NCBI GenBank assembly: GCA_963422645.2 | Contig: CAXXVO010000017.1 | Span: forward strand, 32,001 to 96,000 | DNA: 64,000 nucleotides | Reading direction: 5' to 3' | Source: Alphaproteobacteria bacterium | Lineage (GTDB): Bacteria > Pseudomonadota > Alphaproteobacteria > UBA828 | Shown here: positions 1 to 64,000 of the stretch, in pieces | Layout of the letters: the number at the start of each line of letters is the position of its first letter | How positions within the stretch are numbered: position 1 is the stretch's first letter | Program-made: the position numbers and the translations under genes | The notes under the pieces: generated by a model | What the model saw: only the letters and a program-made list of their open reading frames with translations | Database searches by the model: none | Told to the model about the DNA's origin: nothing

Positions 1-1
1 G

Positions 2-604
2 ACCAATGCCTTCGAGCGCGCCCGGCTCCGTGCGGGCGAGCGGCTGCTCGTCCACGGCGGCAGCAGCGGCATCGGCACCACCGCGATCCAGATCGCGTCC
101 GCGTTGGGGGTCCGCGTCTTTGCCACCGCCGGCTCGGCGGAGAAATGTGCCGCCTGCGAAGGCCTCGGCGCCGAGCGGGCGATCGACTACCGCAACGAGG
201 ATTTCGTCACCGTGGTGAAGGAGATCACCGGCGGCGAAGGTGTCGATGTGGTGCTCGACATGGTGGGCGGCGGCTACGTGCAGCGTAATCTCGCAGCGCT
301 CCGGCCTGAGGGCCGGCTGGCACAGATCGCCTTCCTCGAAAGCTCGAAATGCCAACTCGACCTCAGCACGCTTATGCGCAAGCGGCTCACCATCGTGGGC
401 TCCACGCTCAGGCCGCAGAGCGTGGAGAGCAAGGCCCGCATCGCCGCCGCGCTGGAGGAGACCGTCTGGCCACTCATCGAAGCGGGGCTGGTGCGACCGG
501 TCATCGACACCCGGCTTCCCCTCGAGCAGGCGGCAGCCGCCCACGCCCGCATGGAGGCGGGCCAGCACATCGGCAAAATCCTGCTGGAGAGCCCTCACGA
601 CTAA
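2..604 (+). CDS. NAD(P)H-quinone oxidoreductase, PIG3/zeta-crystallin family (5' end outside window)
   Basis: Frame open from base 2: LLVHGGSSGIGTTAIQ nucleotide-binding motif, GVDVVLDMVGG, C-terminal HIGKILL. Confidence 0.9.
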   Translation, partial: TNAFERARLRAGERLLVHGGSSGIGTTAIQIASALGVRVFATAGSAEKCAACEGLGAERAIDYRNEDFVTVVKEITGGEGVDVVLDMVGGGYVQRNLAALRPEGRLAQIAFLESSKCQLDLSTLMRKRLTIVGSTLRPQSVESKARIAAALEETVWPLIEAGLVRPVIDTRLPLEQAAAAHARMEAGQHIGKILLESPHD

Positions 605-733
605 GGCCGCATGAACTGCGGCTTTGCGCTCCTTACATCTAGGCGATATACCGACCGCCTCACGCGTGGCTGCGGGCGATGATACCGGCCGTGGCACAGC
701 CGCGTGCGGGCAGCAGTGGAAGGAACGCATAAG

Positions 734-1495
734 ATGGCCGAGTTGCTGATGCCCAAGGCCACGGCGGTGTGGCTGATAGACAACACCACGCTCACGTTCC
801 ATCAGATCGCGGCGTTCTGCGACCTGCATCCGCTCGAGGTGCAGGGCATCGCCGATGGGGAGGTCGCGATCGGCATTCGCGGCCTCGACCCCGTCGTCAA
901 TGGGCAGGTCAGCCGTGAGGAGATCCAGCGCTGCGAAGAGGATTCCTCCCAGCGACTGGAGGCCATCGGTCCGGCCTCGGCGGTGCCGCAGCGCACCCGG
1001 CGCGCCCGCTATACGCCGGTCAGCAAGCGGCAGGATCGCCCCAACGCCATCTCCTGGCTGCTCAAGAACTATGACGAGCTGAGTGACGCGCAGATTGGCA
1101 AGCTGCTTGGCACCACCAAGGCGACGATCAGCGCCGTGCGCGAGCGGACTCACTGGAACACGCCCAACATCACGCCGCAGGACCCGATCCTGCTGGGTAT
1201 TTGCAACGAGGCGGAGCTTCTCGACGCGGTGCGCAAGGCGCGCGCCAGGGCGGAACGGGCAGCGGCGCGGGACGAGAAGGCCGCCCAGGTGGCCGCAGCC
1301 GCCGCAACCGCCACAGCCGCCGCAGCCGCCGCAACCGCCGCCGCCGCAGAGCCAGAGGCGACACCGGCTCAGCCGGTCGATGACGCGCCGTCAACCGCCG
1401 CCGCCGGCCCGCCCGATACCGGCAAGCCCGATACCGGCATGCCGGGCGAAGGCAGCGGGCCCGCGGGCGTATTGCAGCCGGAAGCGGCAGACTAG
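734..1495 (+). CDS. trcR: DUF1013 family protein (TrcR-like transcription regulator) with Ala/Pro-rich C-terminal tail
   Basis: LMPKATAVWLIDNTTLTF...LHPLEVQGIADGEV and RYTPVSKRQDRPNAISWL are characteristic of alphaproteobacterial DUF1013. Confidence 0.8.
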   Translation: MAELLMPKATAVWLIDNTTLTFHQIAAFCDLHPLEVQGIADGEVAIGIRGLDPVVNGQVSREEIQRCEEDSSQRLEAIGPASAVPQRTRRARYTPVSKRQDRPNAISWLLKNYDELSDAQIGKLLGTTKATISAVRERTHWNTPNITPQDPILLGICNEAELLDAVRKARARAERAAARDEKAAQVAAAAATATAAAAAATAAAAEPEATPAQPVDDAPSTAAAGPPDTGKPDTGMPGEGSGPAGVLQPEAAD

Positions 1496-1577
1496 CTGGG
1501 GAATTGGGCCGCGCTGCGCTGCGCCGGCCTCGGGGCCGGTCGCGGCGGGAGTCATCGATACAGGGGAAGGAACGACC

Positions 1578-2696
1578 ATGCTGATCGGCGTTCCCAAGGA
1601 AACCAAGATCCACGAGTACCGTGTCGGCATCCCGCCCGCCGGCGTGCGCGAGCTCGTGCAGCACGGCCATCGGGTTATGGTCGAGAAGGACGCCGGCACC
1701 GAGATCGGCCTCCTCGACGTTCACTACGAACGCGCCGGCGCCCAAGTGGTGGATGATGCAGCGGAGATCTTCGGCGCGGCCGAGATGATCGTGAAGGTGA
1801 AAGAGCCTCATCCGGCCGAGTGCGCCATGCTGCGGGCCGACCAGGTGCTCTTCACCTATCTCCACCTTGCGGCCGATGCCGCCCAGACCGACGCCCTGAT
1901 CGATTCCGGCTGCATCGCCATCGCCTACGAGACCGTGACCGATGCGCGGGGCGGCCTGCCGCTGCTCGCGCCGATGAGCGAGGTTGCTGGCCGCATGTCG
2001 ATCCAGGCCGGCGCTCATTGCCTCGAAAAGGAGCAGGGGGGCCGCGGCGTCCTGCTCGGCGGCGTTCCCGGCGTGCCTCCTGCCGACGTGGTGATCCTGG
2101 GCGGCGGCGTGGTGGGCACGCATGCAGCCCGCATGGCGGTCGGCATGGGAGCGCGGGTCACGATCATCGACCGCTCGATCCCGCGCCTCCGTCAGCTGGA
2201 GGAGATCTTCGGCGCCAGCGCCACGACCGTCTACTCCACCGTCCAGGCCATCGAGGAGACGGTCAACAACGCCGATCTGGTGATCGGCGCGGTGCTCGTC
2301 GTCGGCGCCGCTGCACCCAAGCTGGTGCGCCGCGACATGTTGGACGAGATGCGCCGCAACGCCGTCGTGGTCGACGTGGCGATCGACCAGGGTGGCTGCT
2401 TCGAGACCAGCCGGCCGACCACCCACGCCGATCCCACCTACAAGGTGGCCAACATCCTGCACTACTGCGTCACCAACATGCCGGGTGCCGTGGCCCGCAC
2501 CTCGACATTCGCGCTCAGCAACGCGACGCTGCCTTTCGTGCTCGCGCTCGCGGGGAAGGGCTGGCGCAAGGCCATGCACGACGATTCTCACCTCATGCAC
2601 GGCCTCAATGTCTGCCAGGGGCGCGTCACCCACGAGGCCGTCGCGCTCGACCTCGGCCACGATTACCTCGCGCCGGAGCACGCGCTCGCCGCTTAG
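1578..2696 (+). CDS. ald: alanine dehydrogenase
   Basis: [16 protein letters not shown] start, [34 protein letters not shown]; purine-rich RBS before ATG 1578. Confidence 0.95.
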
Positions 2697-2733
2697 CCCG
2701 GCGCCAAGAACCGACGAAATTCGGGGGATTGCA

Positions 2734-4233
2734 ATGACTGCAACGCTCACTCACTGGATTAACGGCGCCGCCGTGGCGGGCGCGTCCTCGCGCTTTGGCG
2801 ATGTCTACGACCCCTCCGCCGGCGAGGTGGTCGCGCGCGTGCCCTTCGCCAACTCCGACGAGGTGGAGAGCGCCGTGCAGGCAGCGGCGGCGGCCGCGCC
2901 CGGCTGGGCCAAGACTCCTCCCATTCAGAGGGCACGGGTGATCTTCGCGTTCAAGGACCTGGTCGAGAGCCGCAAGGAGGACTTGTCCCGGGTGATAACG
3001 CGTGAACACGGCAAGGTGCTCTCGGACGCGATGGGCTCCGTGTCCCGCGGGATCGAGGTGCTGGAGTTCGCCTGCGGCATCCCGCACCTGCTCAGGGGCG
3101 ACTTCACCCAGTCGGTCGGCACTGGCGTCGACAGCTTCTCCAGCCGTCAGCCGCTCGGCGTGGTGGCCGGTATCACGCCCTTCAACTTCCCGGCCATGGT
3201 GCCGATGTGGATGTTCCCGGTCGCTATCGCCTGCGGCAACACGTTCATCCTGAAGCCGTCGGAGAAGGACCCCACGGCCGCGATGATGCTTGCCGAGTGG
3301 CTGAAGGAGGCCGGCTGCCCCGACGGCGTCTTCAACGTCGTCCACGGCGACAAGGAGGCGGTGGATGCGATCCTCACCCATCCGGACATCGCTGCGGTGA
3401 GCTTCGTCGGCTCCACGCCCATCGCCGAATACGTCTATCAGACCGGCTGCGCCCACGGTAAGCGGGTGCAGGCGCTGGGCGGCGCCAAGAACCACGCGGT
3501 GGTGATGCCCGACGCCGATCTCACGATGGCGAGCGATGCCCTCATCGGCGCGGCCTACGGCTCCGCCGGGGAGCGCTGCATGGCGGTCTCGGTGGCCGTG
3601 GCGATCGGCGACAAGGTGGGCGATGCGCTGATCGAGGACCTCAAGCCCAAGATCGAGAGCATCAAGGTGGGACCGGGGACAGACGGCGAGGCCGACATGG
3701 GCCCGCTGGTGACCAAGGCCCACTTTGACAAGGTGCGGGGCTACGTCGATCTCGGCGTGGAGGAAGGCGCGGAGCTGGTGATCGACGGCCGCGACCTCGC
3801 CCTCCAGGGCTACGAGAACGGCTACTTCATCGGCCCCTGCCTCTTCGACCGGGTCACGCCGGACATGCGCATCTACAAGGAGGAGATTTTCGGGCCGGTG
3901 CTCTCCGTGGTCCGCGCGCCGGACTACGACTCCGCGCTGCAGATGGTCAACGAGCACGAGTTCGGCAACGGGGTGGCGATCTTCACCCGCGACGGCGACG
4001 CCGCGCGCGAGTTCGCGAACAAAGTGGAAATCGGCATGGTCGGCGTCAACGTGCCGATTCCCGTGCCGGTCGCCTATCACAGCTTCGGCGGCTGGAAGCG
4101 CTCGCTCTTCGGCGACCACGCCATGCACGGCATGGAGGGCGTGCGCTTCTATACCAAGCTCAAGACCGTGACCTCCCGCTGGCCGACCGGCATCCGCTCA
4201 GGCGTCGATCTCTCCTTCCCTATGATGTCGTAG
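2734..4233 (+). CDS. mmsA: CoA-acylating (methyl)malonate-semialdehyde dehydrogenase
   Basis: [29 protein letters not shown] catalytic Cys, [18 protein letters not shown]. Confidence 0.93.
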
Positions 4234-4270
4234 CGCCGCGGCGGCTGGGGCCGCAGGAGAGCCGAGAGCG

Positions 4271-5680
4271 ATGGGCAACGACGAACTCTCCTACCTCTCG
4301 GCGACAGAGGCCGCGGCTCTCATTCGGGACGGCGCGCTCTCGTCCACAGACCTGGTAACGAACGCGCTCGCGCGGATCGAGGAGATCAACCCCACCCTCA
4401 ACTGCTTCTGCTTCACCTACCCTGCGGAGGCCATCGAGGAGGCGCGGGCGGCGGAGCGGGCGATCGCCGCCGGCGACGATGTGGGCCCGCTGCATGGCGT
4501 TCCCATCGCCATCAAGGACCTCACGCCGACCAAGGGCAAGACGACGACCTTCGGCTCTTACGCCTACAAGGATTGGGTGCCGGACGACGATGCGCTCGTG
4601 GTGCAGCGCCTGCGCGAGGCAGGCGCCATCATGGTGGGCAAGACGACGACGCCGGAGTTTGCCTTCTCCAGCCTCACGGACAGTCCCCTGTGGGGCATCA
4701 CCCGCAATCCGTGGAACCCCGACCACACGCCGGGCGGATCGTCGGGCGGCTCCGCTGCCGCCGTGGTTGCCGGCTGCGTGCCGCTGGCCGAAGGCTCGGA
4801 CGCCGGCGGCTCGGTGCGGATTCCCGCTTCGCACAGCGGCTGCGTGGGGCTGAAGCCTAGTTCCGGCCGCATCCCCTTCGAATTCCTGCCGACCCAGTTC
4901 GACTACATGTGCTGCCACGGCCCGCTCTCGCGCACCGTCGCCGATGCCGCGCTGTTCCTGAAGCTCTGCCAAGGGCCCGACGAGCGCGACCTCAATTCCT
5001 TGGCGCCCGCTCTTTCGGTCGACGTGCCGGCGGCGCACGACGTTCGAGGCCTGCGTCTCGCGCTCTCCATCGACCTCGGCTACTACCGCATCGATCCTGA
5101 CGTCGAGGCGAACACCCGCGCCGCTGCCGCCGCTCTGGAGCAGGCGGGGGCCGAGATCGAGCCCGTCGAGCTCGGCTGGAGCGCGGCCTTCAACGAGGCA
5201 TGGTGGGCCTATTGGGGCGTTTTTCAGGCCATGCATTTCGGCCACCATCTGGAGCGCTGGCGGGACAAGATGCACCCCTCCGTCGTCGCGTCGATGGAGG
5301 AGGGCCGGAAGATGAGCGCGGTCGATCTGATGAAGACCGAGATGATCTACACCGAGGCCTGGAACACGCTGCGCCCCATCCTCGAGCGCTGCGATGCCCT
5401 GCTCTGCCCGACCGAGGCGATTCCGGCGCCCACGGTCGACTATGACGAGCTCGGCTCCATGGGGAACGATGCGGACGGCCGTCACCAGAGCATGGACATG
5501 ACCATGCAGTTCAACGCGCTCAAGCTGCCGGCGCTCTCGGTTCCCTCCGGCTTTTCCGCGCAGGGCCTGCCCACGGGCCTGCAGATCGTCGGCCGCCGCT
5601 TCGACGACCTGACGGTGCTCTGCATTGGCACCGCGCTCGAAGAGGCACGCCCCTGGCGTCAGCACCGGCCGGACTTGTGA
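4271..5680 (+). CDS. amidase-signature family protein
   Basis: GVPIAIKD, GKTTTPEF, PGGSSGGSAAAV, GSDAGGSVRIPAS (Ser-cisSer-Lys triad). Confidence 0.92.
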   Translation: MGNDELSYLSATEAAALIRDGALSSTDLVTNALARIEEINPTLNCFCFTYPAEAIEEARAAERAIAAGDDVGPLHGVPIAIKDLTPTKGKTTTFGSYAYKDWVPDDDALVVQRLREAGAIMVGKTTTPEFAFSSLTDSPLWGITRNPWNPDHTPGGSSGGSAAAVVAGCVPLAEGSDAGGSVRIPASHSGCVGLKPSSGRIPFEFLPTQFDYMCCHGPLSRTVADAALFLKLCQGPDERDLNSLAPALSVDVPAAHDVRGLRLALSIDLGYYRIDPDVEANTRAAAAALEQAGAEIEPVELGWSAAFNEAWWAYWGVFQAMHFGHHLERWRDKMHPSVVASMEEGRKMSAVDLMKTEMIYTEAWNTLRPILERCDALLCPTEAIPAPTVDYDELGSMGNDADGRHQSMDMTMQFNALKLPALSVPSGFSAQGLPTGLQIVGRRFDDLTVLCIGTALEEARPWRQHRPDL

Positions 5681-5765
5681 AGGAGAGCGGGCCGCGCAAA
5701 GCGTGGCCCTGGTAAGAGTTCCGGGTTAGGCTGCCGGCCTTGGCGGCAGCAGGGGAGCGGTTGTG

Positions 5766-6638
5766 ATGGCGACGGTGAAGGCCGGGCTCATCCAGATGGG
5801 CCTCAAGGGCGAGGTCGAGCACGACACGCCCGAGCGGATCAGTGAGAAGATGATCGCAGCGCACCTGCCCCTCATCGAGCAGGCGGCAAGCGAGGGCGTG
5901 CAGGTGCTAGGGCTCCAGGAGCTCTTCAACCTGCCCTACATCGGCGCGGTTCAGGACAACGCGTGGTACCGGACTGCCGAGCGGGTGCCCGACGGCCCCA
6001 CCGTCCAGCGGATGCAGGCGGAAGCCGCGCGCCTCGGCATGGCGATGGTGGTGCCGGTCTATGAGGAGGCCCAGACCGGCGTCTACTACAACACCGCCGC
6101 CGTGATCGACGCGGACGGCCGCTACCTAGGCAAGTTCCGCAAGATTCACATCCCCCACGTCGTCGGCTTCTGCGAGAAGTACTACTTCAAGCCCGGCGAC
6201 ATCGGCTATCCGGTCTTCGAAACCGCGTTCTGCAAGGTCGGTGTCTACATCTGCTATGACCGGCATTTCCCTGAAGGCTGGCGCGAGCTCGCCATGAACG
6301 GCGCAGAGGTGATCTTCAACCCCTCCGCGACCGCGCGCGGCCTGAGCGATCATCTCTGGAACCTGGAGCAGCCGGCGGCGGCGGTCGCCAACTGCGTCTA
6401 TATCGGCGCCAACAACCGCGTCGGTATGGAGGCGCCGTGGAACACTGGCTACTTCTACGGCTCCAGCTACTTCTGCAATCCGCGCGGTGAAATTCTAGAC
6501 CAGGGGCCGGACGATCGGGATGCTCTGGTCACCGCCGAACTCGACCTCGCCATGATCGCCGAGGTGCGGGACGGGTGGAAATTCTACCGCGATCGCCGGC
6601 CCGAGACCTACGGCGCGGTCGCGTCCTGGCAGGTCTGA
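5766..6638 (+). CDS. nitrilase-family carbon-nitrogen hydrolase (beta-ureidopropionase-like), paralog 1
   Basis: LQELF, KFRKIHIP, VYICYDRHFPE (Glu-Lys-Cys triad), FYRDRRPETY. Confidence 0.88.
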   Translation: MATVKAGLIQMGLKGEVEHDTPERISEKMIAAHLPLIEQAASEGVQVLGLQELFNLPYIGAVQDNAWYRTAERVPDGPTVQRMQAEAARLGMAMVVPVYEEAQTGVYYNTAAVIDADGRYLGKFRKIHIPHVVGFCEKYYFKPGDIGYPVFETAFCKVGVYICYDRHFPEGWRELAMNGAEVIFNPSATARGLSDHLWNLEQPAAAVANCVYIGANNRVGMEAPWNTGYFYGSSYFCNPRGEILDQGPDDRDALVTAELDLAMIAEVRDGWKFYRDRRPETYGAVASWQV

Positions 6639-6662
6639 GCAGGCGAGCGAGAGGAGGCTCCA

Positions 6663-7532
6663 ATGCGCAAGGTCAAGGCAGCCCTCATTCAGATGAGCCT
6701 GAAGGGAGACCCGGCGACGGACTCCATCGAGACGATCCGAGACAACATGATCGCCGCCCACTTGTCGCCGATCGAGGAGGCGGCACGGCAGGGGGTGCAA
6801 GTGCTCGGCCTCCAGGAGGTGTTCAACGCGCCCTACTTCCCCGCCACCATCGACGACAAGTGGTTCGAGTCCGCCGAGGCGGTGCCGGACGGGCCCACGA
6901 CCCAGGCGATGTGCGAGGCGGCGAAGAAGCACGGCATGGTCATCGTCTCGCCGGTCTATGAGCGCGACCGCAGCGGCAAGTTCTACAACACCGCCGCAGT
7001 CATCGATGCGGACGGCAGCTATCTCGGCAAGTTCCGCAAGATTCACATTCCGAAGATCGGGCCTTACGACGAGAAGCACTACTTCGCCTATGGCGACCTT
7101 GGCTACCCGGTGTTCGATACCGCCGTCGGCAAGGTCGGGGTCTATATCTGCTACGACCGCCATTTCCCCGAGGGCTGGCGCGCGCTTGCGCTCAATGGCG
7201 CGGAGCTCGTGTTCAACCCGTCGGCGACCTTCAGGGGTCTCAGCGACCACATCTGGAACCTGGAGCAGGTGGGCGCGGCCATCGCCAACGGCATCTTTAT
7301 CGGCACCAACAACCGGGTCGGCACCGAGCCGACCTTCGGTAACCACGTGTTCTACGGCTCCAGCTATTTCTGCAATCCGCGCGGCGAGATCCTGGCGCAG
7401 GGCGGCGACGAGGACGACGAGCTGGTCGTGGCCGAGCTCGACCTCGACCAGATTCGCGAGGTCCGCGACACGTGGCAGTTCTTCCGCGACCGCCGGCCCG
7501 AGACCTACCAGCACTGCGCCCAACGCCCGTAA
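6663..7532 (+). CDS. nitrilase-family carbon-nitrogen hydrolase (beta-ureidopropionase-like), paralog 2
   Basis: LQEVF, KFRKIHIP, VYICYDRHFPEGWR, FFRDRRPETY; RBS GAGGAGG. Confidence 0.88.
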   Translation: MRKVKAALIQMSLKGDPATDSIETIRDNMIAAHLSPIEEAARQGVQVLGLQEVFNAPYFPATIDDKWFESAEAVPDGPTTQAMCEAAKKHGMVIVSPVYERDRSGKFYNTAAVIDADGSYLGKFRKIHIPKIGPYDEKHYFAYGDLGYPVFDTAVGKVGVYICYDRHFPEGWRALALNGAELVFNPSATFRGLSDHIWNLEQVGAAIANGIFIGTNNRVGTEPTFGNHVFYGSSYFCNPRGEILAQGGDEDDELVVAELDLDQIREVRDTWQFFRDRRPETYQHCAQRP

Positions 7533-7567
7533 GCCTCTGGCCCGCGACGTAGGGGAGTTCGGTACGC

Positions 7568-8440
7568 CTATCGCCGGACGCGTCCGTGCGTGATGGTGCC
7601 GAAAGTCGCGCCCCTGAGCAGTTGATTCTGAAGGACGAAGGTCACCGCGACCACAGGGATCAGGAAGAGCGTCTCGATCGCGGCCAGCCGGCCCCAGTCC
7701 ACGCCGATGCCGCTGCCTAAACTGGCTCCCATGCCGACCGGCACGGTCCGCGTCTCCGGCCCCGTCAGCAGCAGCGCCATCAGAAACTCGTTCCAGGTGA
7801 GGATCAGCCCGAGCGTCGCCGTCGCCGCGATGCCGGCCTTCACCTGCGGCAGGCAGACGCGGAAGAAGACTCGCCATTCGGAGCTGCCGTCGGTTCGCGC
7901 GGCGTCTTCCACCTCGCGCGGAAGGTCGTCGAAGAAGCTCTTCATCATCCAGATGGCGAAGGGCAGGTTGAACGCGGTGTAGAGCAGGATGATGCCGAGG
8001 TAGCTGCCGGCCAGCCCGGTCATGCGGAAGATCACGAAGAGCGGGATGATGAGGACGATGGGCGGCAGCATCCGCGTGGTCAGGATGACGAGCAGGTAGG
8101 TGTCGTTGCCGCGTAGCGGCCAGCGCGAGAAGCCGTAGGCCGCGCCGGTGCCGAGGATCAGCGCGAGTCCTACGCTCGCGCCCGAGATCACGATGCTGTT
8201 GACGAAATAAAGCTCGAACCCGGTCTCGACCAGCGCGCCGCCCTGGTAGTGCACGCGCGCGAAGATGTTGGCGAAGTTGTCGAGGGTGGGCGTGAAGACC
8301 AGTGTCGAGGTGAGGATGTCGCGCGGGCTCTTGAACGCGGTGAGCACGATCCAGAGCACGGGCAGGAAGTAGACGAAGCCCACGACGGCGCAGAGCGCAG
8401 TGCGCCCCCAGCCGGCCCGATCGATTGCGCGCCGCCGCAT
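7568..8440 (-). CDS. carbohydrate ABC transporter permease (MalG-type)
   Basis: C-terminal part of ORF 7568..10117 from ATG 8440: hydrophobic helices and EAA-like loop FFDDLPREVEDAARTDGSS. Confidence 0.85.
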   Translation of the reverse strand: MRRRAIDRAGWGRTALCAVVGFVYFLPVLWIVLTAFKSPRDILTSTLVFTPTLDNFANIFARVHYQGGALVETGFELYFVNSIVISGASVGLALILGTGAAYGFSRWPLRGNDTYLLVILTTRMLPPIVLIIPLFVIFRMTGLAGSYLGIILLYTAFNLPFAIWMMKSFFDDLPREVEDAARTDGSSEWRVFFRVCLPQVKAGIAATATLGLILTWNEFLMALLLTGPETRTVPVGMGASLGSGIGVDWGRLAAIETLFLIPVVAVTFVLQNQLLRGATFGTITHGRVRR

Positions 8441-8472
8441 CACGCCTCGGCCGCGCCCTCGGCCCTCGCGCC

Positions 8473-10158
8473 TCAGGCCGGTAGCGCGGTGGGCCAGCGC
8501 CGGTGCCAGTCCGTCTCGCGCTGGTACTGGTGGCCGAGGCGGAACAGCAGGGGCTCGGCGAAGGGCCGGCCGATGAGCTGGAACGAGGTCGGCATGCCGT
8601 CGGGCGTGAAGCCGCAGGTCGCGCTCAGTGCTGGCAGACCGAGATAGTTCACCACGCGCGTGTTGCGGGTGAGGCCGACGACCATCTTCAAGTACGCGGG
8701 TCCGTCGCGGTAGGCGGTGTCCGCGAGCGTCGGCGTCGGCATGGGCAGAACCGGGGTCAGCAGCGCATCGCAGGCGCCGAAGACGGCGTCGGCGAAGGTG
8801 CGGAGTGCATGGGCGCGGTATTGCAGGGCATTGATGTAGTCGGTCGCGGGGATGAAGAAGCCCGCCTGCAGGCGCTTGCCCACCTCGTCGGAATAATCCT
8901 CGTCGTGCGCGCGCTTCCAGGGCAGGTGGTTGGCGGCGCCCTCGGCCTTCATCACCAAGGGGTGGATTACAGAGACGGTATCCAGTGAAGCCGGCATGAC
9001 GACCGGCACGAGAGTGGCGCCGAGGCCGGTCAAGACCGCATGCGTGGCTTCGATCGCGGCCGCCACGCCGGGGTCGAGGTCTTCGTCGAAATAGCCCTGC
9101 GGAATGCCGATGCGCACGCCCTTCAGGCTCTGCTCGATTGTGGCCTCGTAGTCCGGCACCGGCTCGGCGCTCGTGGTGGCGTCGTTCTCGTCGGCGCCCG
9201 CGATCACGCCGAGCACCCGGGCGCAATCCCGCACCGTCCGCGCCAGCGGCCCCATCACGTCGAGCGACCATGACATCGGCATGCAGCCGAAGCGGCTGAC
9301 GCGGCCCTGCGTCGGGTTGATGCCGGCCACGCCGTTTGCGGCCGCCGGGCAGCGGATCGAGCCGCCGGTGTCGGAGCCCAAAGCGGCGTAAACCAGGCGG
9401 CCCGCCACCGCCGTGCCCGAGCCCGACGAGGAGCCGCAAGGGATGCGCTCGAAATCCCAGACGTTGCGGCAGCGCGGCAGGTGGGCGTTGAAACCGTGGG
9501 GCCCCATGGCGAACTCGACCATGGCGAGCCCGCCCAGGTCGATGGCGCCGGCCGCATCGAGGCGCTGGAGAACCGTCGCGGTCGCAGCCGGGCGGAACTC
9601 GCGGCGGATTCTGGAGCCGCAAGAGGAGACCTTGCCGGCCCGGTAGTACATGTCCTTGTGCGCGAGCGGCACGCCCGCGAGCGGGCCGGCTGCGCCGTCT
9701 CGACCCCGGTTGCGGTCCATCTCCCCCGCGCGCGCAAGCGCGTCCTCGCGGTCGGGGTGGATGAAGGCATGGAGTTGCGGGTCCAGCCGGTCGATGCGCG
9801 CGAGCGCCGCTTCCACCAGGTCGGTGGCGGAAAGCGCGCCGCTCGCCACCCCGTCCGCCGCCTCGCAGAGGCTGAGGGCCGCGATCTCGTCCGTGCCTCC
9901 GGTTGCGCCAGCGCCAGCGTCGCGCGGGCCGCCCGCGTCGGCATCCGCGTGCGCACCCTCTTCGGTGGTTCTCAGCGCGTGCAGCGCCTGCTCGAAGGAG
10001 GCCGGCAGCCGATCGAAGTCGTGGTCGGGGCGCGCGGCCTCCACTGCGGCGTGCAACTGACCCAGCTCGATGGGGAGCTCGGCGGTCCTCTCGTCGGAGA
10101 GAGGAATGCCCTGGCACTCCCGGTTCAGCCTATCGATCGTCTCGCTGCTGATCGCCAC
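8473..10158 (-). CDS. amidase-signature protein with an extra N-terminal helical domain
   Basis: GVPLAHKD, CGSSSGSG, GSDTGGSIRCPA; GTG start at 10158 after GAGGGAGGGAG. Confidence 0.85.
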   Translation of the reverse strand: MAISSETIDRLNRECQGIPLSDERTAELPIELGQLHAAVEAARPDHDFDRLPASFEQALHALRTTEEGAHADADAGGPRDAGAGATGGTDEIAALSLCEAADGVASGALSATDLVEAALARIDRLDPQLHAFIHPDREDALARAGEMDRNRGRDGAAGPLAGVPLAHKDMYYRAGKVSSCGSRIRREFRPAATATVLQRLDAAGAIDLGGLAMVEFAMGPHGFNAHLPRCRNVWDFERIPCGSSSGSGTAVAGRLVYAALGSDTGGSIRCPAAANGVAGINPTQGRVSRFGCMPMSWSLDVMGPLARTVRDCARVLGVIAGADENDATTSAEPVPDYEATIEQSLKGVRIGIPQGYFDEDLDPGVAAAIEATHAVLTGLGATLVPVVMPASLDTVSVIHPLVMKAEGAANHLPWKRAHDEDYSDEVGKRLQAGFFIPATDYINALQYRAHALRTFADAVFGACDALLTPVLPMPTPTLADTAYRDGPAYLKMVVGLTRNTRVVNYLGLPALSATCGFTPDGMPTSFQLIGRPFAEPLLFRLGHQYQRETDWHRRWPTALPA

Positions 10159-10169
10159 GGCTCCCTCCC

Positions 10170-10712
10170 TCATGCCCCACGGATGGCGTCCGCCACTCTG
10201 CGCCAGAACACCTCGTCCCACCAGCGCCGCGCGGCGCCAGAGGTCGACGGCAGCACGTGGATCGCCGTCTCGCCGATGCGCCTCGGCTGCGCCCCGTAGT
10301 CCAGGGTCTCCGCGTCAAGGAAGACGCCCGCCGCCCGCTTGCCGTTGAAGGCCAGGACCGCGGGCCGGTGTTGTGCGATCTTGGCGGTGAGCGCGGCGGC
10401 ATCGTCGGCTTGCCGGGAGAGATCGGTGTCCGCGCCCGATTCCGTCTTGCAGAGGTCGGTCAAGCCGATGCCGTGGCGCAGAACGGTGCGGAACTCGGCC
10501 GGCGCGAGCAGGCGGGGCGTGAGCCCCACGCGGTAGAGCGTCGGCCAGAAGTGGTTGCCGGGGCCGGCATAGTAGGCGCCGACGCGCGCTGATACCGCGC
10601 CTGCCGCCGAGCCGCAGAAGACGATGCGCAGCCCGGGGCCGAGCACGTCGGGCAGGACATCCGGCAGGGTCGGGGCAGCCATAGGCTGGGGCTTGCCTCC
10701 TCTTGCGCTCAC
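10170..10712 (-). CDS. mug: mismatch-specific uracil-DNA glycosylase (MUG/TDG family); start may be 10682
   Basis: LPDVLGPGLRIVFCG, YYAGPGNHFW, GIGLTDL, LAFNGK, VLPSTSG. Confidence 0.85.
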   Translation of the reverse strand: MSARGGKPQPMAAPTLPDVLPDVLGPGLRIVFCGSAAGAVSARVGAYYAGPGNHFWPTLYRVGLTPRLLAPAEFRTVLRHGIGLTDLCKTESGADTDLSRQADDAAALTAKIAQHRPAVLAFNGKRAAGVFLDAETLDYGAQPRRIGETAIHVLPSTSGAARRWWDEVFWRRVADAIRGA

Positions 10713-10766
10713 CAGCGCGCTCTATCATAGACAGTCTGCGGTTGACGACAGCGGAGGAGCGGGACG

Positions 10767-12026
10767 GTGCGGAACCTCAAGGTGGATGGTGATCGCCTGT
10801 GGGCGAGCCTCATGGAGATGGCGAAGATCGGGGCGACGGAGAAGGGCGGCGTCTGCCGCCTCGCGCTCACCGACGTGGACAAGGCGGCGCGCGATCTCTT
10901 CGTGCAATGGTGCGAGGAAGCCGGCTGCACCGTCGGCATCGACAAGATGGGCAACATCTTTGCCCGGCGGGCGGGCAAGGACGACTCGCTCCCGCCGGTG
11001 ATGACCGGCAGCCATATCGACAGCCAGCCGACCGGCGGCAAGTACGACGGCATCTACGGCGTGCTCGCCGGCCTTGAGGTGATCCGCACCCTCAATGACC
11101 TCGGCTACGAGACCGACGCGCCCATCGAGGTTTCGGCCTGGACCAACGAGGAAGGCTCACGCTTCGCGCCGGCGATGGTCGCCTCCGGCGTTTTCGGCGG
11201 CGTCTTCACGCTGGAGGAAGGACTGGCCTGCGCGGACGTCGACGGCAAGACCATCGGCGAGGAGCTTGAGCGCATCGGCTACGCCGGCGAGATGGAGTGT
11301 GGCGGGCGCGAGGTCGGGGCCTTCTTCGAAGCCCATATCGAGCAGGGGCCGATCCTCGAAGCCGAAGAGAAGACCATCGGCATCGTGCAGGGCGTGCAGG
11401 GTATCAGCTGGTTCGACGTGACCGTGACCGGCATGGAATCCCACGCCGGCACCACGCCGATGGAGCGCCGCAAGGACGCGATGGTGGGCGCCGCCATACT
11501 GGTCGCGGCGATCGACCAGCTTGCCCTGGACAACGCGCCGGATGCCCGCTCCACGATTGGCGTGATGCGGGTGAGCCCCAACTCGCGCAACGTCATCCCC
11601 GGCTCGGTCTACTTCTCGGTGGACCTGCGCCATCCCGATGCCGAGACGCTTGCGGCGATGACCGCAGAGGCCCAACGCCAGGCAGAGGCGCTTGCCGCCG
11701 AGCGCAGGCTTGAGATCACGTTCGAGGAGATTTGGCACTCGCCGCCGGTGAAGTTCGCCGCCGATTGCGTCGGCGCTGTTGAGAACGCGGCCGAGACCCT
11801 AGGCTACGCGAGCCGGCCGATCACCTCCGGCGCAGGCCACGACGCGGTCTACGTGTCGCGCGTCGCCCCCACCGGCATGATTTTCATCCCCTGCGAGGAC
11901 GGGATCAGCCACAACGAGATCGAGGCCGCGACCCAGGCCGACATCGCTGCCGGCTGCGACGTGCTGCTCAACGCGATGGTCGCGCTCGCCACCCGCGACG
12001 AGGGCGAGGCGCGCGAGGGCGCGTGA
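10767..12026 (+). CDS. M20 Zn-dependent amidohydrolase (N-carbamoyl-amino acid/beta-ureidopropionase, PydC/HyuC-like)
   Basis: GSHIDSQPTGGKYDG, WTNEEGSRF, EAHIEQGP, HAGTTPM, SGAGHDA, SHNEIE. Confidence 0.9.
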   Translation: MRNLKVDGDRLWASLMEMAKIGATEKGGVCRLALTDVDKAARDLFVQWCEEAGCTVGIDKMGNIFARRAGKDDSLPPVMTGSHIDSQPTGGKYDGIYGVLAGLEVIRTLNDLGYETDAPIEVSAWTNEEGSRFAPAMVASGVFGGVFTLEEGLACADVDGKTIGEELERIGYAGEMECGGREVGAFFEAHIEQGPILEAEEKTIGIVQGVQGISWFDVTVTGMESHAGTTPMERRKDAMVGAAILVAAIDQLALDNAPDARSTIGVMRVSPNSRNVIPGSVYFSVDLRHPDAETLAAMTAEAQRQAEALAAERRLEITFEEIWHSPPVKFAADCVGAVENAAETLGYASRPITSGAGHDAVYVSRVAPTGMIFIPCEDGISHNEIEAATQADIAAGCDVLLNAMVALATRDEGEAREGA

Positions 12027-12029
12027 TCC

Positions 12030-13067
12030 CTATCCCGCGACTTCGCGGCGGACAATGGCGGCGCCTTCGACCATCGCTTTGAGTTTGCCGAAAGCGGTCT
12101 GCCGCGCGAGGTATTTCATGCCGCAGTCTGGTGCGGCGACGAGGCGGTCCGCCGGCACCACCGCGAGCGCCTCGCGCAACCTCGCCGCCACCGTCTCCGG
12201 CCGTTCGATTTCGGGATCGCTCATGTCGATCACGCCGTAGAGGATCTCCTTCGACGGCAGGTGGGCCAAGATCGCCGGGTCGAGCCCGGGCTGCGCCGCT
12301 TCGATGGAGACTTGGTCCGCCATCGTCGCCTCCAGCTCCGGCAGGAAGGAGTAGCCGCCTGGCTTCTCCGTCTTCATTACGGCGGCGTAGCCGAAGCAGA
12401 GGTGCAGCGCGGTTTTGCCGTCCACGCCCTCCAGCGCCCGGTTGATCGCCTTCACCGCGAAGGCGCGCGCAGCCTCGGGCCGGGCCTGCACGTAGGGCTC
12501 GTCGAGCTGAACGATGTCGGCGCCGGCGGCGAAGAGCTCCTTGATCTCCTCGTTGACCGCGTCGGCGTAGGCCAGGGCGAGGCTTTCGTCGTCGGGGTAG
12601 TAGGCGTTCTCCGCCTGCTGGGTCATGGTGAAGGGGCCGGGCAGCGTGATCTTGATCGTGCGCTCCGTGTTGGCTCGCAGGAATCGAACATCGTCCACTT
12701 CGATGGGGCGCTCGCGCCGGATCGGCCCTGAGACGAGGGGGACCGGCGCGGGGTTTCCGGTGCGGTCCAAGTGCGTGCCGATCCGCTCCCTGTCGATGCC
12801 GCCGAGTGCGGTGGCGACCCGGTTGGAATAGCTCTCGCGCCTGATCTCGCCGTCGCTGATAACGTCGACTCCGGCGCGTTCCTGATCCCGGATCGCGGCG
12901 AGCGTCGCCGCCTCCTGCGCCTCCTCCAGATGCTCGGGCGGGATACGCCAGATCTCGTGCGCGCGCACCCGTGGTGGCAACCTGTTCACCAGATTGTCCC
13001 GGTCGATCAGCCATTCCGGCTGCGGATAGCTGCCGACGACGGCGGTGGTCAGCACGTCTTGGCTCAT
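12030..13067 (-). CDS. cobalamin-independent methionine synthase catalytic-domain protein (MetE C-terminal type)
   Basis: VVGSYPQP, DGEIRRESY, QLDEP, HLCFG, PDCGMKYL Zn ligands. Confidence 0.88.
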   Translation of the reverse strand: MSQDVLTTAVVGSYPQPEWLIDRDNLVNRLPPRVRAHEIWRIPPEHLEEAQEAATLAAIRDQERAGVDVISDGEIRRESYSNRVATALGGIDRERIGTHLDRTGNPAPVPLVSGPIRRERPIEVDDVRFLRANTERTIKITLPGPFTMTQQAENAYYPDDESLALAYADAVNEEIKELFAAGADIVQLDEPYVQARPEAARAFAVKAINRALEGVDGKTALHLCFGYAAVMKTEKPGGYSFLPELEATMADQVSIEAAQPGLDPAILAHLPSKEILYGVIDMSDPEIERPETVAARLREALAVVPADRLVAAPDCGMKYLARQTAFGKLKAMVEGAAIVRREVAG

Positions 13068-13234
13068 GGGGTCCGTCCCGCTTGTTGTTCAAGAACCGGC
13101 CGCATCGGCGGCCGCGGCCCGCACACCCTACCGATTGGGCATAGTATTGCCACATTGATCAGCTACCCCGAAGCTCGGGAATCCCGCTAGTCTGGGGTGG
13201 CGCCTGTGAACGGCACAGCACGGAGTGAGGGGCG

Positions 13235-14065
13235 ATGAAACTCTGCCTGATCCAGATGAACAGCACGCCCGACCATGGGGAGAACGTGGCCCGCGCGGCC
13301 GGCTACATCGACCGAGCGGTCGCGGCCCAGAAACCCGATCTCGTGGTTGTGCCCGAGTTCTTCAACCACCCTTACGTCTTCCAGTATCGCGACTACGCGC
13401 ATATCGACGAGGCGGAGGGCGAGGATGGCATCGCCATCTCGACCATGCGCGCCAAGGCGCGCGAGCACGGCATCCACATCATCGCCACCATCTTCGAGGC
13501 CGAGTCCGCCGGCCTCTGCTACGACAGCGCCATCGTGATCGATCCCGCAGGCGAGATTCTCGGCCGCTACCGCAAGGCGCATCCGGCGGCGGTGCGCAGC
13601 CTGGAGAAGATCTACTTCCGCTACGGCTCGCACTTCCCAGTGTTCAAGGTCGGCGAGTGGCGGGTCGGGATCAACATTTGCTACGACACGTTCTTTCCCG
13701 AATCCGCGCGCTGCGCCGCAGTCAACGGGGCCGAGCTGATCGTGGTGCCCTTCGCGGCGCCGGCGGTCGCCTGCTGGCGTGAGATCATGCAGACCCGCGC
13801 CTTCGAGAACGGCGTCTACTTCGCACCCTGCAACAAGGTGGGTCTGGAAGGGGAGTGGACCTTCGGCGGTCGCAGCATGATCGTCGCCCCCGATTCCGAG
13901 GTGCTTGCCGAGGCGGGCGACGACGGGGACGAGACCATTACGGCGACCCTAGACCGCGCTCGCGTGATCGAGGCCCGGCGCGCCTGGCCCATGTTTCGGG
14001 ACCGCCGCCCAGACCTCTACACTGCGATCACGACACCGACGGAAGACATTCCGCGTATCGACTGA
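13235..14065 (+). CDS. carbon-nitrogen hydrolase family protein
   Basis: VVPEFF, RYRKAHP, INICYDTFFPE, FRDRRPDLY. Confidence 0.88.
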   Translation: MKLCLIQMNSTPDHGENVARAAGYIDRAVAAQKPDLVVVPEFFNHPYVFQYRDYAHIDEAEGEDGIAISTMRAKAREHGIHIIATIFEAESAGLCYDSAIVIDPAGEILGRYRKAHPAAVRSLEKIYFRYGSHFPVFKVGEWRVGINICYDTFFPESARCAAVNGAELIVVPFAAPAVACWREIMQTRAFENGVYFAPCNKVGLEGEWTFGGRSMIVAPDSEVLAEAGDDGDETITATLDRARVIEARRAWPMFRDRRPDLYTAITTPTEDIPRID

Positions 14066-14082
14066 TCGTCGTGGCCGTGAAG

Positions 14083-15615
14083 ATGGAGAGCGCAAGACGA
14101 ACCCTGGCGGGCGCCGGCCTCGCCTGCGCGCTGTCACTTGCCGGTGCGGTGCTCCCGGTTTCGGCCGCCCTTGCCGCGCTGGAGGAGGGCGCGCCCGTGC
14201 CCGCCGCGCGCGCGATCCCCGTCGCGCCGGTCGATCCCGACGGCACGGTTGGGCGAATCGTCCTCGGTGTCGCGGATTGGCTGGAGCAGCGCCTAGGCTT
14301 CGGTTCCGACAGTGTGCGCCTTGCGCTCGATGCGCCGCTATGGGCGGAGGAGCGGGATGGCACCGTCACCCTCCACCTCCCCGGCGCGCGCCTCGTGGAG
14401 CCCTCTACACCCCTCGTCCAGTGGGCACTCGGCGACTTGGCCATCGCGGTGACGCCGCGGGGGGAGACGGCCTACGACTTCGAGAGCGCCTTGCCGCCTG
14501 CGATCGACAAGGGTCAGGACCAGTTCTTCATCGACCAAGGCACGGTCTCCGGCACCTGGCGATCGGATCTGGAGATCACGACCAGGCTGGAAGCCAACGC
14601 CGCCAACATCCGATTCGTGGAAAGCAAGGGCTCTCAAGTGGTGGAGACGCTGTCGCTCGGAGCGCTTTCCTTCGCGGACGAGCTGGTCGAGGGCGACGAC
14701 GGGCTGTGGGACGGCCGCTCCACCCTCAAACTTTCTGACCTTGAGGCCGAGGGCTTCAGCCTGGGCCGGCTCGACGTCGCCGGCACCTTCGAGGATTTCG
14801 ACCGCAGTCTGATCCTGCGGATGCGCGGAGACTTCGGCTCGTTCGCAGGCGGCGCAAGCAACCCGACGGCGCTCGGCGACCTTCTGATGCCTCTCGTGGA
14901 GGGCCGCTGGGGGCGATCGGAGATGACGATCACCCTGCACGACTTGACGGCGACCGGCGACGATGCGGACCTGGGCGACGGCGAACTCTCGCTCGGGCGG
15001 TTGGAATGGCGCGTCGGTGCCGACGGTCGAAGGGACTTCACGGATCTCTCCACGTGGATTTCGGCCGCCGACGTAGTGCTCGGCGGGGACGCCGCCGATG
15101 AGATTCCACCCGCGCTCATGCCCCACACCGCGACCGTTGATATCGTCCTCAGCCGATTGCCATTACGGAGAATTGCTGACTCCCTCTCTGGTCTCGCGAA
15201 ACGGGGAGAGATGGGTGGGCCCGGCGAAGAGCCGATGATGGAGGTCATTCTGGACCATCTGGATGCGGCGGATTCGTCGTTCGAATTTCGGGAGATCCAT
15301 GTCGTCACGCCGTCGTGCGAGCTCCGCGCCGAGGGGCGGCTGCAGGTTGAGCCGGACAGCGTCTTCGGCATCATCGGGCGCATGGATGCCCGCGTTCGGG
15401 GGCTGAGCGCGCTCATGGCGCTGGCAGCGAAGGAGGGCGAAGAGGACATGGTGGCACTGCTCATCGTCCTCCAGGGCCTCGGCAGGCCGGTCTTCAACGA
15501 GGGCGCGGATGAGCCCTTCTACGCCTACGAGATCGACCTGCGCCGCGACGGTGCCGTCACCGTCAACGGCATCCCCTTCGACATGCTGCTCCAGGGTGTC
15601 CTCTCGGCCCAATGA
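14083..15615 (+). CDS. hypothetical exported protein (DUF2125/YdgA-like C-terminus possible)
   Basis: Long GC3-biased ORF, signal-peptide-like N-terminus, ends GAVTVNGIPF. Confidence 0.55.
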   Translation: MESARRTLAGAGLACALSLAGAVLPVSAALAALEEGAPVPAARAIPVAPVDPDGTVGRIVLGVADWLEQRLGFGSDSVRLALDAPLWAEERDGTVTLHLPGARLVEPSTPLVQWALGDLAIAVTPRGETAYDFESALPPAIDKGQDQFFIDQGTVSGTWRSDLEITTRLEANAANIRFVESKGSQVVETLSLGALSFADELVEGDDGLWDGRSTLKLSDLEAEGFSLGRLDVAGTFEDFDRSLILRMRGDFGSFAGGASNPTALGDLLMPLVEGRWGRSEMTITLHDLTATGDDADLGDGELSLGRLEWRVGADGRRDFTDLSTWISAADVVLGGDAADEIPPALMPHTATVDIVLSRLPLRRIADSLSGLAKRGEMGGPGEEPMMEVILDHLDAADSSFEFREIHVVTPSCELRAEGRLQVEPDSVFGIIGRMDARVRGLSALMALAAKEGEEDMVALLIVLQGLGRPVFNEGADEPFYAYEIDLRRDGAVTVNGIPFDMLLQGVLSAQ

Positions 15616-15768
15616 GAGGCCATCCCGGAGGGGATGATCCAGGCATGACCGCCTGGGCCTTGACCGTGATGAAAATTCCGGTCTGGCCGCCCACGGCGAT
15701 CCACGCCGCCTCTTGCCAGGGTGTGGCGGGGGCGGGATAGTTTTGCGGACCAGCCCAGAGGTTTAGGC

Positions 15769-16317
15769 ATGAGTGAGGAGTTCGATTGGGAGATACCGCT
15801 CTCGGCGCAGCCGAAGCCGGAGCAGGTGTCCTTCGACCTTGACGGCGCGCTTGGCGCTGTCGTCGGCCTGCGCGCGACCATCCCGGAGGACGCGTTCACC
15901 GCCGGGATCCTGGGGACAGAGAGGACCGGCAGCGGGATCCTGATCGGCGCGAGCGGCCTCGTGCTCACCATCGGCTATCTGATCGCCGAGGCGGAATCGG
16001 TCTGGCTGACGGCGAACGACGGCAGCGTGCTCGCGGGCCACGCGCTGGGCTATGACTTCGAATCGGGATTCGGTCTGGTGCAGGCGCTCGGCCGCTTCAA
16101 CATTGCTCCGCTCGAGCTCGGATCTTCGGCGGCCCTCGAGGTCGGCGACTTCGTGATCATGGCTGGCGAAGGCGGCCGGCGCCACTCGCTGAAGGCCCGT
16201 GTCACCGCCAAGCGCGAGTTCGCGGGCTATTGGGAATATGTGCTGGACGAGGCCGTCTTCACGTCTCCACCGCATCCCAACTGGGGCGGGAGCGGTCTGA
16301 TCGACCGCCACGGCCGG
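15769..16317 (+). pseudogene. S1C (trypsin-like/PDZ) serine protease, 3'-truncated just before IS21 copy 1
   Basis: LGTERTGSG, VLTIGYLI, EFAGYWEY, PPHPNWGGSGLID; the remainder is not found in the window. Confidence 0.82.
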
Positions 16318-16525
16318 TGTAGCTGTCAATCGGCTTTCAATACTGACCCCCGATCGGCGTGCAAAATTGACCCCCCTGAGTGGCACGGCGGAGGTTGTCC
16401 CGGTAGCCAATAGGGGGGACCCGCGCGGCTTCGTGTGGCGCCCTGCGCTACGCGGAGCGAAGCCGCGTGGGGGGTCCCTGTTGGCCCACCGGGGCAACCG
16501 GGCCGCAAGGGAGGCCGGCGGCGGG

Positions 16526-17254
16526 TCAGGAGCGGTTCTTGAAGCGCCAGCTCTCGTTGCCGGTCTCGATGATCTCGCAATGATGGGTGAGGCGATCGAG
16601 CAGCGCTGTGGTCATCTTGGGGTCGCCGAAGACGGATGGCCATTCGCCGAAGGCGAGGTTTGTGGTGATGACGATCGAGGTGCGCTCGTAGAGCCGGCTC
16701 ATCAGATGGAAGAGCAGCTGCCCACCGGCCTGGGCGAAGGGCAGGTAGCCGAGCTCGTCGAGGATGACGAAGTCGCGGCGGACGAGCTGGTCTGCAGTGC
16801 GGCCCTGGCGTCCGGCGCGAAGCTCGGCCTCGAGGAGGTTGACCAGGTCGACGACGTTGTAGCACCGGCCGCGCGCGCCCTTGCGGATGCAGGACCGCGC
16901 GATGGCGACGGCGAGATGGGTCTTGCCGGTACCGGTGCCGCCGACCAGCACGATGTTGCGTTTGCCCTCGAGGAAGCCGCCGCCGGCGAGCTCCTGGATC
17001 AGGGGCTCGTTGACCGGCGAGGCGGCGAAGTCGAAGTCGGCCAGCTCCTTGACCGTCGGCAGCTTGGCGGAGGCCATCTGGTACTTGATCGAGCGGGCCC
17101 TCTTGTCGGCGATCTCGACCTGCAGCAGCGTACCGATGATCTGTTGCACCGGATGGCGGCGCTTGAGCCCGTCGGCAAGGATGTCGTCGTAAGCGGCGCG
17201 CATACCTGCGAGCTTCAGCTGGGTCATCATCTCCAGCACATCATGACGCTCCAT
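16526..17254 (-). CDS. istB: IS21 helper ATPase
   Basis: [11 protein letters not shown] Walker [10 protein letters not shown] Walker B, LLDRLTHH. Confidence 0.95.
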
Positions 17255-18767
17255 GACCGGCCTCCCTCAGGCTGTCGTAGCGCTGACAGTCGGCTACCGG
17301 CTTGTGGCGAAGCTGCAGGCCCTCGGGCGTCGGGATGATTGCCGGCGGTGCCGGCTGGCGCTGCCGGGCGAGGATGTTGAGCACCACGTCGGCGCTGCAG
17401 GCACCGCAGTCGAGCGTCTCGGCACAGGCCGCCTCAACCGCCTCCAGTCCGTCCTCCAGCACCGCCGCGAGCACCTTGACGAACTGCCGGTCGCCGTCGT
17501 CGTGGCCCGCGAGCCGGGTTCGCAGGCGGCCGAGCGCGTTGGGCAACTGCCAGTCCTTGAAGGGCGCGCCATTGCGTAGCGCGCCGGGCTTCCGCGTCAG
17601 GATCGGCACGTAATGCCACGGATCGTAGACGAACCGGCCGCGCCCGAAGCTGCGGGGGTGCTCGGCAACGGTCTCGCCGTCCTGGCGGATGACGATCCGA
17701 TCGGCATAGGCCCGCACGTCCACCGGCCGGCCGACGGCGCGGGCCGCGACGCTGTACTGGTTGTTGTCGAAGCGCACCAGACAGGTCTTCGAGACCGACA
17801 CCTCGCTGGCATGGAAGCCGTCGAAGGGGCCGCGATACGCCATCAGGAAGGGCTGCTCCTCCTCGAACACCTGCCACACCGTCTTGCCCGGGATTGTCGG
17901 ATGCGGATGCTTCTTGGCGTCCTCGATGCACCGATCCATCAGCCACTCGTTGATCTCGGCGTAGGAGCGGCCCCGCGGGATGGGCACGAACAGGCGGCCG
18001 CGAAGGTCACCCACCTGCTTCTCGACCTGCCCCTTCTCCCAGCCAGCCCCTGGCGTGCACGCCACAGGCTCCACCAGATGGTGCGAGCACAGCTCCTGGA
18101 AGCGGCGGTTGTAGTCCCGCTTCTTGCCCACGAAGATCGTGCTCACCGCCGTCTTCATGTTGTCGTAGATGCCCCGCCGGCAGACCCCGCCGAAGAAGCG
18201 GAAGGCACGCTCGTGCGCCTCGAAGACCATCTCCTGGCTCTCGCGGGGAAAGATCTGGACCAGATACATCCGGCTGTGGCACAGCCGCATGTGCGCCGCC
18301 TTCACCCTGGTCGTCGCGCCCGACAGACGCGCGTACTCGTGGCTCCAGTCGAACTGGTAGGCCTCGCCGGGATCGAAGATCAGCGGCACATAGGCCTGCG
18401 CCGGCGACAACAGCCGCCACCGGCGCCGCCAGGCCCTGGCATAGCGGCGAACCGCGTCATAGCCGCCCTTGTAGCCCAGCGACACAAGGTCTTCATGAAT
18501 CCGCAGAAGAGACAGCCGATCCTTGCGTGCCTTCTTCTCGTTGGCCTTCAGCTGGCGCTCAAGCTCCTCCACCCACAGCCCAAGCTTCGGCATCGGCTGG
18601 ATCTTGCGCTCGTAGCTGTGCGAGGTCGCATCGCCCCGCACCACCTTGCGTATCGTGTTCTTGGAAACCCTCAAATCCCGGGCGAGCTTCTTGATCGGAA
18701 CGCCCTTCACCAGATGATCCCGACGGATCTTCGCGATCGTTTCCACAACCAGCATCTCCCCCACCAC
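17241..18767 (-). CDS. istA: IS21 DDE transposase
   Basis: [25 protein letters not shown]; N-terminal HTH. Confidence 0.95.
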
Positions 18768-18874
18768 CCCGTCCGTCCAAACGACGAGGTGTGTTCATGG
18801 ACACAAATCCAAGGGGGTCAATTTTGGACGCCGATCACCCCCAATAGGGGGTCACTTTTCCACGCTTAACAACA

Positions 18875-20622
18875 ATCGAGAGGCTCGAGCTCGTGGGTCG
18901 GCAGGGCGTCGAGATTGAACTCGTCACGCATGTACTTGAAGAAGTTCTCCTGCGACCAGCGCGAGAACATGGCGCCCGCAACCTCAGCCATCGGCTTGTG
19001 CGGATCGGTGGTGATCAGCGGCACCTGACGGCCGTTGTCGAGCAGGCGGCGGATCTGGCGCACCCTGAAGCCGTTCGGCAACGTCACCGGCTTCTCAGCC
19101 AGCCGCATGGTGGCGCTGCCGTCCGCCGCCGGTCCGTGAATGGGAACGGTCATCGCGCCGAAGTCCTCGGCCGGCCAGTCCTCGCCCCTGAAGTTCTTGT
19201 GCCAGGTCAGGCAGGCGACGCCGCGCCTCGCCAGCCGGCGGAACAGATCCGGGCTCCAGCCCTCGCGGTCGAAGACCAGGGTGAGCGCCGGCTGGCCGGG
19301 ATGCTCGGCGGTCAGGTCCGGCGCCCCGGCGCCAACGATCCCAAGCTCCTGCAGCGCCGGCACCACGTCGGCTTCGATGGCCGCGACCATCTTCGGGTCC
19401 AGCGGCTTGTGCAGACAGAGCAGCGGCTTGCCGCCCAGAGCGTTGATCCAGTAGCTGGCGCTCGCCGGCAGGCACAGCTTCTCGCGCGAGACGAAGTGCT
19501 TGGGCAAGCGCCCCTTGCGGCCGGAGTAGACCTTGACGTGCCCGTCGATGGCCAGCGTCGCCCAGAGCTCCGGCTCGTCGGCGCCTGCCAGCGCCTGGCA
19601 AGGGCGAGCTGCCACGCCCGCACGCCGGCCTCGTCGTCGGCGATGAGAGCGATCTTGCGGCGCAGCGTCTTGACCTCGGGGCAGCGATCGAGGCCGAGAA
19701 TGGCGCCCCATTCGCCCGGCGCCTGGTAGCGCAGGCTCTCGGGGTTGCGCACCCGCGCCAAGGTCATGAAGGCCAGGAAGAGCAGGATCGTAGGCAAGCC
19801 GTAATAGCCCTTCGGCAGCAATGGCAGGAGACCGGTCTCGGAGAGAAGACCTTCCTTCAGCAGGGCCGGCAGGGCGGCGAGCACGCCGCCGAAGCGGACA
19901 CCGCGGGCGGCGGCGGCGAACTGCGGTTCGACCGGCCCCGCCTGTCCACAACTGGCCAGAACCCGAGCCGGAACATCGCAAGTCGCACGCCCCATCGGCG
20001 CCTGCCGGTCCCGCCGATCGCGCGCGCTGCGATCCGTTTGCGGCTGCGCTTCCAGCCCCGGCGCCGTCTCCGGCCCCGGGGCACCGGTACTCTCTTCATC
20101 GACACGGCCTTCAGGAGCCGCACCCGCGTCAGGCGGCGCAGCCAGCGCTGAGCGTCCGGGCTCCCCATCCGCCTCCGTGTTGCCGATCAGTCCCTGACGG
20201 CGCCACTTGTTGACCGATGGCGCTGACACGCCGAGAACCCGGGCCGCCGCAGAGCCGCTCAGGCCCGATGCCAGCAACGCCGTCGCCTTCTCCGCCAACT
20301 CCGGAGTGAACACCGACGGCCCGCGACCGCGCCGGGGCTTCATGAACCCCGCTTCGCCCTCGGCCAGGTAGCGCCGTCGTGCGCGCTGCACCGTCGCGCG
20401 CGAGACAGCGAAAGCGTCAGCCAGTTCCTGCGGCGAGACCGCGCTGATCGCCGCGAGGCGGCCGATCCGCAAGAGCATGGCCGTGCGGTCATCGGCGGCG
20501 TGGCTGTCAAAGGGAATGAGGTTGGAAAAGTAGGTGAAGGTGTCGTCCGAGATCAGGACGGCGAAGCAGCTGTTGCCGATCGAGACCGCCTCTGGAGGGC
20601 ACATTGGGAGGGTACTGGGCAT
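18875..20622 (-). pseudogene. element X transposase, frameshifted and 3'-truncated
   Basis: ORFs 19312..20622 and 18866..19981 match the other copies up to ELEPLD, then run into IS21. Confidence 0.8.
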
Positions 20623-20973
20623 GGTTGAGACCGTGCAATTGGTATCAAATTATACTATCAGACCTCGGGCGCGACACCCAGCGAAAAACCGCCTGAAACA
20701 ACCGAAATGTATCAGAATTCAAGGAGTTCCCGGCACGCTGCCCAGAACAGCCAGCATCACGAGGTCAGGAATGTCAATCGGCTTTCAATACTGACCCCCG
20801 ATCGGCGTGCAAAATTGACCCCCCTGAGTGGCACGGCGGAGGTTGTCCCGGTAGCCAATAGGGGGGACCCGCGCGGCTTCGTGTGGCGCCCTGCGCTACG
20901 CGGAGCGAAGCCGCGTGGGGGGTCCCTGTTGGCCCACCGGGGCAACCGGGCCGCAAGGGAGGCCGGCGGCGGG

Positions 20974-21702
20974 TCAGGAGCGGTTCTTGAAGCGCCAGCT
21001 CTCGTTGCCGGTCTCGATGATCTCGCAATGATGGGTGAGGCGATCGAGCAGCGCTGTGGTCATCTTGGGGTCGCCGAAGACGGATGGCCATTCGCCGAAG
21101 GCGAGGTTTGTGGTGATGACGATCGAGGTGCGCTCGTAGAGCCGGCTCATCAGATGGAAGAGCAGCTGCCCACCGGCCTGGGCGAAGGGCAGGTAGCCGA
21201 GCTCGTCGAGGATGACGAAGTCGCGGCGGACGAGCTGGTCTGCAGTGCGGCCCTGGCGTCCGGCGCGAAGCTCGGCCTCGAGGAGGTTGACCAGGTCGAC
21301 GACGTTGTAGCACCGGCCGCGCGCGCCCTTGCGGATGCAGGACCGCGCGATGGCGACGGCGAGATGGGTCTTGCCGGTACCGGTGCCGCCGACCAGCACG
21401 ATGTTGCGTTTGCCCTCGAGGAAGCCGCCGCCGGCGAGCTCCTGGATCAGGGGCTCGTTGACCGGCGAGGCGGCGAAGTCGAAGTCGGCCAGCTCCTTGA
21501 CCGTCGGCAGCTTGGCGGAGGCCATCTGGTACTTGATCGAGCGGGCCCTCTTGTCGGCGATCTCGACCTGCAGCAGCGTACCGATGATCTGTTGCACCGG
21601 ATGGCGGCGCTTGAGCCCGTCGGCAAGGATGTCGTCGTAAGCGGCGCGCATACCTGCGAGCTTCAGCTGGGTCATCATCTCCAGCACATCATGACGCTCC
21701 AT
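20974..21702 (-). CDS. istB: IS21 helper ATPase
   Basis: Protein identical to copy 1. Confidence 0.95.
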
Positions 21703-23215
21703 GACCGGCCTCCCTCAGGCTGTCGTAGCGCTGACAGTCGGCTACCGGCTTGTGGCGAAGCTGCAGGCCCTCGGGCGTCGGGATGATTGCCGGCGGTGCC
21801 GGCTGGCGCTGCCGGGCGAGGATGTTGAGCACCACGTCGGCGCTGCAGGCACCGCAGTCGAGCGTCTCGGCACAGGCCGCCTCAACCGCCTCCAGTCCGT
21901 CCTCCAGCACCGCCGCGAGCACCTTGACGAACTGCCGGTCGCCGTCGTCGTGGCCCGCGAGCCGGGTTCGCAGGCGGCCGAGCGCGTTGGGCAACTGCCA
22001 GTCCTTGAAGGGCGCGCCATTGCGTAGCGCGCCGGGCTTCCGCGTCAGGATCGGCACGTAATGCCACGGATCGTAGACGAACCGGCCGCGCCCGAAGCTG
22101 CGGGGGTGCTCGGCAACGGTCTCGCCGTCCTGGCGGATGACGATCCGATCGGCATAGGCCCGCACGTCCACCGGCCGGCCGACGGCGCGGGCCGCGACGC
22201 TGTACTGGTTGTTGTCGAAGCGCACCAGACAGGTCTTCGAGACCGACACCTCGCTGGCATGGAAGCCGTCGAAGGGGCCGCGATACGCCATCAGGAAGGG
22301 CTGCTCCTCCTCGAACACCTGCCACACCGTCTTGCCCGGGATTGTCGGATGCGGATGCTTCTTGGCGTCCTCGATGCACCGATCCATCAGCCACTCGTTG
22401 ATCTCGGCGTAGGAGCGGCCCCGCGGGATGGGCACGAACAGGCGGCCGCGAAGGTCACCCACCTGCTTCTCGACCTGCCCCTTCTCCCAGCCAGCCCCTG
22501 GCGTGCACGCCACAGGCTCCACCAGATGGTGCGAGCACAGCTCCTGGAAGCGGCGGTTGTAGTCCCGCTTCTTGCCCACGAAGATCGTGCTCACCGCCGT
22601 CTTCATGTTGTCGTAGATGCCCCGCCGGCAGACCCCGCCGAAGAAGCGGAAGGCACGCTCGTGCGCCTCGAAGACCATCTCCTGGCTCTCGCGGGGAAAG
22701 ATCTGGACCAGATACATCCGGCTGTGGCACAGCCGCATGTGCGCCGCCTTCACCCTGGTCGTCGCGCCCGACAGACGCGCGTACTCGTGGCTCCAGTCGA
22801 ACTGGTAGGCCTCGCCGGGATCGAAGATCAGCGGCACATAGGCCTGCGCCGGCGACAACAGCCGCCACCGGCGCCGCCAGGCCCTGGCATAGCGGCGAAC
22901 CGCGTCATAGCCGCCCTTGTAGCCCAGCGACACAAGGTCTTCATGAATCCGCAGAAGAGACAGCCGATCCTTGCGTGCCTTCTTCTCGTTGGCCTTCAGC
23001 TGGCGCTCAAGCTCCTCCACCCACAGCCCAAGCTTCGGCATCGGCTGGATCTTGCGCTCGTAGCTGTGCGAGGTCGCATCGCCCCGCACCACCTTGCGTA
23101 TCGTGTTCTTGGAAACCCTCAAATCCCGGGCGAGCTTCTTGATCGGAACGCCCTTCACCAGATGATCCCGACGGATCTTCGCGATCGTTTCCACAACCAG
23201 CATCTCCCCCACCAC
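21689..23215 (-). CDS. istA: IS21 DDE transposase
   Basis: Protein identical to copy 1. Confidence 0.95.
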
Positions 23216-23336
23216 CCCGTCCGTCCAAACGACGAGGTGTGTTCATGGACACAAATCCAAGGGGGTCAATTTTGGACGCCGATCACCCCCAATAGGGGGT
23301 CACTTTTCCACGCTTAACAACAGGTCAGGAAGTCTG

Positions 23337-23516
23337 ATACTGCGCTCCTGAACTTCTCCGGCTCATCCTGAGTATCGCTGTCCTCTCATCTTGTTCGCGA
23401 CGCGGCGTTCATCATCCTCTCGCGCTCAAGAGAGTAGGCACCCCCGCGGCGTGGGGGCGTTGACGCAAAAGGAACTGGCTTGTTCCATAAGAGAGAGGGG
23501 GTACCTGGGCAGTTAC
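23337..23516 (-). mobile_element. isolated end of a second IS66-type element
   Basis: Minus strand begins GTAACTGCCCAGGTACCCC, sharing 14 bp with the IS66 terminal repeat and 18/19 bp with 49666-49684. Confidence 0.65.
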
Positions 23517-23925
23517 TATCTGTTGCTCCACCTCTCGGCCTTGGAGTGCCTAAATAGCTTTGCCGACTGCCTGACCTACTATGCCGTCTGCTGACTCCTG
23601 CGCCGCGATCAGGTCCCCTTGCGGTTCCCTCAGTTCCAGACTTGGAACACGGCACAGGCCTCCCCAGGTAAGCTCGGTCGCCTTCCCCGCACACCTGCCG
23701 GATCTACAAACTTGGCCTTGATGGATATGGACTTCGCGATCCGTTGCCCGCTCGTCCGACCAAGCCTGCCTCATATCCGGTTTCTGTTCGTCAGGTCGCG
23801 GTTTTGCTCCACGCTTCCTTCAGACACCACCTCGCGGGGATGCCCTTGCGCTTTGCTAATCCTTCACCTCCATCAGGTTGGATAGAAGACTTTCACTTCC
23901 CAGCTACCGAGCATGCTGGGCACAC
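23517..23925 (-). ncRNA. group II intron (class IIC-like) 5' fragment, domains I-III, RT ORF absent
   Basis: Minus strand starts GTGTGCCCAGCATG and contains GTCTGAAGGAAGC, GAGCTTACCTGGGGAGG and GAGTCAGCAGACGGCATAGTAG; it follows a stem-loop and is cut by an IS66-type end. Confidence 0.8.
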
Positions 23926-24137
23926 AACGAGGTCACGGGAAACCCGCGCCATCAGTGACCGGAGGCGACAAAATGGTTCGGGCCAAGCTTAACATCGGGT
24001 GCCGCTACAGCACGCCAGTGCGCAAACGGCCTCTTCACCCCACCCGCAGCCAGTTCACGCCCGAGGCGTCGCAGACACAAGCCCCCGTTACTCCCGCGAC
24101 CGAGCCGGAGCGACGCGCCGGTGGAGGCTTAACAACA

Positions 24138-24580
24138 TTCCCGAGGCGCGTCCGACCGTCATGTTGGCGGAGCGGACGTTCTGGGAGAAGGCAACCGCCA
24201 TCCATGTCTTCTGCCGCCAGGAGCGGCGCCGCGGCGAGCGCCTGTCGAGGCACTGGCACGATCTCGCGCGCCTCGACGAGGCGGGGACCGCGTCGAACGC
24301 TCTGGCTGATGACGCGCTCGCCCTTTCCGTCGCTCGTCACAAGGCAATGTTCTTCACCGAGAACGATGCCCACGGCGACCGGATCGACTATGAAGCTGCG
24401 GTCTCAGGCGGCCTTCAGCTCGTTCCCTCCGGCGCCGCGCATACGGTGCTCGCCGGGGACTACGCGAAGATGCTGGCCGACGGCATGCTGCTCGACGAGA
24501 GCGAGCCGTTCGAAGCCCTGATGGAGCGATGCGCGGCGATCGAGGCGCGAGCCAACGGGCTACGGTCGGAGGACCGATGA
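24138..24580 (+). pseudogene. AbiEii/AbiGii nucleotidyltransferase toxin, C-terminal fragment
   Basis: AERTFWEKATAIH, RLSRHWHDL, VARHKAMFF, LAGDYAKM; no N-terminal NTase part. Confidence 0.78.
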
Positions 24581-24713
24581 CGGACGCATTCGTACTTCGT
24601 GAAGAACTCGTCGCCGAGCACGAGCGCTTTGACAGCTTTAACCAACGTCAGATCGTGAATGTTGCTTGATGATGCGTATTGGGCGGGGAGGTAAACGCAT
24701 ACGCGAGGCACTA

Positions 24714-25896
24714 GTCACCTAAATCTAAAGTTCGTGGCATAAGTTTTGTTCGACCCGAAGGCAGAAGCGCTTGACGGCAGCGAGGATGTCGTCGGCTGAT
24801 TTGGTCCACCTGAAGGGTCGAGGATTTTCGTTGTGGGTTTCGATGAAAGCGCGGATGTCGGCCTCGAGCTGGAGGGTGGAGCGGTGCACCCCGCGTTGCA
24901 GCTGCTTGCGTGTCAGCTCGGCGAACCAGCGTTCGACCTGGTTGATCCACGACGCCGACGTCGGCGTGAAGTGAACGTGCCAATGCGGACGCCGCGCCAG
25001 CCAGGCCTTGACCCCCGCCGTCTTGTGGGTGGCGTAGTTGTCCATGACGACGTGGATGTCCAGTCCGTCCGGGACATTGCGATCGATCACCTTCAGGAAG
25101 TCGAGGAACTCCCTGGCCCGGTGGCGGCGATAGCACTTGCCTATGACCGAGCCGGTGGCAACGTCGAGGGCGGCGAAGAGCGAGGTCGTGCCGTTGCGCT
25201 TGTAGTCATGGGTGCGCCGCTCAGGGATGCCCGGCAGCATCGGCAGGACCGGCTGTGTACGGTCGAGGGCCTGGATCTGGCTCTTCTCGTCGACGCAGAG
25301 CACCAGCGCGCGATCCGGCGGCGACATGTAGAGGCCTACGATGTCGCGGACCTTCTCCACGAAGTGCGGATAGGCCGACAGCTTGAAGGTCTCGGCCCGA
25401 TGGGGCTGCAGGCCGAAGGCGCCCCAGATGCGCCAGATCGACGTGTGCGACAGCCCCGCCTCCTTCGCCATCGAGCGCAGCGACCAGTGGGTGGCGTCCG
25501 CAGGCGTCGAGGTGAGCGTCCGCTCGATCACTTGCGCCACCTTCTCGTCCGCGATGGTCCGCGGCCGTCCCGGCCGGGGTTCGTCCGACAGACCCTCGAT
25601 GCGGTCCTTGACGAAGCGCCTCCGCCACTTGCCGACGGTGTGTTCGTGCACGCCGATCTCTGCGGCCACCGCCTTGTTGCCAAGCCCGTCCGCGCAAAGC
25701 AGGATCATGCGGCAGCGATCCGACATGGAGCGCGCCACACGGTGGCGGCGAACCTGCGCTTCCAGAAACGACCGCTCCTCACCGCTCAAGACCAGGGCCG
25801 CCAGCGGCCGTCCCGTACCGCGCGCCATCGAGATGACCTCCTCTGTCCGACTCGGAGAGCCACCCTACAATGAACCCTACTTCAGTGCCAGGTGAC
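24714..25896 (-). mobile_element. IS630-family element inserted at CTAG (TA duplicated)
   Basis: cTA-GTCACCT...AGGTGAC-TAg termini. Confidence 0.92.
24725..25828 (-). CDS. IS630 transposase
   Basis: [37 protein letters not shown]. Confidence 0.95.
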
Positions 25897-26012
25897 TAGA
25901 CGAGGCGCTGTTCGCGCTCGGCAGCCTGGTGACCGTTCGCTACCATCACTCTTCCTAATGCCGCAGCGCGGTCCTCGTCAACGCAACGGACAAAACATAA
26001 GGGCACTGCTTC

Positions 26013-27089
26013 ATGGCGCACAAAGAGATTCGAGAGGCTCCAGCATCCCCCTACAAGCACACGCAGGAATCCGTGCAGCGCCCCGACGTTGGCGTCGAGG
26101 GGCAGTTTGCCCACAAGAAACCGCCCCGGACCTACCGCTACGACTCCAGTCTTGCGCCGGAGCTTTCTTGGGACGAGAGCGCGGATCGGGCTTTCGCCGA
26201 GTGGCTGCTCGGAATGATCGCCGAGGCCGCCGAGAAGGGAGTGGATAAGGTTTTCGCCGAACCGCAGGTTTGGCAGGGGACCGAGGAGCGCTTCACCTCG
26301 CTCTCACAGTGTGCTGCGCGGCTGCGCAGCCTGACCAAACCCTTCCTCGACTGGAGCGGAAAGGCCGAGCGACAGCAGGTCAGCGTGCCAACGCTGCCGC
26401 TTTTCGTCCACGAGCGCCATTCCACGCAGGCGATTCTGGAGACCCTGCAATCTCACAAGGCGCGAGGCACCACGCTCGATCTCTTCGGTGACATTGACCT
26501 CGACATTGCCGACAAGCTTGACGCCTATGAGCACAAGGGTCCGTGGACCAACCGGCTCGTACTTGGCGATTCACTTCAGGTGATGAACTCCCTCCTCGAA
26601 TACGAGGGCATGGGCGGCCAGGTGCAGATGCTCTACTTCGACCCACCCTATGGAGTGAAATTCGGATCAAACTTCCAGCCCTTCGTCCGCAAGAACAGCG
26701 TCAAGCACGGTTCCGACGACGAAATGATCCGCGACCCCGAGATGGTCAAAGCCTATCGGGATACATGGGAACTCGGGCTCCACTCCTACCTGACATACCT
26801 GCGTGATCGTTTGATGCTGGCGAAGGAGATGCTCTCCGACTCCGGCTCGCTTTTCGTTCAGATATCCGACGACAACATCCACCACATCCGTGAGGTGCTG
26901 GACGAGGTGTTTCCGAGCGGCTTCGTCTCGCAGATCAGCTTCCAGACCACATCCGGGTTTGAGTTCTCGACCTTGCCCACGGTCGGAGATTTCCTGCTTT
27001 GGTACGCGAAGGACAAGGAGAAGGTCCGCTACAACAAAGTCTTCCATCCACAGCCGGTTGAACTGGGGAAGGGAAATGCTCGATGGGTG
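26013..27089 (+). pseudogene. N6-adenine DNA methyltransferase (type III Mod-like), truncated by IS66
   Basis: WTNRLVLGDSLQVMNSL, YFDPPYG, AYRDTWELG, YLRDRL; the FxGxG part is missing after the IS66 junction at 27090. Confidence 0.85.
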
Positions 27090-28977
27090 GTAACTGCCCA
27101 GGTTCTTGCTGTGAAAATTCTCTGGGATTCGGCACAACGCTACCCACGCGACGCCCGTGTGCTCCTCTGTGGTCGCCGGGTTTCACAGCTCACGATGCCC
27201 CTCTTGCGGACTGCGACCGGTAAGCTACCCCGATGTGGCCCGAAGTCCGCCCGCGCGACGGGCACCGATTTTCATTCTATGGGGTGGTCCAGCACGGCGT
27301 CGACCATGATCGTTTATGAGAATGGCTCCGCTGTTGGAGAACCCGTGCCAGGTGAGCTTACGCGCACTTGACGGTGGCGATGAGCCGATCCGATGGGCTG
27401 GTCAGGGCTTCGATGATATTCCAGCCCTGCTTTCTGGCGGTGGTGATGACGCTGCGCAGGATGGCGAAGTTCTCGGCCCCCTGCGCGGACCGGAAGCCCC
27501 CGGAGATCTTCTGGCGCAGCTTCATCATCCGAAGGTCGCGCTCGGCCTCGTTGTTCGTGAACCCGACCTCGAGGTCGATCAGGAACCGGAGCACCGCGCA
27601 TTTGTGGTCGCGCAGCCTCAAGGCCAGATTGTGACCGATCCTTCGCTTCCGGCGCTTCTTCCTCTTGCCAGGCGAGAACGGTGGTTGGCTCTCGTGAAAG
27701 GCCAGCGCATCGGCGATGATCTCGTCGTATCGGCGCTCGATCAGCGCCACAAGCCTCGCCGGAACGGCGATATCCTTGTCCAGCGCGATGCGGGCGGCGC
27801 GATTGGCTCGGCGCAGGAGCTGCTGCATCCGCCGGGCCCAAGCCTCCCCTTCGATGTCCACCAGCGCCTGCAACTCCCGCAGGTGATGGGCGTTGCACAG
27901 GCCGTGCTCCACCCCTTCCATCGCGAAGTACGGCTTCCAGTGATCGTGCACGACGATGCCGGAGACACCCGAGAGCAGGGCGCCGCGCTTGCCGCTGACC
28001 CGGTACGCCGCCAGCAGCGGCGTGCAGATCACATGAAGCCACTGCGTCTGACCGCCGATCCGCAAGCCGGTCTCGTCCATGTGTTTCACCCGCGCCGTGC
28101 CCGCCGCCAGGTCCTGTATGTGCAAGGCCGCGTCCCGCAGCCGCTCGGCCGCCCTCTCGCTCATCGTCGCCAACGTCGCAGCCGTCACCGGCGCGCCGAA
28201 GAGCTCGGCCATCACCTGCGACAGCCGATCCTCCGGCAGGAAGTGAGCGTGCTGAAGGTAGACCGCCACCCCGGCAATGCGCGGGCCGTACTGCACCGGC
28301 GCCGACACCCCGTCGGGGAACGCCGCCCGGGTCACCGTCCCGCAATGCCCGCAGCACTTGGCATGCGCCCGGTGCTCGGTCACCTCCAGGGGGCTCGGCT
28401 CGGGCAGATCGAACACCTGGCGGGCGACGGGCGTTCCCGCCCTGGCCGCGTCCGAAAGCGGCGAACCGCATCCCTTGCAGGAAGCCGGGACGTGATCCTT
28501 CACCCGATCCGGGTGATCGGCGCGGCGCAGCGTCTTGCCCTTGTGGCCGGGCTGGCCACCGGGCTTGCGGCCCGATTTGCCGCGCAGGCTTCGGGTTCGC
28601 CGCTTCGAATTCGGCTTCCTCAGCCCATCGCTCGAAGGCGGCTTGCCGCTGTTGCCGCTGTTGAGGCCGAGACGGCGCTCCAACTCCTCGATGCGCTCGA
28701 CGAGACGCGCGACTTGCTCTTCCAGCCGCGCGTTCTGCTGCCGAAGCCAGGCATTTTCCTCCCGAAGCCGGGCGTTCTCCTCCTCCAGGCGGGCGATCTT
28801 CTGCGCGGGCGTTTCGGGCGCTGCTCCCGTCGAAGGGCCGCGCGGCGACTCGGGATTGCTCATGTCGTTGTTGAGTCATTTCCCGAAATTCCCGTCAAGC
28901 CCTTTCCACCAACTCCGAACGAGAAACGCCTCAATCCACTGGCCCAAAATGACAAATCAGACGACCTGGGCAGTTAC
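27090..28977 (-). mobile_element. IS66-family element (single-ORF, ISBst12-like), copy A, no matching duplication
   Basis: GTAACTGCCCAGGT terminal inverted repeats; flanks GATGGGTG and CTTAACAC differ. Confidence 0.92.
27358..28863 (-). CDS. IS66 transposase (TnpC type)
   Basis: Coiled coil, NSGKPPSSD, Zn ribbon, HMDETG, VHDHW, LCNAHHLREL, TNNEAERDLR. Confidence 0.93.
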   Translation of the reverse strand: MSNPESPRGPSTGAAPETPAQKIARLEEENARLREENAWLRQQNARLEEQVARLVERIEELERRLGLNSGNSGKPPSSDGLRKPNSKRRTRSLRGKSGRKPGGQPGHKGKTLRRADHPDRVKDHVPASCKGCGSPLSDAARAGTPVARQVFDLPEPSPLEVTEHRAHAKCCGHCGTVTRAAFPDGVSAPVQYGPRIAGVAVYLQHAHFLPEDRLSQVMAELFGAPVTAATLATMSERAAERLRDAALHIQDLAAGTARVKHMDETGLRIGGQTQWLHVICTPLLAAYRVSGKRGALLSGVSGIVVHDHWKPYFAMEGVEHGLCNAHHLRELQALVDIEGEAWARRMQQLLRRANRAARIALDKDIAVPARLVALIERRYDEIIADALAFHESQPPFSPGKRKKRRKRRIGHNLALRLRDHKCAVLRFLIDLEVGFTNNEAERDLRMMKLRQKISGGFRSAQGAENFAILRSVITTARKQGWNIIEALTSPSDRLIATVKCA

Positions 28978-29011
28978 CTTAACACACCTCACGCATCGGC
29001 GAACGCACATT

Positions 29012-29465
29012 CTAGGTGCGCAAGAGGGCTGCGATGGCTTGCCCGACCCTCTCGGCCGCTTGCTCGATTTCCCGGTCTCCCAAATGCGCGTAGCGCAGCG
29101 TCGTGCGCACGTCGGAATGGCCGAGCAGCCGCGCGACCAGCGGCACTGGCACGCCGTTCATCACCGCGTGACTGGCATGGGTATGGCGCAGATCGTGAAG
29201 GCGAACGTCCTCGATGCCCGCCTCGCGCCGGGCGCAATACCAGAAGGGAAGGTTGCGGTTGCGGGGCCGGTCGGGATCTCTCGGCGAAGGAAAGACGAAG
29301 GGGCTTCCGCCGTTCGGTCGGCGTTGGAGAATGTGCCGGGCCTGGGTATTGAGGGGAACGATCCTTGGCCCGGTCTTGCCGTCGGCAAGGACCATCCTGT
29401 CGCGATCGACTTCCAACCAACGCAGGCGGAGGATCTCGCTCCTGCGGCATCCGGTCAGAAGCAGG
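29012..29465 (-). pseudogene. tyrosine integrase 2, C-terminal part
   Basis: LTGCRRSE, DGKTG, HDLRH, LLGH, LRY; joins in frame with 36423-37113 once the 29466-36422 insert is removed. Confidence 0.88.
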
Positions 29466-29536
29466 TGAGCGCGCGCGGTCTTTCAGCGGGGATCGGGGCC
29501 TGATCCGCTCGGATTTGTTGAGGTTTTGGGGCGGGT

Positions 29537-29580
29537 GCCCCTCGGCGAACTTGCAAGAAGTTCGCCGGGGGGCTTTGTCT
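29537..29580 (+). terminator. terminator-like hairpin inside the transposon left end
   Basis: GCCCCTCGGCGAACTT-gcaag-AAGTTCGCCGGGGGGC followed by TTTGTCT. Confidence 0.6.
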
Positions 29581-29615
29581 CGTGGTGACGGTCACAATCG
29601 CCAGAGACGGCCCCA

Positions 29616-30233
29616 ATGTCGCACAACATTTTCCGCCACTCCATGCTTTGCAACGCCCTGGTCTGGGCCTGGCTGCGCGAGGTCGATGAGGCCGAGGCGG
29701 CGCGCTGCCGCGAGGCGGGCTGCCGACACTGCCCCGGCAAGCTGCACAGCGCGACGTATCCGCGCAAGCCGTACGGTCTGGCAGCCGAGTTGAGGGAAGA
29801 GGGCACGCGGCGGTTCAGCTTCTGCTGCGCGGATTGCCGCCTGCGAGCGACCCCACCATCGGTACGATTCTTCGGGCGCCGCTTTTATCTGGGCGCCCTG
29901 TTCGTTCTGTTGAGTGCACTGGTTCTGAGAGGCGGGGTGCGGTTGCAGACGATCAAGCGGAAGTGGGGGGTCTCGGTCGCCACACTGCGCCGCTGGCGGA
30001 AGTGGTGGCTGGAGGCGTTCCCGGCGACGGAGCCCTGGGGAGCGAAGCGTGGCGAACTGGTGATGCCACCCGAGGAGGTGCCGCTGCTCTTCGTGCTGCG
30101 GCAGATGCGGGGCGGACGCTTCGGTGAGCGTCTGTTCCTGAGCCTGATCTGGTTCAAGCCGTGGACGGGCTATTGCGGGCTCGGCGATGGCTCGGCGCCG
30201 CCCGCAGAAAGTGTTCCTGTCACGCCCGGATAG
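29616..30233 (+). CDS. transposon-associated Cys-rich Zn-ribbon/HTH protein (DUF6431-like)
   Basis: CREAGCRHC...FCCADC, TPPSVRF, HTH-like WGVSVATLRRWRKWW; first gene of the element. Confidence 0.65.
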   Translation: MSHNIFRHSMLCNALVWAWLREVDEAEAARCREAGCRHCPGKLHSATYPRKPYGLAAELREEGTRRFSFCCADCRLRATPPSVRFFGRRFYLGALFVLLSALVLRGGVRLQTIKRKWGVSVATLRRWRKWWLEAFPATEPWGAKRGELVMPPEEVPLLFVLRQMRGGRFGERLFLSLIWFKPWTGYCGLGDGSAPPAESVPVTPG

Positions 30234-30282
30234 GGCGTTCTACATGGGCATCTCTCCGATGCGGCGAGGGAGGGATGCCGGA

Positions 30283-31758
30283 ATGGACAAGGACGACGCA
30301 GGCGCCAGGCGCGAGAAGTGGGCCCGGCTGCGCTTTGCGGTGGTGGGGCCGCTTCTGGCTTCACTGCCGCCTGCAGGCCAGCTGGGGGCCGAGTTCGAGC
30401 GTCTGTCGCAGCGCGACTGGGAGCACCCGTCGGGCAAGGGGCCGGTGCGCTTTGCGGCCTCGACGATCGAGCGCTGGTACTACCGGGCGCGGGCAGAGGA
30501 GCAGGACCCGGTCAAGGCGCTGCGCCGGAAGCCTCGGACCGACGTCGGCCGCGAGCGGTCCATGTCGGCGGGGCTGATCGCGGCGCTGCGCGAGCAGTAC
30601 CGGGTCCATCCCTCGTGGGCGGCGCAGCTCCACTACGAGACCCTCAAGGCTCATGTTGCGACCCATCCCGAGCTCGGCCCGATGCCGTCCTACGCGACGC
30701 TGACGCGGGCGATGCGCAATCGCGGCCTGGTGCGCGAGCGCCCCAGGAAGTGGCACGAGGGTGAGGACAAGCCGGCGGTCGAAGCCCGCGAGGTCCTTAG
30801 CTACGAGGTGTCTCGCAGTCACGCGCTGTGGCACGGGGACTTCCACCACGGCAAGCGCCGCGTGCTGACGGCGTCGGGCGAATGGCAGACGCCCATCCTG
30901 CTCGGCTTCCTCGACGACCACTCCAGGCTTGGCTGCCACCTGCAGTGGTACCTGGAGGAGACCGCCGAGGTCTTCGTCCACGGGCTCTGTCAGGCCTTCA
31001 TGAAGAGGGACTTGCCCAGGTCCCTGCTGACCGACAACGGCGGGCCGATGACGGCGGGCGAGGTCGAGGAGGGCTTGCACCGCCTCGGCATCGTGGGGGC
31101 CACGACACTCGCTTACAGCCCCCATCAAAATGGAAAAATCGAGTCGTTCTGGGGCACGGTCGAGGGCCGCCTGATGGCTCAGCTCGAAGGCGTCGACGCG
31201 CTCACCCTGAAGATGCTCAACGACGCCACCATAGCCTGGCTGGAGCAGGACTACCATCGGCGGGTGCACCGCGAGCTCGGCATGACGCCGCATGAACGCC
31301 TCGCCGGGAGCGTCAAGGCATCGAGGCCCTGCCCCGCCTCGGACGAGCTCAAGGCGGCCTTCCGCATCGCCAGGAAGCGCACGCTCAGGCGCTCGGACGG
31401 CACCGTCTCGGTCGAGGGCATCCGCTACCAGGTGCCACAGCCGTGGCGCCACCTGAGGACGCTCTGGGTCCGCTATGCGCGCTGGGACCTCAGCGGCGTC
31501 GATCTGGTGGAAGGCCGAAGCGGCGAGCGGCTGTGCACGCTGTACCCCCTCGACAAGCGCGGCAACGCCGATGGCGTCCGCCGTCCTGCGAGACCCGGCA
31601 GCGACCATGGCGGCGCCAGCGCGGGCGTCGGCGAACTTCCGCCGCTGCTCAAGGGCGTGCTCGACGCCCAGGCCGCAACAGGCCTGCCGCCGGCCTGGGT
31701 ACCCCATAACAAGACGCCCGGTCCGGGCGAGGACGACGATCAGGGAGATCCGTCATGA
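30283..31758 (+). CDS. DDE integrase/transposase (rve core, Mu-transposase C-terminal type)
   Basis: LWHGDFHH, FLDDHSR, LLTDNG, NGKIESFW, HRELGMTP, DGTVSVEGIRY. Confidence 0.9.
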   Translation: MDKDDAGARREKWARLRFAVVGPLLASLPPAGQLGAEFERLSQRDWEHPSGKGPVRFAASTIERWYYRARAEEQDPVKALRRKPRTDVGRERSMSAGLIAALREQYRVHPSWAAQLHYETLKAHVATHPELGPMPSYATLTRAMRNRGLVRERPRKWHEGEDKPAVEAREVLSYEVSRSHALWHGDFHHGKRRVLTASGEWQTPILLGFLDDHSRLGCHLQWYLEETAEVFVHGLCQAFMKRDLPRSLLTDNGGPMTAGEVEEGLHRLGIVGATTLAYSPHQNGKIESFWGTVEGRLMAQLEGVDALTLKMLNDATIAWLEQDYHRRVHRELGMTPHERLAGSVKASRPCPASDELKAAFRIARKRTLRRSDGTVSVEGIRYQVPQPWRHLRTLWVRYARWDLSGVDLVEGRSGERLCTLYPLDKRGNADGVRRPARPGSDHGGASAGVGELPPLLKGVLDAQAATGLPPAWVPHNKTPGPGEDDDQGDPS

Positions 31759-32588
31759 ACCGCGAGCTGCTCACCTTCTACGGGCTCAAATGGAACCCCT
31801 TCGCCACCGACCTTCCGGTCGACAGCCTCATGGTGAGCCCCGCCGTCGACAGCTTCTGCCTCAGAATCGAGCATCATCTTGTGCGCCAGGGCGGCTTCGC
31901 GTTGATCGCCGGCGAGCCCGGCACCGGAAAGAGCGTGGCGTTGCGCGTGCTCGCCGACCGCCTCGGCCGCTCGGACGGGCTCAGGGTCTGTGCCATCACC
32001 CACCCCTCTTCCAGGCTGTCCGACTTCTACCGCGAGATCGGCGGGATGTTCGGCGTCGACCTGATGTACAACAACCGCTGGGCCAGCTTCAAAAACCTGC
32101 GCGAGCGATGGCTCACCCATGTCGACGACACCCGCATGCGGCCCGTGGTGCTCATCGACGAGGCCCAGGAGCTGCTGCCCTCGGTGATCTCCGAGATCCG
32201 CCTGCTGGCGTCCACCGACTTCGACTCGCGCGCCATCCTCTCGGTCGTCTTCGCCGGCGACAGCCGCCTGATCGACAGGCTCCGCCAGCCCGACTTGCAG
32301 CCCATCGCCTCGCGCCTGCGCCAGCGCCTGGTCATGACCCAGGCAGACGCCGGCGACCTCGCGGCCCTGCTCGACCATCTGGTCGAGCAGGCCGGCAATC
32401 CGGGCCTCATGAGCGCAGAGCTCAAGGACACCCTGGTCACCCACGCCGGCGGCAACCCCAGGGCGCTTACCGTCATGGGCGACATGCTGCTCGCCGCCGG
32501 CGCCGAGAAGAACCGCGAGGTTCTCGACGAGAAGCTCTTCATGGAGATCCTGGGCGAGCCCGCCAAGCCGAAGAGGGCACGGCGGTGA
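31755..32588 (+). CDS. ExeA-type AAA+ ATPase (TnsC/MuB-like role)
   Basis: YGLKWNPF, GEPGTGKS, VLIDEAQ, AGGNPR; ATGA overlap with the transposase. Confidence 0.88.
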   Translation: MNRELLTFYGLKWNPFATDLPVDSLMVSPAVDSFCLRIEHHLVRQGGFALIAGEPGTGKSVALRVLADRLGRSDGLRVCAITHPSSRLSDFYREIGGMFGVDLMYNNRWASFKNLRERWLTHVDDTRMRPVVLIDEAQELLPSVISEIRLLASTDFDSRAILSVVFAGDSRLIDRLRQPDLQPIASRLRQRLVMTQADAGDLAALLDHLVEQAGNPGLMSAELKDTLVTHAGGNPRALTVMGDMLLAAGAEKNREVLDEKLFMEILGEPAKPKRARR

Positions 32589-33583
32589 AGGGCTTCCCGA
32601 CACGGGCGCCGATGCAGCTCGAGGATCGCCCCCGGGCGCAACAGTGGATGGTGGACACGCTGTGGGCCGAGCAGGCCGTGGGCATCGTCGGCGGCGAGCC
32701 CAAGTGCGGCAAATCCCTGCTCGCGCTCGATCTCGCCGTCGCCGTGGCCACCGGCGTCCCATGCCTGCGCCACTACCGCCCCAGCGCAAGCGGCACCGTG
32801 CTGCTCTTCGCCGCCGAGGACGCCGGCCACAGGGTGCGCAAGCGTCTGCAGGGGATCGCCCGCGCCGCCGCCACCCCCTTCGACGAACTCGACATCGCCG
32901 TCATCGACGTGCCCACCCTGCGTCTCGACCAGCGCATCGACCGTCAGCGCCTGCAGGAGACCGTGGAGCGCATCGAACCGCGCCTCCTGATCCTCGATCC
33001 CCTGGTCCGCCTGCACAGCGTCGACGAGAACGCCGTCGCAGAGATCGCCCCCATCCTCGGCTTCCTGCGCGAACTGCAGCGCCGCTTCGAAACCGCCGTC
33101 CTCCTCGTCCACCACGCCCGCAAGAGCGGCGGCACCCGGCCGGGGCAGGCCCTGCGCGGGAGCAGCGAGCTGCACGCTTGGGGTGACTCAAATCTGTACC
33201 TGCGCCGGCGCGACAAGAAGATCGTCATGACGGTCGAGCAGCGCGACGCCCGGGGCCTCAACGACATCGAGCTGGAACTCGTCGACGGCGGACATGGGCC
33301 GGCCTTCCGTCTGCACCAGGACGCGGCAGATGAAGACAGGCACGAGCCCGCCACCGTCGAGCAGCGCGTCTTCAAGGCGATCGAGCAGGCCGAAAAGCCG
33401 CTCTCGAAAGCCCAGATCCGCTCACGCGCCGCTGCCCGCAACGCCACCGTCGTTGCCGCCATCGAGAGCCTCACCAGGGAGGGGCGCATCGAACGGGCGC
33501 CCAGGGGTGGCTATCGCCTCGCAGCCGCCGAGGCGCACCGGGAGCCGCAATCCCCTGCCGCCATCAACGGAAGTGCGGGATGA
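32585..33583 (+). CDS. AAA_25/RepA-like (RecA-fold) helicase-type ATPase with C-terminal winged helix
   Basis: GTG start overlapping the previous stop; GGEPKCGKS, FAAED, LILDPL, DEN, LVHHARK, LRGSSEL. Confidence 0.82.
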   Translation: MKGFPTRAPMQLEDRPRAQQWMVDTLWAEQAVGIVGGEPKCGKSLLALDLAVAVATGVPCLRHYRPSASGTVLLFAAEDAGHRVRKRLQGIARAAATPFDELDIAVIDVPTLRLDQRIDRQRLQETVERIEPRLLILDPLVRLHSVDENAVAEIAPILGFLRELQRRFETAVLLVHHARKSGGTRPGQALRGSSELHAWGDSNLYLRRRDKKIVMTVEQRDARGLNDIELELVDGGHGPAFRLHQDAADEDRHEPATVEQRVFKAIEQAEKPLSKAQIRSRAAARNATVVAAIESLTREGRIERAPRGGYRLAAAEAHREPQSPAAINGSAG

Positions 33584-33644
33584 GGCGTTCCCGTTCCCGT
33601 TCCCGGAACTCTTAAGCGTTGAAGGGTACAGGAACGGGAACGCC
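33584..33644. repeat. inverted repeat built from GTTCCC units (origin-like)
   Basis: GGCGTTCCCGTTCC pairs perfectly with GGAACGGGAACGCC; arms extend to 21 bp with 2 mismatches. Confidence 0.75.
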
Positions 33645-34299
33645 GTCAGCCTCCCTTCCAAGCAGACCTTCGCCGGGACCCGGCAATGAGCGGCGGCGAT
33701 CCCCTGGCCACCTGCCGCAACATCCCCCTCGACCGGGTCGCCGCCGCCCTCGGCTACCGCAGAGACCCGACCGACCGGGCGCGCTTCAAGCGCGGGGGCT
33801 CGGTCATCAGCATCAACGGCGAGAAGTTCTTCGATCACCTGCGCGGCACGGGAGGGGGTGGCGCCATCGACCTCGTCATCCATGCGACGGGATGCCGCTT
33901 CCCGGAAGCCCTCCGCTTCCTCGGAAGCCATGAGGGGCGGAGGGAGATCACCACCATCCCAGCCGCCCCGCGACGCCTGCGGCTGCCAAGGCCCAGTCCC
34001 CGCGCCTGGCCCAGGGTCCGGGACGCCCTCATCCGCCAACGCGCTATCGGCACCGACGTGCTCGAAGCCTGCCACGGCCGAGGCCTCCTCTACGCCGATG
34101 ACAGGATCAACGCCGTCTTCATCTGCCGAAACGCCAGCGGGCACACGACCGGCGCCGAGATCCTCGGCACCGCGCCGCAGCCCGGAACAAAACAGTCATG
34201 GTCCCCGCGGTTCTGAGCCACCCCGTGGCATGAAACAGGAGCGGTTCGGCTGACGTTTTCCTTGCGCTTGCACCCATTTGCCGTGTCAGGATGGGTATT

Positions 34300-34500
34300 G
34301 GCGGAGGTGGGGACGTGTGAGCGTCGTTATATCGGTGACGTAGTTCCCGATGACAAAACTGCTTCCGGCGGCCGGCTCCGCACCCCGTATTGTACCCGGC
34401 CCGTGGCCGTGGACGCGCGGCAAATTGCACCGCACCCGCTCGTCGGATGCGTGTTCTTCCGACCGCTGTCCCCGCCTCCACCGTGGCGATGCCACGGCGT
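34300..34500 (+). ncRNA. candidate IS110 bridge RNA (boundaries approximate)
   Basis: Structured non-coding left end with ACAAAAC (34353-34359) matching the target flank and CGGCAAA (34418-34424) matching the element right end. Confidence 0.55.
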
Positions 34501-34544
34501 GATCGTACGCCGCCGTGGCGAGAGCGCAAATGAGGAGGAAGGCG

Positions 34545-35795
34545 ATGAAGACGGAAGGCTTGCACGTCGTCCGGCCGCGCGCGGCGGGTCTGGACGTGCA
34601 CAAGATGGAGATCACCGCGACGGTTCGCCTCTGTGAGGGCGAGGGTGAGCCGGTGGTGGAGACGCGCTGCTTCGGCACGCTGCCGAGCGGTCTGGAGGAG
34701 ATGGTCGCGTGGCTGACCGGTCACGGCGTCGAGGCTGCGGTGATGGAAGGGACCGGGGTCTACTGGCAGGCGCCCTTCGCGGCCCTGGAGGCGGCCGGGC
34801 TCGAGGCGATCCTGGTGCATGCGCGTCAGGTGAAGCAGTTGAAGGGGCGCAAGACCGACGTGGCGGACAGCGTGTGGCTGGCCTGCGTGTGCCAGTTCGG
34901 GCTCTGCACGCCTTCCCACGTTCCGCCTGAGCCGTTCCGGGAGCTGCGCGCACTGAGCCGCCAGCGCCGCGTCCTGGTCAGGCAGCGCTCCGCCGTGCGC
35001 AACCGCGTGCAGAAGATCATCGACCGCGCCGGTGCGCGCATCGGCGGCATCCTCTCCGACGTCTTCGGCGTCAACGGCCGGAAGATCCTCGACGGCCTGG
35101 CGCAGGGGACGGCGCGCGAGGTCATCCTCGCCTCGCTCACCAGCCACGTTGCGAACAAGCTGGAGGGGCTCGGCGAGGCGCTCACCCTGAGCCTGGGCGA
35201 CAACGACCGCTTCATGCTCAACGACCTGCTGGAGGAGCATGACGCGCTTGAGGCGCGCATCGCGTCCTACACCAGGAAGATCGACGGGCAGATGACACCG
35301 TGGGAGGAGCAGCTCCGTCTGCTGACCACCATCCCCGGCATCGACCGCACCGCCGCCTCGACCATCCTCATCGAGATCGGCCCCGACATCGGCGTGTTCG
35401 CCTCCAAGGAGCACTTCGCCGCCTGGGCCGGGCTCTGCCCCGGCAACAACGAGAGCGGGGGCAAGCGCCGCAACGCACGCACCCGCATGGGCTCCAAGAC
35501 CCTGCGCGCCTGCCTCGTCGAGTGTGCCCACGGCGCGGCCCGAACCAAGGGGTGCCAGTTCGAGGCTCATCACCGCGCCCTCGCCGCCCGGCGCGGCTAC
35601 AAGCGCGCCATCGTCGCCGGCGCTCACAAGATGCTGCGCATCATCTATGTGGTGCTCAAGACCGGCAGGCCCTACTACGACCGCACGGCCGACTACGACG
35701 CTCTGATGGTCAAGCGCAACGCTCCTCGGTGGATCCGCATGCTCCGCCGCTACGGCTACATCGAGCCCGTAGGCGCGGAACTCAAGGCCGCCTGA
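34545..35795 (+). CDS. IS110 DEDD recombinase/transposase
   Basis: AGLDVHK, VMEGTGVYW, RKTDVADS, TIPGID, GLCPGNNESGGK; RBS GAGGAGG. Confidence 0.95.
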   Translation: MKTEGLHVVRPRAAGLDVHKMEITATVRLCEGEGEPVVETRCFGTLPSGLEEMVAWLTGHGVEAAVMEGTGVYWQAPFAALEAAGLEAILVHARQVKQLKGRKTDVADSVWLACVCQFGLCTPSHVPPEPFRELRALSRQRRVLVRQRSAVRNRVQKIIDRAGARIGGILSDVFGVNGRKILDGLAQGTAREVILASLTSHVANKLEGLGEALTLSLGDNDRFMLNDLLEEHDALEARIASYTRKIDGQMTPWEEQLRLLTTIPGIDRTAASTILIEIGPDIGVFASKEHFAAWAGLCPGNNESGGKRRNARTRMGSKTLRACLVECAHGAARTKGCQFEAHHRALAARRGYKRAIVAGAHKMLRIIYVVLKTGRPYYDRTADYDALMVKRNAPRWIRMLRRYGYIEPVGAELKAA

Positions 35796-36422
35796 GCGGC
35801 CCGCATCTCGTCAGCCGGCTACGCGGGACCGCTTCGGACCACATCGGGGAAGTCCACCGCTCGTCTCCGCCGCGCCGACCCTGGCGGTCTCAGCCAACGC
35901 CGTGACCTCGGGGTTGGAGCGTCACCGCGCGTCCCTCGCCAGAATCTGTTTCACGGCAAACGCTTCAGGGGCATGGCCCCGGGATCGCGCAAGGCGCGTG
36001 GCGGCTTCTGGCTCCACTGCGACCGAAACCAGCCCGCCCTCGTCATCCTCACCGAGAGCGCCGTCGACGCCATCTCTGCACGAAGCCTGCGCGTCGAGGG
36101 GACGCGCGAGAACGGCGCCGTCGTCGCCTCAACCGCCGGCATCGCCAGCTCGGTCCCGCCCTGGATCAAGGAGTGGAAGCCACGTCGCATCGTCTGTGCC
36201 TACGACGCAGACAGCGCCGGCGACACTGCCGCCGAGCATCTCGTGCTCAACGATCCAAGGGTGAAAAGGTTGCGCCCACGACACGCCAAGGACTGGAACG
36301 AGATGCTCCTGCGGTCTCGATGAAAGCCAGGCCACTCACCGCTCTCGCAGATCAACCAAGCGCCGCATCACGAACATCAAATAATCCGAAAACCGCACCA
36401 TCAAATGCTGGGCGCACGCTCA

Positions 36423-37113
36423 GCAGGAGCCGGATGATATCGGCCTGCTCTCGCCTGCTGTTGCGGGTCTGCCTGTCCAGGACGTGATGGAGCCGGGATA
36501 TCTCCTCCCGGGACAAGAAGCGTGTGAGCATCCGCCTCGGGTTCCTTTCCACGGCCCACGCCGGGTTGGTTTCGAGGTGGCCGCGGGCGATGGCGAAATT
36601 GATGATCTGCGTGAGAAGATCGAGTGCGTGATTGGCGTTGCCGGGGGCGCTCCGGCTGAACCGATCGAACCATCGCCCGATGTGCGTTGGCGAGATGCGG
36701 TCGAGCGGCTTCGAGCCGAAGGCCGGCAGGAGTTGGCGGTCGAGCACGGATCGCACGCCCTTCCTGGTGGACGGCTTGTAGCCGTCGAGATGAGCCTCCT
36801 TCCACGCACCCTCGACGAAGTCCCGGAAGAGCGGAGCCGCACGCCTGGGTGCTCCGGTCGCTTCCGGTTCGGCCTTGCGCGTATGGCATTCCCGGCGGAC
36901 CTCCGCGACGGTCTTCAGCGACACCGGACCGAGCGAGATCCGCCTCGACCGCCCGCCGGTGTTCTCCAACAGGACATAGCTCCGCCCGCCGGTGGGCCGG
37001 ACCCGAACCCCGAGGCCGACAAATTGATTATCCCAGACCGTAAATTCCTGCTCGCGAGGGCGGAGACGGGCGATGGCACGGTCGGCGAGCCGCATGCGTT
37101 CCCTGCCGGCCAT
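36423..37113 (-). pseudogene. tyrosine integrase 2, N-terminal part (arm-binding domain)
   Basis: VWDNQFVGLGVRVRPTGGRSY, RFLSREEI, ADIIRLLL, then the transposon end. Confidence 0.85.
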
Positions 37114-37384
37114 GATTCGGGCCTCCAGCGCAGCGCCGACGGTCTCGGCGGCGTCCATCACCGTCTTGTCGGCGAGGTGCGTGTACTTGAGCGTGGTTTC
37201 CGGGTTGCGGTGACCGAGCAGCCTGGCGATGGTGAGGACGGTCTCACCTTGCCGCAGGGCGATGCTGGCATGGGTGTGACGGAGATCGTGGAGGCGCACG
37301 CCGTGCAACCCGGCTTCACCGCGGACCTCTTTCCAGAAACCTTCCAACCAGCCCTTGTTCCTCGGCCCTCGCCCGCGCGGCGCC
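37114..37384 (-). pseudogene. tyrosine integrase 1, C-terminal part
   Basis: VRLHDLRHTHAS, LLGHRNPETTLKY; continues 39860-40723. Confidence 0.85.
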
Positions 37385-39859
37385 CAATGGCATTCACTTA
37401 GCGGTTTTCGACTGTTCACTTAAGGAGTCGTGTTCTTGCGCTGTCGGTTGCGTGCGTTTCTGTCGTTCAGGTGTTCAGGCGACGGCCCGCTTTGCGCGTG
37501 CCCACTTGCCGCGGGGTTTGCGCGACCTGCGTTCGCAGGACCGGCCGGCGCGCTCAGCGCTGACGCGCCTGGTTGATGCAGGAGAGGACATGGCTGAGGG
37601 TTTCGGCGACCATCGCCGTATGGCGCAGCAGCAGCGCTTCGAGGTTGCGCGCGACGGTGGCGAGGCCGTTGCTGAAGTTGGCTTTCATCGCCGGCTTGCC
37701 GTCGGCAGGGCGCTCGGCGTCGAGGCTTGCGTTGCTGCGGTTGGTGAAGAGCCGGGTCATGGCGATGAGGTTGAAGTGGGCGAAGAGCTCCTGGCGGACG
37801 CCGCGCTCGGTCTGGCTGTGGAAGGCCTCGACGGCCATGGCCTGTTTCGAGGTCTTGTAGAGTTCCTCGATTCCCCAGCGCGCGTGATAGAGCTCGGCCA
37901 GTTCCGCGACGCTCCAGGCCTTGGGGTCGAGGAGGGTGGTGGCGAGGATGAAGACCGTGCTGCCGATGCGGTAGCGGACCAGTCGCAGGCGCAGCGGGGT
38001 GGCGTCGACGTGCGGCGTCTTGCGGCGCAGCTTTCTCAGGGTGTCCTTTCCGGGAGCGACGGTGATCGGCGCGTCCGTGCGGCCGTCGGCGATGAAGGCG
38101 TCGAGGGCGGCGCCTGCCTTCTTCTTGATCCGGAACACGGGGTGCAGGCCGCGGGCGACATGGGCGTGCAGCATCTCCCAAGAGTAGTAGCCGCGGTCAT
38201 AGACCACGATGTCGTTGGCCGAGAGCGCCTTGAGGTGGGCGAGGGCGGCCCTTCTTTCGTCGCCGTGCGCGACCAGGTCGAAGTCCACCGGGATGTTCGC
38301 GTGCAGCCGGTAGAGGCAACTCAGCAGGCCCTGCGGGTAGTGGGCCGCCTCGGAGGGCGTGCGGTAGCCGGCCTTGAGCAGCGGCCGCGGCAGGTTGAGC
38401 TTGGAGCCGTCGACCGCGAACACGCGGTGGCCCTTCCAGGCCGGGCCGTCGGCGCGCTTGAGGATCTCGGCGTGCAGCGTCTTGAACACCGCCTCGTCGA
38501 CCTTGGCCCGCGCCATGCACATCGCCGAGGCCGAGACCGGCGCCGGCTGCGGCAGTGCGACGCCCAGGACCCGGCACTGCTCCCACAGCCCGGCCAGCGT
38601 CGTGGCGTAGCCCGCGCGGCCGTTCGAGAACGCCAGCCGGAAGATGAAGAGCATGACGAGAAGGGTGTCGAGGACCCGCCGGCGGCTCTGCCACACCCGG
38701 TCGTGATCGGCGGCCACCGCCGCCAGTGCGCCGATCAGGTCCTGCCACAGCGCCACGAAGGGATCGTCCGGCGCCAGCGCTGCCGGCCGTGTCCTGTTCC
38801 CGCGCCGCGCCGGCCGCGGGCCTTCGAGCAGGATCGAGCGGAAGTCCGGCGTCAGCGGGTAGACGTAGACGCTTTTGCGGGTCTTGCCCTTGCCGCCCCC
38901 GGTCTCGCCGAGACAGCGCCAGTTGGCCGCGCGGTAGCAGGCGCCGTCGAAGAGGCTGGGGTCCACGAAGGTCTCCACCAGAACCGGGCGCGCTCCGAAG
39001 CGCGCCTCCCAGTCGCCGGGCAGCTGGCGCAGCGCCATCGACAGCGCTTTCGACGCCAGGTTGTCGACCCGGACCCAGGGAAAGATCAGGAAACGCGTGT
39101 GACCCACGACCAGATCGAGGTGCTTGCGGAAGCCTTCCGCCGGCCACCCGATCCACTCGTCGCGGCAGGGCAGCGTGCGCGACGCCCGGGCAAACAGAAG
39201 GCAGCCCAGAGGCCGCCCGTGGCGGTCCAGGAGAAAATAGCGCAGATGCGCGCCGACCAGACGATGCAGCCCGAGATAGTGGTGGCGCGCGACGAACTCG
39301 TTCCACAGCCCGCCCTCCTCCTTGCCCGCCGCAATCGACAGGCGCAGCGGCATCAGCGCGGCCAGGTCCTCCGCGATCGCCGCGGCCGGCGCCGTCCGCT
39401 CGCTCCGGGCCATCGCCTCCTGCGGCCCCCGCACCTGCGCCTCGTCCCGCGCCGGCAGGGTCAGGATGCCCAGCCGCTCCAACTCCTCCAGCATCCGCAG
39501 GCAGACCGCGACACGGTTCCGCCCGCTCGGCGCGCGCCAGTTCAAATGCTCGCAGATCGTGTGCCCGAGCTCGTTGCGGCTGATCGCCGGAAACAGCGCC
39601 ACCGTCTCCTGGATGTCGGCAATCTGCCGGCGGGTCAGACGTCTGCCGAAAAAGGTCGTCGACTTCAGCGCGGTGATGCGGGGGTCCATGGGCCGGCTCC
39701 ACTGACAGGGGGACAGCCACAGTGTGCCAAAGCACACGCCGCCGGTCAATCCCCCTCGTGCGGGAAACGCCGAGACCGACAATCCACACAAGAAATCAAC
39801 TCGTTACGACACCACCAAAAAAACCCCGGAACAATCTTCGCGCCAAATGAATGCCATTG
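37385..39859 (-). mobile_element. IS4-family element with 10-bp duplication
   Basis: Terminal repeat CAATGGCATTCA; GCGCGGCGCC at 37375-37384 and 39860-39869. Confidence 0.92.
37554..39689 (-). CDS. DUF4338 (DruA-like) domain fused to an IS4-type DDE transposase
   Basis: N-half: HHYLG, RDEWIGW, RFLIFPWV, NLASKAL, LVETFVD, GACYRAANW. C-half: AVDGS, YDRGY, YHARWGIEELYK. Confidence 0.82.
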   Translation of the reverse strand: MDPRITALKSTTFFGRRLTRRQIADIQETVALFPAISRNELGHTICEHLNWRAPSGRNRVAVCLRMLEELERLGILTLPARDEAQVRGPQEAMARSERTAPAAAIAEDLAALMPLRLSIAAGKEEGGLWNEFVARHHYLGLHRLVGAHLRYFLLDRHGRPLGCLLFARASRTLPCRDEWIGWPAEGFRKHLDLVVGHTRFLIFPWVRVDNLASKALSMALRQLPGDWEARFGARPVLVETFVDPSLFDGACYRAANWRCLGETGGGKGKTRKSVYVYPLTPDFRSILLEGPRPARRGNRTRPAALAPDDPFVALWQDLIGALAAVAADHDRVWQSRRRVLDTLLVMLFIFRLAFSNGRAGYATTLAGLWEQCRVLGVALPQPAPVSASAMCMARAKVDEAVFKTLHAEILKRADGPAWKGHRVFAVDGSKLNLPRPLLKAGYRTPSEAAHYPQGLLSCLYRLHANIPVDFDLVAHGDERRAALAHLKALSANDIVVYDRGYYSWEMLHAHVARGLHPVFRIKKKAGAALDAFIADGRTDAPITVAPGKDTLRKLRRKTPHVDATPLRLRLVRYRIGSTVFILATTLLDPKAWSVAELAELYHARWGIEELYKTSKQAMAVEAFHSQTERGVRQELFAHFNLIAMTRLFTNRSNASLDAERPADGKPAMKANFSNGLATVARNLEALLLRHTAMVAETLSHVLSCINQARQR

Positions 39860-40723
39860 GCGCGGCGCCGGGAACACCCACAGCCCGGTCCGCTCCAGCC
39901 CGTCGAGAACGTTTCGGGCGGGCTGTGACAGCCAGACGGTGCGGGCCCCGGTCTTGCTGTCGCGGAGGAAGAGGTGACCCTCGCGGTAGTCGGACCAGCG
40001 GAGCGTCAGGATCTCGCTCTTGCGGCATCCCGTCAGCAGGAGGAGCCGGATGACGGCGACCTGCTGCCGACGCCCATTTGCGTGGGCCGACAGTCTCGCC
40101 GACAGGCGGCGTATCTCCTCGTCGGACAGGAAGCGCGCGCGTCCCTTGCGGCGATAGCGCCGGATACCCAGGCAGGGGTTGGAGCCCTCCGGTCGAAGAC
40201 CCATGGCTTCCGCTTCCCTCAAGATGACGGAGAGCACCGGCATTGAGCGGTCGGCGGCGACCGGGGTCGCGCGCAGCGATGCGAACCAGTCGCGAACATC
40301 CCTCCGGTCGATGTCGGCGACTTGCCGTCCCTGGAAGCGGGGCAGGATCTGGTTCTTCAGGTAGCACCGGTTGACATCCAAGGTTCCCGGCTTCCAGAGC
40401 CTCCGGTAGCGCTCGAACACGGTCTCGGCGACGGCCTCGAAGAGGGTGTCGGCGGGGTCGCGGGGTGGGTCCTCTCCCCGCCGGATCGCGGCGATAGTTT
40501 GCACGGCACTCGACCGCGCTTCGTCTACGCTCATAGCGGCTGCGTCGCCGACGATCTTCCAGATGCGTTCTCCTTGATGCTGGGAATGGACGAAGAAGCG
40601 TTTGCGCCCCGAGGGCAGCACCCGGACACCGAAGCCTCCGAGTTTGCCGTCGCGAATGTCGTAGGCGATCTTGCGGGGTCGAAGCGCCCCGATACGGGCG
40701 TCGGTGAGAGCGGTTCGGGCCAT
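39860..40723 (-). pseudogene. tyrosine integrase 1, N-terminal part
   Basis: IRDGKLGGFGVRVLPSGRKRF, RFLSDEE, LLLTGCRKSE, DSKTG, WVFPA, then the IS4 end. Confidence 0.88.
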
Positions 40724-40845
40724 GCATGTTCTCCCGGTTGCGGTTGCAGCCGGGGAAGCGGGCGTTGCGCCATCCGTTCCGCTGCAACAATTGTCAGGAG
40801 AAAAACAGACCCTCTTTCAGATAGTTAGCACCGAAGGTGAGTCAA

Positions 40846-41099
40846 GTGGTGTAAGGCCCATAGCGCTCCGGAAGGTCTCGCCAGGGGGGGGGCGCCCGGA
40901 GCGCAGCACCCACATGATGCCGTTGAGGACGCGCCGGTCGTCCACACGGGGGACGCCGCGAGGCTTGTTCGGCAGCAACGGTTCGATCACGCTCCATTCG
41001 AAGTCGGTCAGGTCGTAGCGGTTCATCGGTGGGCTCCACACTTTGGGAGCCTGAATCAAGATTCGCTCTCTCCGGCAATTATTTTATGGGCACAGAGCC
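40846..41099 (-). pseudogene. IS5-family left end and truncated, frameshifted transposase
   Basis: MNRYDLTDFEWSVIEPLLP...DRRVLNGI, then WRDLPERYGPYTT in another frame across a G9 run; the end reads cTAGGCTCTGTGCCCATAA. Confidence 0.82.
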
Positions 41100-41286
41100 T
41101 AGTATGGTCACACCCCGAAGTCAGGTCGTAATGACCTCTATATCGGGTTAACTCCGGGATATAGCCGGATATAAATGGACGGTGCGGCGTGTTGGCCCCA
41201 AAGATGTTGTTCGGCGCGTAGATTCAGTGCCGATCGGCGCGGTAATCCATCGATTTTACTGCATTACGGGGGGTCGACAAAGCGCA

Positions 41287-41328
41287 CTTAACAACAATTC
41301 TGGGGGGAAAGTTCTACGCTTAACGACA
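41287..41328 (-). repeat. relic IS21-like terminus (two CTTAACrACA repeats)
   Basis: Minus strand TGTCGTTAAGCGTAGAA versus IS21 end TGTTGTTAAGCGTGGAA (15/17). Confidence 0.45.
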
Positions 41329-41370
41329 CCCCGAGGGCAGCGGGCGCACCTCACCATTCGCGCGGTGCCT

Positions 41371-43314
<1,944 letters not shown>

Positions 43315-43336
43315 CACCTCCGATCTCCTCATGGCC

Positions 43337-43615
43337 CTACTGCTTCGCCGCCTCGACGACGATTCGTCCGCGGCCGCGTCTGAGCAGATAACCGCCCCGC
43401 GGGATCGCAAGCGTGCCCCGCTGCACCAGCGGCCAGAGCGTGTCGACGATCAACGCGGCGTTCGCGTCCGCCTGCGCCGCCGCCGCCGGCTGCGATGCAA
43501 GCCACGCGGCGAACGCCCCTTCGCCGATCTCTTTGCCGACAGACTTGCGCAGCGCGTTGAGCTTGCGGCGCTGCCCCTTGGTGAGTGAGTTCTCGTCGAT
43601 CTGGGTTGGGGACAT
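43337..43615 (-). CDS. small basic hypothetical protein
   Basis: 92 aa ORF directly upstream of and co-oriented with the sigma gene, preceded by GGAGCAGG. Confidence 0.6.
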
Positions 43616-44060
43616 ATGAACCTGCTCCCTTGGATTGTTGGACTGCCGACGGCGTTACAACAGTCTCCAATGATCGGCGCGCTTACCGGCACTGCCGCCC
43701 GAAAGATCCACGCCGATGCTCTCACCCGGCCGCCCCAAGCCGGCGGTCCAGCCCGGCCCGCTCCTCCCGGCATCGGATTTCAGGTGAGCGAGGTCGGTCT
43801 CTCGGCGCGTCGTGCTGCAATCCCCGGTCGCGAGCAACGGGCACCGGCACCGCAGCTGCTGCACCCTGTCGGGCTCAGACTTCGAACAGATGCCGACGAT
43901 TCAAAGCGATTCTGGCCGCATGAACGTTAACCGGAACACGCCTCGATCAAGCCGCCAGGCCGGCCGCAACGGCGGGACGACCTTAGGAATTGCGCCGCCA
44001 GCGAACCATCGATCCGTGGGCGACGTGTTCGGTGAGGCCCGCGGAAAGCGTGCGAATGCG

Positions 44061-44086
44061 AAAGAGGGCGGTCACCAACCGCCCTC
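44061..44086 (-). terminator. hairpin terminator after the cold-shock gene
   Basis: GAGGGCGGT-5nt-ACCGCCCTC, followed by TTT on the minus strand. Confidence 0.6.
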
Positions 44087-44100
44087 CCTCGCCGTGACAC

Positions 44101-44310
44101 CTAGTCGACGAGAGCCAGGTTTTCCGCGGATTTCTTCCCGTCTCGACCCGGAACCAATTCGAAGGAAACCCGCTGTCCTTCGTTGAGGCCGGTCAGGCCA
44201 GCGCGCTCAACGGCGCTGATGTGCACGAATGCGTCCTGTGAACCGTTCTCGGGCGTGATGAAACCGTAACCCTTGACCGAATTGAACCATTTCACGGTAC
44301 CTTGAGCCAT
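44101..44310 (-). CDS. cspA: cold-shock protein
   Basis: GTVKWFNSVKGYGFI (RNP1), AFVHISA (RNP2). Confidence 0.95.
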   Translation of the reverse strand: MAQGTVKWFNSVKGYGFITPENGSQDAFVHISAVERAGLTGLNEGQRVSFELVPGRDGKKSAENLALVD

Positions 44311-44453
44311 GATCGTGTCCTTTCACGACGTGTGGGCGAAGCGCCGCTTGATGCGGGCACTCCTGGAGTTTGTTCACAATGTCGTGGAAGTGTCTTGGCC
44401 AACCGTCGAAACGGTCAATCACGAGAGCGACGACGACCTCGTAAACTGATAAC

Positions 44454-44482
44454 ACCATACACCATTTCGACGCCGGTATCAA
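44454..44482 (-). promoter_or_regulatory. sigma-70-type promoter for the cold-shock gene, giving a long 5' UTR
   Basis: Minus strand TTGATA-17 bp-TATGGT about 140 nt upstream of the ATG. Confidence 0.6.
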
Positions 44483-44502
44483 TCGGACTGTCGGTAACTG
44501 TT

Positions 44503-44639
44503 GTAACTGCCCAGGTTCTTGCTGTGAAAATTCTCTGGGATTCGGCACAACGCTACCCACGCGACGCCCGTGTGCTCCTCTGGGGTCGCCGGGTTTCACA
44601 GCTCACGATGCCCCTCTTGCGGACTGCGACCGGTAAGCT
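44503..44639 (-). mobile_element. IS66 right-end fragment (137 bp), cut by element X
   Basis: Matches 27090-27226 except for one SNP shared with copy B. Confidence 0.9.
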
Positions 44640-47152
44640 CAGACTTCCTGACCTCGTGATGCTGGCTGTTCTGGGCAGCGTGCCGGGAACTCCTTGAATT
44701 CTGATACATTTCGGTTGTTTCAGGCGGTTTTTCGCTGGGTGTCGCGCCCGAGGTCTGATATTATAATTTGATACCAATTGCACGGTCTCAACCATGCCCA
44801 GTACCCTCCCAATGTGCCCTCCAGAGGCGGTCTCGATCGGCAACAGCTGCTTCGCCGTCCTGATCTCGGACGACACCTTCACCTACTTTTCCAACCTCAT
44901 TCCCTTTGACAGCCACGCCGCCGATGACCGCACGGCCATGCTCTTGCGGATCGGCCGCCTCGCGGCGATCAGCGCGGTCTCGCCGCAGGAACTGGCTGAC
45001 GCTTTCGCTGTCTCGCGCGCGACGGTGCAGCGCGCACGACGGCGCTACCTGGCCGAGGGCGAAGCGGGGTTCATGAAGCCCCGGCGCGGTCGCGGGCCGT
45101 CGGTGTTCACTCCGGAGTTGGCGGAGAAGGCGACGGCGTTGCTGGCATCGGGCCTGAGCGGCTCTGCGGCGGCCCGGGTTCTCGGCGTGTCAGCGCCATC
45201 GGTCAACAAGTGGCGCCGTCAGGGACTGATCGGCAACACGGAGGCGGATGGGGAGCCCGGACGCTCAGCGCTGGCTGCGCCGCCTGACGCGGGTGCGGCT
45301 CCTGAAGGCCGTGTCGATGAAGAGAGTACCGGTGCCCCGGGGCCGGAGACGGCGCCGGGGCTGGAAGCGCAGCCGCAAACGGATCGCAGCGCGCGCGATC
45401 GGCGGGACCGGCAGGCGCCGATGGGGCGTGCGACTTGCGATGTTCCGGCTCGGGTTCTGGCCAGTTGTGGACAGGCGGGGCCGGTCGAACCGCAGTTCGC
45501 CGCCGCCGCCCGCGGTGTCCGCTTCGGCGGCGTGCTCGCCGCCCTGCCGGCCCTGCTGAAGGAAGGTCTTCTCTCCGAGACCGGTCTCCTGCCATTGCTG
45601 CCGAAGGGCTATTACGGCTTGCCTACGATCCTGCTCTTCCTGGCCTTCATGACCTTGGCGCGGGTGCGCAACCCCGAGAGCCTGCGCTACCAGGCGCCGG
45701 GCGAATGGGGCGCCATTCTCGGCCTCGATCGCTGCCCCGAGGTCAAGACGCTGCGCCGCAAGATCGCTCTCATCGCCGACGACGAGGCCGGCGTGCGGGC
45801 GTGGCAGCTCGCCCTTGCCAGGCGCTGGCAGGCGCCGACGAGCCGGAGCTCTGGGCGACGCTGGCCATCGACGGGCACGTCAAGGTCTACTCCGGCCGCA
45901 AGGGGCGCTTGCCCAAGCACTTCGTCTCGCGCGAGAAGCTGTGCCTGCCGGCGAGCGCCAGCTACTGGATCAACGCTCTGGGCGGCAAGCCGCTGCTCTG
46001 TCTGCACAAGCCGCTGGACCCGAAGATGGTCGCGGCCATCGAAGCCGACGTGGTGCCGGCGCTGCAGGAGCTTGGGATCGTTGGCGCCGGGGCGCCGGAC
46101 CTGACCGCCGAGCATCCCGGCCAGCCGGCGCTCACCCTGGTCTTCGACCGCGAGGGCTGGAGCCCGGATCTGTTCCGCCGGCTGGCGAGGCGCGGCGTCG
46201 CCTGCCTGACCTGGCACAAGAACTTCAGGGGCGAGGACTGGCCGGCCGAGGACTTCGGCGCGATGACCGTTCCCATTCACGGACCGGCGGCGGACGGCAG
46301 CGCCACCATGCGGCTGGCTGAGAAGCCGGTGACGTTGCCGAACGGCTTCAGGGTGCGCCAGATCCGCCGCCTGCTCGACAACGGCCGTCAGGTGCCGCTG
46401 ATCACCACCGATCCGCACAAGCCGATGGCTGAGGTTGCGGGCGCCATGTTCTCGCGCTGGTCGCAGGAGAACTTCTTCAAGTACATGCGTGACGAGTTCA
46501 ATCTCGACGCCCTGCCGACCCACGAGCTCGAGCCTCTCGATCCCGCCGCCATGGTCGTCAACCCGCTGCGGCGGGCCTATGACAAGGCAATCCATCGCCT
46601 CGACCGCCAGCTTGGCCGCCTGCGCAACCGCATCGCCGACACGGCCCGGAAGAAGCAGCCGACGGCGGAACTCAGGAGGGAAGTCAGGGACCTCCAGGAT
46701 GTCCGCGACATCGTCAGGGCCAGCCGCAGGGAGACGCCCAAGCACTGCCGGGCCGGCGACCTCGACGAAGCCGAGCAGCTCGATGCCTTGCCCGCGCGCG
46801 AGCGCCTCCTCCTCGACGTCATCCGGATGATCGCCTACCGCGCCGAAACCCGCATGATGCTTCCCGTCATGCAGGCGCAGGGCCACAAGCCCCATCCCCG
46901 GAAACTGCTTCAAGCGCTGCTCACCGCCGATGCCGACATCCTGCCGGATCCTGGCAATGGCCTCCTGCGGGTCCACATTCTTGGCCTCGCAAACGACGCC
47001 TGCGACCGTTGGATCGATGCGGTTCTGAGCGACCTGAACGCCACCGAAACGGTCTTCCCCGGCACCCGTCTGCGCATAGTCTACGACATCGACGGGGCCT
47101 CGGAATCCGCGCGGCTCGTGTCACCTAAAATCAGCAGAGGTCAGGAAGTCTG
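44640..47152 (+). mobile_element. element X copy 2 (2513 bp), flanks AAGCT/AATAT not duplicated
   Basis: 16-bp terminal inverted repeats CAGACTTCCTGACCTC. Confidence 0.9.
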
Positions 47153-47153
47153 A
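44794..47153 (+). CDS. element X putative DDE transposase, split by a -1 frameshift near 45830
   Basis: N-terminal double HTH (ORF 44794..); C-terminal AIDGHVKVY, LVFDREGW and RWSQENFFKY (ORF ..47153). Confidence 0.72.
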
Positions 47154-47380
47154 ATATATATTATAAATCAGCAAGTTCAATAGACATCGACTAGACATTG
47201 GTAACTTGTGGCTCCAGTCTAATATGTCCGGTAGGTCCCGTCAAGCGTGACCGCTAAAGAAGGACGGCCTATAGCCATACCTATGCATAGCTCACGAACG
47301 AGTAAGCTAGCGGATCCGGGCACCGATGTCCTATGGGTTTGAGCGTCAGGGGTTGTCCTGGGTGGAGTAAGGCTGCGCGG

Positions 47381-48268
47381 CTATCGTCGCATCCCAACGA
47401 AAGCCTGACCGCCGATGCTGCCGAGGATGATCAGCCCGCCGACGAGGGTCAGGATGCTCGGCACTTCGCCGAACGCGAGCGCCACCCAGAGCGATGCGAA
47501 CACCACCTCGGTCAGCGACAGCACGAGCAGCTCGGCGGCGGGGACGTTTCGCGCGCCGATGGTCAGCATGAAGATGCCGGCGCCGATGACCAGCACGCCG
47601 TACATCGTGGCCAGGCCGACATCCACGAGCGGCGGCGCGAGTCCGGTGCCGCTCGCCGCCGCCATGACCCCGCTGAACACGACGGTGATGGCGGCGGCGA
47701 TCAGAATTGACGGGCTCATGTCGGTGTGCCGGCCGCGTCGTATTGCGACCGAGAACCCGGCGAAGCCGACCGCAGACGCGAGCGACGCCAGATCGCCGAG
47801 GATATCGGCCTCCGCCAGCCCCTCCCCGATCATGACCGCGACGCCGGCGATCACGCCGGTCATGGCGAACCACATCGAGCGCGACACGCGCTCGCGCAGC
47901 ACCATCCAGCCGAGGAAGGCCGCAAAAAGCGGCGCCGCGCTGATCAGGAAGAGCGCATTCGCCACCGTGGAATGCATGACGCCCCACACGTAGCCGGTGA
48001 AGGCGACCGCGAGGCCCAGGCCGGCCACCAAGCCCGTCGTACCTGCGCGGCGGATTGTCGGAAGCATCGGGCGGCCGGTGACGAGCAGATAGACGAGGAC
48101 CGTCAACGCCGCCCCGAGGGAGCGGTAGAACAAGAACTGCCACGCCGTGCTCTCGTCGGCGAGCCGGATGATCGGCCCGCCAAGGCTCATGCAGAGCCCG
48201 GCCGAGAGCACCCAGAGGCGGCCGGTAACGCGGCTGCGTTCGGGCCCGGAACCCAGGACCGTGGTCAA
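47381..48268 (-). CDS. DMT/EamA family transporter
   Basis: Two repeats of hydrophobic helices, LGWMVLRERV, LAFGEVP. Confidence 0.88.
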   Translation of the reverse strand: MTTVLGSGPERSRVTGRLWVLSAGLCMSLGGPIIRLADESTAWQFLFYRSLGAALTVLVYLLVTGRPMLPTIRRAGTTGLVAGLGLAVAFTGYVWGVMHSTVANALFLISAAPLFAAFLGWMVLRERVSRSMWFAMTGVIAGVAVMIGEGLAEADILGDLASLASAVGFAGFSVAIRRGRHTDMSPSILIAAAITVVFSGVMAAASGTGLAPPLVDVGLATMYGVLVIGAGIFMLTIGARNVPAAELLVLSLTEVVFASLWVALAFGEVPSILTLVGGLIILGSIGGQAFVGMRR

Positions 48269-48345
48269 GAGGCCTCCTCACGATCTGCGAGATTGGCCGG
48301 GACGCGCCGAGGCGTCCGCCAGAATCGCGCGCAAGAATGCCCGGA

Positions 48346-49596
48346 TTAGGGCGACTTGTCGCCGTCCGATTCCGTCTCGGAGCGCGGGTCCAGCTCGTAG
48401 AGGGTGGGCGAGGTGCGGGGCACGGCCACAAAACCGGCACGATCGTCCTGCTTCGGCCGCCGGCGTAGCACGAGGCGGACGATGGTGAAGAGCGCGAGCG
48501 CGGCGTGGACGGAGGTCGTGAACATGAACAAGCCGCCGCTGCCGTAATACCCCATCAGGGCCGATGCGATCAGCGGGCCAAGCGACGCGCCGAGCCCGTA
48601 TATGAGCAGGAGCCCGCCGGCGGTCGCCACGAAGCGCGTGTCCTCGGCGTGGTCGTTCGCATGCGCCACTGAGACAGCGTAGAGCGGCATTGCGAAGCCG
48701 CCGAAAGCGGCTGAGAGCCCGATGAGCAGGGTGGTTGATGGCTCCACCCAGGTGCTGAGCAGGATGCCGCTCGCCGCCGCGCAGAGCGTTGCTCCGACGA
48801 TTACGAAGCGCCGGTCGATGCGGTCGGAGACCAGGCCGAGCGGCCATTGCGCGACGGCGCCGGCGAGCGTTGCGCCTGCGATGAAGTACACCAGATTGTC
48901 GATGTCGAGACCGCTGCGGCTCGCGAAAACCGGCCCCAGGGTCCAGAACGAGCCGTTGACGAGGCCGACGCTCAGGCACCCGATGAATCCCACCGGCGAG
49001 AGGCGCCAAAGACCCGCGATGTCGAGGCCGATGGTCGCGGGCCGGGGCGGCTCCGGCGCCTTGGTCAGCGACACCGGCACCAGCGCGATCGCAATCAGGA
49101 TGGCGATGAGCGCAAACAACTCGAAGCCCGCAGGGTCGTACGCCGTCAGCAGGAACTGCCCTGCCATCAACACGCAGAGGCTGATGAAGGTGTATGCCGA
49201 CATGATCGCGCCGCGGTTGGCGCTGGTGGCGCGGTCATTCAACCAGCTCTCGATCACCACGTAGAGCCCGGAGAAGGCAAAGCCGACAAAGAAACGCAGA
49301 ACCCCCCAGACGATTGGGTCGATCAAGAAGACATGAGCCAGCGCCGTGGCGGCGATGATGCTGGAGAGCGTCGCGAAGGTCCTGATGTGACCGACGCGGC
49401 GCACCACAAAGGGCACATTAAGGCAGCCCAGGATGAAGCCCGCGAAGTAGACGGTGCCGAGCAGGCCGATCTCGAGCGTCGAGAAGGCCTCGATCTCAGC
49501 CCGCACGGGCAGGAGCGTGTTGATCAGCCCGTTGCCGGTGAAGAGGATGGCCGTGCTGAGCAGCAGCGCGGCGAGCTGTCGAAGCGTCGCGGTCAT
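48346..49596 (-). CDS. MFS transporter (YcaD-like)
   Basis: From ATG 49596: RRVGHIRTF, IESWLN, QWPLGLVSDRIDRR, AHANDH. Confidence 0.88.
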   Translation of the reverse strand: MTATLRQLAALLLSTAILFTGNGLINTLLPVRAEIEAFSTLEIGLLGTVYFAGFILGCLNVPFVVRRVGHIRTFATLSSIIAATALAHVFLIDPIVWGVLRFFVGFAFSGLYVVIESWLNDRATSANRGAIMSAYTFISLCVLMAGQFLLTAYDPAGFELFALIAILIAIALVPVSLTKAPEPPRPATIGLDIAGLWRLSPVGFIGCLSVGLVNGSFWTLGPVFASRSGLDIDNLVYFIAGATLAGAVAQWPLGLVSDRIDRRFVIVGATLCAAASGILLSTWVEPSTTLLIGLSAAFGGFAMPLYAVSVAHANDHAEDTRFVATAGGLLLIYGLGASLGPLIASALMGYYGSGGLFMFTTSVHAALALFTIVRLVLRRRPKQDDRAGFVAVPRTSPTLYELDPRSETESDGDKSP

Positions 49597-49665
49597 GGCG
49601 ATGTGCAGGTGGGGTGGCGGTCCCCGATCAGCAACACAAATTCGCCCGCCACCGGAAGAATTTAA

Positions 49666-49866
49666 GTAACTACCCAGGTACCCCAATCCTGAGTTTAGGA
49701 CGGTGATTATGGCGGCGGCCGCGGCCTGGTTCTGCCACCGCGATTGGTTCTTGACCTCATAGAGTTGCGGGACTATGGACTGCTCTCTCGCGTGACGGGA
49801 GCGGTCCATGGGGTATTTCGGCTCGAAGGCGACAGCAGGTCTGTGCCAAGCGCTGATTGCGCTGAT
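49666..49866 (+). mobile_element. isolated end of the second IS66-type element, with the start of a possible passenger gene
   Basis: Begins GTAACTACCCAGGTACCCC; ORF from 49808 MGYFGSKATAGLCQALIAL resembles Dam-type (D12) methylase N-termini; cut by IS21. Confidence 0.55.
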
Positions 49867-50068
49867 TGTCAATCGGCTTTCAATACTGACCCCCGATCGG
49901 CGTGCAAAATTGACCCCCCTGAGTGGCACGGCGGAGGTTGTCCCGGTAGCCAATAGGGGGGACCCGCGCGGCTTCGTGTGGCGCCCTGCGCTACGCGGAG
50001 CGAAGCCGCGTGGGGGGTCCCTGTTGGCCCACCGGGGCAACCGGGCCGCAAGGGAGGCCGGCGGCGGG

Positions 50069-50797
50069 TCAGGAGCGGTTCTTGAAGCGCCAGCTCTCGT
50101 TGCCGGTCTCGATGATCTCGCAATGATGGGTGAGGCGATCGAGCAGCGCTGTGGTCATCTTGGGGTCGCCGAAGACGGATGGCCATTCGCCGAAGGCGAG
50201 GTTTGTGGTGATGACGATCGAGGTGCGCTCGTAGAGCCGGCTCATCAGATGGAAGAGCAGCTGCCCACCGGCCTGGGCGAAGGGCAGGTAGCCGAGCTCG
50301 TCGAGGATGACGAAGTCGCGGCGGACGAGCTGGTCTGCAGTGCGGCCCTGGCGTCCGGCGCGAAGCTCGGCCTCGAGGAGGTTGACCAGGTCGACGACGT
50401 TGTAGCACCGGCCGCGCGCGCCCTTGCGGATGCAGGACCGCGCGATGGCGACGGCGAGATGGGTCTTGCCGGTACCGGTGCCGCCGACCAGCACGATGTT
50501 GCGTTTGCCCTCGAGGAAGCCGCCGCCGGCGAGCTCCTGGATCAGGGGCTCGTTGACCGGCGAGGCGGCGAAGTCGAAGTCGGCCAGCTCCTTGACCGTC
50601 GGCAGCTTGGCGGAGGCCATCTGGTACTTGATCGAGCGGGCCCTCTTGTCGGCGATCTCGACCTGCAGCAGCGTACCGATGATCTGTTGCACCGGATGGC
50701 GGCGCTTGAGCCCGTCGGCAAGGATGTCGTCGTAAGCGGCGCGCATACCTGCGAGCTTCAGCTGGGTCATCATCTCCAGCACATCATGACGCTCCAT
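50069..50797 (-). CDS. istB: IS21 helper ATPase
   Basis: Protein identical to copy 1. Confidence 0.95.
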
Positions 50798-52310
50798 GAC
50801 CGGCCTCCCTCAGGCTGTCGTAGCGCTGACAGTCGGCTACCGGCTTGTGGCGAAGCTGCAGGCCCTCGGGCGTCGGGATGATTGCCGGCGGTGCCGGCTG
50901 GCGCTGCCGGGCGAGGATGTTGAGCACCACGTCGGCGCTGCAGGCACCGCAGTCGAGCGTCTCGGCACAGGCCGCCTCAACCGCCTCCAGTCCGTCCTCC
51001 AGCACCGCCGCGAGCACCTTGACGAACTGCCGGTCGCCGTCGTCGTGGCCCGCGAGCCGGGTTCGCAGGCGGCCGAGCGCGTTGGGCAACTGCCAGTCCT
51101 TGAAGGGCGCGCCATTGCGTAGCGCGCCGGGCTTCCGCGTCAGGATCGGCACGTAATGCCACGGATCGTAGACGAACCGGCCGCGCCCGAAGCTGCGGGG
51201 GTGCTCGGCAACGGTCTCGCCGTCCTGGCGGATGACGATCCGATCGGCATAGGCCCGCACGTCCACCGGCCGGCCGACGGCGCGGGCCGCGACGCTGTAC
51301 TGGTTGTTGTCGAAGCGCACCAGACAGGTCTTCGAGACCGACACCTCGCTGGCATGGAAGCCGTCGAAGGGGCCGCGATACGCCATCAGGAAGGGCTGCT
51401 CCTCCTCGAACACCTGCCACACCGTCTTGCCCGGGATTGTCGGATGCGGATGCTTCTTGGCGTCCTCGATGCACCGATCCATCAGCCACTCGTTGATCTC
51501 GGCGTAGGAGCGGCCCCGCGGGATGGGCACGAACAGGCGGCCGCGAAGGTCACCCACCTGCTTCTCGACCTGCCCCTTCTCCCAGCCAGCCCCTGGCGTG
51601 CACGCCACAGGCTCCACCAGATGGTGCGAGCACAGCTCCTGGAAGCGGCGGTTGTAGTCCCGCTTCTTGCCCACGAAGATCGTGCTCACCGCCGTCTTCA
51701 TGTTGTCGTAGATGCCCCGCCGGCAGACCCCGCCGAAGAAGCGGAAGGCACGCTCGTGCGCCTCGAAGACCATCTCCTGGCTCTCGCGGGGAAAGATCTG
51801 GACCAGATACATCCGGCTGTGGCACAGCCGCATGTGCGCCGCCTTCACCCTGGTCGTCGCGCCCGACAGACGCGCGTACTCGTGGCTCCAGTCGAACTGG
51901 TAGGCCTCGCCGGGATCGAAGATCAGCGGCACATAGGCCTGCGCCGGCGACAACAGCCGCCACCGGCGCCGCCAGGCCCTGGCATAGCGGCGAACCGCGT
52001 CATAGCCGCCCTTGTAGCCCAGCGACACAAGGTCTTCATGAATCCGCAGAAGAGACAGCCGATCCTTGCGTGCCTTCTTCTCGTTGGCCTTCAGCTGGCG
52101 CTCAAGCTCCTCCACCCACAGCCCAAGCTTCGGCATCGGCTGGATCTTGCGCTCGTAGCTGTGCGAGGTCGCATCGCCCCGCACCACCTTGCGTATCGTG
52201 TTCTTGGAAACCCTCAAATCCCGGGCGAGCTTCTTGATCGGAACGCCCTTCACCAGATGATCCCGACGGATCTTCGCGATCGTTTCCACAACCAGCATCT
52301 CCCCCACCAC
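50784..52310 (-). CDS. istA: IS21 DDE transposase
   Basis: Protein identical to copy 1. Confidence 0.95.
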
Positions 52311-52417
52311 CCCGTCCGTCCAAACGACGAGGTGTGTTCATGGACACAAATCCAGGGGGGTCAATTTTGGACGCCGATCACCCCCAATAGGGGGTCACTT
52401 TTCCACGCTTAACAACA

Positions 52418-52921
52418 GTCGCGCACCGCCTTCACGATGGAGGGCAGGTTGGGGCGCGGGTCCAGCAGCCAGAGCTGGGACTTGGTGGCGAAGGCATGGG
52501 TGCGCTCCTGCATGATCGAGGAGCCTTCGCCGTAGTCCTCGCCGAGGATCACCAGTGCGCCCCCCGTGACCCCGCCGGAGGAGAGATTGGCGAGGGCGTC
52601 CGCCGCCACATTGGCGCCGACGGGCCCCTTGAAGGTGACCGCGCCCCGGATCGGATAATTGACGGAGGCGGCGAGCATGGCGGCGGCCGCAGCCTCGCTG
52701 GCGTTGGCCTCGAAATGCACGCCGAGTTCGCCCAGAATTTCCTCGGCGTCGGAGAGCACGTCGATCAGGTGCGAAACCGGCGCGCCGGGATAGCCGCCCA
52801 CATAGCCCACGCCGCATTCGAGCAGGGCTTTCGTAATTGCCAGGATTCCCTCGCCGCGGAACTCCTGCCCCGCTCCGATGCGCAAGTCCTGAACTTCCTT
52901 GGCGAATGAACGCTCGGCCAT
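52418..52921 (-). pseudogene. iorA: indolepyruvate:ferredoxin oxidoreductase alpha subunit, 5' fragment
   Basis: MAERSFAKEV, GEGILAITKALL, GGYPGAP, GEDYGEGSSIMQER; cut by IS21 copy 3. Confidence 0.82.
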
Positions 52922-53089
52922 TGGTGCCGTCCTGCAAGATTCGGGAGGATTATGCCCTCAATATATTCGATTCCGGTAACTGCCCAGGTCGTCTGATTTG
53001 TCATTTTGGGCCAGTGGATTGAGGCGTTTCTCGTTCGGAGTTGGTGGAAAGGGCTTGACGGGAATTTCGGGAAATGACTCAACAACGAC

Positions 53090-54595
53090 ATGAGCAATCC
53101 CGAGTCGCCGCGCGGCCCTTCGACGGGAGCAGCGCCCGAAACGCCCGCGCAGAAGATCGCCCGCCTGGAGGAGGAGAACGCCCGGCTTCGGGAGGAAAAT
53201 GCCTGGCTTCGGCAGCAGAACGCGCGGCTGGAAGAGCAAGTCGCGCGTCTCGTCGAGCGCATCGAGGAGTTGGAGCGCCGTCTCGGCCTCAACAGCGGCA
53301 ACAGCGGCAAGCCGCCTTCGAGCGATGGGCTGAGGAAGCCGAATTCGAAGCGGCGAACCCGAAGCCTGCGCGGCAAATCGGGCCGCAAGCCCGGTGGCCA
53401 GCCCGGCCACAAGGGCAAGACGCTGCGCCGCGCCGATCACCCGGATCGGGTGAAGGATCACGTCCCGGCTTCCTGCAAGGGATGCGGTTCGCCGCTTTCG
53501 GACGCGGCCAGGGCGGGAACGCCCGTCGCCCGCCAGGTGTTCGATCTGCCCGAGCCGAGCCCCCTGGAGGTGACCGAGCACCGGGCGCATGCCAAGTGCT
53601 GCGGGCATTGCGGGACGGTGACCCGGGCGGCGTTCCCCGACGGGGTGTCGGCGCCGGTGCAGTACGGCCCGCGCATTGCCGGGGTGGCGGTCTACCTTCA
53701 GCACGCTCACTTCCTGCCGGAGGATCGGCTGTCGCAGGTGATGGCCGAGCTCTTCGGCGCGCCGGTGACGGCTGCGACGTTGGCGACGATGAGCGAGAGG
53801 GCGGCCGAGCGGCTGCGGGACGCGGCCTTGCACATACAGGACCTGGCGGCGGGCACGGCGCGGGTGAAACACATGGACGAGACCGGCTTGCGGATCGGCG
53901 GTCAGACGCAGTGGCTTCATGTGATCTGCACGCCGCTGCTGGCGGCGTACCGGGTCAGCGGCAAGCGCGGCGCCCTGCTCTCGGGTGTCTCCGGCATCGT
54001 CGTGCACGATCACTGGAAGCCGTACTTCGCGATGGAAGGGGTGGAGCACGGCCTGTGCAACGCCCATCACCTGCGGGAGTTGCAGGCGCTGGTGGACATC
54101 GAAGGGGAGGCTTGGGCCCGGCGGATGCAGCAGCTCCTGCGCCGAGCCAATCGCGCCGCCCGCATCGCGCTGGACAAGGATATCGCCGTTCCGGCGAGGC
54201 TTGTGGCGCTGATCGAGCGCCGATACGACGAGATCATCGCCGATGCGCTGGCCTTTCACGAGAGCCAACCACCGTTCTCGCCTGGCAAGAGGAAGAAGCG
54301 CCGGAAGCGAAGGATCGGTCACAATCCGGCCTTGAGGCTGCGCGACCACAAATGCGCGGTGCTCCGGTTCCTGATCGACCTCGAGGTCGGGTTCACGAAC
54401 AACGAGGCCGAGCGCGACCTTCGGATGATGAAGCTGCGCCAGAAGATCTCCGGGGGCTTCCGGTCCGCGCAGGGGGCCGAGAACTTCGCCATCCTGCGCA
54501 GCGTCATCACCACCGCCAGAAAGCAGGGCTGGAATATCATCGAAGCCCTGACCAGCCCATCGGATCGGCTCATCGCCACCGTCAAGTGCGCGTAA
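53090..54595 (+). CDS. IS66 transposase
   Basis: Same protein as copy A except NLAL to NPAL. Confidence 0.93.
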   Translation: MSNPESPRGPSTGAAPETPAQKIARLEEENARLREENAWLRQQNARLEEQVARLVERIEELERRLGLNSGNSGKPPSSDGLRKPNSKRRTRSLRGKSGRKPGGQPGHKGKTLRRADHPDRVKDHVPASCKGCGSPLSDAARAGTPVARQVFDLPEPSPLEVTEHRAHAKCCGHCGTVTRAAFPDGVSAPVQYGPRIAGVAVYLQHAHFLPEDRLSQVMAELFGAPVTAATLATMSERAAERLRDAALHIQDLAAGTARVKHMDETGLRIGGQTQWLHVICTPLLAAYRVSGKRGALLSGVSGIVVHDHWKPYFAMEGVEHGLCNAHHLRELQALVDIEGEAWARRMQQLLRRANRAARIALDKDIAVPARLVALIERRYDEIIADALAFHESQPPFSPGKRKKRRKRRIGHNPALRLRDHKCAVLRFLIDLEVGFTNNEAERDLRMMKLRQKISGGFRSAQGAENFAILRSVITTARKQGWNIIEALTSPSDRLIATVKCA

Positions 54596-54852
54596 GCTCA
54601 CCTGGCACGGGTTCTCCAACAGCGGAGCCATTCTCATAAACGATCATGGTCGACGCCGTGCTGGACCACCCCATAGAATGAAAATCGGTGCCCGTCGCGC
54701 GGGCGGACTTCGGGCCACATCGGGGTAGCTTACCGGTCGCAGTCCGCAAGAGGGGCATCGTGAGCTGTGAAACCCGGCGACCCCAGAGGAGCACACGGGC
54801 GTCGCGTGGGTAGCGTTGTGCCGAATCCCAGAGAATTTTCACAGCAAGAACC

Positions 54853-57212
54853 TCAGACTTCCTGACCTCTGCTGATTTTAGGTGACACGAGCCGCGCGGA
54901 TTCCGAGGCCCCGTCGATGTCGTAGACTATGCGCAGACGGGTGCCGGGGAAGACCGTTTCGGTGGCGTTCAGGTCGCTCAGAACCGCATCGATCCAACGG
55001 TCGCAGGCGTCGTTTGCGAGGCCAAGAATGTGGACCCGCAGGAGGCCATTGCCAGGATCCGGCAGGATGTCGGCATCGGCGGTGAGCAGCGCTTGAAGCA
55101 GTTTCCGGGGATGGGGCTTGTGGCCCTGCGCCTGCATGACGGGAAGCATCATGCGGGTTTCGGCGCGGTAGGCGATCATCCGGATGACGTCGAGGAGGAG
55201 GCGCTCGCGCGCGGGCAAGGCATCGAGCTGCTCGGCTTCGTCGAGGTCGCCGGCCCGGCAGTGCTTGGGCGTCTCCCTGCGGCTGGCCCTGACGATGTCG
55301 CGGACATCCTGGAGGTCCCTGACTTCCCTCCTGAGTTCCGCCGTCGGCTGCTTCTTCCGGGCCGTGTCGGCGATGCGGTTGCGCAGGCGGCCAAGCTGGC
55401 GGTCGAGGCGATGGATTGCCTTGTCATAGGCCCGCCGCAGCGGGTTGACGACCATGGCGGCGGGATCGAGAGGCTCGAGCTCGTGGGTCGGCAGGGCGTC
55501 GAGATTGAACTCGTCACGCATGTACTTGAAGAAGTTCTCCTGCGACCAGCGCGAGAACATGGCGCCCGCAACCTCAGCCATCGGCTTGTGCGGATCGGTG
55601 GTGATCAGCGGCACCTGACGGCCGTTGTCGAGCAGGCGGCGGATCTGGCGCACCCTGAAGCCGTTCGGCAACGTCACCGGCTTCTCAGCCAGCCGCATGG
55701 TGGCGCTGCCGTCCGCCGCCGGTCCGTGAATGGGAACGGTCATCGCGCCGAAGTCCTCGGCCGGCCAGTCCTCGCCCCTGAAGTTCTTGTGCCAGGTCAG
55801 GCAGGCGACGCCGCGCCTCGCCAGCCGGCGGAACAGATCCGGGCTCCAGCCCTCGCGGTCGAAGACCAGGGTGAGCGCCGGCTGGCCGGGATGCTCGGCG
55901 GTCAGGTCCGGCGCCCCGGCGCCAACGATCCCAAGCTCCTGCAGCGCCGGCACCACGTCGGCTTCGATGGCCGCGACCATCTTCGGGTCCAGCGGCTTGT
56001 GCAGACAGAGCAGCGGCTTGCCGCCCAGAGCGTTGATCCAGTAGCTGGCGCTCGCCGGCAGGCACAGCTTCTCGCGCGAGACGAAGTGCTTGGGCAAGCG
56101 CCCCTTGCGGCCGGAGTAGACCTTGACGTGCCCGTCGATGGCCAGCGTCGCCCAGAGCTCCGGCTCGTCGGCGCCTGCCAGCGCCTGGCAAGGGCGAGCT
56201 GCCACGCCCGCACGCCGGCCTCGTCGTCGGCGATGAGAGCGATCTTGCGGCGCAGCGTCTTGACCTCGGGGCAGCGATCGAGGCCGAGAATGGCGCCCCA
56301 TTCGCCCGGCGCCTGGTAGCGCAGGCTCTCGGGGTTGCGCACCCGCGCCAAGGTCATGAAGGCCAGGAAGAGCAGGATCGTAGGCAAGCCGTAATAGCCC
56401 TTCGGCAGCAATGGCAGGAGACCGGTCTCGGAGAGAAGACCTTCCTTCAGCAGGGCCGGCAGGGCGGCGAGCACGCCGCCGAAGCGGACACCGCGGGCGG
56501 CGGCGGCGAACTGCGGTTCGACCGGCCCCGCCTGTCCACAACTGGCCAGAACCCGAGCCGGAACATCGCAAGTCGCACGCCCCATCGGCGCCTGCCGGTC
56601 CCGCCGATCGCGCGCGCTGCGATCCGTTTGCGGCTGCGCTTCCAGCCCCGGCGCCGTCTCCGGCCCCGGGGCACCGGTACTCTCTTCATCGACACGGCCT
56701 TCAGGAGCCGCACCCGCGTCAGGCGGCGCAGCCAGCGCTGAGCGTCCGGGCTCCCCATCCGCCTCCGTGTTGCCGATCAGTCCCTGACGGCGCCACTTGT
56801 TGACCGATGGCGCTGACACGCCGAGAACCCGGGCCGCCGCAGAGCCGCTCAGGCCCGATGCCAGCAACGCCGTCGCCTTCTCCGCCAACTCCGGAGTGAA
56901 CACCGACGGCCCGCGACCGCGCCGGGGCTTCATGAACCCCGCTTCGCCCTCGGCCAGGTAGCGCCGTCGTGCGCGCTGCACCGTCGCGCGCGAGACAGCG
57001 AAAGCGTCAGCCAGTTCCTGCGGCGAGACCGCGCTGATCGCCGCGAGGCGGCCGATCCGCAAGAGCATGGCCGTGCGGTCATCGGCGGCGTGGCTGTCAA
57101 AGGGAATGAGGTTGGAAAAGTAGGTGAAGGTGTCGTCCGAGATCAGGACGGCGAAGCAGCTGTTGCCGATCGAGACCGCCTCTGGAGGGCACATTGGGAG
57201 GGTACTGGGCAT
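54853..57212 (-). CDS. element X putative transposase with the same frameshift
   Basis: ORFs 55902..57212 and 54853..56571 are identical to copy 2. Confidence 0.72.
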
Positions 57213-57366
57213 GGTTGAGACCGTGCAATTGGTATCAAATTATAATATCAGACCTCGGGCGCGACACCCAGCGAAAAACCGCCTGAAACAACCGAAATGT
57301 ATCAGAATTCAAGGAGTTCCCGGCACGCTGCCCAGAACAGCCAGCATCACGAGGTCAGGAAGTCTG
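54854..57366 (-). mobile_element. element X copy 3 with 5-bp duplication AACCT
   Basis: AACCT at 54849-54853 and 57367-57371; the empty site is visible in IS66 copy A. Confidence 0.92.
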
Positions 57367-57537
57367 AACCTGGGCAGTTACCGATTCCGTAGAACGCAGA
57401 GTTGTTCTATTGGATTCCGTAGTTGTGCGTGGGGTTCCGCCGCGCGAAACCCGTGGATATGCTTGCCCGTCATTCGAATTCATGTGCTGCGCCGCGACGC
57501 CTCAAGTCGACCGGCGCTCTCTCCGAGGATATCCGCG

Positions 57538-58308
57538 ATGACCGCCGACTACGAGACCATGAAATTGACCCGCGAAGGCCGGCTGCTGCGCATCGAACTG
57601 ACGCGGCCGGAACGGCTGAACGCCTTCGCCATGACCGGCACGCGCGAGCTGCTCGACGCGGCCCACAGCATCGCCGCCGACAAGGATGTGCGCATGGTGT
57701 CGATCACGGGAACGGGCCGGGCGTTTTCAACCGGAATCGGCCTCAAGGATCTCGCTGCCGGGACGATCGAGCAGAGTTATTTCGACATGTGGGACGAGGC
57801 GCTCCGGGTGTTCGAGACGATGGACAAGCTCGTGCTCTGCCTGATTCACGGATACGCCGTCGGCGGCGGCCTGCAGCTCGCGCTGGCCTGCGACATCCGG
57901 GTCTGCACGCCTTCGGCCCAGCTCGGCCTGCCCGCGATCAAAGAGGGACTGATCCCCGGCTTGGGCACTTTCCGCCTGGCACGTTATGTCGGGCTCGGCC
58001 GAGCCAAGTCCCTGATCATTCGTGGCAACATGATCGACGGCACCGAGGCCGAGCGCATCGGGATGGTCGACCACCTGGTTGTCGAGGAGACCGCGTTCGA
58101 CGAATACGAGGTCTATCTCACCGAGTACGCCGCCACGAACTCAGCCGGGTGCCGTGCCTCGAAGCAGATGCTGCTCGATTGCTTCGATCTCGGCTGGGAG
58201 GGCTTCTTCCACAAGTATCTGGTGCTGCAGGGCAAGGCCATGGCTGCGCCCGACTTCGCAGAGGCTATGGAGGCCTACCTGGAAGGCCGCGATCCGCGCT
58301 GGGTATAG
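57538..58308 (+). CDS. enoyl-CoA hydratase/isomerase family protein
   Basis: LTRPERLNA, AFSTG, HGYAVGGGLQLALACDIR, GLPAIKEGLIPG. Confidence 0.88.
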   Translation: MTADYETMKLTREGRLLRIELTRPERLNAFAMTGTRELLDAAHSIAADKDVRMVSITGTGRAFSTGIGLKDLAAGTIEQSYFDMWDEALRVFETMDKLVLCLIHGYAVGGGLQLALACDIRVCTPSAQLGLPAIKEGLIPGLGTFRLARYVGLGRAKSLIIRGNMIDGTEAERIGMVDHLVVEETAFDEYEVYLTEYAATNSAGCRASKQMLLDCFDLGWEGFFHKYLVLQGKAMAAPDFAEAMEAYLEGRDPRWV

Positions 58309-58338
58309 TTCGCCTGCGCCGCGGGGTTTACGCGAATT

Positions 58339-58602
58339 CTAGCCGCGGCTCTGCATCTTCTCCCTGGCGCGGGCCTGCTTCTCGAAGATGCGCGCGGCGG
58401 CGAAGGCACCGTAGGTGGCGACACAGAAGGGCACGCAGTAGGTCAACCCGAGCTTGAACCAGTTGATCGGGCCGTCGCCGGTTATGTATTCGCCCTGATT
58501 GATCATGTTGAGAATGGTGCCGACGACCGCGCCCACCATCAGCGAGTTGCGTATCACGGGCCATGTGAAGGTGCGTTGTAGCGGCGTCGGCTTGGTCATC
58601 AT
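58339..58602 (-). CDS. NrtS-like small membrane protein
   Basis: VVGTILNMINQG...LTYCVPFCVATYG. Confidence 0.7.
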   Translation of the reverse strand: MMTKPTPLQRTFTWPVIRNSLMVGAVVGTILNMINQGEYITGDGPINWFKLGLTYCVPFCVATYGAFAAARIFEKQARAREKMQSRG

Positions 58603-58644
58603 GGCTCGGTTCCGGGTTGTCTGGGCGCCTGCACCGCGCTCGGC

Positions 58645-59547
58645 TCAGCGGTGGTTGGCGGCGTCTTCGCGGCGGTAGGGGTGGGCCGGGTAGACGCCCA
58701 TGATCCGCACCTCGCGCGAGAAGTAGTCAAGCTCGTTCAAGGCCCGCCCCAGCCCAATGTCCGCCGGGTGGCCCTCGACCTCGGCGAAGAACACCGTCGC
58801 AGAGAAGGTGCCGCCCACCATGTAGCTCTCAAGCTTCGCCATGTTCACCCCGTTGGTGGCGAAGCCGCCCAGGCACTTGTAGAGCGCCGCCGGCACGTTG
58901 CGGCACTCGAACATGAACGAGGTGATCATCGGCCCCTCGTCGAGCTCGGGGTCGAGCGGCTCCCGCGACAGCACCACGAAGCGGGTCGTGTTGTGCGCCT
59001 CGTCCTCGATGTCCGCCTCCACCACCGCAAGCCCGTAGGTCTCGGCCGAAAGCCGGGACGCGATCGCCGCCCGCGTGGCATCGCCCGCCGCCGCCACCTC
59101 GGCCGCGGCGCCTGCGGTATCGACATGCACGACCGGCAACAGCCCCAGCCGCGCGATCAGCTTGCGGCATTGGGAGAGCGCGTGCACGTGCGAGTGCACG
59201 GTCTTGAGCCCCGAGGGGTCGGCACCGGGGCAGGCGAGGAGGTTATGGCGGACCCGCTCGAAGTGCTCGGCGATGATGTGGAGGTCGGACTTGGGCAGGA
59301 GCTGATGAATGTCGGCGACGCGGCCTGCGGCGGAGTTCTCGATCGGGATCATGGCGCGCGCCGCGCGGCCCTCGAAGACCGCAGCGAAGGTATCGCCGAA
59401 GGTCTTGCAGGGGAGCGTGGTCATCGCCGGATAGCGTGCGACGCAGGCGGCCTCGGAATAGGCGCCCGGCGCCCCCTGGAAGGCGATCACGGTGGCCGGA
59501 TCACGGGCCGGATCGCTGCCACTGTCTGGGATGGAGGGTGAGGACAT
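58645..59547 (-). CDS. pheA: prephenate dehydratase
   Basis: IAFQGAPGAYS, PIENS, HNTTRF, ACT domain VNMAKLESY. Confidence 0.93.
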   Translation of the reverse strand: MSSPSIPDSGSDPARDPATVIAFQGAPGAYSEAACVARYPAMTTLPCKTFGDTFAAVFEGRAARAMIPIENSAAGRVADIHQLLPKSDLHIIAEHFERVRHNLLACPGADPSGLKTVHSHVHALSQCRKLIARLGLLPVVHVDTAGAAAEVAAAGDATRAAIASRLSAETYGLAVVEADIEDEAHNTTRFVVLSREPLDPELDEGPMITSFMFECRNVPAALYKCLGGFATNGVNMAKLESYMVGGTFSATVFFAEVEGHPADIGLGRALNELDYFSREVRIMGVYPAHPYRREDAANHR

Positions 59548-59750
59548 GTTGTGGGAGCCTGACGCATAGGGGCCGCCGCAGCGGGCGCCGCTGGAACAGG
59601 CGCCGGACTATCCGCGCAGGGCGATGAGGTGTCAACGCGGGCAATGCCGCTGTTGCCATAAAGATTCCCGTGGATGGCGGAGAGCGACGCGCCATATAGT
59701 CTGCCGGGAGCAATCGATATCGGAAAGCGGCGGCAACGGCCCGCCAGACA

Positions 59751-61409
59751 GTGGGAACGATGATCGACTTCCGGACTCACCCGGACCAATACCGCCACTG
59801 GCGGCTCGCCATCGACGGCGACATCGCCACGCTTGCGCTCGACGTGGACGAGAATGGCGGCATCGCCGGCGACTATGCGCTGAAGCTCAACTCCTACGAT
59901 CTCGGCGTCGATATCGAGCTTGCAGATGCCGCCCGGCGACTGCGATTCGAGCATCCGCAGGTGCGCGCGGTGGTGCTCGCGTCGGCGAAGGAGCGCGTGT
60001 TCTCCGCCGGTGCGAACATCCCGATGCTCTCGCGCTCGTCGCATGTCGACAAGGTCAACTTCTGCAAGTTCACCAACGAGACCCGCAACGGCATCGAGGA
60101 TGCCTCGGCCAACGCGGGCCAGCGCTGGATGACCGTGATCGCCGGCACCGCCGCCGGCGGCGGCTACGAGCTCGCGCTCGCGACCGACCACATCCTCCTG
60201 GTCGATGACGGATCGACTGCCGTGTCGCTGCCCGAGGTGCCGCTGCTCGCGGTTCTGCCGGGCACCGGCGGGCTCACCCGCGTCGTCGACAAGCGCTGCG
60301 TCAGGCGCGACCGCGCCGATTATTTCTGCACCACGGGCGAAGGCGTACGCGGGCAACGCGCGCTGGAATGGAAGCTGGTGGACGAGCTGGTGCCGCGCTC
60401 GCGATTGGACGATGCCGTCGCCGGCCGCGCCGCCGCGCTTGCCGAGGGTTCGGACCGGCCTGCCGATGCGCGCGGCATCGTGCTGCCGCCGCTGGAGCGC
60501 ACGGTGAGCGAGGATGCGGTCGCCTACCGCCATGTCCAGGTCGCGCTCGACCGGGCGCGGGGCACGGCAACGCTCACGGTGGCCGCGCCCGAGGCGCCGC
60601 CGCCTGCCGAGCCCGACGCGATCCACGCCGCCGGCGCCGACTTCTGGCCGCTGGCACTCGCGCGCGAGCTTGACGATGCGATCCTGCACCTGCGCTTCAA
60701 CGAGCCTGCGCTCGGCACCTGGGTTCTCAAGACGACGGGAGCGGCGGCGCACGTCGCGGCGGCGGATGCGGCGCTCGCGGCCAACGACGGCGACTGGCTG
60801 GTGCGCGAGATCACCCTCTACCTGAAGCGCACCCTGAAGCGCCTCGACGTGAGCGCGCGCAGCCTGATCGCGCTGATCGAGCCGGGCTCCTGCTTTACCG
60901 GTACGCTGCTGGAGCTCGCGCTTGCGGCCGACAGGAGCTTCATGCTGGACGGCGCTTTCGAAGGCTCGAACGAGGCGGCGGCAACGGTGCGTCTCACGGC
61001 CTTGAACACCGGCCCGCTGCCGATGGCGAACGGGCTGTCGCGCCTCGCCAGCCGCTTCCTCGACGATGACGCGGCACTGGCGGCAGCGCACGATGCCGTG
61101 GACACCGACCTTGACGCAGAGGCGGCGGAGTCGTTGGGGCTCGTCACCTTCATTCCCGACGACATCGACTGGGAGGACGAGGTGCGCATCGCCATCGAGG
61201 CACGCGCGGCGTTCTCGCCCGATGCGCTCAGCGGCATGGAGGCCTCGCTCCGCTTCGCCGGGCCGGAGACCCTGGAGACCAAGATTTTTGGCCGGCTCTC
61301 CGCCTGGCAGAACTGGATCTTCCAGTGCCCCAACACCGTGGGCCCCGACGGGGCGCTCAAGCTCTACGGGTCGGGCGTGCAGCCCACCTTCGACCGCAAC
61401 CGCGTCTAG
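59751..61409 (+). CDS. boxC: 2,3-epoxybenzoyl-CoA dihydrolase
   Basis: LKLNSYDLGVDIEL, KVNFCKFTNETRN, PEVPLLAVLPGTGG, KIFGRLSAWQNWIF. Confidence 0.93.
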   Translation: MGTMIDFRTHPDQYRHWRLAIDGDIATLALDVDENGGIAGDYALKLNSYDLGVDIELADAARRLRFEHPQVRAVVLASAKERVFSAGANIPMLSRSSHVDKVNFCKFTNETRNGIEDASANAGQRWMTVIAGTAAGGGYELALATDHILLVDDGSTAVSLPEVPLLAVLPGTGGLTRVVDKRCVRRDRADYFCTTGEGVRGQRALEWKLVDELVPRSRLDDAVAGRAAALAEGSDRPADARGIVLPPLERTVSEDAVAYRHVQVALDRARGTATLTVAAPEAPPPAEPDAIHAAGADFWPLALARELDDAILHLRFNEPALGTWVLKTTGAAAHVAAADAALAANDGDWLVREITLYLKRTLKRLDVSARSLIALIEPGSCFTGTLLELALAADRSFMLDGAFEGSNEAAATVRLTALNTGPLPMANGLSRLASRFLDDDAALAAAHDAVDTDLDAEAAESLGLVTFIPDDIDWEDEVRIAIEARAAFSPDALSGMEASLRFAGPETLETKIFGRLSAWQNWIFQCPNTVGPDGALKLYGSGVQPTFDRNRV

Positions 61410-61418
61410 CACGGGAAG

Positions 61419-62843
<1,425 letters not shown>

Positions 62844-62913
62844 GGGAGGCCAGGAATCTGGCCGGACTGCGCTCGGACAGAGGCGGTCCGGCATACGGAT
62901 CGAGCTAGGACAC

Positions 62914-63711
62914 ATGCAGGAACCCCCGCCGCCACCCCTGCTGGAGCGCGAAGGCCGGGACACGATCGCCTACCGGGCGATGGCGGGCAGCGCGCCTGGC
63001 GTGATGTTCTGCGGCGGCTTCATGTCTGACATGACCGGCACCAAGGCCACTGCGCTTGAGGCCCACTGCCGCCGCACGGGCCGCGCCTTTGTGCGTTTCG
63101 ACTATTCCGGGCACGGCGCCTCGGGCGGCGCGTTTCGGGACGGCAGCATCGGCGCATGGCGGGACGACGCGCTGGCGGTGCTCGACCGCGTCGCCAGCGG
63201 GCCGCAGATCCTGGTCGGCTCCAGCATGGGCGGCTGGATCGTGCTGCTGCTCGCGCTGGCGCGGCCCGAGCGCGTGGCCGGCCTCGTCGGCGTCGCAGCA
63301 GCGCCCGATTTCACCGAGGACCTCATCTGGTCCACGCTCGACGACGAAGGGCGGCGGACCCTCGCCGAGACCGGCGAAATCGTGATGCCCTGCGACTATG
63401 GCGACGACCCCTATCCCATCACCATGGGCCTGATCGAGGAAGGGCGCGATCACCTCCTGCTGGGCGAGCCCATCGGGCTCAGGTGCCCGATCCATCTGCT
63501 GCAGGGCATGCGTGACGAGGACGTGCCCTGGCGCACTGCCCTGCGCATCGCCGAGCAGGTCGAGAGCGACAGCGTCGTGGTTGAGCTGATAAAGGACGGC
63601 GACCACCGCCTCTCGCGCGATGAGGACCTCGCCCGGCTCACCGCGGCCGTGGTGGGAATCGCCCGTGCTGACGCCGCTTCAAATCATGGTGAGCACGGCG
63701 GGCGGCGCTAG
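62914..63711 (+). CDS. alpha/beta hydrolase
   Basis: GGFMSDMTGTKA, RFDYSGHG, GSSMGG, DGDHRLSR. Confidence 0.9.
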   Translation: MQEPPPPPLLEREGRDTIAYRAMAGSAPGVMFCGGFMSDMTGTKATALEAHCRRTGRAFVRFDYSGHGASGGAFRDGSIGAWRDDALAVLDRVASGPQILVGSSMGGWIVLLLALARPERVAGLVGVAAAPDFTEDLIWSTLDDEGRRTLAETGEIVMPCDYGDDPYPITMGLIEEGRDHLLLGEPIGLRCPIHLLQGMRDEDVPWRTALRIAEQVESDSVVVELIKDGDHRLSRDEDLARLTAAVVGIARADAASNHGEHGGRR

Positions 63712-63777
63712 GCAGCGTGCCCTGGGGCAACTATCTATGCCCCAAGTGGACGGTCGGCAAACACTGGAGCAACAGCC

Positions 63778-64000
63778 ATGTCGGGTATCGGAGTCTTGGG
63801 GCGGGTCGCCACCGTCGTCGCGCTAGTCGGCGTCGCAGTCTACAGCGGTGTCGCAGTCGCGGCAGAAGCAGAGACGCTCCGCGCGCTGGATCAGCGCACC
63901 GACGGGAGCCGGGTCCTCAACCTGGTGCTGAACGACGGGCCGATGGAGCCGCCGCCGATCGCCTTCATCGACGAGGCCGGCGATGAGAAGAACCTCGCCG
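63778..64000 (+). CDS. probable TlpA-family thiol-disulfide oxidoreductase, 5' part only
   Basis: Membrane anchor followed by PPIAFIDEAGDEKNLA; any CxxC motif would lie beyond the window. Confidence 0.5.
   Translation, partial: MSGIGVLGRVATVVALVGVAVYSGVAVAAEAETLRALDQRTDGSRVLNLVLNDGPMEPPPIAFIDEAGDEKNLA

What the first reader, a model, noticed from the sequence alone, without database searches (positions are those of the whole stretch)
29466..36422. DDE transposon encoding its own helicase, primase and origin-like palindrome
Seen: exact ends TGAGCG(C/T)GCGC, a 5-bp GCAGG duplication and an integrase split in frame show that the whole unit moved as one piece. Inside, a Mu/rve transposase, an ExeA-type ATPase and an AAA_25/RepA-like helicase are translationally coupled (ATGA, GTGA). 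They are followed by a GTTCCC palindrome and a TOPRIM primase-like gene ending 99 bp from the right end. Known: Mu, Tn552 and Tn7-type elements use TG...CA ends, an AAA ATPase partner and host replication proteins. Inference: this compact 5.2-kb element may supply its own priming/unwinding for replicative transposition, or replicate as an excised form. I know of no described family with this five-gene layout.
Basis: partly seen in the sequence, partly recalled or inferred. Interest (0 to 1): 0.9.

Follow-up and report, generated by a model that had tools for sequence, protein, structure and literature searches.

The report
Transposon carrying its own helicase-origin module
A 5.2-kb jumping gene, present in over twenty copies in this bacterium, belongs to a known transposon family but also carries a replication-type helicase with its own binding site and a primase, which suggests that it helps to copy its own DNA.

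Summary
Window 29466-36422 is one copy of a 5189-bp transposon (TGAGCG...CGCTCA ends, GCAGG duplication) that splits an integrase gene in frame and is itself broken by an IS110-family element. The genome holds 23 left and 26 right ends, nearly identical, and one public run shows an empty site.

The core (zinc-ribbon/HTH ORF, rve transposase, ExeA/MuB-like ATPase) is Tn6049-family, so the family is not undescribed. What is new is the rest. The AAA_25 RepA-like ATPase is a conserved fourth gene in relatives from about 50 assemblies of many phyla. It co-diverges with the transposase and was also captured by a second, 25%-identical transposase lineage. Its C-terminal winged helix co-varies with hexamer iterons placed in two opposed sets just after its stop codon. 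This is the layout described for SaPI self-loading Rep helicases and their origins.

The fifth gene is a DnaG/T7-type primase by fold and motifs, but it is lineage-specific. Sister elements carry a covarying 135-nt structured element in its place. An IS21-type transposon in the same genus also carries this primase.

Function is inferred, not shown; no circular form was found.

The parts
29461..29465 (.). Left copy of the 5-bp target duplication GCAGG
29466..29476 (+). Left terminal inverted repeat TGAGCGCGCGC. Subterminal ATTTG-type repeats follow.
29616..30233 (+). orf1, 205 aa, Cys-rich (zinc-ribbon-like by eye) plus HTH. Conserved first gene of the family; function unknown.
   Evidence: HTH_23 E 0.0018, below cut-off; colinear homologues
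30187..31758 (+). DDE (rve) transposase, 523 aa, Tn6049 family. The start codon is uncertain.
31755..32588 (+). AAA_22 ExeA/MuB-like ATPase, 277 aa. ATGA overlap with the transposase gene.
32585..33583 (+). AAA_25 RepA/DnaB-like ATPase with C-terminal winged helix, 332 aa from a GTG start. GTGA overlap with the ATPase gene.
33587..33641 (.). Inverted hexamer iterons: GTTCCC x3, a 19-nt spacer, then GGGTAC/AGGAAC/GGGAAC. Proposed binding site and origin for the AAA_25 protein.
33686..34193 (+). 5' part of the DnaG/T7-type primase-like gene (degenerate zinc-binding-like domain plus DUF3991)
34194..35957 (+). IS110-family insertion sequence, a secondary insertion flanked by AAAC. Its transposase ORF is about 34545-35795.
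35958..36323 (+). 3' part of the primase-like gene (Toprim_2). The intact 289-aa form is P0001, read from L003:5721-6587.
36412..36422 (-). Right terminal inverted repeat (TGAGCGTGCGC on the minus strand), preceded by two CATCAAAT subterminal repeats
36423..36427 (.). Right copy of the target duplication GCAGG
36424..37089 (-). N-terminal part of the disrupted tyrosine integrase (the target gene)
29018..29464 (-). C-terminal catalytic part of the same integrase, in the same codon phase

Best explanation
This is an active, multi-copy Tn6049-family DDE transposon. Its core is a zinc-ribbon/HTH ORF, an rve transposase and a MuB/ExeA-like ATPase, with TG...CA-type ends and 4-6-bp duplications.

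Its sublineage carries a built-in replication-initiation module. The AAA_25 protein is a RepA/DnaB-like ATPase. I infer that its C-terminal winged helix binds the two opposed sets of hexamer iterons just downstream of its own gene, so that it loads itself there as a helicase.

In this shallow lineage a DnaG/T7-type primase gene sits next to that site. In sister elements a 135-nt structured element occupies the same slot and may be a priming signal for a host primase.

The module most likely starts DNA synthesis on the element itself. That would either complete replicative (Mu-like, resolvase-less) transposition without the host restart machinery, or amplify an excised copy.

Shown: anatomy, copy number, conservation, co-variation, fold.
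Inferred: DNA binding, unwinding, priming, and any effect on mobility.
For: Mobility:
- 23 left and 26 right ends in the genome, and full copies listed at 100% identity after rounding.
- Run X1 holds a contig that joins the two flanks of one insertion without it. The joint is ambiguous over 4 nt, which matches the ACAT duplication.
- 15 of 15 copies checked in four MAGs have 4-6-bp duplications.

Core family: the transposase is 47.6% identical over 95% of its length to that of Tn6049, with the same gene order.

The helicase is integral to the element:
- 56 of 72 loci found with AAA_25 have transposase, AAA_22 and AAA_25 colinear, and 4 more are cut upstream by contig ends. Hosts include Planctomycetota, Acidobacteriota, Actinomycetota, Myxococcota and Binatia.
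- A 99% SH-aLRT clade of the transposase tree holds all AAA_25 elements, with Tn6049 proper outside it.
- Spearman 0.81 between transposase and AAA_25 identities.
- A second transposase lineage (25% identical) carries an AAA_25 that is 73% identical and nested in the alphaproteobacterial clade.
- Walker A, Walker B, HH and RGSSELHAWGDS motifs are invariant in 31 sequences.
- The protein matches RSF1010 RepA at E 9e-9.

Origin-like site:
- Inverted hexamer arrays follow the gene in 15 of 17 tails.
- The helix motif co-varies with the iteron: RNAT with GGGAAC (7 elements), RPAT with GGTAAC (6), RHKT with GGAACC (5).
- The layout equals that described for SaPI Rep and its ori (passages read in PMC9371898).

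Primase:
- The model has pLDDT 88.
- Every Foldseek match listed at E <= 1e-3 is a DnaG, T7 gp4, Twinkle or T4 gp61 primase (23 shown of 33; further chains of the same entries are omitted from the output).
- E201, D251 and the DWN of the KDWN motif are invariant, and D253 nearly so.
- An IS21-type IstA-IstB transposon carries a 48-51% identical primase, with 11 copies in G005.
Against: - No right-end-to-left-end (circle or tandem) junction appears in four runs' contigs or in any assembly examined.
- The primase is dispensable. Four-gene elements reach at least 36 listed matches in G009. Tn6049 itself has 12 copies without either gene (passages in PMC2864759).
- Two elements inside the AAA_25 clade lack the helicase (L158, L162).
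- The primase lacks zinc ligands and a helicase-binding domain.
- The spacer between the iteron sets is only modestly AT-rich here and is GC-rich in some relatives.
- The co-variation rests on three related groups, which amounts to three observations.
- Iteron binding could serve regulation rather than replication.
Confidence: 0.55

Rival explanations
1. The AAA_25 protein is a transposition accessory factor, not a replication protein. It would bind the internal iteron site as an enhancer, immunity or regulatory element, or help select targets. That role would be comparable to the fourth proteins of Tn7 and Tn5053 systems or to Mu's internal enhancer.
For: - It sits in the operon directly after the MuB-like ATPase with a GTGA overlap.
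- A database protein of 597 aa carries AAA_22 and AAA_25 domains together (P0125).
- The gene persists without any primase in most elements.
- No free replicon form was seen.
Against: - Its nearest solved relative is a replicative helicase (RSF1010 RepA).
- PHROG matches are to the helicase parts of phage primase-helicases.
- The layout of opposed iterons right after the gene is that of self-loading initiators (passages in PMC9371898; abstract of PMC7581432).
- A primase or a structured element sits next to the site in many members.
- A 41%-identical AAA_25 plus winged-helix protein occurs outside any transposon (L139).
Confidence: 0.2
2. Helicase and primase are passenger genes. They would be a captured fragment of a plasmid or island replicon, or a selfish or defence-type cargo, with no role in the element's own movement.
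For: - The primase is sporadic. Its nearest plasmid relatives are domains of MobV relaxases (38% identity).
- AAA_25 with a winged helix occurs outside transposons.
- Tn6049 manages without either gene.
Against: - The helicase is conserved with invariant catalytic motifs across phyla, and it co-diverges with the transposase.
- It was recruited a second time by a distant transposase lineage.
- The primase was recruited independently by an IS21-type transposon that is itself multi-copy.
- There are no credible PADLOC matches.
- The elements are compact, with overlapping genes.
Confidence: 0.15
3. The element is mainly a small integrating plasmid. Its usual state would be an autonomous circle that replicates from the iteron origin, and the DDE machinery would serve only to integrate it.
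For: - It has the initiator-helicase, iterons and primase, which is the content of a minimal replicon.
- Many metagenome contigs have about the element's length (5185-5317 nt).
Against: - No joined-ends form was found in contigs or assemblies.
- All copies examined are chromosomal insertions with duplications.
- Contigs of element length are what assemblers give for any repeat.
- AAA_25 has only 2 weak matches among 72,556 plasmid records.
Confidence: 0.1

Closest known systems
Tn6049 of Cupriavidus metallidurans CH34 (3.5 kb, 12 copies)
   Same: - Homologous transposase (47.6% identity over 95%) and ATPase (50%).
- Same orf1, tnp, ATPase order.
- Short imperfect TG-initiated inverted repeats and 4-bp direct repeats (passages in PMC4739549).
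- Multi-copy (passages in PMC2864759).
   Different: Tn6049 has a 71-aa ORF after the ATPase. It has no AAA_25 gene, no iteron palindrome and no primase. It lies outside the clade of AAA_25-bearing elements in the transposase tree.
Phage Mu, Tn552, Tn5053/Tn402 and Tn7 (rve DDE transposase with an AAA+ partner)
   Same: A Mu-type transposase match (PHROG 310) and a MuB-type ATPase match (PHROG 296). Several subterminal repeats at the ends and mostly 5-bp duplications.
   Different: No resolvase, no TnsA-like nuclease and no TniQ/TnsD-type protein lies inside the element. From recall, those systems rely on host helicase and primase.
SaPI pri-rep-ori module (self-loading Rep helicases)
   Same: An initiator-helicase with a C-terminal winged helix. 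Hexamer iterons lie immediately downstream of its ORF, in two sets pointing in opposite directions around a central spacer, with a primase gene adjacent (passages in PMC9371898; here).
   Different: - The ATPase here is RecA-fold AAA_25 (RepA/DnaB-like) and no sequence relative of SaPI Rep was found.
- The gene order is rep, ori, pri.
- The carrier is a DDE transposon, not a phage-inducible island with a tyrosine integrase.
- Binding and origin activity are untested here.
SCCmec Cch2 helicase with CCPol-MP primase
   Same: A non-conjugative mobile element that encodes a helicase binding a specific site downstream of its gene, together with a primase. It was proposed as a replication module (abstract of PMC7581432).
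   Different: The protein families are unrelated and the carrier uses serine recombinases. No homology was tested or claimed.
RSF1010 RepA helicase, RepB' primase and ssi signals
   Same: RepA is the only solved structure matched by sequence (1g8y, E 9e-9). From recall, the plasmid combines its own helicase and primase with structured single-strand initiation signals. That parallels the primase or the 135-nt structured element seen here.
   Different: RSF1010 has a separate initiator (RepC), and its RepA has no winged-helix iteron-binding domain (recalled). Its primase is of another family.
Casposons and Polintons (self-synthesizing transposons)
   Same: Transposons that carry replication proteins of their own (recalled).
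   Different: Those encode a DNA polymerase and use Cas1 or a retroviral-type integrase. This element has no polymerase.

Membership tests
Tn6049-family transposon | Transposase homologous to that of Tn6049 | tested here: met
   47.6% identity over 95% of the query to the CH34 pMOL30 and pMOL28 copies
Tn6049-family transposon | Gene order: small ORF, transposase, ExeA-like ('gspA') ATPase | tested here: met
   passages in PMC2864759
Tn6049-family transposon | Short imperfect terminal inverted repeats and a 4-bp direct repeat | tested here: met
   An 11-nt inverted repeat with one mismatch. The duplication is 5 bp here and 4-6 bp in relatives. Tn6049 values come from passages in PMC4739549.
Tn6049-family transposon | About 3.5 kb with no further large genes | tested here: not met
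   5189 bp with two extra genes
Mu / Tn552 / Tn5053 / Tn7-type transposon | rve-fold DDE transposase with an AAA+ partner ATPase | tested here: met
   rve E 2.7e-6 (below cut-off), IS481 model E 9e-34, PHROG 310 E 4e-35, AAA_22 E 6e-19, PHROG 296 E 6e-19. The catalytic DDE residues were not mapped.
Mu / Tn552 / Tn5053 / Tn7-type transposon | Resolvase with res site (Tn552, Tn5053) or TnsA nuclease (Tn7) inside the element | tested here: not met
   The five genes carry no such domains
Self-loading initiator helicase with downstream origin (SaPI Rep type, by function) | Helicase-type ATPase with intact catalytic motifs | tested here: met
   AAA_25 E 3e-36 and RepA 1g8y E 9e-9. Walker A, Walker B and arginine motifs are invariant in 31 sequences. 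The superfamily differs from SaPI Rep.
Self-loading initiator helicase with downstream origin (SaPI Rep type, by function) | C-terminal winged-helix DNA-binding domain | tested here: inconclusive
   Homologues carry precomputed GntR, MarR_2 or IclR-HTH hits, and L139 has HTH_27. The window's own protein gives only a weak AbiEi match at residues 289-334 (E 0.0056). No structure was predicted.
Self-loading initiator helicase with downstream origin (SaPI Rep type, by function) | Iterons immediately downstream of the ORF, in two opposed sets around a spacer | tested here: met
   15 of 17 tails
Self-loading initiator helicase with downstream origin (SaPI Rep type, by function) | Cognate specificity between protein and iterons | tested here: met
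   Three helix motifs pair with three iteron types without exception in 18 elements. These form three related groups, so this is co-variation, not binding.
Self-loading initiator helicase with downstream origin (SaPI Rep type, by function) | Origin binding, melting and replication activity | not testable with these tools
   Needs biochemistry or genetics
DnaG / T7 gp4-type primase | Toprim fold with acidic metal-binding motifs | tested here: met
   E201, D251 and D280-W281-N282 of the KDWN motif are invariant, and D253 nearly so. The assignment of these motifs to primases is recalled.
DnaG / T7 gp4-type primase | Whole RNA-polymerase domain fold | tested here: met
   pLDDT 88. The top PDB matches are 2au3, 1nui, 1q57, 1dde, 8gao and Twinkle, and every match listed at E <= 1e-3 is a primase (23 shown of 33). 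TM-scores are only 0.37-0.47.
DnaG / T7 gp4-type primase | Zinc-binding domain with Cys/His ligands | tested here: not met
   The N-terminal domain aligns to the Aquifex zinc-binding region, but no cysteines are conserved; only H51 and H66 are
DnaG / T7 gp4-type primase | Helicase-binding C-terminal domain or fusion to a helicase | tested here: not met
   The protein ends right after the Toprim domain
IS110 family (the secondary insert) | DEDD_Tnp_IS110 plus Transposase_20 domains; multi-copy | tested here: met
   E 1.8e-23 and 4.5e-21; about 49 full-length copies

The most novel reading that the evidence does not exclude
These elements would form an unrecognised class of bacterial DDE transposons that carry their own replication origin and self-loading replicative helicase. 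They are found in about 50 assemblies of many phyla.

Priming would be supplied in interchangeable ways: an element-encoded DnaG-type primase, or a 135-nt structured single-strand signal read by a host primase. Transposition would then be coupled to element-initiated DNA synthesis rather than to host restart proteins.

Repeated capture supports selection for this coupling. The helicase module was taken up by a second transposase lineage, and the primase by an IS21-type element.
Probability: 0.4. Interest if true: 0.9.

Novelty: new variant of a known kind. Interest (0 to 1): 0.8.

Why it matters
From recall, DDE transposons with an AAA+ partner (Mu, Tn7, Tn5053, IS21) are thought to depend on host helicase, primase and restart factors for any DNA synthesis they need.

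A widespread family that keeps its own iteron-binding helicase, and sometimes a primase, would be a natural experiment on how transposition and replication are coupled. It would bridge transposons and small replicons such as SaPI or SCCmec modules. It might also help explain how 4-5-kb elements reach 20-36 copies per genome.

The system is small (4.4-5.2 kb) and its parts are cleanly separable, so the question is directly testable in a laboratory host.

The 135-nt covarying element has no Rfam match. It is a candidate new structured RNA or single-strand DNA signal.

Tried and rejected
Composition: the profile shows no contrast between element and flanks.

Defence reading: PADLOC gave only weak partial matches (mad8 Walker region, AbiEi, RTasDnaG-like), so I dropped it.

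Rfam: no match at E <= 1 in four four-gene loci.

Primase by sequence: no PDB match at E <= 1. Only the fold search was informative.

Circle or tandem junctions:
- A loose regular expression over all loci from L081 onward and over the genome gave only chance matches.
- The laid contigs gave two joints: the empty site, and a weak 597-nt skip in X16 with a 20-nt side.
- Contigs drop rare forms, so this is not evidence of absence.

Depth: element unitigs are deeper than flank unitigs. The tool states that this is no copy number, so I draw nothing from it.

Habitat: two sponge-metagenome runs hold 0.50 and 0.32 of the sampled words. The smaller shares are ignored.

Complex prediction of AAA_25 with the primase returned 'no answer' (score 0.00). 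It counts neither for nor against binding.

Transposase-first census:
- The metagenome scan returned only 8 loci.
- The phylum sample found 2 of 400 other genomes.
- The share of transposase relatives that carry the helicase therefore rests on small samples plus the plasmid collection (173 records with the transposase, 2 weak AAA_25 records).

Tree labels: L131, L135 and L137 were labelled 'no AAA_25' only because my filters (at least 70% coverage, no stop in the match) dropped them. In one search L131 and L137 show an AAA_25 cut by the contig end, and L135 a full-length match (query 9-336). L105 and several other elements fell out of the trees through the same filters.

Standalone structured element: I first thought the copy at G000:C12 belonged to an IS4-like element. 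Other copies of that IS end about 165 nt before it, so it does not.

Unmatched duplications in G000: half the copies lack matching duplications. This could reflect recombination between copies or intramolecular transposition, and I could not separate the two.

Literature:
- Full-text searches for Tn6049; transposon / DDE transposase / AAA_25; IS481 / ExeA / transposon / helicase; DUF3991 / transposon / primase; and transposon-encoded helicase or primase phrases found no description of this layout.
- Subscription journals are not covered.
- Supplements were closed and might list such elements.
- The 2009 description of Tn6049, cited in PMC2864759, was not seen.

Full report
**What is at the coordinates**

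The element runs from 29466 to 36422. It starts with TGAGCGCGCGC and ends with GCGCACGCTCA, and GCAGG lies on both sides.

On the minus strand the right flank (36424-37089) encodes the arm-binding, SAM-like and central domains of a tyrosine integrase. The left flank (29018-29464) encodes its catalytic domain from profile position 32 onward. The last full codon on the right falls in the duplicated GCAGG and corresponds to the first codon on the left, so the gene was split in phase.

Inside, five genes lie on the plus strand:
- orf1 (29616-30233): Cys-rich plus a weak HTH match.
- An rve transposase (30187-31758).
- An AAA_22 ATPase (31755-32588, ATGA overlap).
- An AAA_25 ATPase (32585-33583, GTGA overlap).
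- A DUF3991/Toprim_2 gene (33686 onward, stop at 36321-36323, 99 bp from the end).

The last gene is interrupted by a 1764-bp IS110-family element (34194-35957) that is flanked by AAAC. The palindrome after the AAA_25 stop is GTTCCC x3 (33587-33604), a 19-nt spacer, then GGGTAC/AGGAAC/GGGAAC (33624-33641).

**It is an active multi-copy transposon**

- The window's genome (5.9 Mb, 23 contigs) holds 67 BLAST matches to the element's left 4.7 kb, including at least 10 full-length copies listed at 100% identity after rounding.
- It holds 23 exact 40-nt left ends and 26 right ends.
- An uninterrupted copy is 5189 bp and gives an intact 289-aa primase-like protein.
- I paired 10 sets of ends by eye. 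Three have 5-bp direct repeats, two have 4-bp repeats and five have none. The last group points to rearrangement between copies.
- Contigs of one public run (X1) join the two flanks of the C8:135589 insertion without the 5193 bases between them, with 4 ambiguous letters. Two other runs (X16, X19) span the occupied junction. This is an insertion polymorphism.

**The core is a described family**

- The transposase is 47.6% identical over 95% of its length to genes on C. metallidurans CH34 plasmids.
- There the gene order is a small 'transposase' ORF, an 'IS481 family transposase', an 'AAA family ATPase' and a 71-aa ORF.
- This is Tn6049: 3.5 kb, 12 copies, with a 'gspA' ATPase (passages in PMC2864759). 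It has 12-bp imperfect TG-initiated repeats and a 4-bp direct repeat (passages in PMC4739549).
- NCBIfam places the transposase nearest IS481, below the cut-off.
- PHROGs match Mu-type transposase and MuB-type protein families.
- No resolvase or TnsA-like domain lies in the element.

**The helicase is an old, integral part of a large sublineage**

In congeneric genomes, close relatives of the transposase are multi-copy:

| Genome | Transposase identity | Element length | Genes | Copies or matches listed |
|---|---|---|---|---|
| G008 | 89% | 5185 bp | five | 12 |
| G008 | 70% | 4429 bp | four | 4 |
| G009 | 75% | 4421 bp | four | at least 36 |
| G005 | 75% | about 4430 bp | four | 12 |

All of them carry AAA_25. 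Only the first also has the primase.

A scan of one genome per species with AAA_25 gave 72 loci from about 50 assemblies:
- 56 have transposase, AAA_22 and AAA_25 colinear.
- 4 more are cut upstream by contig ends.
- 12 have AAA_25 without the transposon genes; several of these are partial matches.

Hosts on long contigs include Planctomycetota, Terriglobia, a delta-proteobacterial MAG and Binatia. Bin assignments of short repeat contigs are unreliable.

At this distance the transposase is 44-54% identical and AAA_25 is 46-57% identical.

In a quick maximum-likelihood tree rooted on the second lineage, the Tn6049 group lies outside a clade (SH-aLRT 99) that holds every AAA_25-bearing element. 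Two members of that clade lack the gene (L158, L162).

Transposase and AAA_25 identities correlate (Spearman 0.81 over 351 pairs of 27 elements). The pairs are not independent.

A second transposase/ATPase lineage ('B') is 25% identical in its transposase and has TGTTGTT ends. Its AAA_25 is 73% identical to the alphaproteobacterial ones and nests among them (SH-aLRT 100). One B element (G011, 3304 bp) has no AAA_25. The module was therefore transferred between transposon lineages.

Transposase-first samples are small:
- Of 8 metagenome loci, 4 are five-gene, 1 is four-gene, 1 is three-gene and 2 are distant.
- Of 400 other Pseudomonadota genomes, 2 have the transposase, and both are three-gene.
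- Among plasmids, 173 records hold a transposase match and only 2 hold weak AAA_25 matches.

**The helicase and its site look like a self-loading initiator with its origin**

- AAA_25 matches RSF1010 RepA (1g8y, E 9e-9) and the helicase parts of phage primase-helicases.
- In 31 sequences across phyla the Walker A (GGEPKxxKS), the AAED and LDP motifs, HH..K and RGSSELHAWGDS are invariant.
- Homologues carry precomputed winged-helix hits at the C terminus.
- In 15 of 17 tails read, two opposed arrays of TTCCC-type hexamers lie in the short tail after the AAA_25 stop codon, mostly directly after it.
- The putative recognition-helix motif co-varies with the hexamer: RNAT with GGGAAC (7 elements), RPAT with GGTAAC (6) and RHKT with GGAACC (5), without exception. 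These are three groups of relatives, so they amount to three observations.
- SaPI Rep proteins are described as initiator-helicases. Their C-terminal winged helix recognises penta- or hexanucleotide iterons that lie immediately downstream of rep, half on each side of a central region and pointing in opposite directions (passages in PMC9371898).
- SCCmec Cch2 likewise binds a site downstream of its gene (abstract of PMC7581432).
- The resemblance is one of layout. No sequence relationship to those proteins was found.
- A 41%-identical AAA_25 plus winged-helix protein sits outside any transposon, next to an Xre-type regulator (L139). This hints at where the module came from.

**The primase is real but optional**

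- The model built on 26 sequences has mean pLDDT 88.
- Every Foldseek match listed at E <= 1e-3 is a DnaG-type primase: Aquifex DnaG with its zinc-binding domain, T7 gp4, Twinkle, E. coli and other DnaG cores, and T4 gp61. The output shows 23 of the 33 and omits further chains of the same entries. JetD, RecR and gyrase come only at E > 0.01. TM-scores are modest, 0.37-0.47.
- E201 (ESAxDA), D251 (YDAD) and the DWN of KDWN(E/D) are invariant, and D253 is nearly so. The N-terminal domain has no conserved cysteines, and no helicase-binding domain follows.
- The nearest plasmid relatives (38% identity) lie within MobV relaxase genes.
- In the trees the primase-bearing elements form a shallow alphaproteobacterial group, with motif-bearing elements nested among them. 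A 47%-identical primase occurs in another alphaproteobacterial element of 4925 bp.
- In the same genome an IS21-type element (IstA, IstB, clear inverted repeats) carries a primase that is 48-51% identical, depending on the search, as its third gene. The same architecture has 11 copies in G005 and at least 5 in G011.
- Two unrelated DDE-plus-ATPase transposon families have thus taken up this primase.

**A structured element occupies the primase's slot in sister elements**

- Four-gene A elements and B elements have a segment of about 135 nt between the iterons and the right end. It is 84-88% identical among them, which is more conserved than their proteins.
- RNAalifold predicts 46 pairs.
- On the trimmed alignment 96.9% of cells pair, against 23-48% when the partners are slid. 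Thirteen pairs show changes on both sides, against 4.1 +/- 1.4 in shuffles (0 of 500 reach the observed value).
- By my count from that table, 27 G-U cells lie on the gene-sense strand.
- Rfam has no match.
- With BLAST the element was found in 13 of 20 genomes of the genus and in 0 of 28 other genomes of the order.
- The covariance model found it, by my count, with 12 plus-strand hits at E <= 2.3e-5 in 64 sources. It found none in the 9 primase-bearing sources searched, the window included.
- No element has both the primase and this motif.
- Lone copies also exist.
- Elements of other phyla have other tails.
- That it is a priming signal is my conjecture.

**How it most likely works**

Shown:
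- A compact operon with overlapping genes.
- Ends with repeated subterminal motifs.
- Duplications of 4-6 bp, present in 15 of 15 copies in four MAGs.
- A conserved helicase-type ATPase with a cognate repeat array.
- A primase fold.

Inferred:
- The transposase and the MuB-like ATPase carry out Mu-type strand transfer.
- With no resolvase or 5'-end nuclease, the intermediate needs DNA synthesis.
- The AAA_25 protein loads at the iterons and unwinds.
- Primers come from the element's primase, or from a host primase on the structured element.
- The element is thereby copied, either during transposition or as an excised form.

I found no joined-ends form. The complex prediction gave no verdict.

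**Context and tools**

- The window is crowded with insertion sequences and also holds rpoD.
- No resistance or virulence genes were noticed near the element.

**Verdict**

The element is a Tn6049-family member with a conserved, apparently undescribed helicase-origin module and an optional primase. I rate it a new variant of a known kind, of high interest, with function still to be tested.

Noticed in passing
L024:5804-5968, L036:6018-6153 and 13 further loci (alignments A1, A2); lone copy at G000:C12:125796-125905 (L061:1492-1629): A structured element of about 135 nt. It has 46 predicted pairs, 13 of them with compensatory changes, and no Rfam match. It sits between the iterons and the right end of four-gene elements and is never found together with the primase gene. 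It may be an RNA or a single-strand DNA signal.
   Followed up: partly
G000:C22:63773-67880 (L049 about 5773-9880); also G005 (11 copies) and G011 (at least 5): An IS21-type transposon (IstA, IstB, clear terminal inverted repeats) that carries a DUF3991-Toprim primase gene as its third gene. It is multi-copy in two congeneric genomes.
   Followed up: partly
G000:C11:48117-56956; also C16:27181-32482, C10:44758-50061, C8:169706-173239, C5:476526-480061: Head-to-tail tandem arrays of the IS110-family element, up to 5 copies, spaced 1768-1769 bp apart (the 1764-bp element plus a 4-5-bp core). There are about 49 copies genome-wide.
   Followed up: no
window 34194-35957; G000:C11:81263-82969; G000:C13:130153-131859: The same IS110 insertion, at the same position in the primase gene, occurs in three copies or fragments of the transposon. 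Either the broken element was copied, or the IS110 hit the same site repeatedly.
   Followed up: no
window 16526-18767, 20974-23215, 50069-52310; 27358-28863 and 53090-54595; 24725-25828; 37554-39791: The window is crowded with other insertion sequences. There are three ORF pairs of identical lengths (242 and 508 aa) of which the one scanned is IS21-type IstB/IstA, two 501-aa ORFs of which the one scanned is an IS66 transposase, an IS630-like gene, and a 745-aa protein that joins a DruA domain to a DDE_Tnp_1 transposase. rpoD lies at 41371-43410.
   Followed up: partly
window 28873-28978 and 52975-53080; more than 100 places in G000: A repeat of about 105 nt with over 100 near-identical copies in the genome. 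In the window it lies beside both IS66-type genes.
   Followed up: no
window 37168-37356, minus strand: The C-terminal piece of a second tyrosine integrase lies directly upstream of the disrupted integrase, in the same open frame. This suggests tandem or rearranged integrase genes.
   Followed up: no
L003:1496/6690 (G000:C8:135589-140777) in run X1: An empty-site contig for one insertion in a 2015 run labelled with the same organism code. Runs of 2023 span the occupied junction, so this is an insertion polymorphism.
   Followed up: partly
protein P0125 (597 aa): A database protein with AAA_22 and AAA_25 domains in one chain, 69% identical to the helicase. It could be a true fusion or a read-through of the overlapping genes.
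   Followed up: no
G009 and G005 transposase matches: All copies of the 75%-identical transposase show one in-frame TGA within the match to residues 2-523. It probably marks the orf1/transposase overlap, but a programmed recoding event was not excluded.
   Followed up: no

Follow-up and report, generated by a model that had tools for sequence, protein, structure and literature searches.

A highly repeated IS110-family element with a bridge-RNA-like structure and two short candidate guides predicted in its left end

Bridge RNAs, which guide recombination and can be reprogrammed, have only recently been recognized as a class, and their mechanism has been worked out almost entirely on IS621 and a few relatives. 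The 64,000-nucleotide stretch of alphaproteobacterial DNA analyzed here (the window) contains an IS110-family element that interrupts a host gene, and it raises the question of whether the noncoding left end of this element encodes such an RNA and, if so, how much of the target and donor that RNA would read. The element and its surroundings are as follows.

33686..34191, + strand: 5' part of the interrupted host gene (DUF3991 region), which continues at 35960-36323 (Toprim); Pfam PF13154 and PF13155; 23 uninterrupted paralogous sites
34190-34191 (left) and 35958-35959 (right): AA core copies flanking the element
34192..35959, + strand: IS110-family element, a 1768-bp unit made up of the body (34192-35957) plus one AA core copy
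34545..35795, + strand: recombinase gene, 416 aa, with its ATG at 34545 and GAGGAGG upstream at 34533-34539

The recombinase carries the Pfam domains PF01548 (E 1.8e-23) and PF02371 (E 4.5e-21) and scores 270.3 bits against NF033542, “IS110 family RNA-guided transposase” (cut-off, 140). It is homologous to the IS621 transposase (8wt6; E 6.3e-16) and to the ISCro4 transposase. In the IS621 alignment, judged by eye, the E of EGTG, both D residues of KTDVAD, and the S of ESG align with IS621 residues. The gene is preceded by a left end of 353 nt (34192-34544) and followed by a right end of 162 nt (35796-35957). The genome holds 48 copies of the element, 47 of them identical over 1751 nt, and head-to-tail arrays occur with a tandem period of 1768. 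The element accounts for a major repeat family of the genome as well as for the broken Toprim gene.

The target rule is legible from this single genome. The target reconstructed in the first-pass annotation, GGAACAAAAC|GCTTC, is borne out: its 26-nt left flank is found 26 times in the genome, 23 times as an empty site with AAAC and the right flank directly after it and 3 times followed by the IS. The element occupies 33 distinct sites in unrelated contexts that have nothing in common beyond ACAAAA. Across 32 independent sites (counted without C6:66380 and after duplicate flanks and junctions inside tandem arrays had been merged), position -3 is A in 28, -2 is C in 32, -1 is A in 31, and the AA core is invariant (32/32). 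Immediately right of the core, +1 is A in 23, G in 8, and T in 1, and the same 32 sites hold zero information from +2 to +12. With all distinct sites counted, AA is present at 32 of 33, the exception being C6:66380, which has an aberrant right junction.

The same comparison corrects the exchanged core, which had been given as AAAC or AC: only AA is common to target and donor across the 32 independent sites. The AC after the core belongs to the element, and the AAAC common to both junctions of the window copy is a coincidence of that particular target; because AAAC is also what the target reads, the IS boundary of this copy can be placed only to within 4 nt. Other candidate cores, namely CA, AC, and AA displaced by one position, were each ruled out, either because some junctions have G or T at +1 or because the left junction always has four A's. 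At three of the six sites that could be checked against empty paralogs (23, 66, and 2 empties), these match the predicted LT-AA-RT sequence, and since one of them has G at +1, the exchange point is pinned to AA. The empty paralogs at two of the six read AG rather than AA at the core, and one such junction is 3 nt short.

To look for a conserved RNA in the left end, we aligned 26 of 31 distinct left ends (alignment A1). Those left out were L050, L054, and L056, which are identical to others in the stretch compared, the truncated L067, and L076, which has an aberrant left end with an insertion. The RNAalifold consensus and its covariation delimit the following domain.

34303..34479, + strand: predicted structured RNA domain, bridge-RNA-like (~180 nt)
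34303-34313/34469-34479: helix P1
34366-34375/34459-34468: helix P2
34319-34323/34360-34364: helix Pa
34333-34338/34345-34349: helix Pb
34397-34401/34405-34409: helix Pe
34431-34438/34444-34451: helix Pd

The 41 pairs of this fold are formed in 92.2% of cells over the 26 sequences, against 39 to 51% for slid-partner controls; both sides have changed in 14 pairs, and none of 500 shuffles reached the observed score. Because of its G-U pairs, the RNA is read from the + strand (pair 28-72 is G-U in 24 of 26 sequences, while pair 26-74 is G-C in 17, U-A in 7, and A-U in 2). A covariance model finds one position in the window (34296-34490) and one per IS copy in the genome (48/48). Over 73 sources it gave 68 matches, each upstream of a homologous gene; the metagenome scan contributed only 15 further loci. 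Folding energy of the whole left end was no better than that of shuffles (z, -0.18), and for the 183-nt RNA domain alone z was -2.03, with 7 of 200 shuffles as good. An Rfam search of 33500-36600 at E values up to 10 returned five weak matches; all fell far short of the gathering score, and bridge RNA families were not among them.

The earlier proposal that the left end encodes a bridge-RNA-like structured RNA is thus supported by a fold that rests on covariation. The hairpin first placed at about 34321-34341 (CGUC/GACG) has to be given up: it is paired in 86% of cells, but 51 of 500 shuffles equal it, and it clashes with the better-supported helices Pa and Pb. Two other pairings were set aside. 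The single-sequence minimum-free-energy pairing of 34357-34362 with 34450-34456 is not conserved in other lineages and is replaced by Pa in the consensus, and a GCA/UGC helix closing the donor loop works in lineages A and C only.

Within this fold, two unpaired segments repeat the element's target and its own end.

34352..34359, + strand: candidate left target guide, reading GACA-AA-A with an invariant C after it, in the single-stranded stretch that separates hairpin Pb from the 3' strand of Pa
34418..34424, + strand: candidate left donor guide, CGGC-AA-A, equal to the right end (35954-35957) plus the core and the first base of the left end

GACAAAA (34352-34358) reproduces, in the sense of the top strand, 4 nt of left target flank, the AA core, and position +1. 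ACAAAAC had previously been placed at 34353-34359, and it lies there and again at the left junction (34187-34193). Guide and flank are identical at -1, -2, -3, and -4 in 49, 47, 44, and 34 of 50 cases, respectively, and at -5 in 9 of 50. Over the 16 guide variants of the relatives, guide and flank covary in the four variable guide letters (observed, 58.24; permuted, 22.87; 0 of 100,000 permutations as high, with L076 and L067 left out). The 98%-identical elements L038 and L040 have guides CACC and ACGC, respectively, before AAAC, and their flanks differ in step. Later metagenome loci agree that guide equals flank, L092 doing so over 11 nt. CGGCAAA, likewise where it had been reported, recurs at the right end (35954-35960). 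Here the identities at -1 to -4 are 33, 33, 34, and 34 of 34; position -3 switches between G and A in step with the right end (24 G, 10 A), and there are further changes of A/G at -2 and in L046, L069, L072, and L084. Few independent changes underlie the donor covariation, because the donor guide and right end share one element and are co-inherited. Both segments thus hold up as left guides, unpaired in the fold and covarying with flank or right end in homologs; neither of the two outcomes named in the first-pass annotation as speaking against them, matches lying in paired stems and a lack of covariation with targets in homologs, was found.

The donor match is adjoined by a second, DNA-level feature of the element.

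34231..34238, + strand: left arm of the sub-terminal inverted repeat, TGAAACAG, about 40 nt inside the element
35946..35953, + strand: right arm, CTGTTTCA, directly 5' of the donor-guide match CGGC

This repeat occurs in four covarying variants, and a complementary run of 5 to 8 nt is kept in all 16 distinct left-arm/right-end pairs.

The junctions between tandem copies bear on both guides. A circle junction predicted as CACGGCAAAC|AGTC is matched literally at 6 of the 11 head-to-tail IS-IS junctions in the genome, and the other 5 form a second class with one extra A. The circle-type junction, GGC-AAA-CAGTC, is a perfect match to the donor guide, and GGC-AAAA-CAGTC is an insertion into GGCA-AA, with one mismatch to the target guide. 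At one site, copy number varies among one, two, and three IS copies.

Guides for the right sides were sought in the same alignments. The right donor guide proposed earlier, CTGT at 34466-34469 (+ strand), is rejected: all four of its bases are paired in helices P2/P1, and it does not covary with the donor right side, since lineages D and E have ACCG there in place of ACAG and yet keep CUGU. As in the first pass, no right target guide was detected: among 45 RNA/flank pairs, no RNA column is consistently identical or complementary to RT (best mutual information, 0.5 bit), although a guide confined to the core may exist. About 15 different donor triplets follow AAAC, and among 34 pairs none of the columns of the 194-nt model matches them; no handshake guide was detected. 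Three k-mer matches to rc(C+triplet+C), in one column, fall inside helix P2 and track its partner strand. The unpaired segments X (34324-34332), Y (34383-34396), and Z (34452-34458) differ from lineage to lineage, and X does so at 2 of 9 positions even between L038 and L040. A comparison of X, Y, and Z with RT, the donor triplet, and the IS621 RTG+HSG rule, by eye and by scan, gave no consistent pairing. Complementarity of X to the target guide holds in lineage E only. The invariant AC that follows the core-matching AA of the target guide is also how the element begins, and at product junctions it would lengthen the pairing.

Based on these observations, the left end very probably encodes a bridge RNA of ~180 nt with two single-stranded guides that direct the recombinase. 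From homology to IS621, we infer the DNA base pairing, the chemistry, and the role of the RNA. The + strand of the left end upstream of the gene would give rise to the RNA; GACAAAA would read the left target flank, the AA core, and one A, and CGGCAAA would read the element's own right end in its circular or junction form. The DEDD/Ser recombinase, held by the RNA, would then exchange strands at the AA common to target (nACA-AA-A/G) and donor (CGGC-AA-AC). Since no guide was detected for the right side of target or donor, recognition would come to only ~6 to 7 nt (ACAAAA), in keeping with an element found at 33 distinct sites and with the two types of tandem junction. The element would represent a known kind of RNA-guided DNA mobility in a short-guide form, with a possibly variant architecture. 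It offers a natural, very active example in which the target rule is far shorter than that of IS621 and lies on the left side only.

How the right halves are handled divides two readings, both of which accept a bridge RNA. A speculative reading, somewhat less likely than not, is that this clade has a one-sided, minimal bridge RNA, with a single 7-nt guide per loop (4 programmable nt plus AAA) after an inner hairpin and right halves that the RNA does not read. If so, the substrate sites (target and circle junction) and product sites (left and right junctions) would be recognized equally well, and insertion, excision, and donor-donor recombination would be equivalent for the RNA. That would explain the promiscuous spread, the two tandem junction classes, and the variation in copy number at one site. 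It would also show how far natural guide length can shrink and would tie guide design to promiscuity, tandem amplification, and reversibility, with a bearing on off-targets of engineered bridge recombinases. Somewhat doubtful, though to be taken seriously, is a bridge RNA of the canonical IS621 kind with four guides, of which the right ones would be very short (core plus 1 to 2 nt, for example U-rich in 34324-34332/34452-34458) or pair discontinuously and so stay hidden to 34 to 45 RNA/DNA pairs. In IS621 (PMC11208158), the natural RTG pairs over just 4 nt, and flipped bases interrupt the RDG; the lineage-to-lineage variation of X, Y, and Z, with that of X even between L038 and L040, would be in keeping with such guides. 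Set against a four-guide RNA are the empty right side of the target logo, the lack of any RNA column that tracks RT or the variable donor triplet, and the confinement of k-mer matches to helix P2.

Other explanations dispense with guides altogether. The repeated 7-mers might be DNA signals, as recombinase-binding or decoy copies of target and end, rather than parts of an RNA. Scans for sigma-70 promoters and terminators returned nothing in the left end or across the tandem RE-LE junction, and RNA-library contigs give only a weak hint of a transcript: those from three of four libraries cover left ends, and one runs from a right end into a left end, but they come from relatives and could reflect DNA carry-over, and stretches that they leave uncovered carry no weight; the sub-terminal inverted repeat, moreover, covaries at the DNA level. 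Nevertheless, the segments sit among helices with compensatory changes and many G-U pairs valid on the + strand only, and the recombinase is homologous to IS621 and belongs to a family named RNA-guided, all of which makes a pure DNA role improbable. Coincidence is hardly credible. The motifs are only 7 nt long, and the window has 14 occurrences of CGGCAAA where 9.06 would be expected (64 kb, both strands; 1.40 for ACAAAAC), but chance does not account for the agreement of guide and flank over 16 variants. The earlier estimate of about 2% per 350 bp is near the value for CGGCAAA (~0.025) and too high for ACAAAAC (~0.004 per 350 nt on one strand).

Taking the left-end RNA as a bridge RNA, we compared it with known systems as these are described in the articles cited. 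It had been said to match the IS621 layout, which stands for the order of the loops (target loop, then donor loop) and not for the position of the guide. The IS621 loop runs stem, LTG, inner stem-loop, RTG, stem (PMC11208158), whereas the target loop here runs Pa 5' strand, variable 9 nt, hairpin Pb, guide, Pa 3' strand, which puts each guide on the 3' side of its loop, past the inner hairpin; the IS621 LTG precedes that hairpin (PMC11208158). Shared with IS621 are a homologous DEDD plus Tnp-domain recombinase, an RNA in the long left end upstream of the gene (PMC11208160, PMC11208158), and left guides that repeat the top strand of the left flank together with a dinucleotide core found in both target and donor. 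The core differs (AA here, CT in IS621), as does guide length (4+2(+1) nt here, 7+2 nt in IS621). The donor guide here would sit in a multi-branch loop closed by the long-range helix P2, with the outer helix P1 enclosing the domain in its entirety. RTG and RDG, defining parts of the IS621 model, were not detected here, nor was a handshake guide. The IS621 RNA is described as transcribed from a promoter that is re-formed where RE meets LE; here the scan across this junction gave no sigma-70 promoter. The sub-terminal inverted repeat of 6 to 8 bp, with its left arm well inside the element, is a further difference from IS621.

That repeat also complicates placement within the family. As described in PMC11208160, the IS110 group has a long left end holding the RNA and a sub-terminal inverted repeat of only 2 to 3 bp by the programmable donor; the longer left end with an RNA agrees with this, and the 6 to 8 bp do not. 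[quoted passage not shown] ISPpu10 is likewise described as an IS110 element with a bridge RNA (10.64898/2026.03.19.712850); by that description, a target stem-loop serves there as a second layer of specificity, whereas the sites here lie in 33 unrelated contexts. A point of likeness to ISPpu10 is that the relatives L045 to L058, in Pseudomonadales MAGs, all lie within one repeated intergenic-like sequence. Similar in behavior are the half-match and tandem-duplication events of IS110 elements, with head-to-tail arrays, an internal junction that retains the left-donor match, and one half-site apparently enough (10.64898/2026.08.31.748434 and 10.64898/2026.08.14.744561). We infer that half-site recognition here looks like the normal mode, for target and donor, rather than an off-target side reaction.

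The DUF3991/Toprim gene of this region is interrupted by a mobile element, leaving gene parts at 33686–34191 and 35960–36323 (Pfam). The element and its 353-nt left end constitute a genuine IS110-group bridge-RNA locus, in which predicted structure and covariation support the left guides. The encoded recombinase scored 270.3 bits against NF033542, "IS110 family RNA-guided transposase" (cutoff, 140), and is homologous to the solved transposases of IS621 (E = 6.3e-16) and ISCro4 (E = 2.6e-15). The source genome (G000) carries 48 copies in 37 places, representing 33 distinct sites; 47 are identical over 1,751 nt, and the remaining one has a small internal deletion. Features of the element and its RNA domain are as follows.

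34545–35795: single gene of the element; product with both IS110 domains, PF01548 and PF02371 (Pfam)
34231–34238 (TGAAACAG) and 35946–35953 (CTGTTTCA): left and right arms of a sub-terminal inverted repeat, covarying in relatives
P1: outer helix, closing the RNA domain
First sub-domain: closed by helix Pa; in order, 9 variable nucleotides, hairpin Pb, and the target guide directly before the Pa 3' strand
Second sub-domain: closed by long-range helix P2; conserved loop, hairpin Pe, donor guide, and hairpin Pd

We aligned 26 distinct left-end domains, obtained a consensus with RNAalifold, added two hairpins by hand, and then counted pairs. The consensus fold comprises 7 helices and 41 pairs, with 92.2% of cells paired, compared with 39 to 51% when partners were slid by 1 to 3 columns. 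Fourteen pairs changed on both sides, and the covariation score was matched by 0 of 500 shuffles. Because of G-U pairs (e.g., at one Pa pair in 24 of 26 sequences), the strand is fixed as plus. We derived a covariance model from this fold, which matched the window once, at 34296–34490; there were 68 matches among 73 sources and exactly 48 in the source genome, one per element copy.

The first-pass annotation had proposed a left target guide, ACAAAAC (34353–34359), a left donor guide, CGGCAAA (34418–34424), and CTGT (34466–34469) as the counterpart of the donor right side, and all of these strings are present at those coordinates. Shuffling gives expectations of 1.40 occurrences of ACAAAAC and 9.06 of CGGCAAA on both strands of the 64-kb window, and therefore chances of a match per 350-nt stretch of ∼0.004 and ∼0.025, respectively. 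Both left guides fall in unpaired columns of the consensus fold. Every base of CTGT is paired, and the motif is unchanged when the donor right side changes, which removes it as a right donor guide.

We compared 57 related loci from a scan of species-representative genomes and 15 from a metagenome scan, with protein identities from 97% to about 42% and many elements multicopy within one genome. All relatives share the left junction [flank]AAAC-NNN-CATGG and the right end TT(T/A)CnC(A/G)(G/A)(C/T)AA. Across lineages, the segment homologous to 34351–34355 varies together with the left flank, as listed here.

Guide segments and left flanks in lineages (letters) and single loci (L038, L040) of related elements
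Lineages A–C: guide GACA; flank ACA
Lineage D: guide ATCT; flank ATCT or GGCT
Lineage E: guide ATAT; flank ATAT
Lineage F: guide GCCA; flank GCCA or CCCA
L038: guide CACC; flank CACC
L040: guide ACGC; flank ACGC
Lineage J: guide TGAG; flank TGAG
Lineage K: guide GTTG; flank GTTG

The L038 and L040 elements are 98% identical, yet their guides and flanks differ jointly. Counting ungapped from the guide's AAAC over 50 distinct pairs, guide and flank agreed at positions −1 to −4 in 49, 47, 44, and 34 pairs and at −5 in 9. When the 16 guide variants were permuted among flank sets, the observed agreement (58.24; permutation mean, 22.87) was reached in 0 of 100,000 trials. Loci obtained later agreed as well, with guide-flank matches of 8 nt (L079), 7 to 8 nt (L084, L085, and L091), and 11 nt (L092). 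The donor guide and the right end had the same base at −1, −2, −3, and −4 in 33/34, 33/34, 34/34, and 34/34 pairs, with a joint G/A switch at −3 (24 G, 10 A) and further joint variants in L046, L069, L072, and L084. This covariation with flank and right end confirms the two left guides, each of which is, as judged by sequence comparison, four programmable letters plus AAA. The core-matching AA of the target guide is invariably followed by AC, and the element itself begins with these two bases; the guide is therefore complementary to the product left junction along its whole length, and this may serve a handshake-like role.

Loci L045 to L058 (a Pseudomonadales MAG) all lie within one repeated sequence, GGTGAGAAA-TGCGGGCTAG, and L028 to L042 (Alphaproteobacteria MAGs) within another, CATATAAA-CCGGACAGCAGTGG, whereas the lineage of the window uses unrelated contexts.

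We aligned all junctions in the source genome, merging arrays and duplicates and leaving out the copy at C6:66380 (contig C6), which yielded 32 independent sites. The left flank has G at −4 (16 sites), A at −3 (28), C at −2 (all 32), and A at −1 (31), and AA comes next at every site. The element end is invariably CACGGC-AA, and the next base is A in 23, G in 8, and T in 1. From +2 on, the right target flank carries no information at these sites, indicating no right-side preference in this lineage. The exchange point is thus the AA common to target and donor, the core having been misread in the first-pass annotation, and the AC after it on the left is element sequence; by the 32-site comparison, it is this particular target that gives the window's copy AAAC at both junctions.

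The reconstructed empty target is itself real: of the 26 genomic occurrences of its 26-nt left flank, 23 are followed at once by AAAC and the right flank and 3 by the element. At three of six testable sites, all empty paralogues (23, 66, and 2) read as the predicted left flank-AA-right flank; at one site their sequence is ACA-AA-G, placing the exchange within AA. Empties at two others have the core AG. One of these is C6:66380, where the right junction is short of 3 nt and the 101 empties read ACA-AG-GAT-ATCG; the core was therefore mismatched at that insertion, with 3 nt missing after it. The sixth site was uninformative, as its 24-nt probe occurred in 34 other places with differing continuations, none as predicted. 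The C6 copy (66380–68130) has an aberrant right junction (GGCAT...) and lies inside a 105-copy repeat.

Right-side guides were sought in the 194-nt RNA model. In 45 pairs with the right target flank and 34 with the variable donor triplet after AAAC, no column showed consistent identity or complementarity, and a k-mer scan returned only coincidental matches within P2. The boldest reading that the data allow is a one-sided, short-guide architecture, unlike that of IS621.

Recognition of about 6 to 7 nt, leaving 337 free ACAAAA sites in this genome (67% G+C), fits spread to 33 sites. Some places hold head-to-tail arrays of identical copies with a 1,768-bp period.

Five copies: C11:48123–56947
Three copies: C16:27187–32473; C10:44768–50055
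Two copies: C8:169712–173230; C8:727938–731457; C5:476536–480055

The 11 internal junctions have three A's (6 junctions) or four (5 junctions) between GGC and CAGTC, and the previously reconstructed circle junction occurs literally at the former. The guides account for both types. The first, GGC-AAA-CAGTC, is simply the donor junction, a perfect match to the donor guide that mismatches the target guide at all four variable positions. The second, GGC-AAAA-CAGTC, corresponds to insertion one base rightward, into GGCA-AA, a variant that differs from the target guide at one position and is used at 3 non-tandem sites as well. Two sources already describe tandemly duplicated IS110 modules whose matches are left-donor-only (10.64898/2026.08.14.744561) and half-match recombination (10.64898/2026.08.31.748434). 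One chromosomal site is represented by one copy on contig C19, two on C8, and three on C10, suggesting that the sequenced population contains copy-number variants or that the assembly is redundant (stated contamination, 8.48%).

The DNA coding the target guide (34352–34359; same place in all 48 copies) is a perfect 8-nt target, GACAAAAC, yet an insertion at this place is present in 0 of 48 copies. Elsewhere, the genome offers only 112 free GACAAAA sites. The target may have stayed empty by chance, through self-avoidance, or because nested copies were lost.

Scans of the left end and across the tandem junction found no sigma-70-like promoter or intrinsic terminator. For 3 of 4 metatranscriptome runs, which come from different studies, contigs span the left end of relatives with 90 to 99% similarity, showing neither ends nor strand and possibly deriving from DNA; one contig, from a library in which DNA may also be present, joins the right end to the left end.

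The sub-terminal inverted repeat, with its left arm about 40 nt within the element and its right arm adjoining the donor-guide match, exists in four forms that covary among relatives (GAAAC, GAAAT, GTAAC, and GAAAG). It could be a protein site, a stem in a single-stranded circle, or an RNA-DNA contact. A strong hairpin, GCCACGGCG...CGCCGCCGUGGC (34490–34520; z = −0.97, not exceptional), is located downstream of the bridge-RNA domain and ahead of the recombinase ribosome-binding site, and it may keep RNA and mRNA apart or couple them; lineages J, K, and L, which are more distant, do not have it, and the deletion of copy C16:23531–25249 falls there. The right-end motif CGGCAAA also occurs in inverted form within the left end (34277–34283, minus strand, CACGGCAAA), where it is kept as CACGGCA in lineages A to F only. 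Mobile DNA is very abundant in this genome: the host region of the element (29501–36500, with an AAA-type ATPase ORF and the DUF3991/Toprim gene) is a repeat of about 19 to 27 near-identical copies, tiles in 37501–40000 likewise occur 19 to 22 times, and 28001–29000 is present about 110 times.
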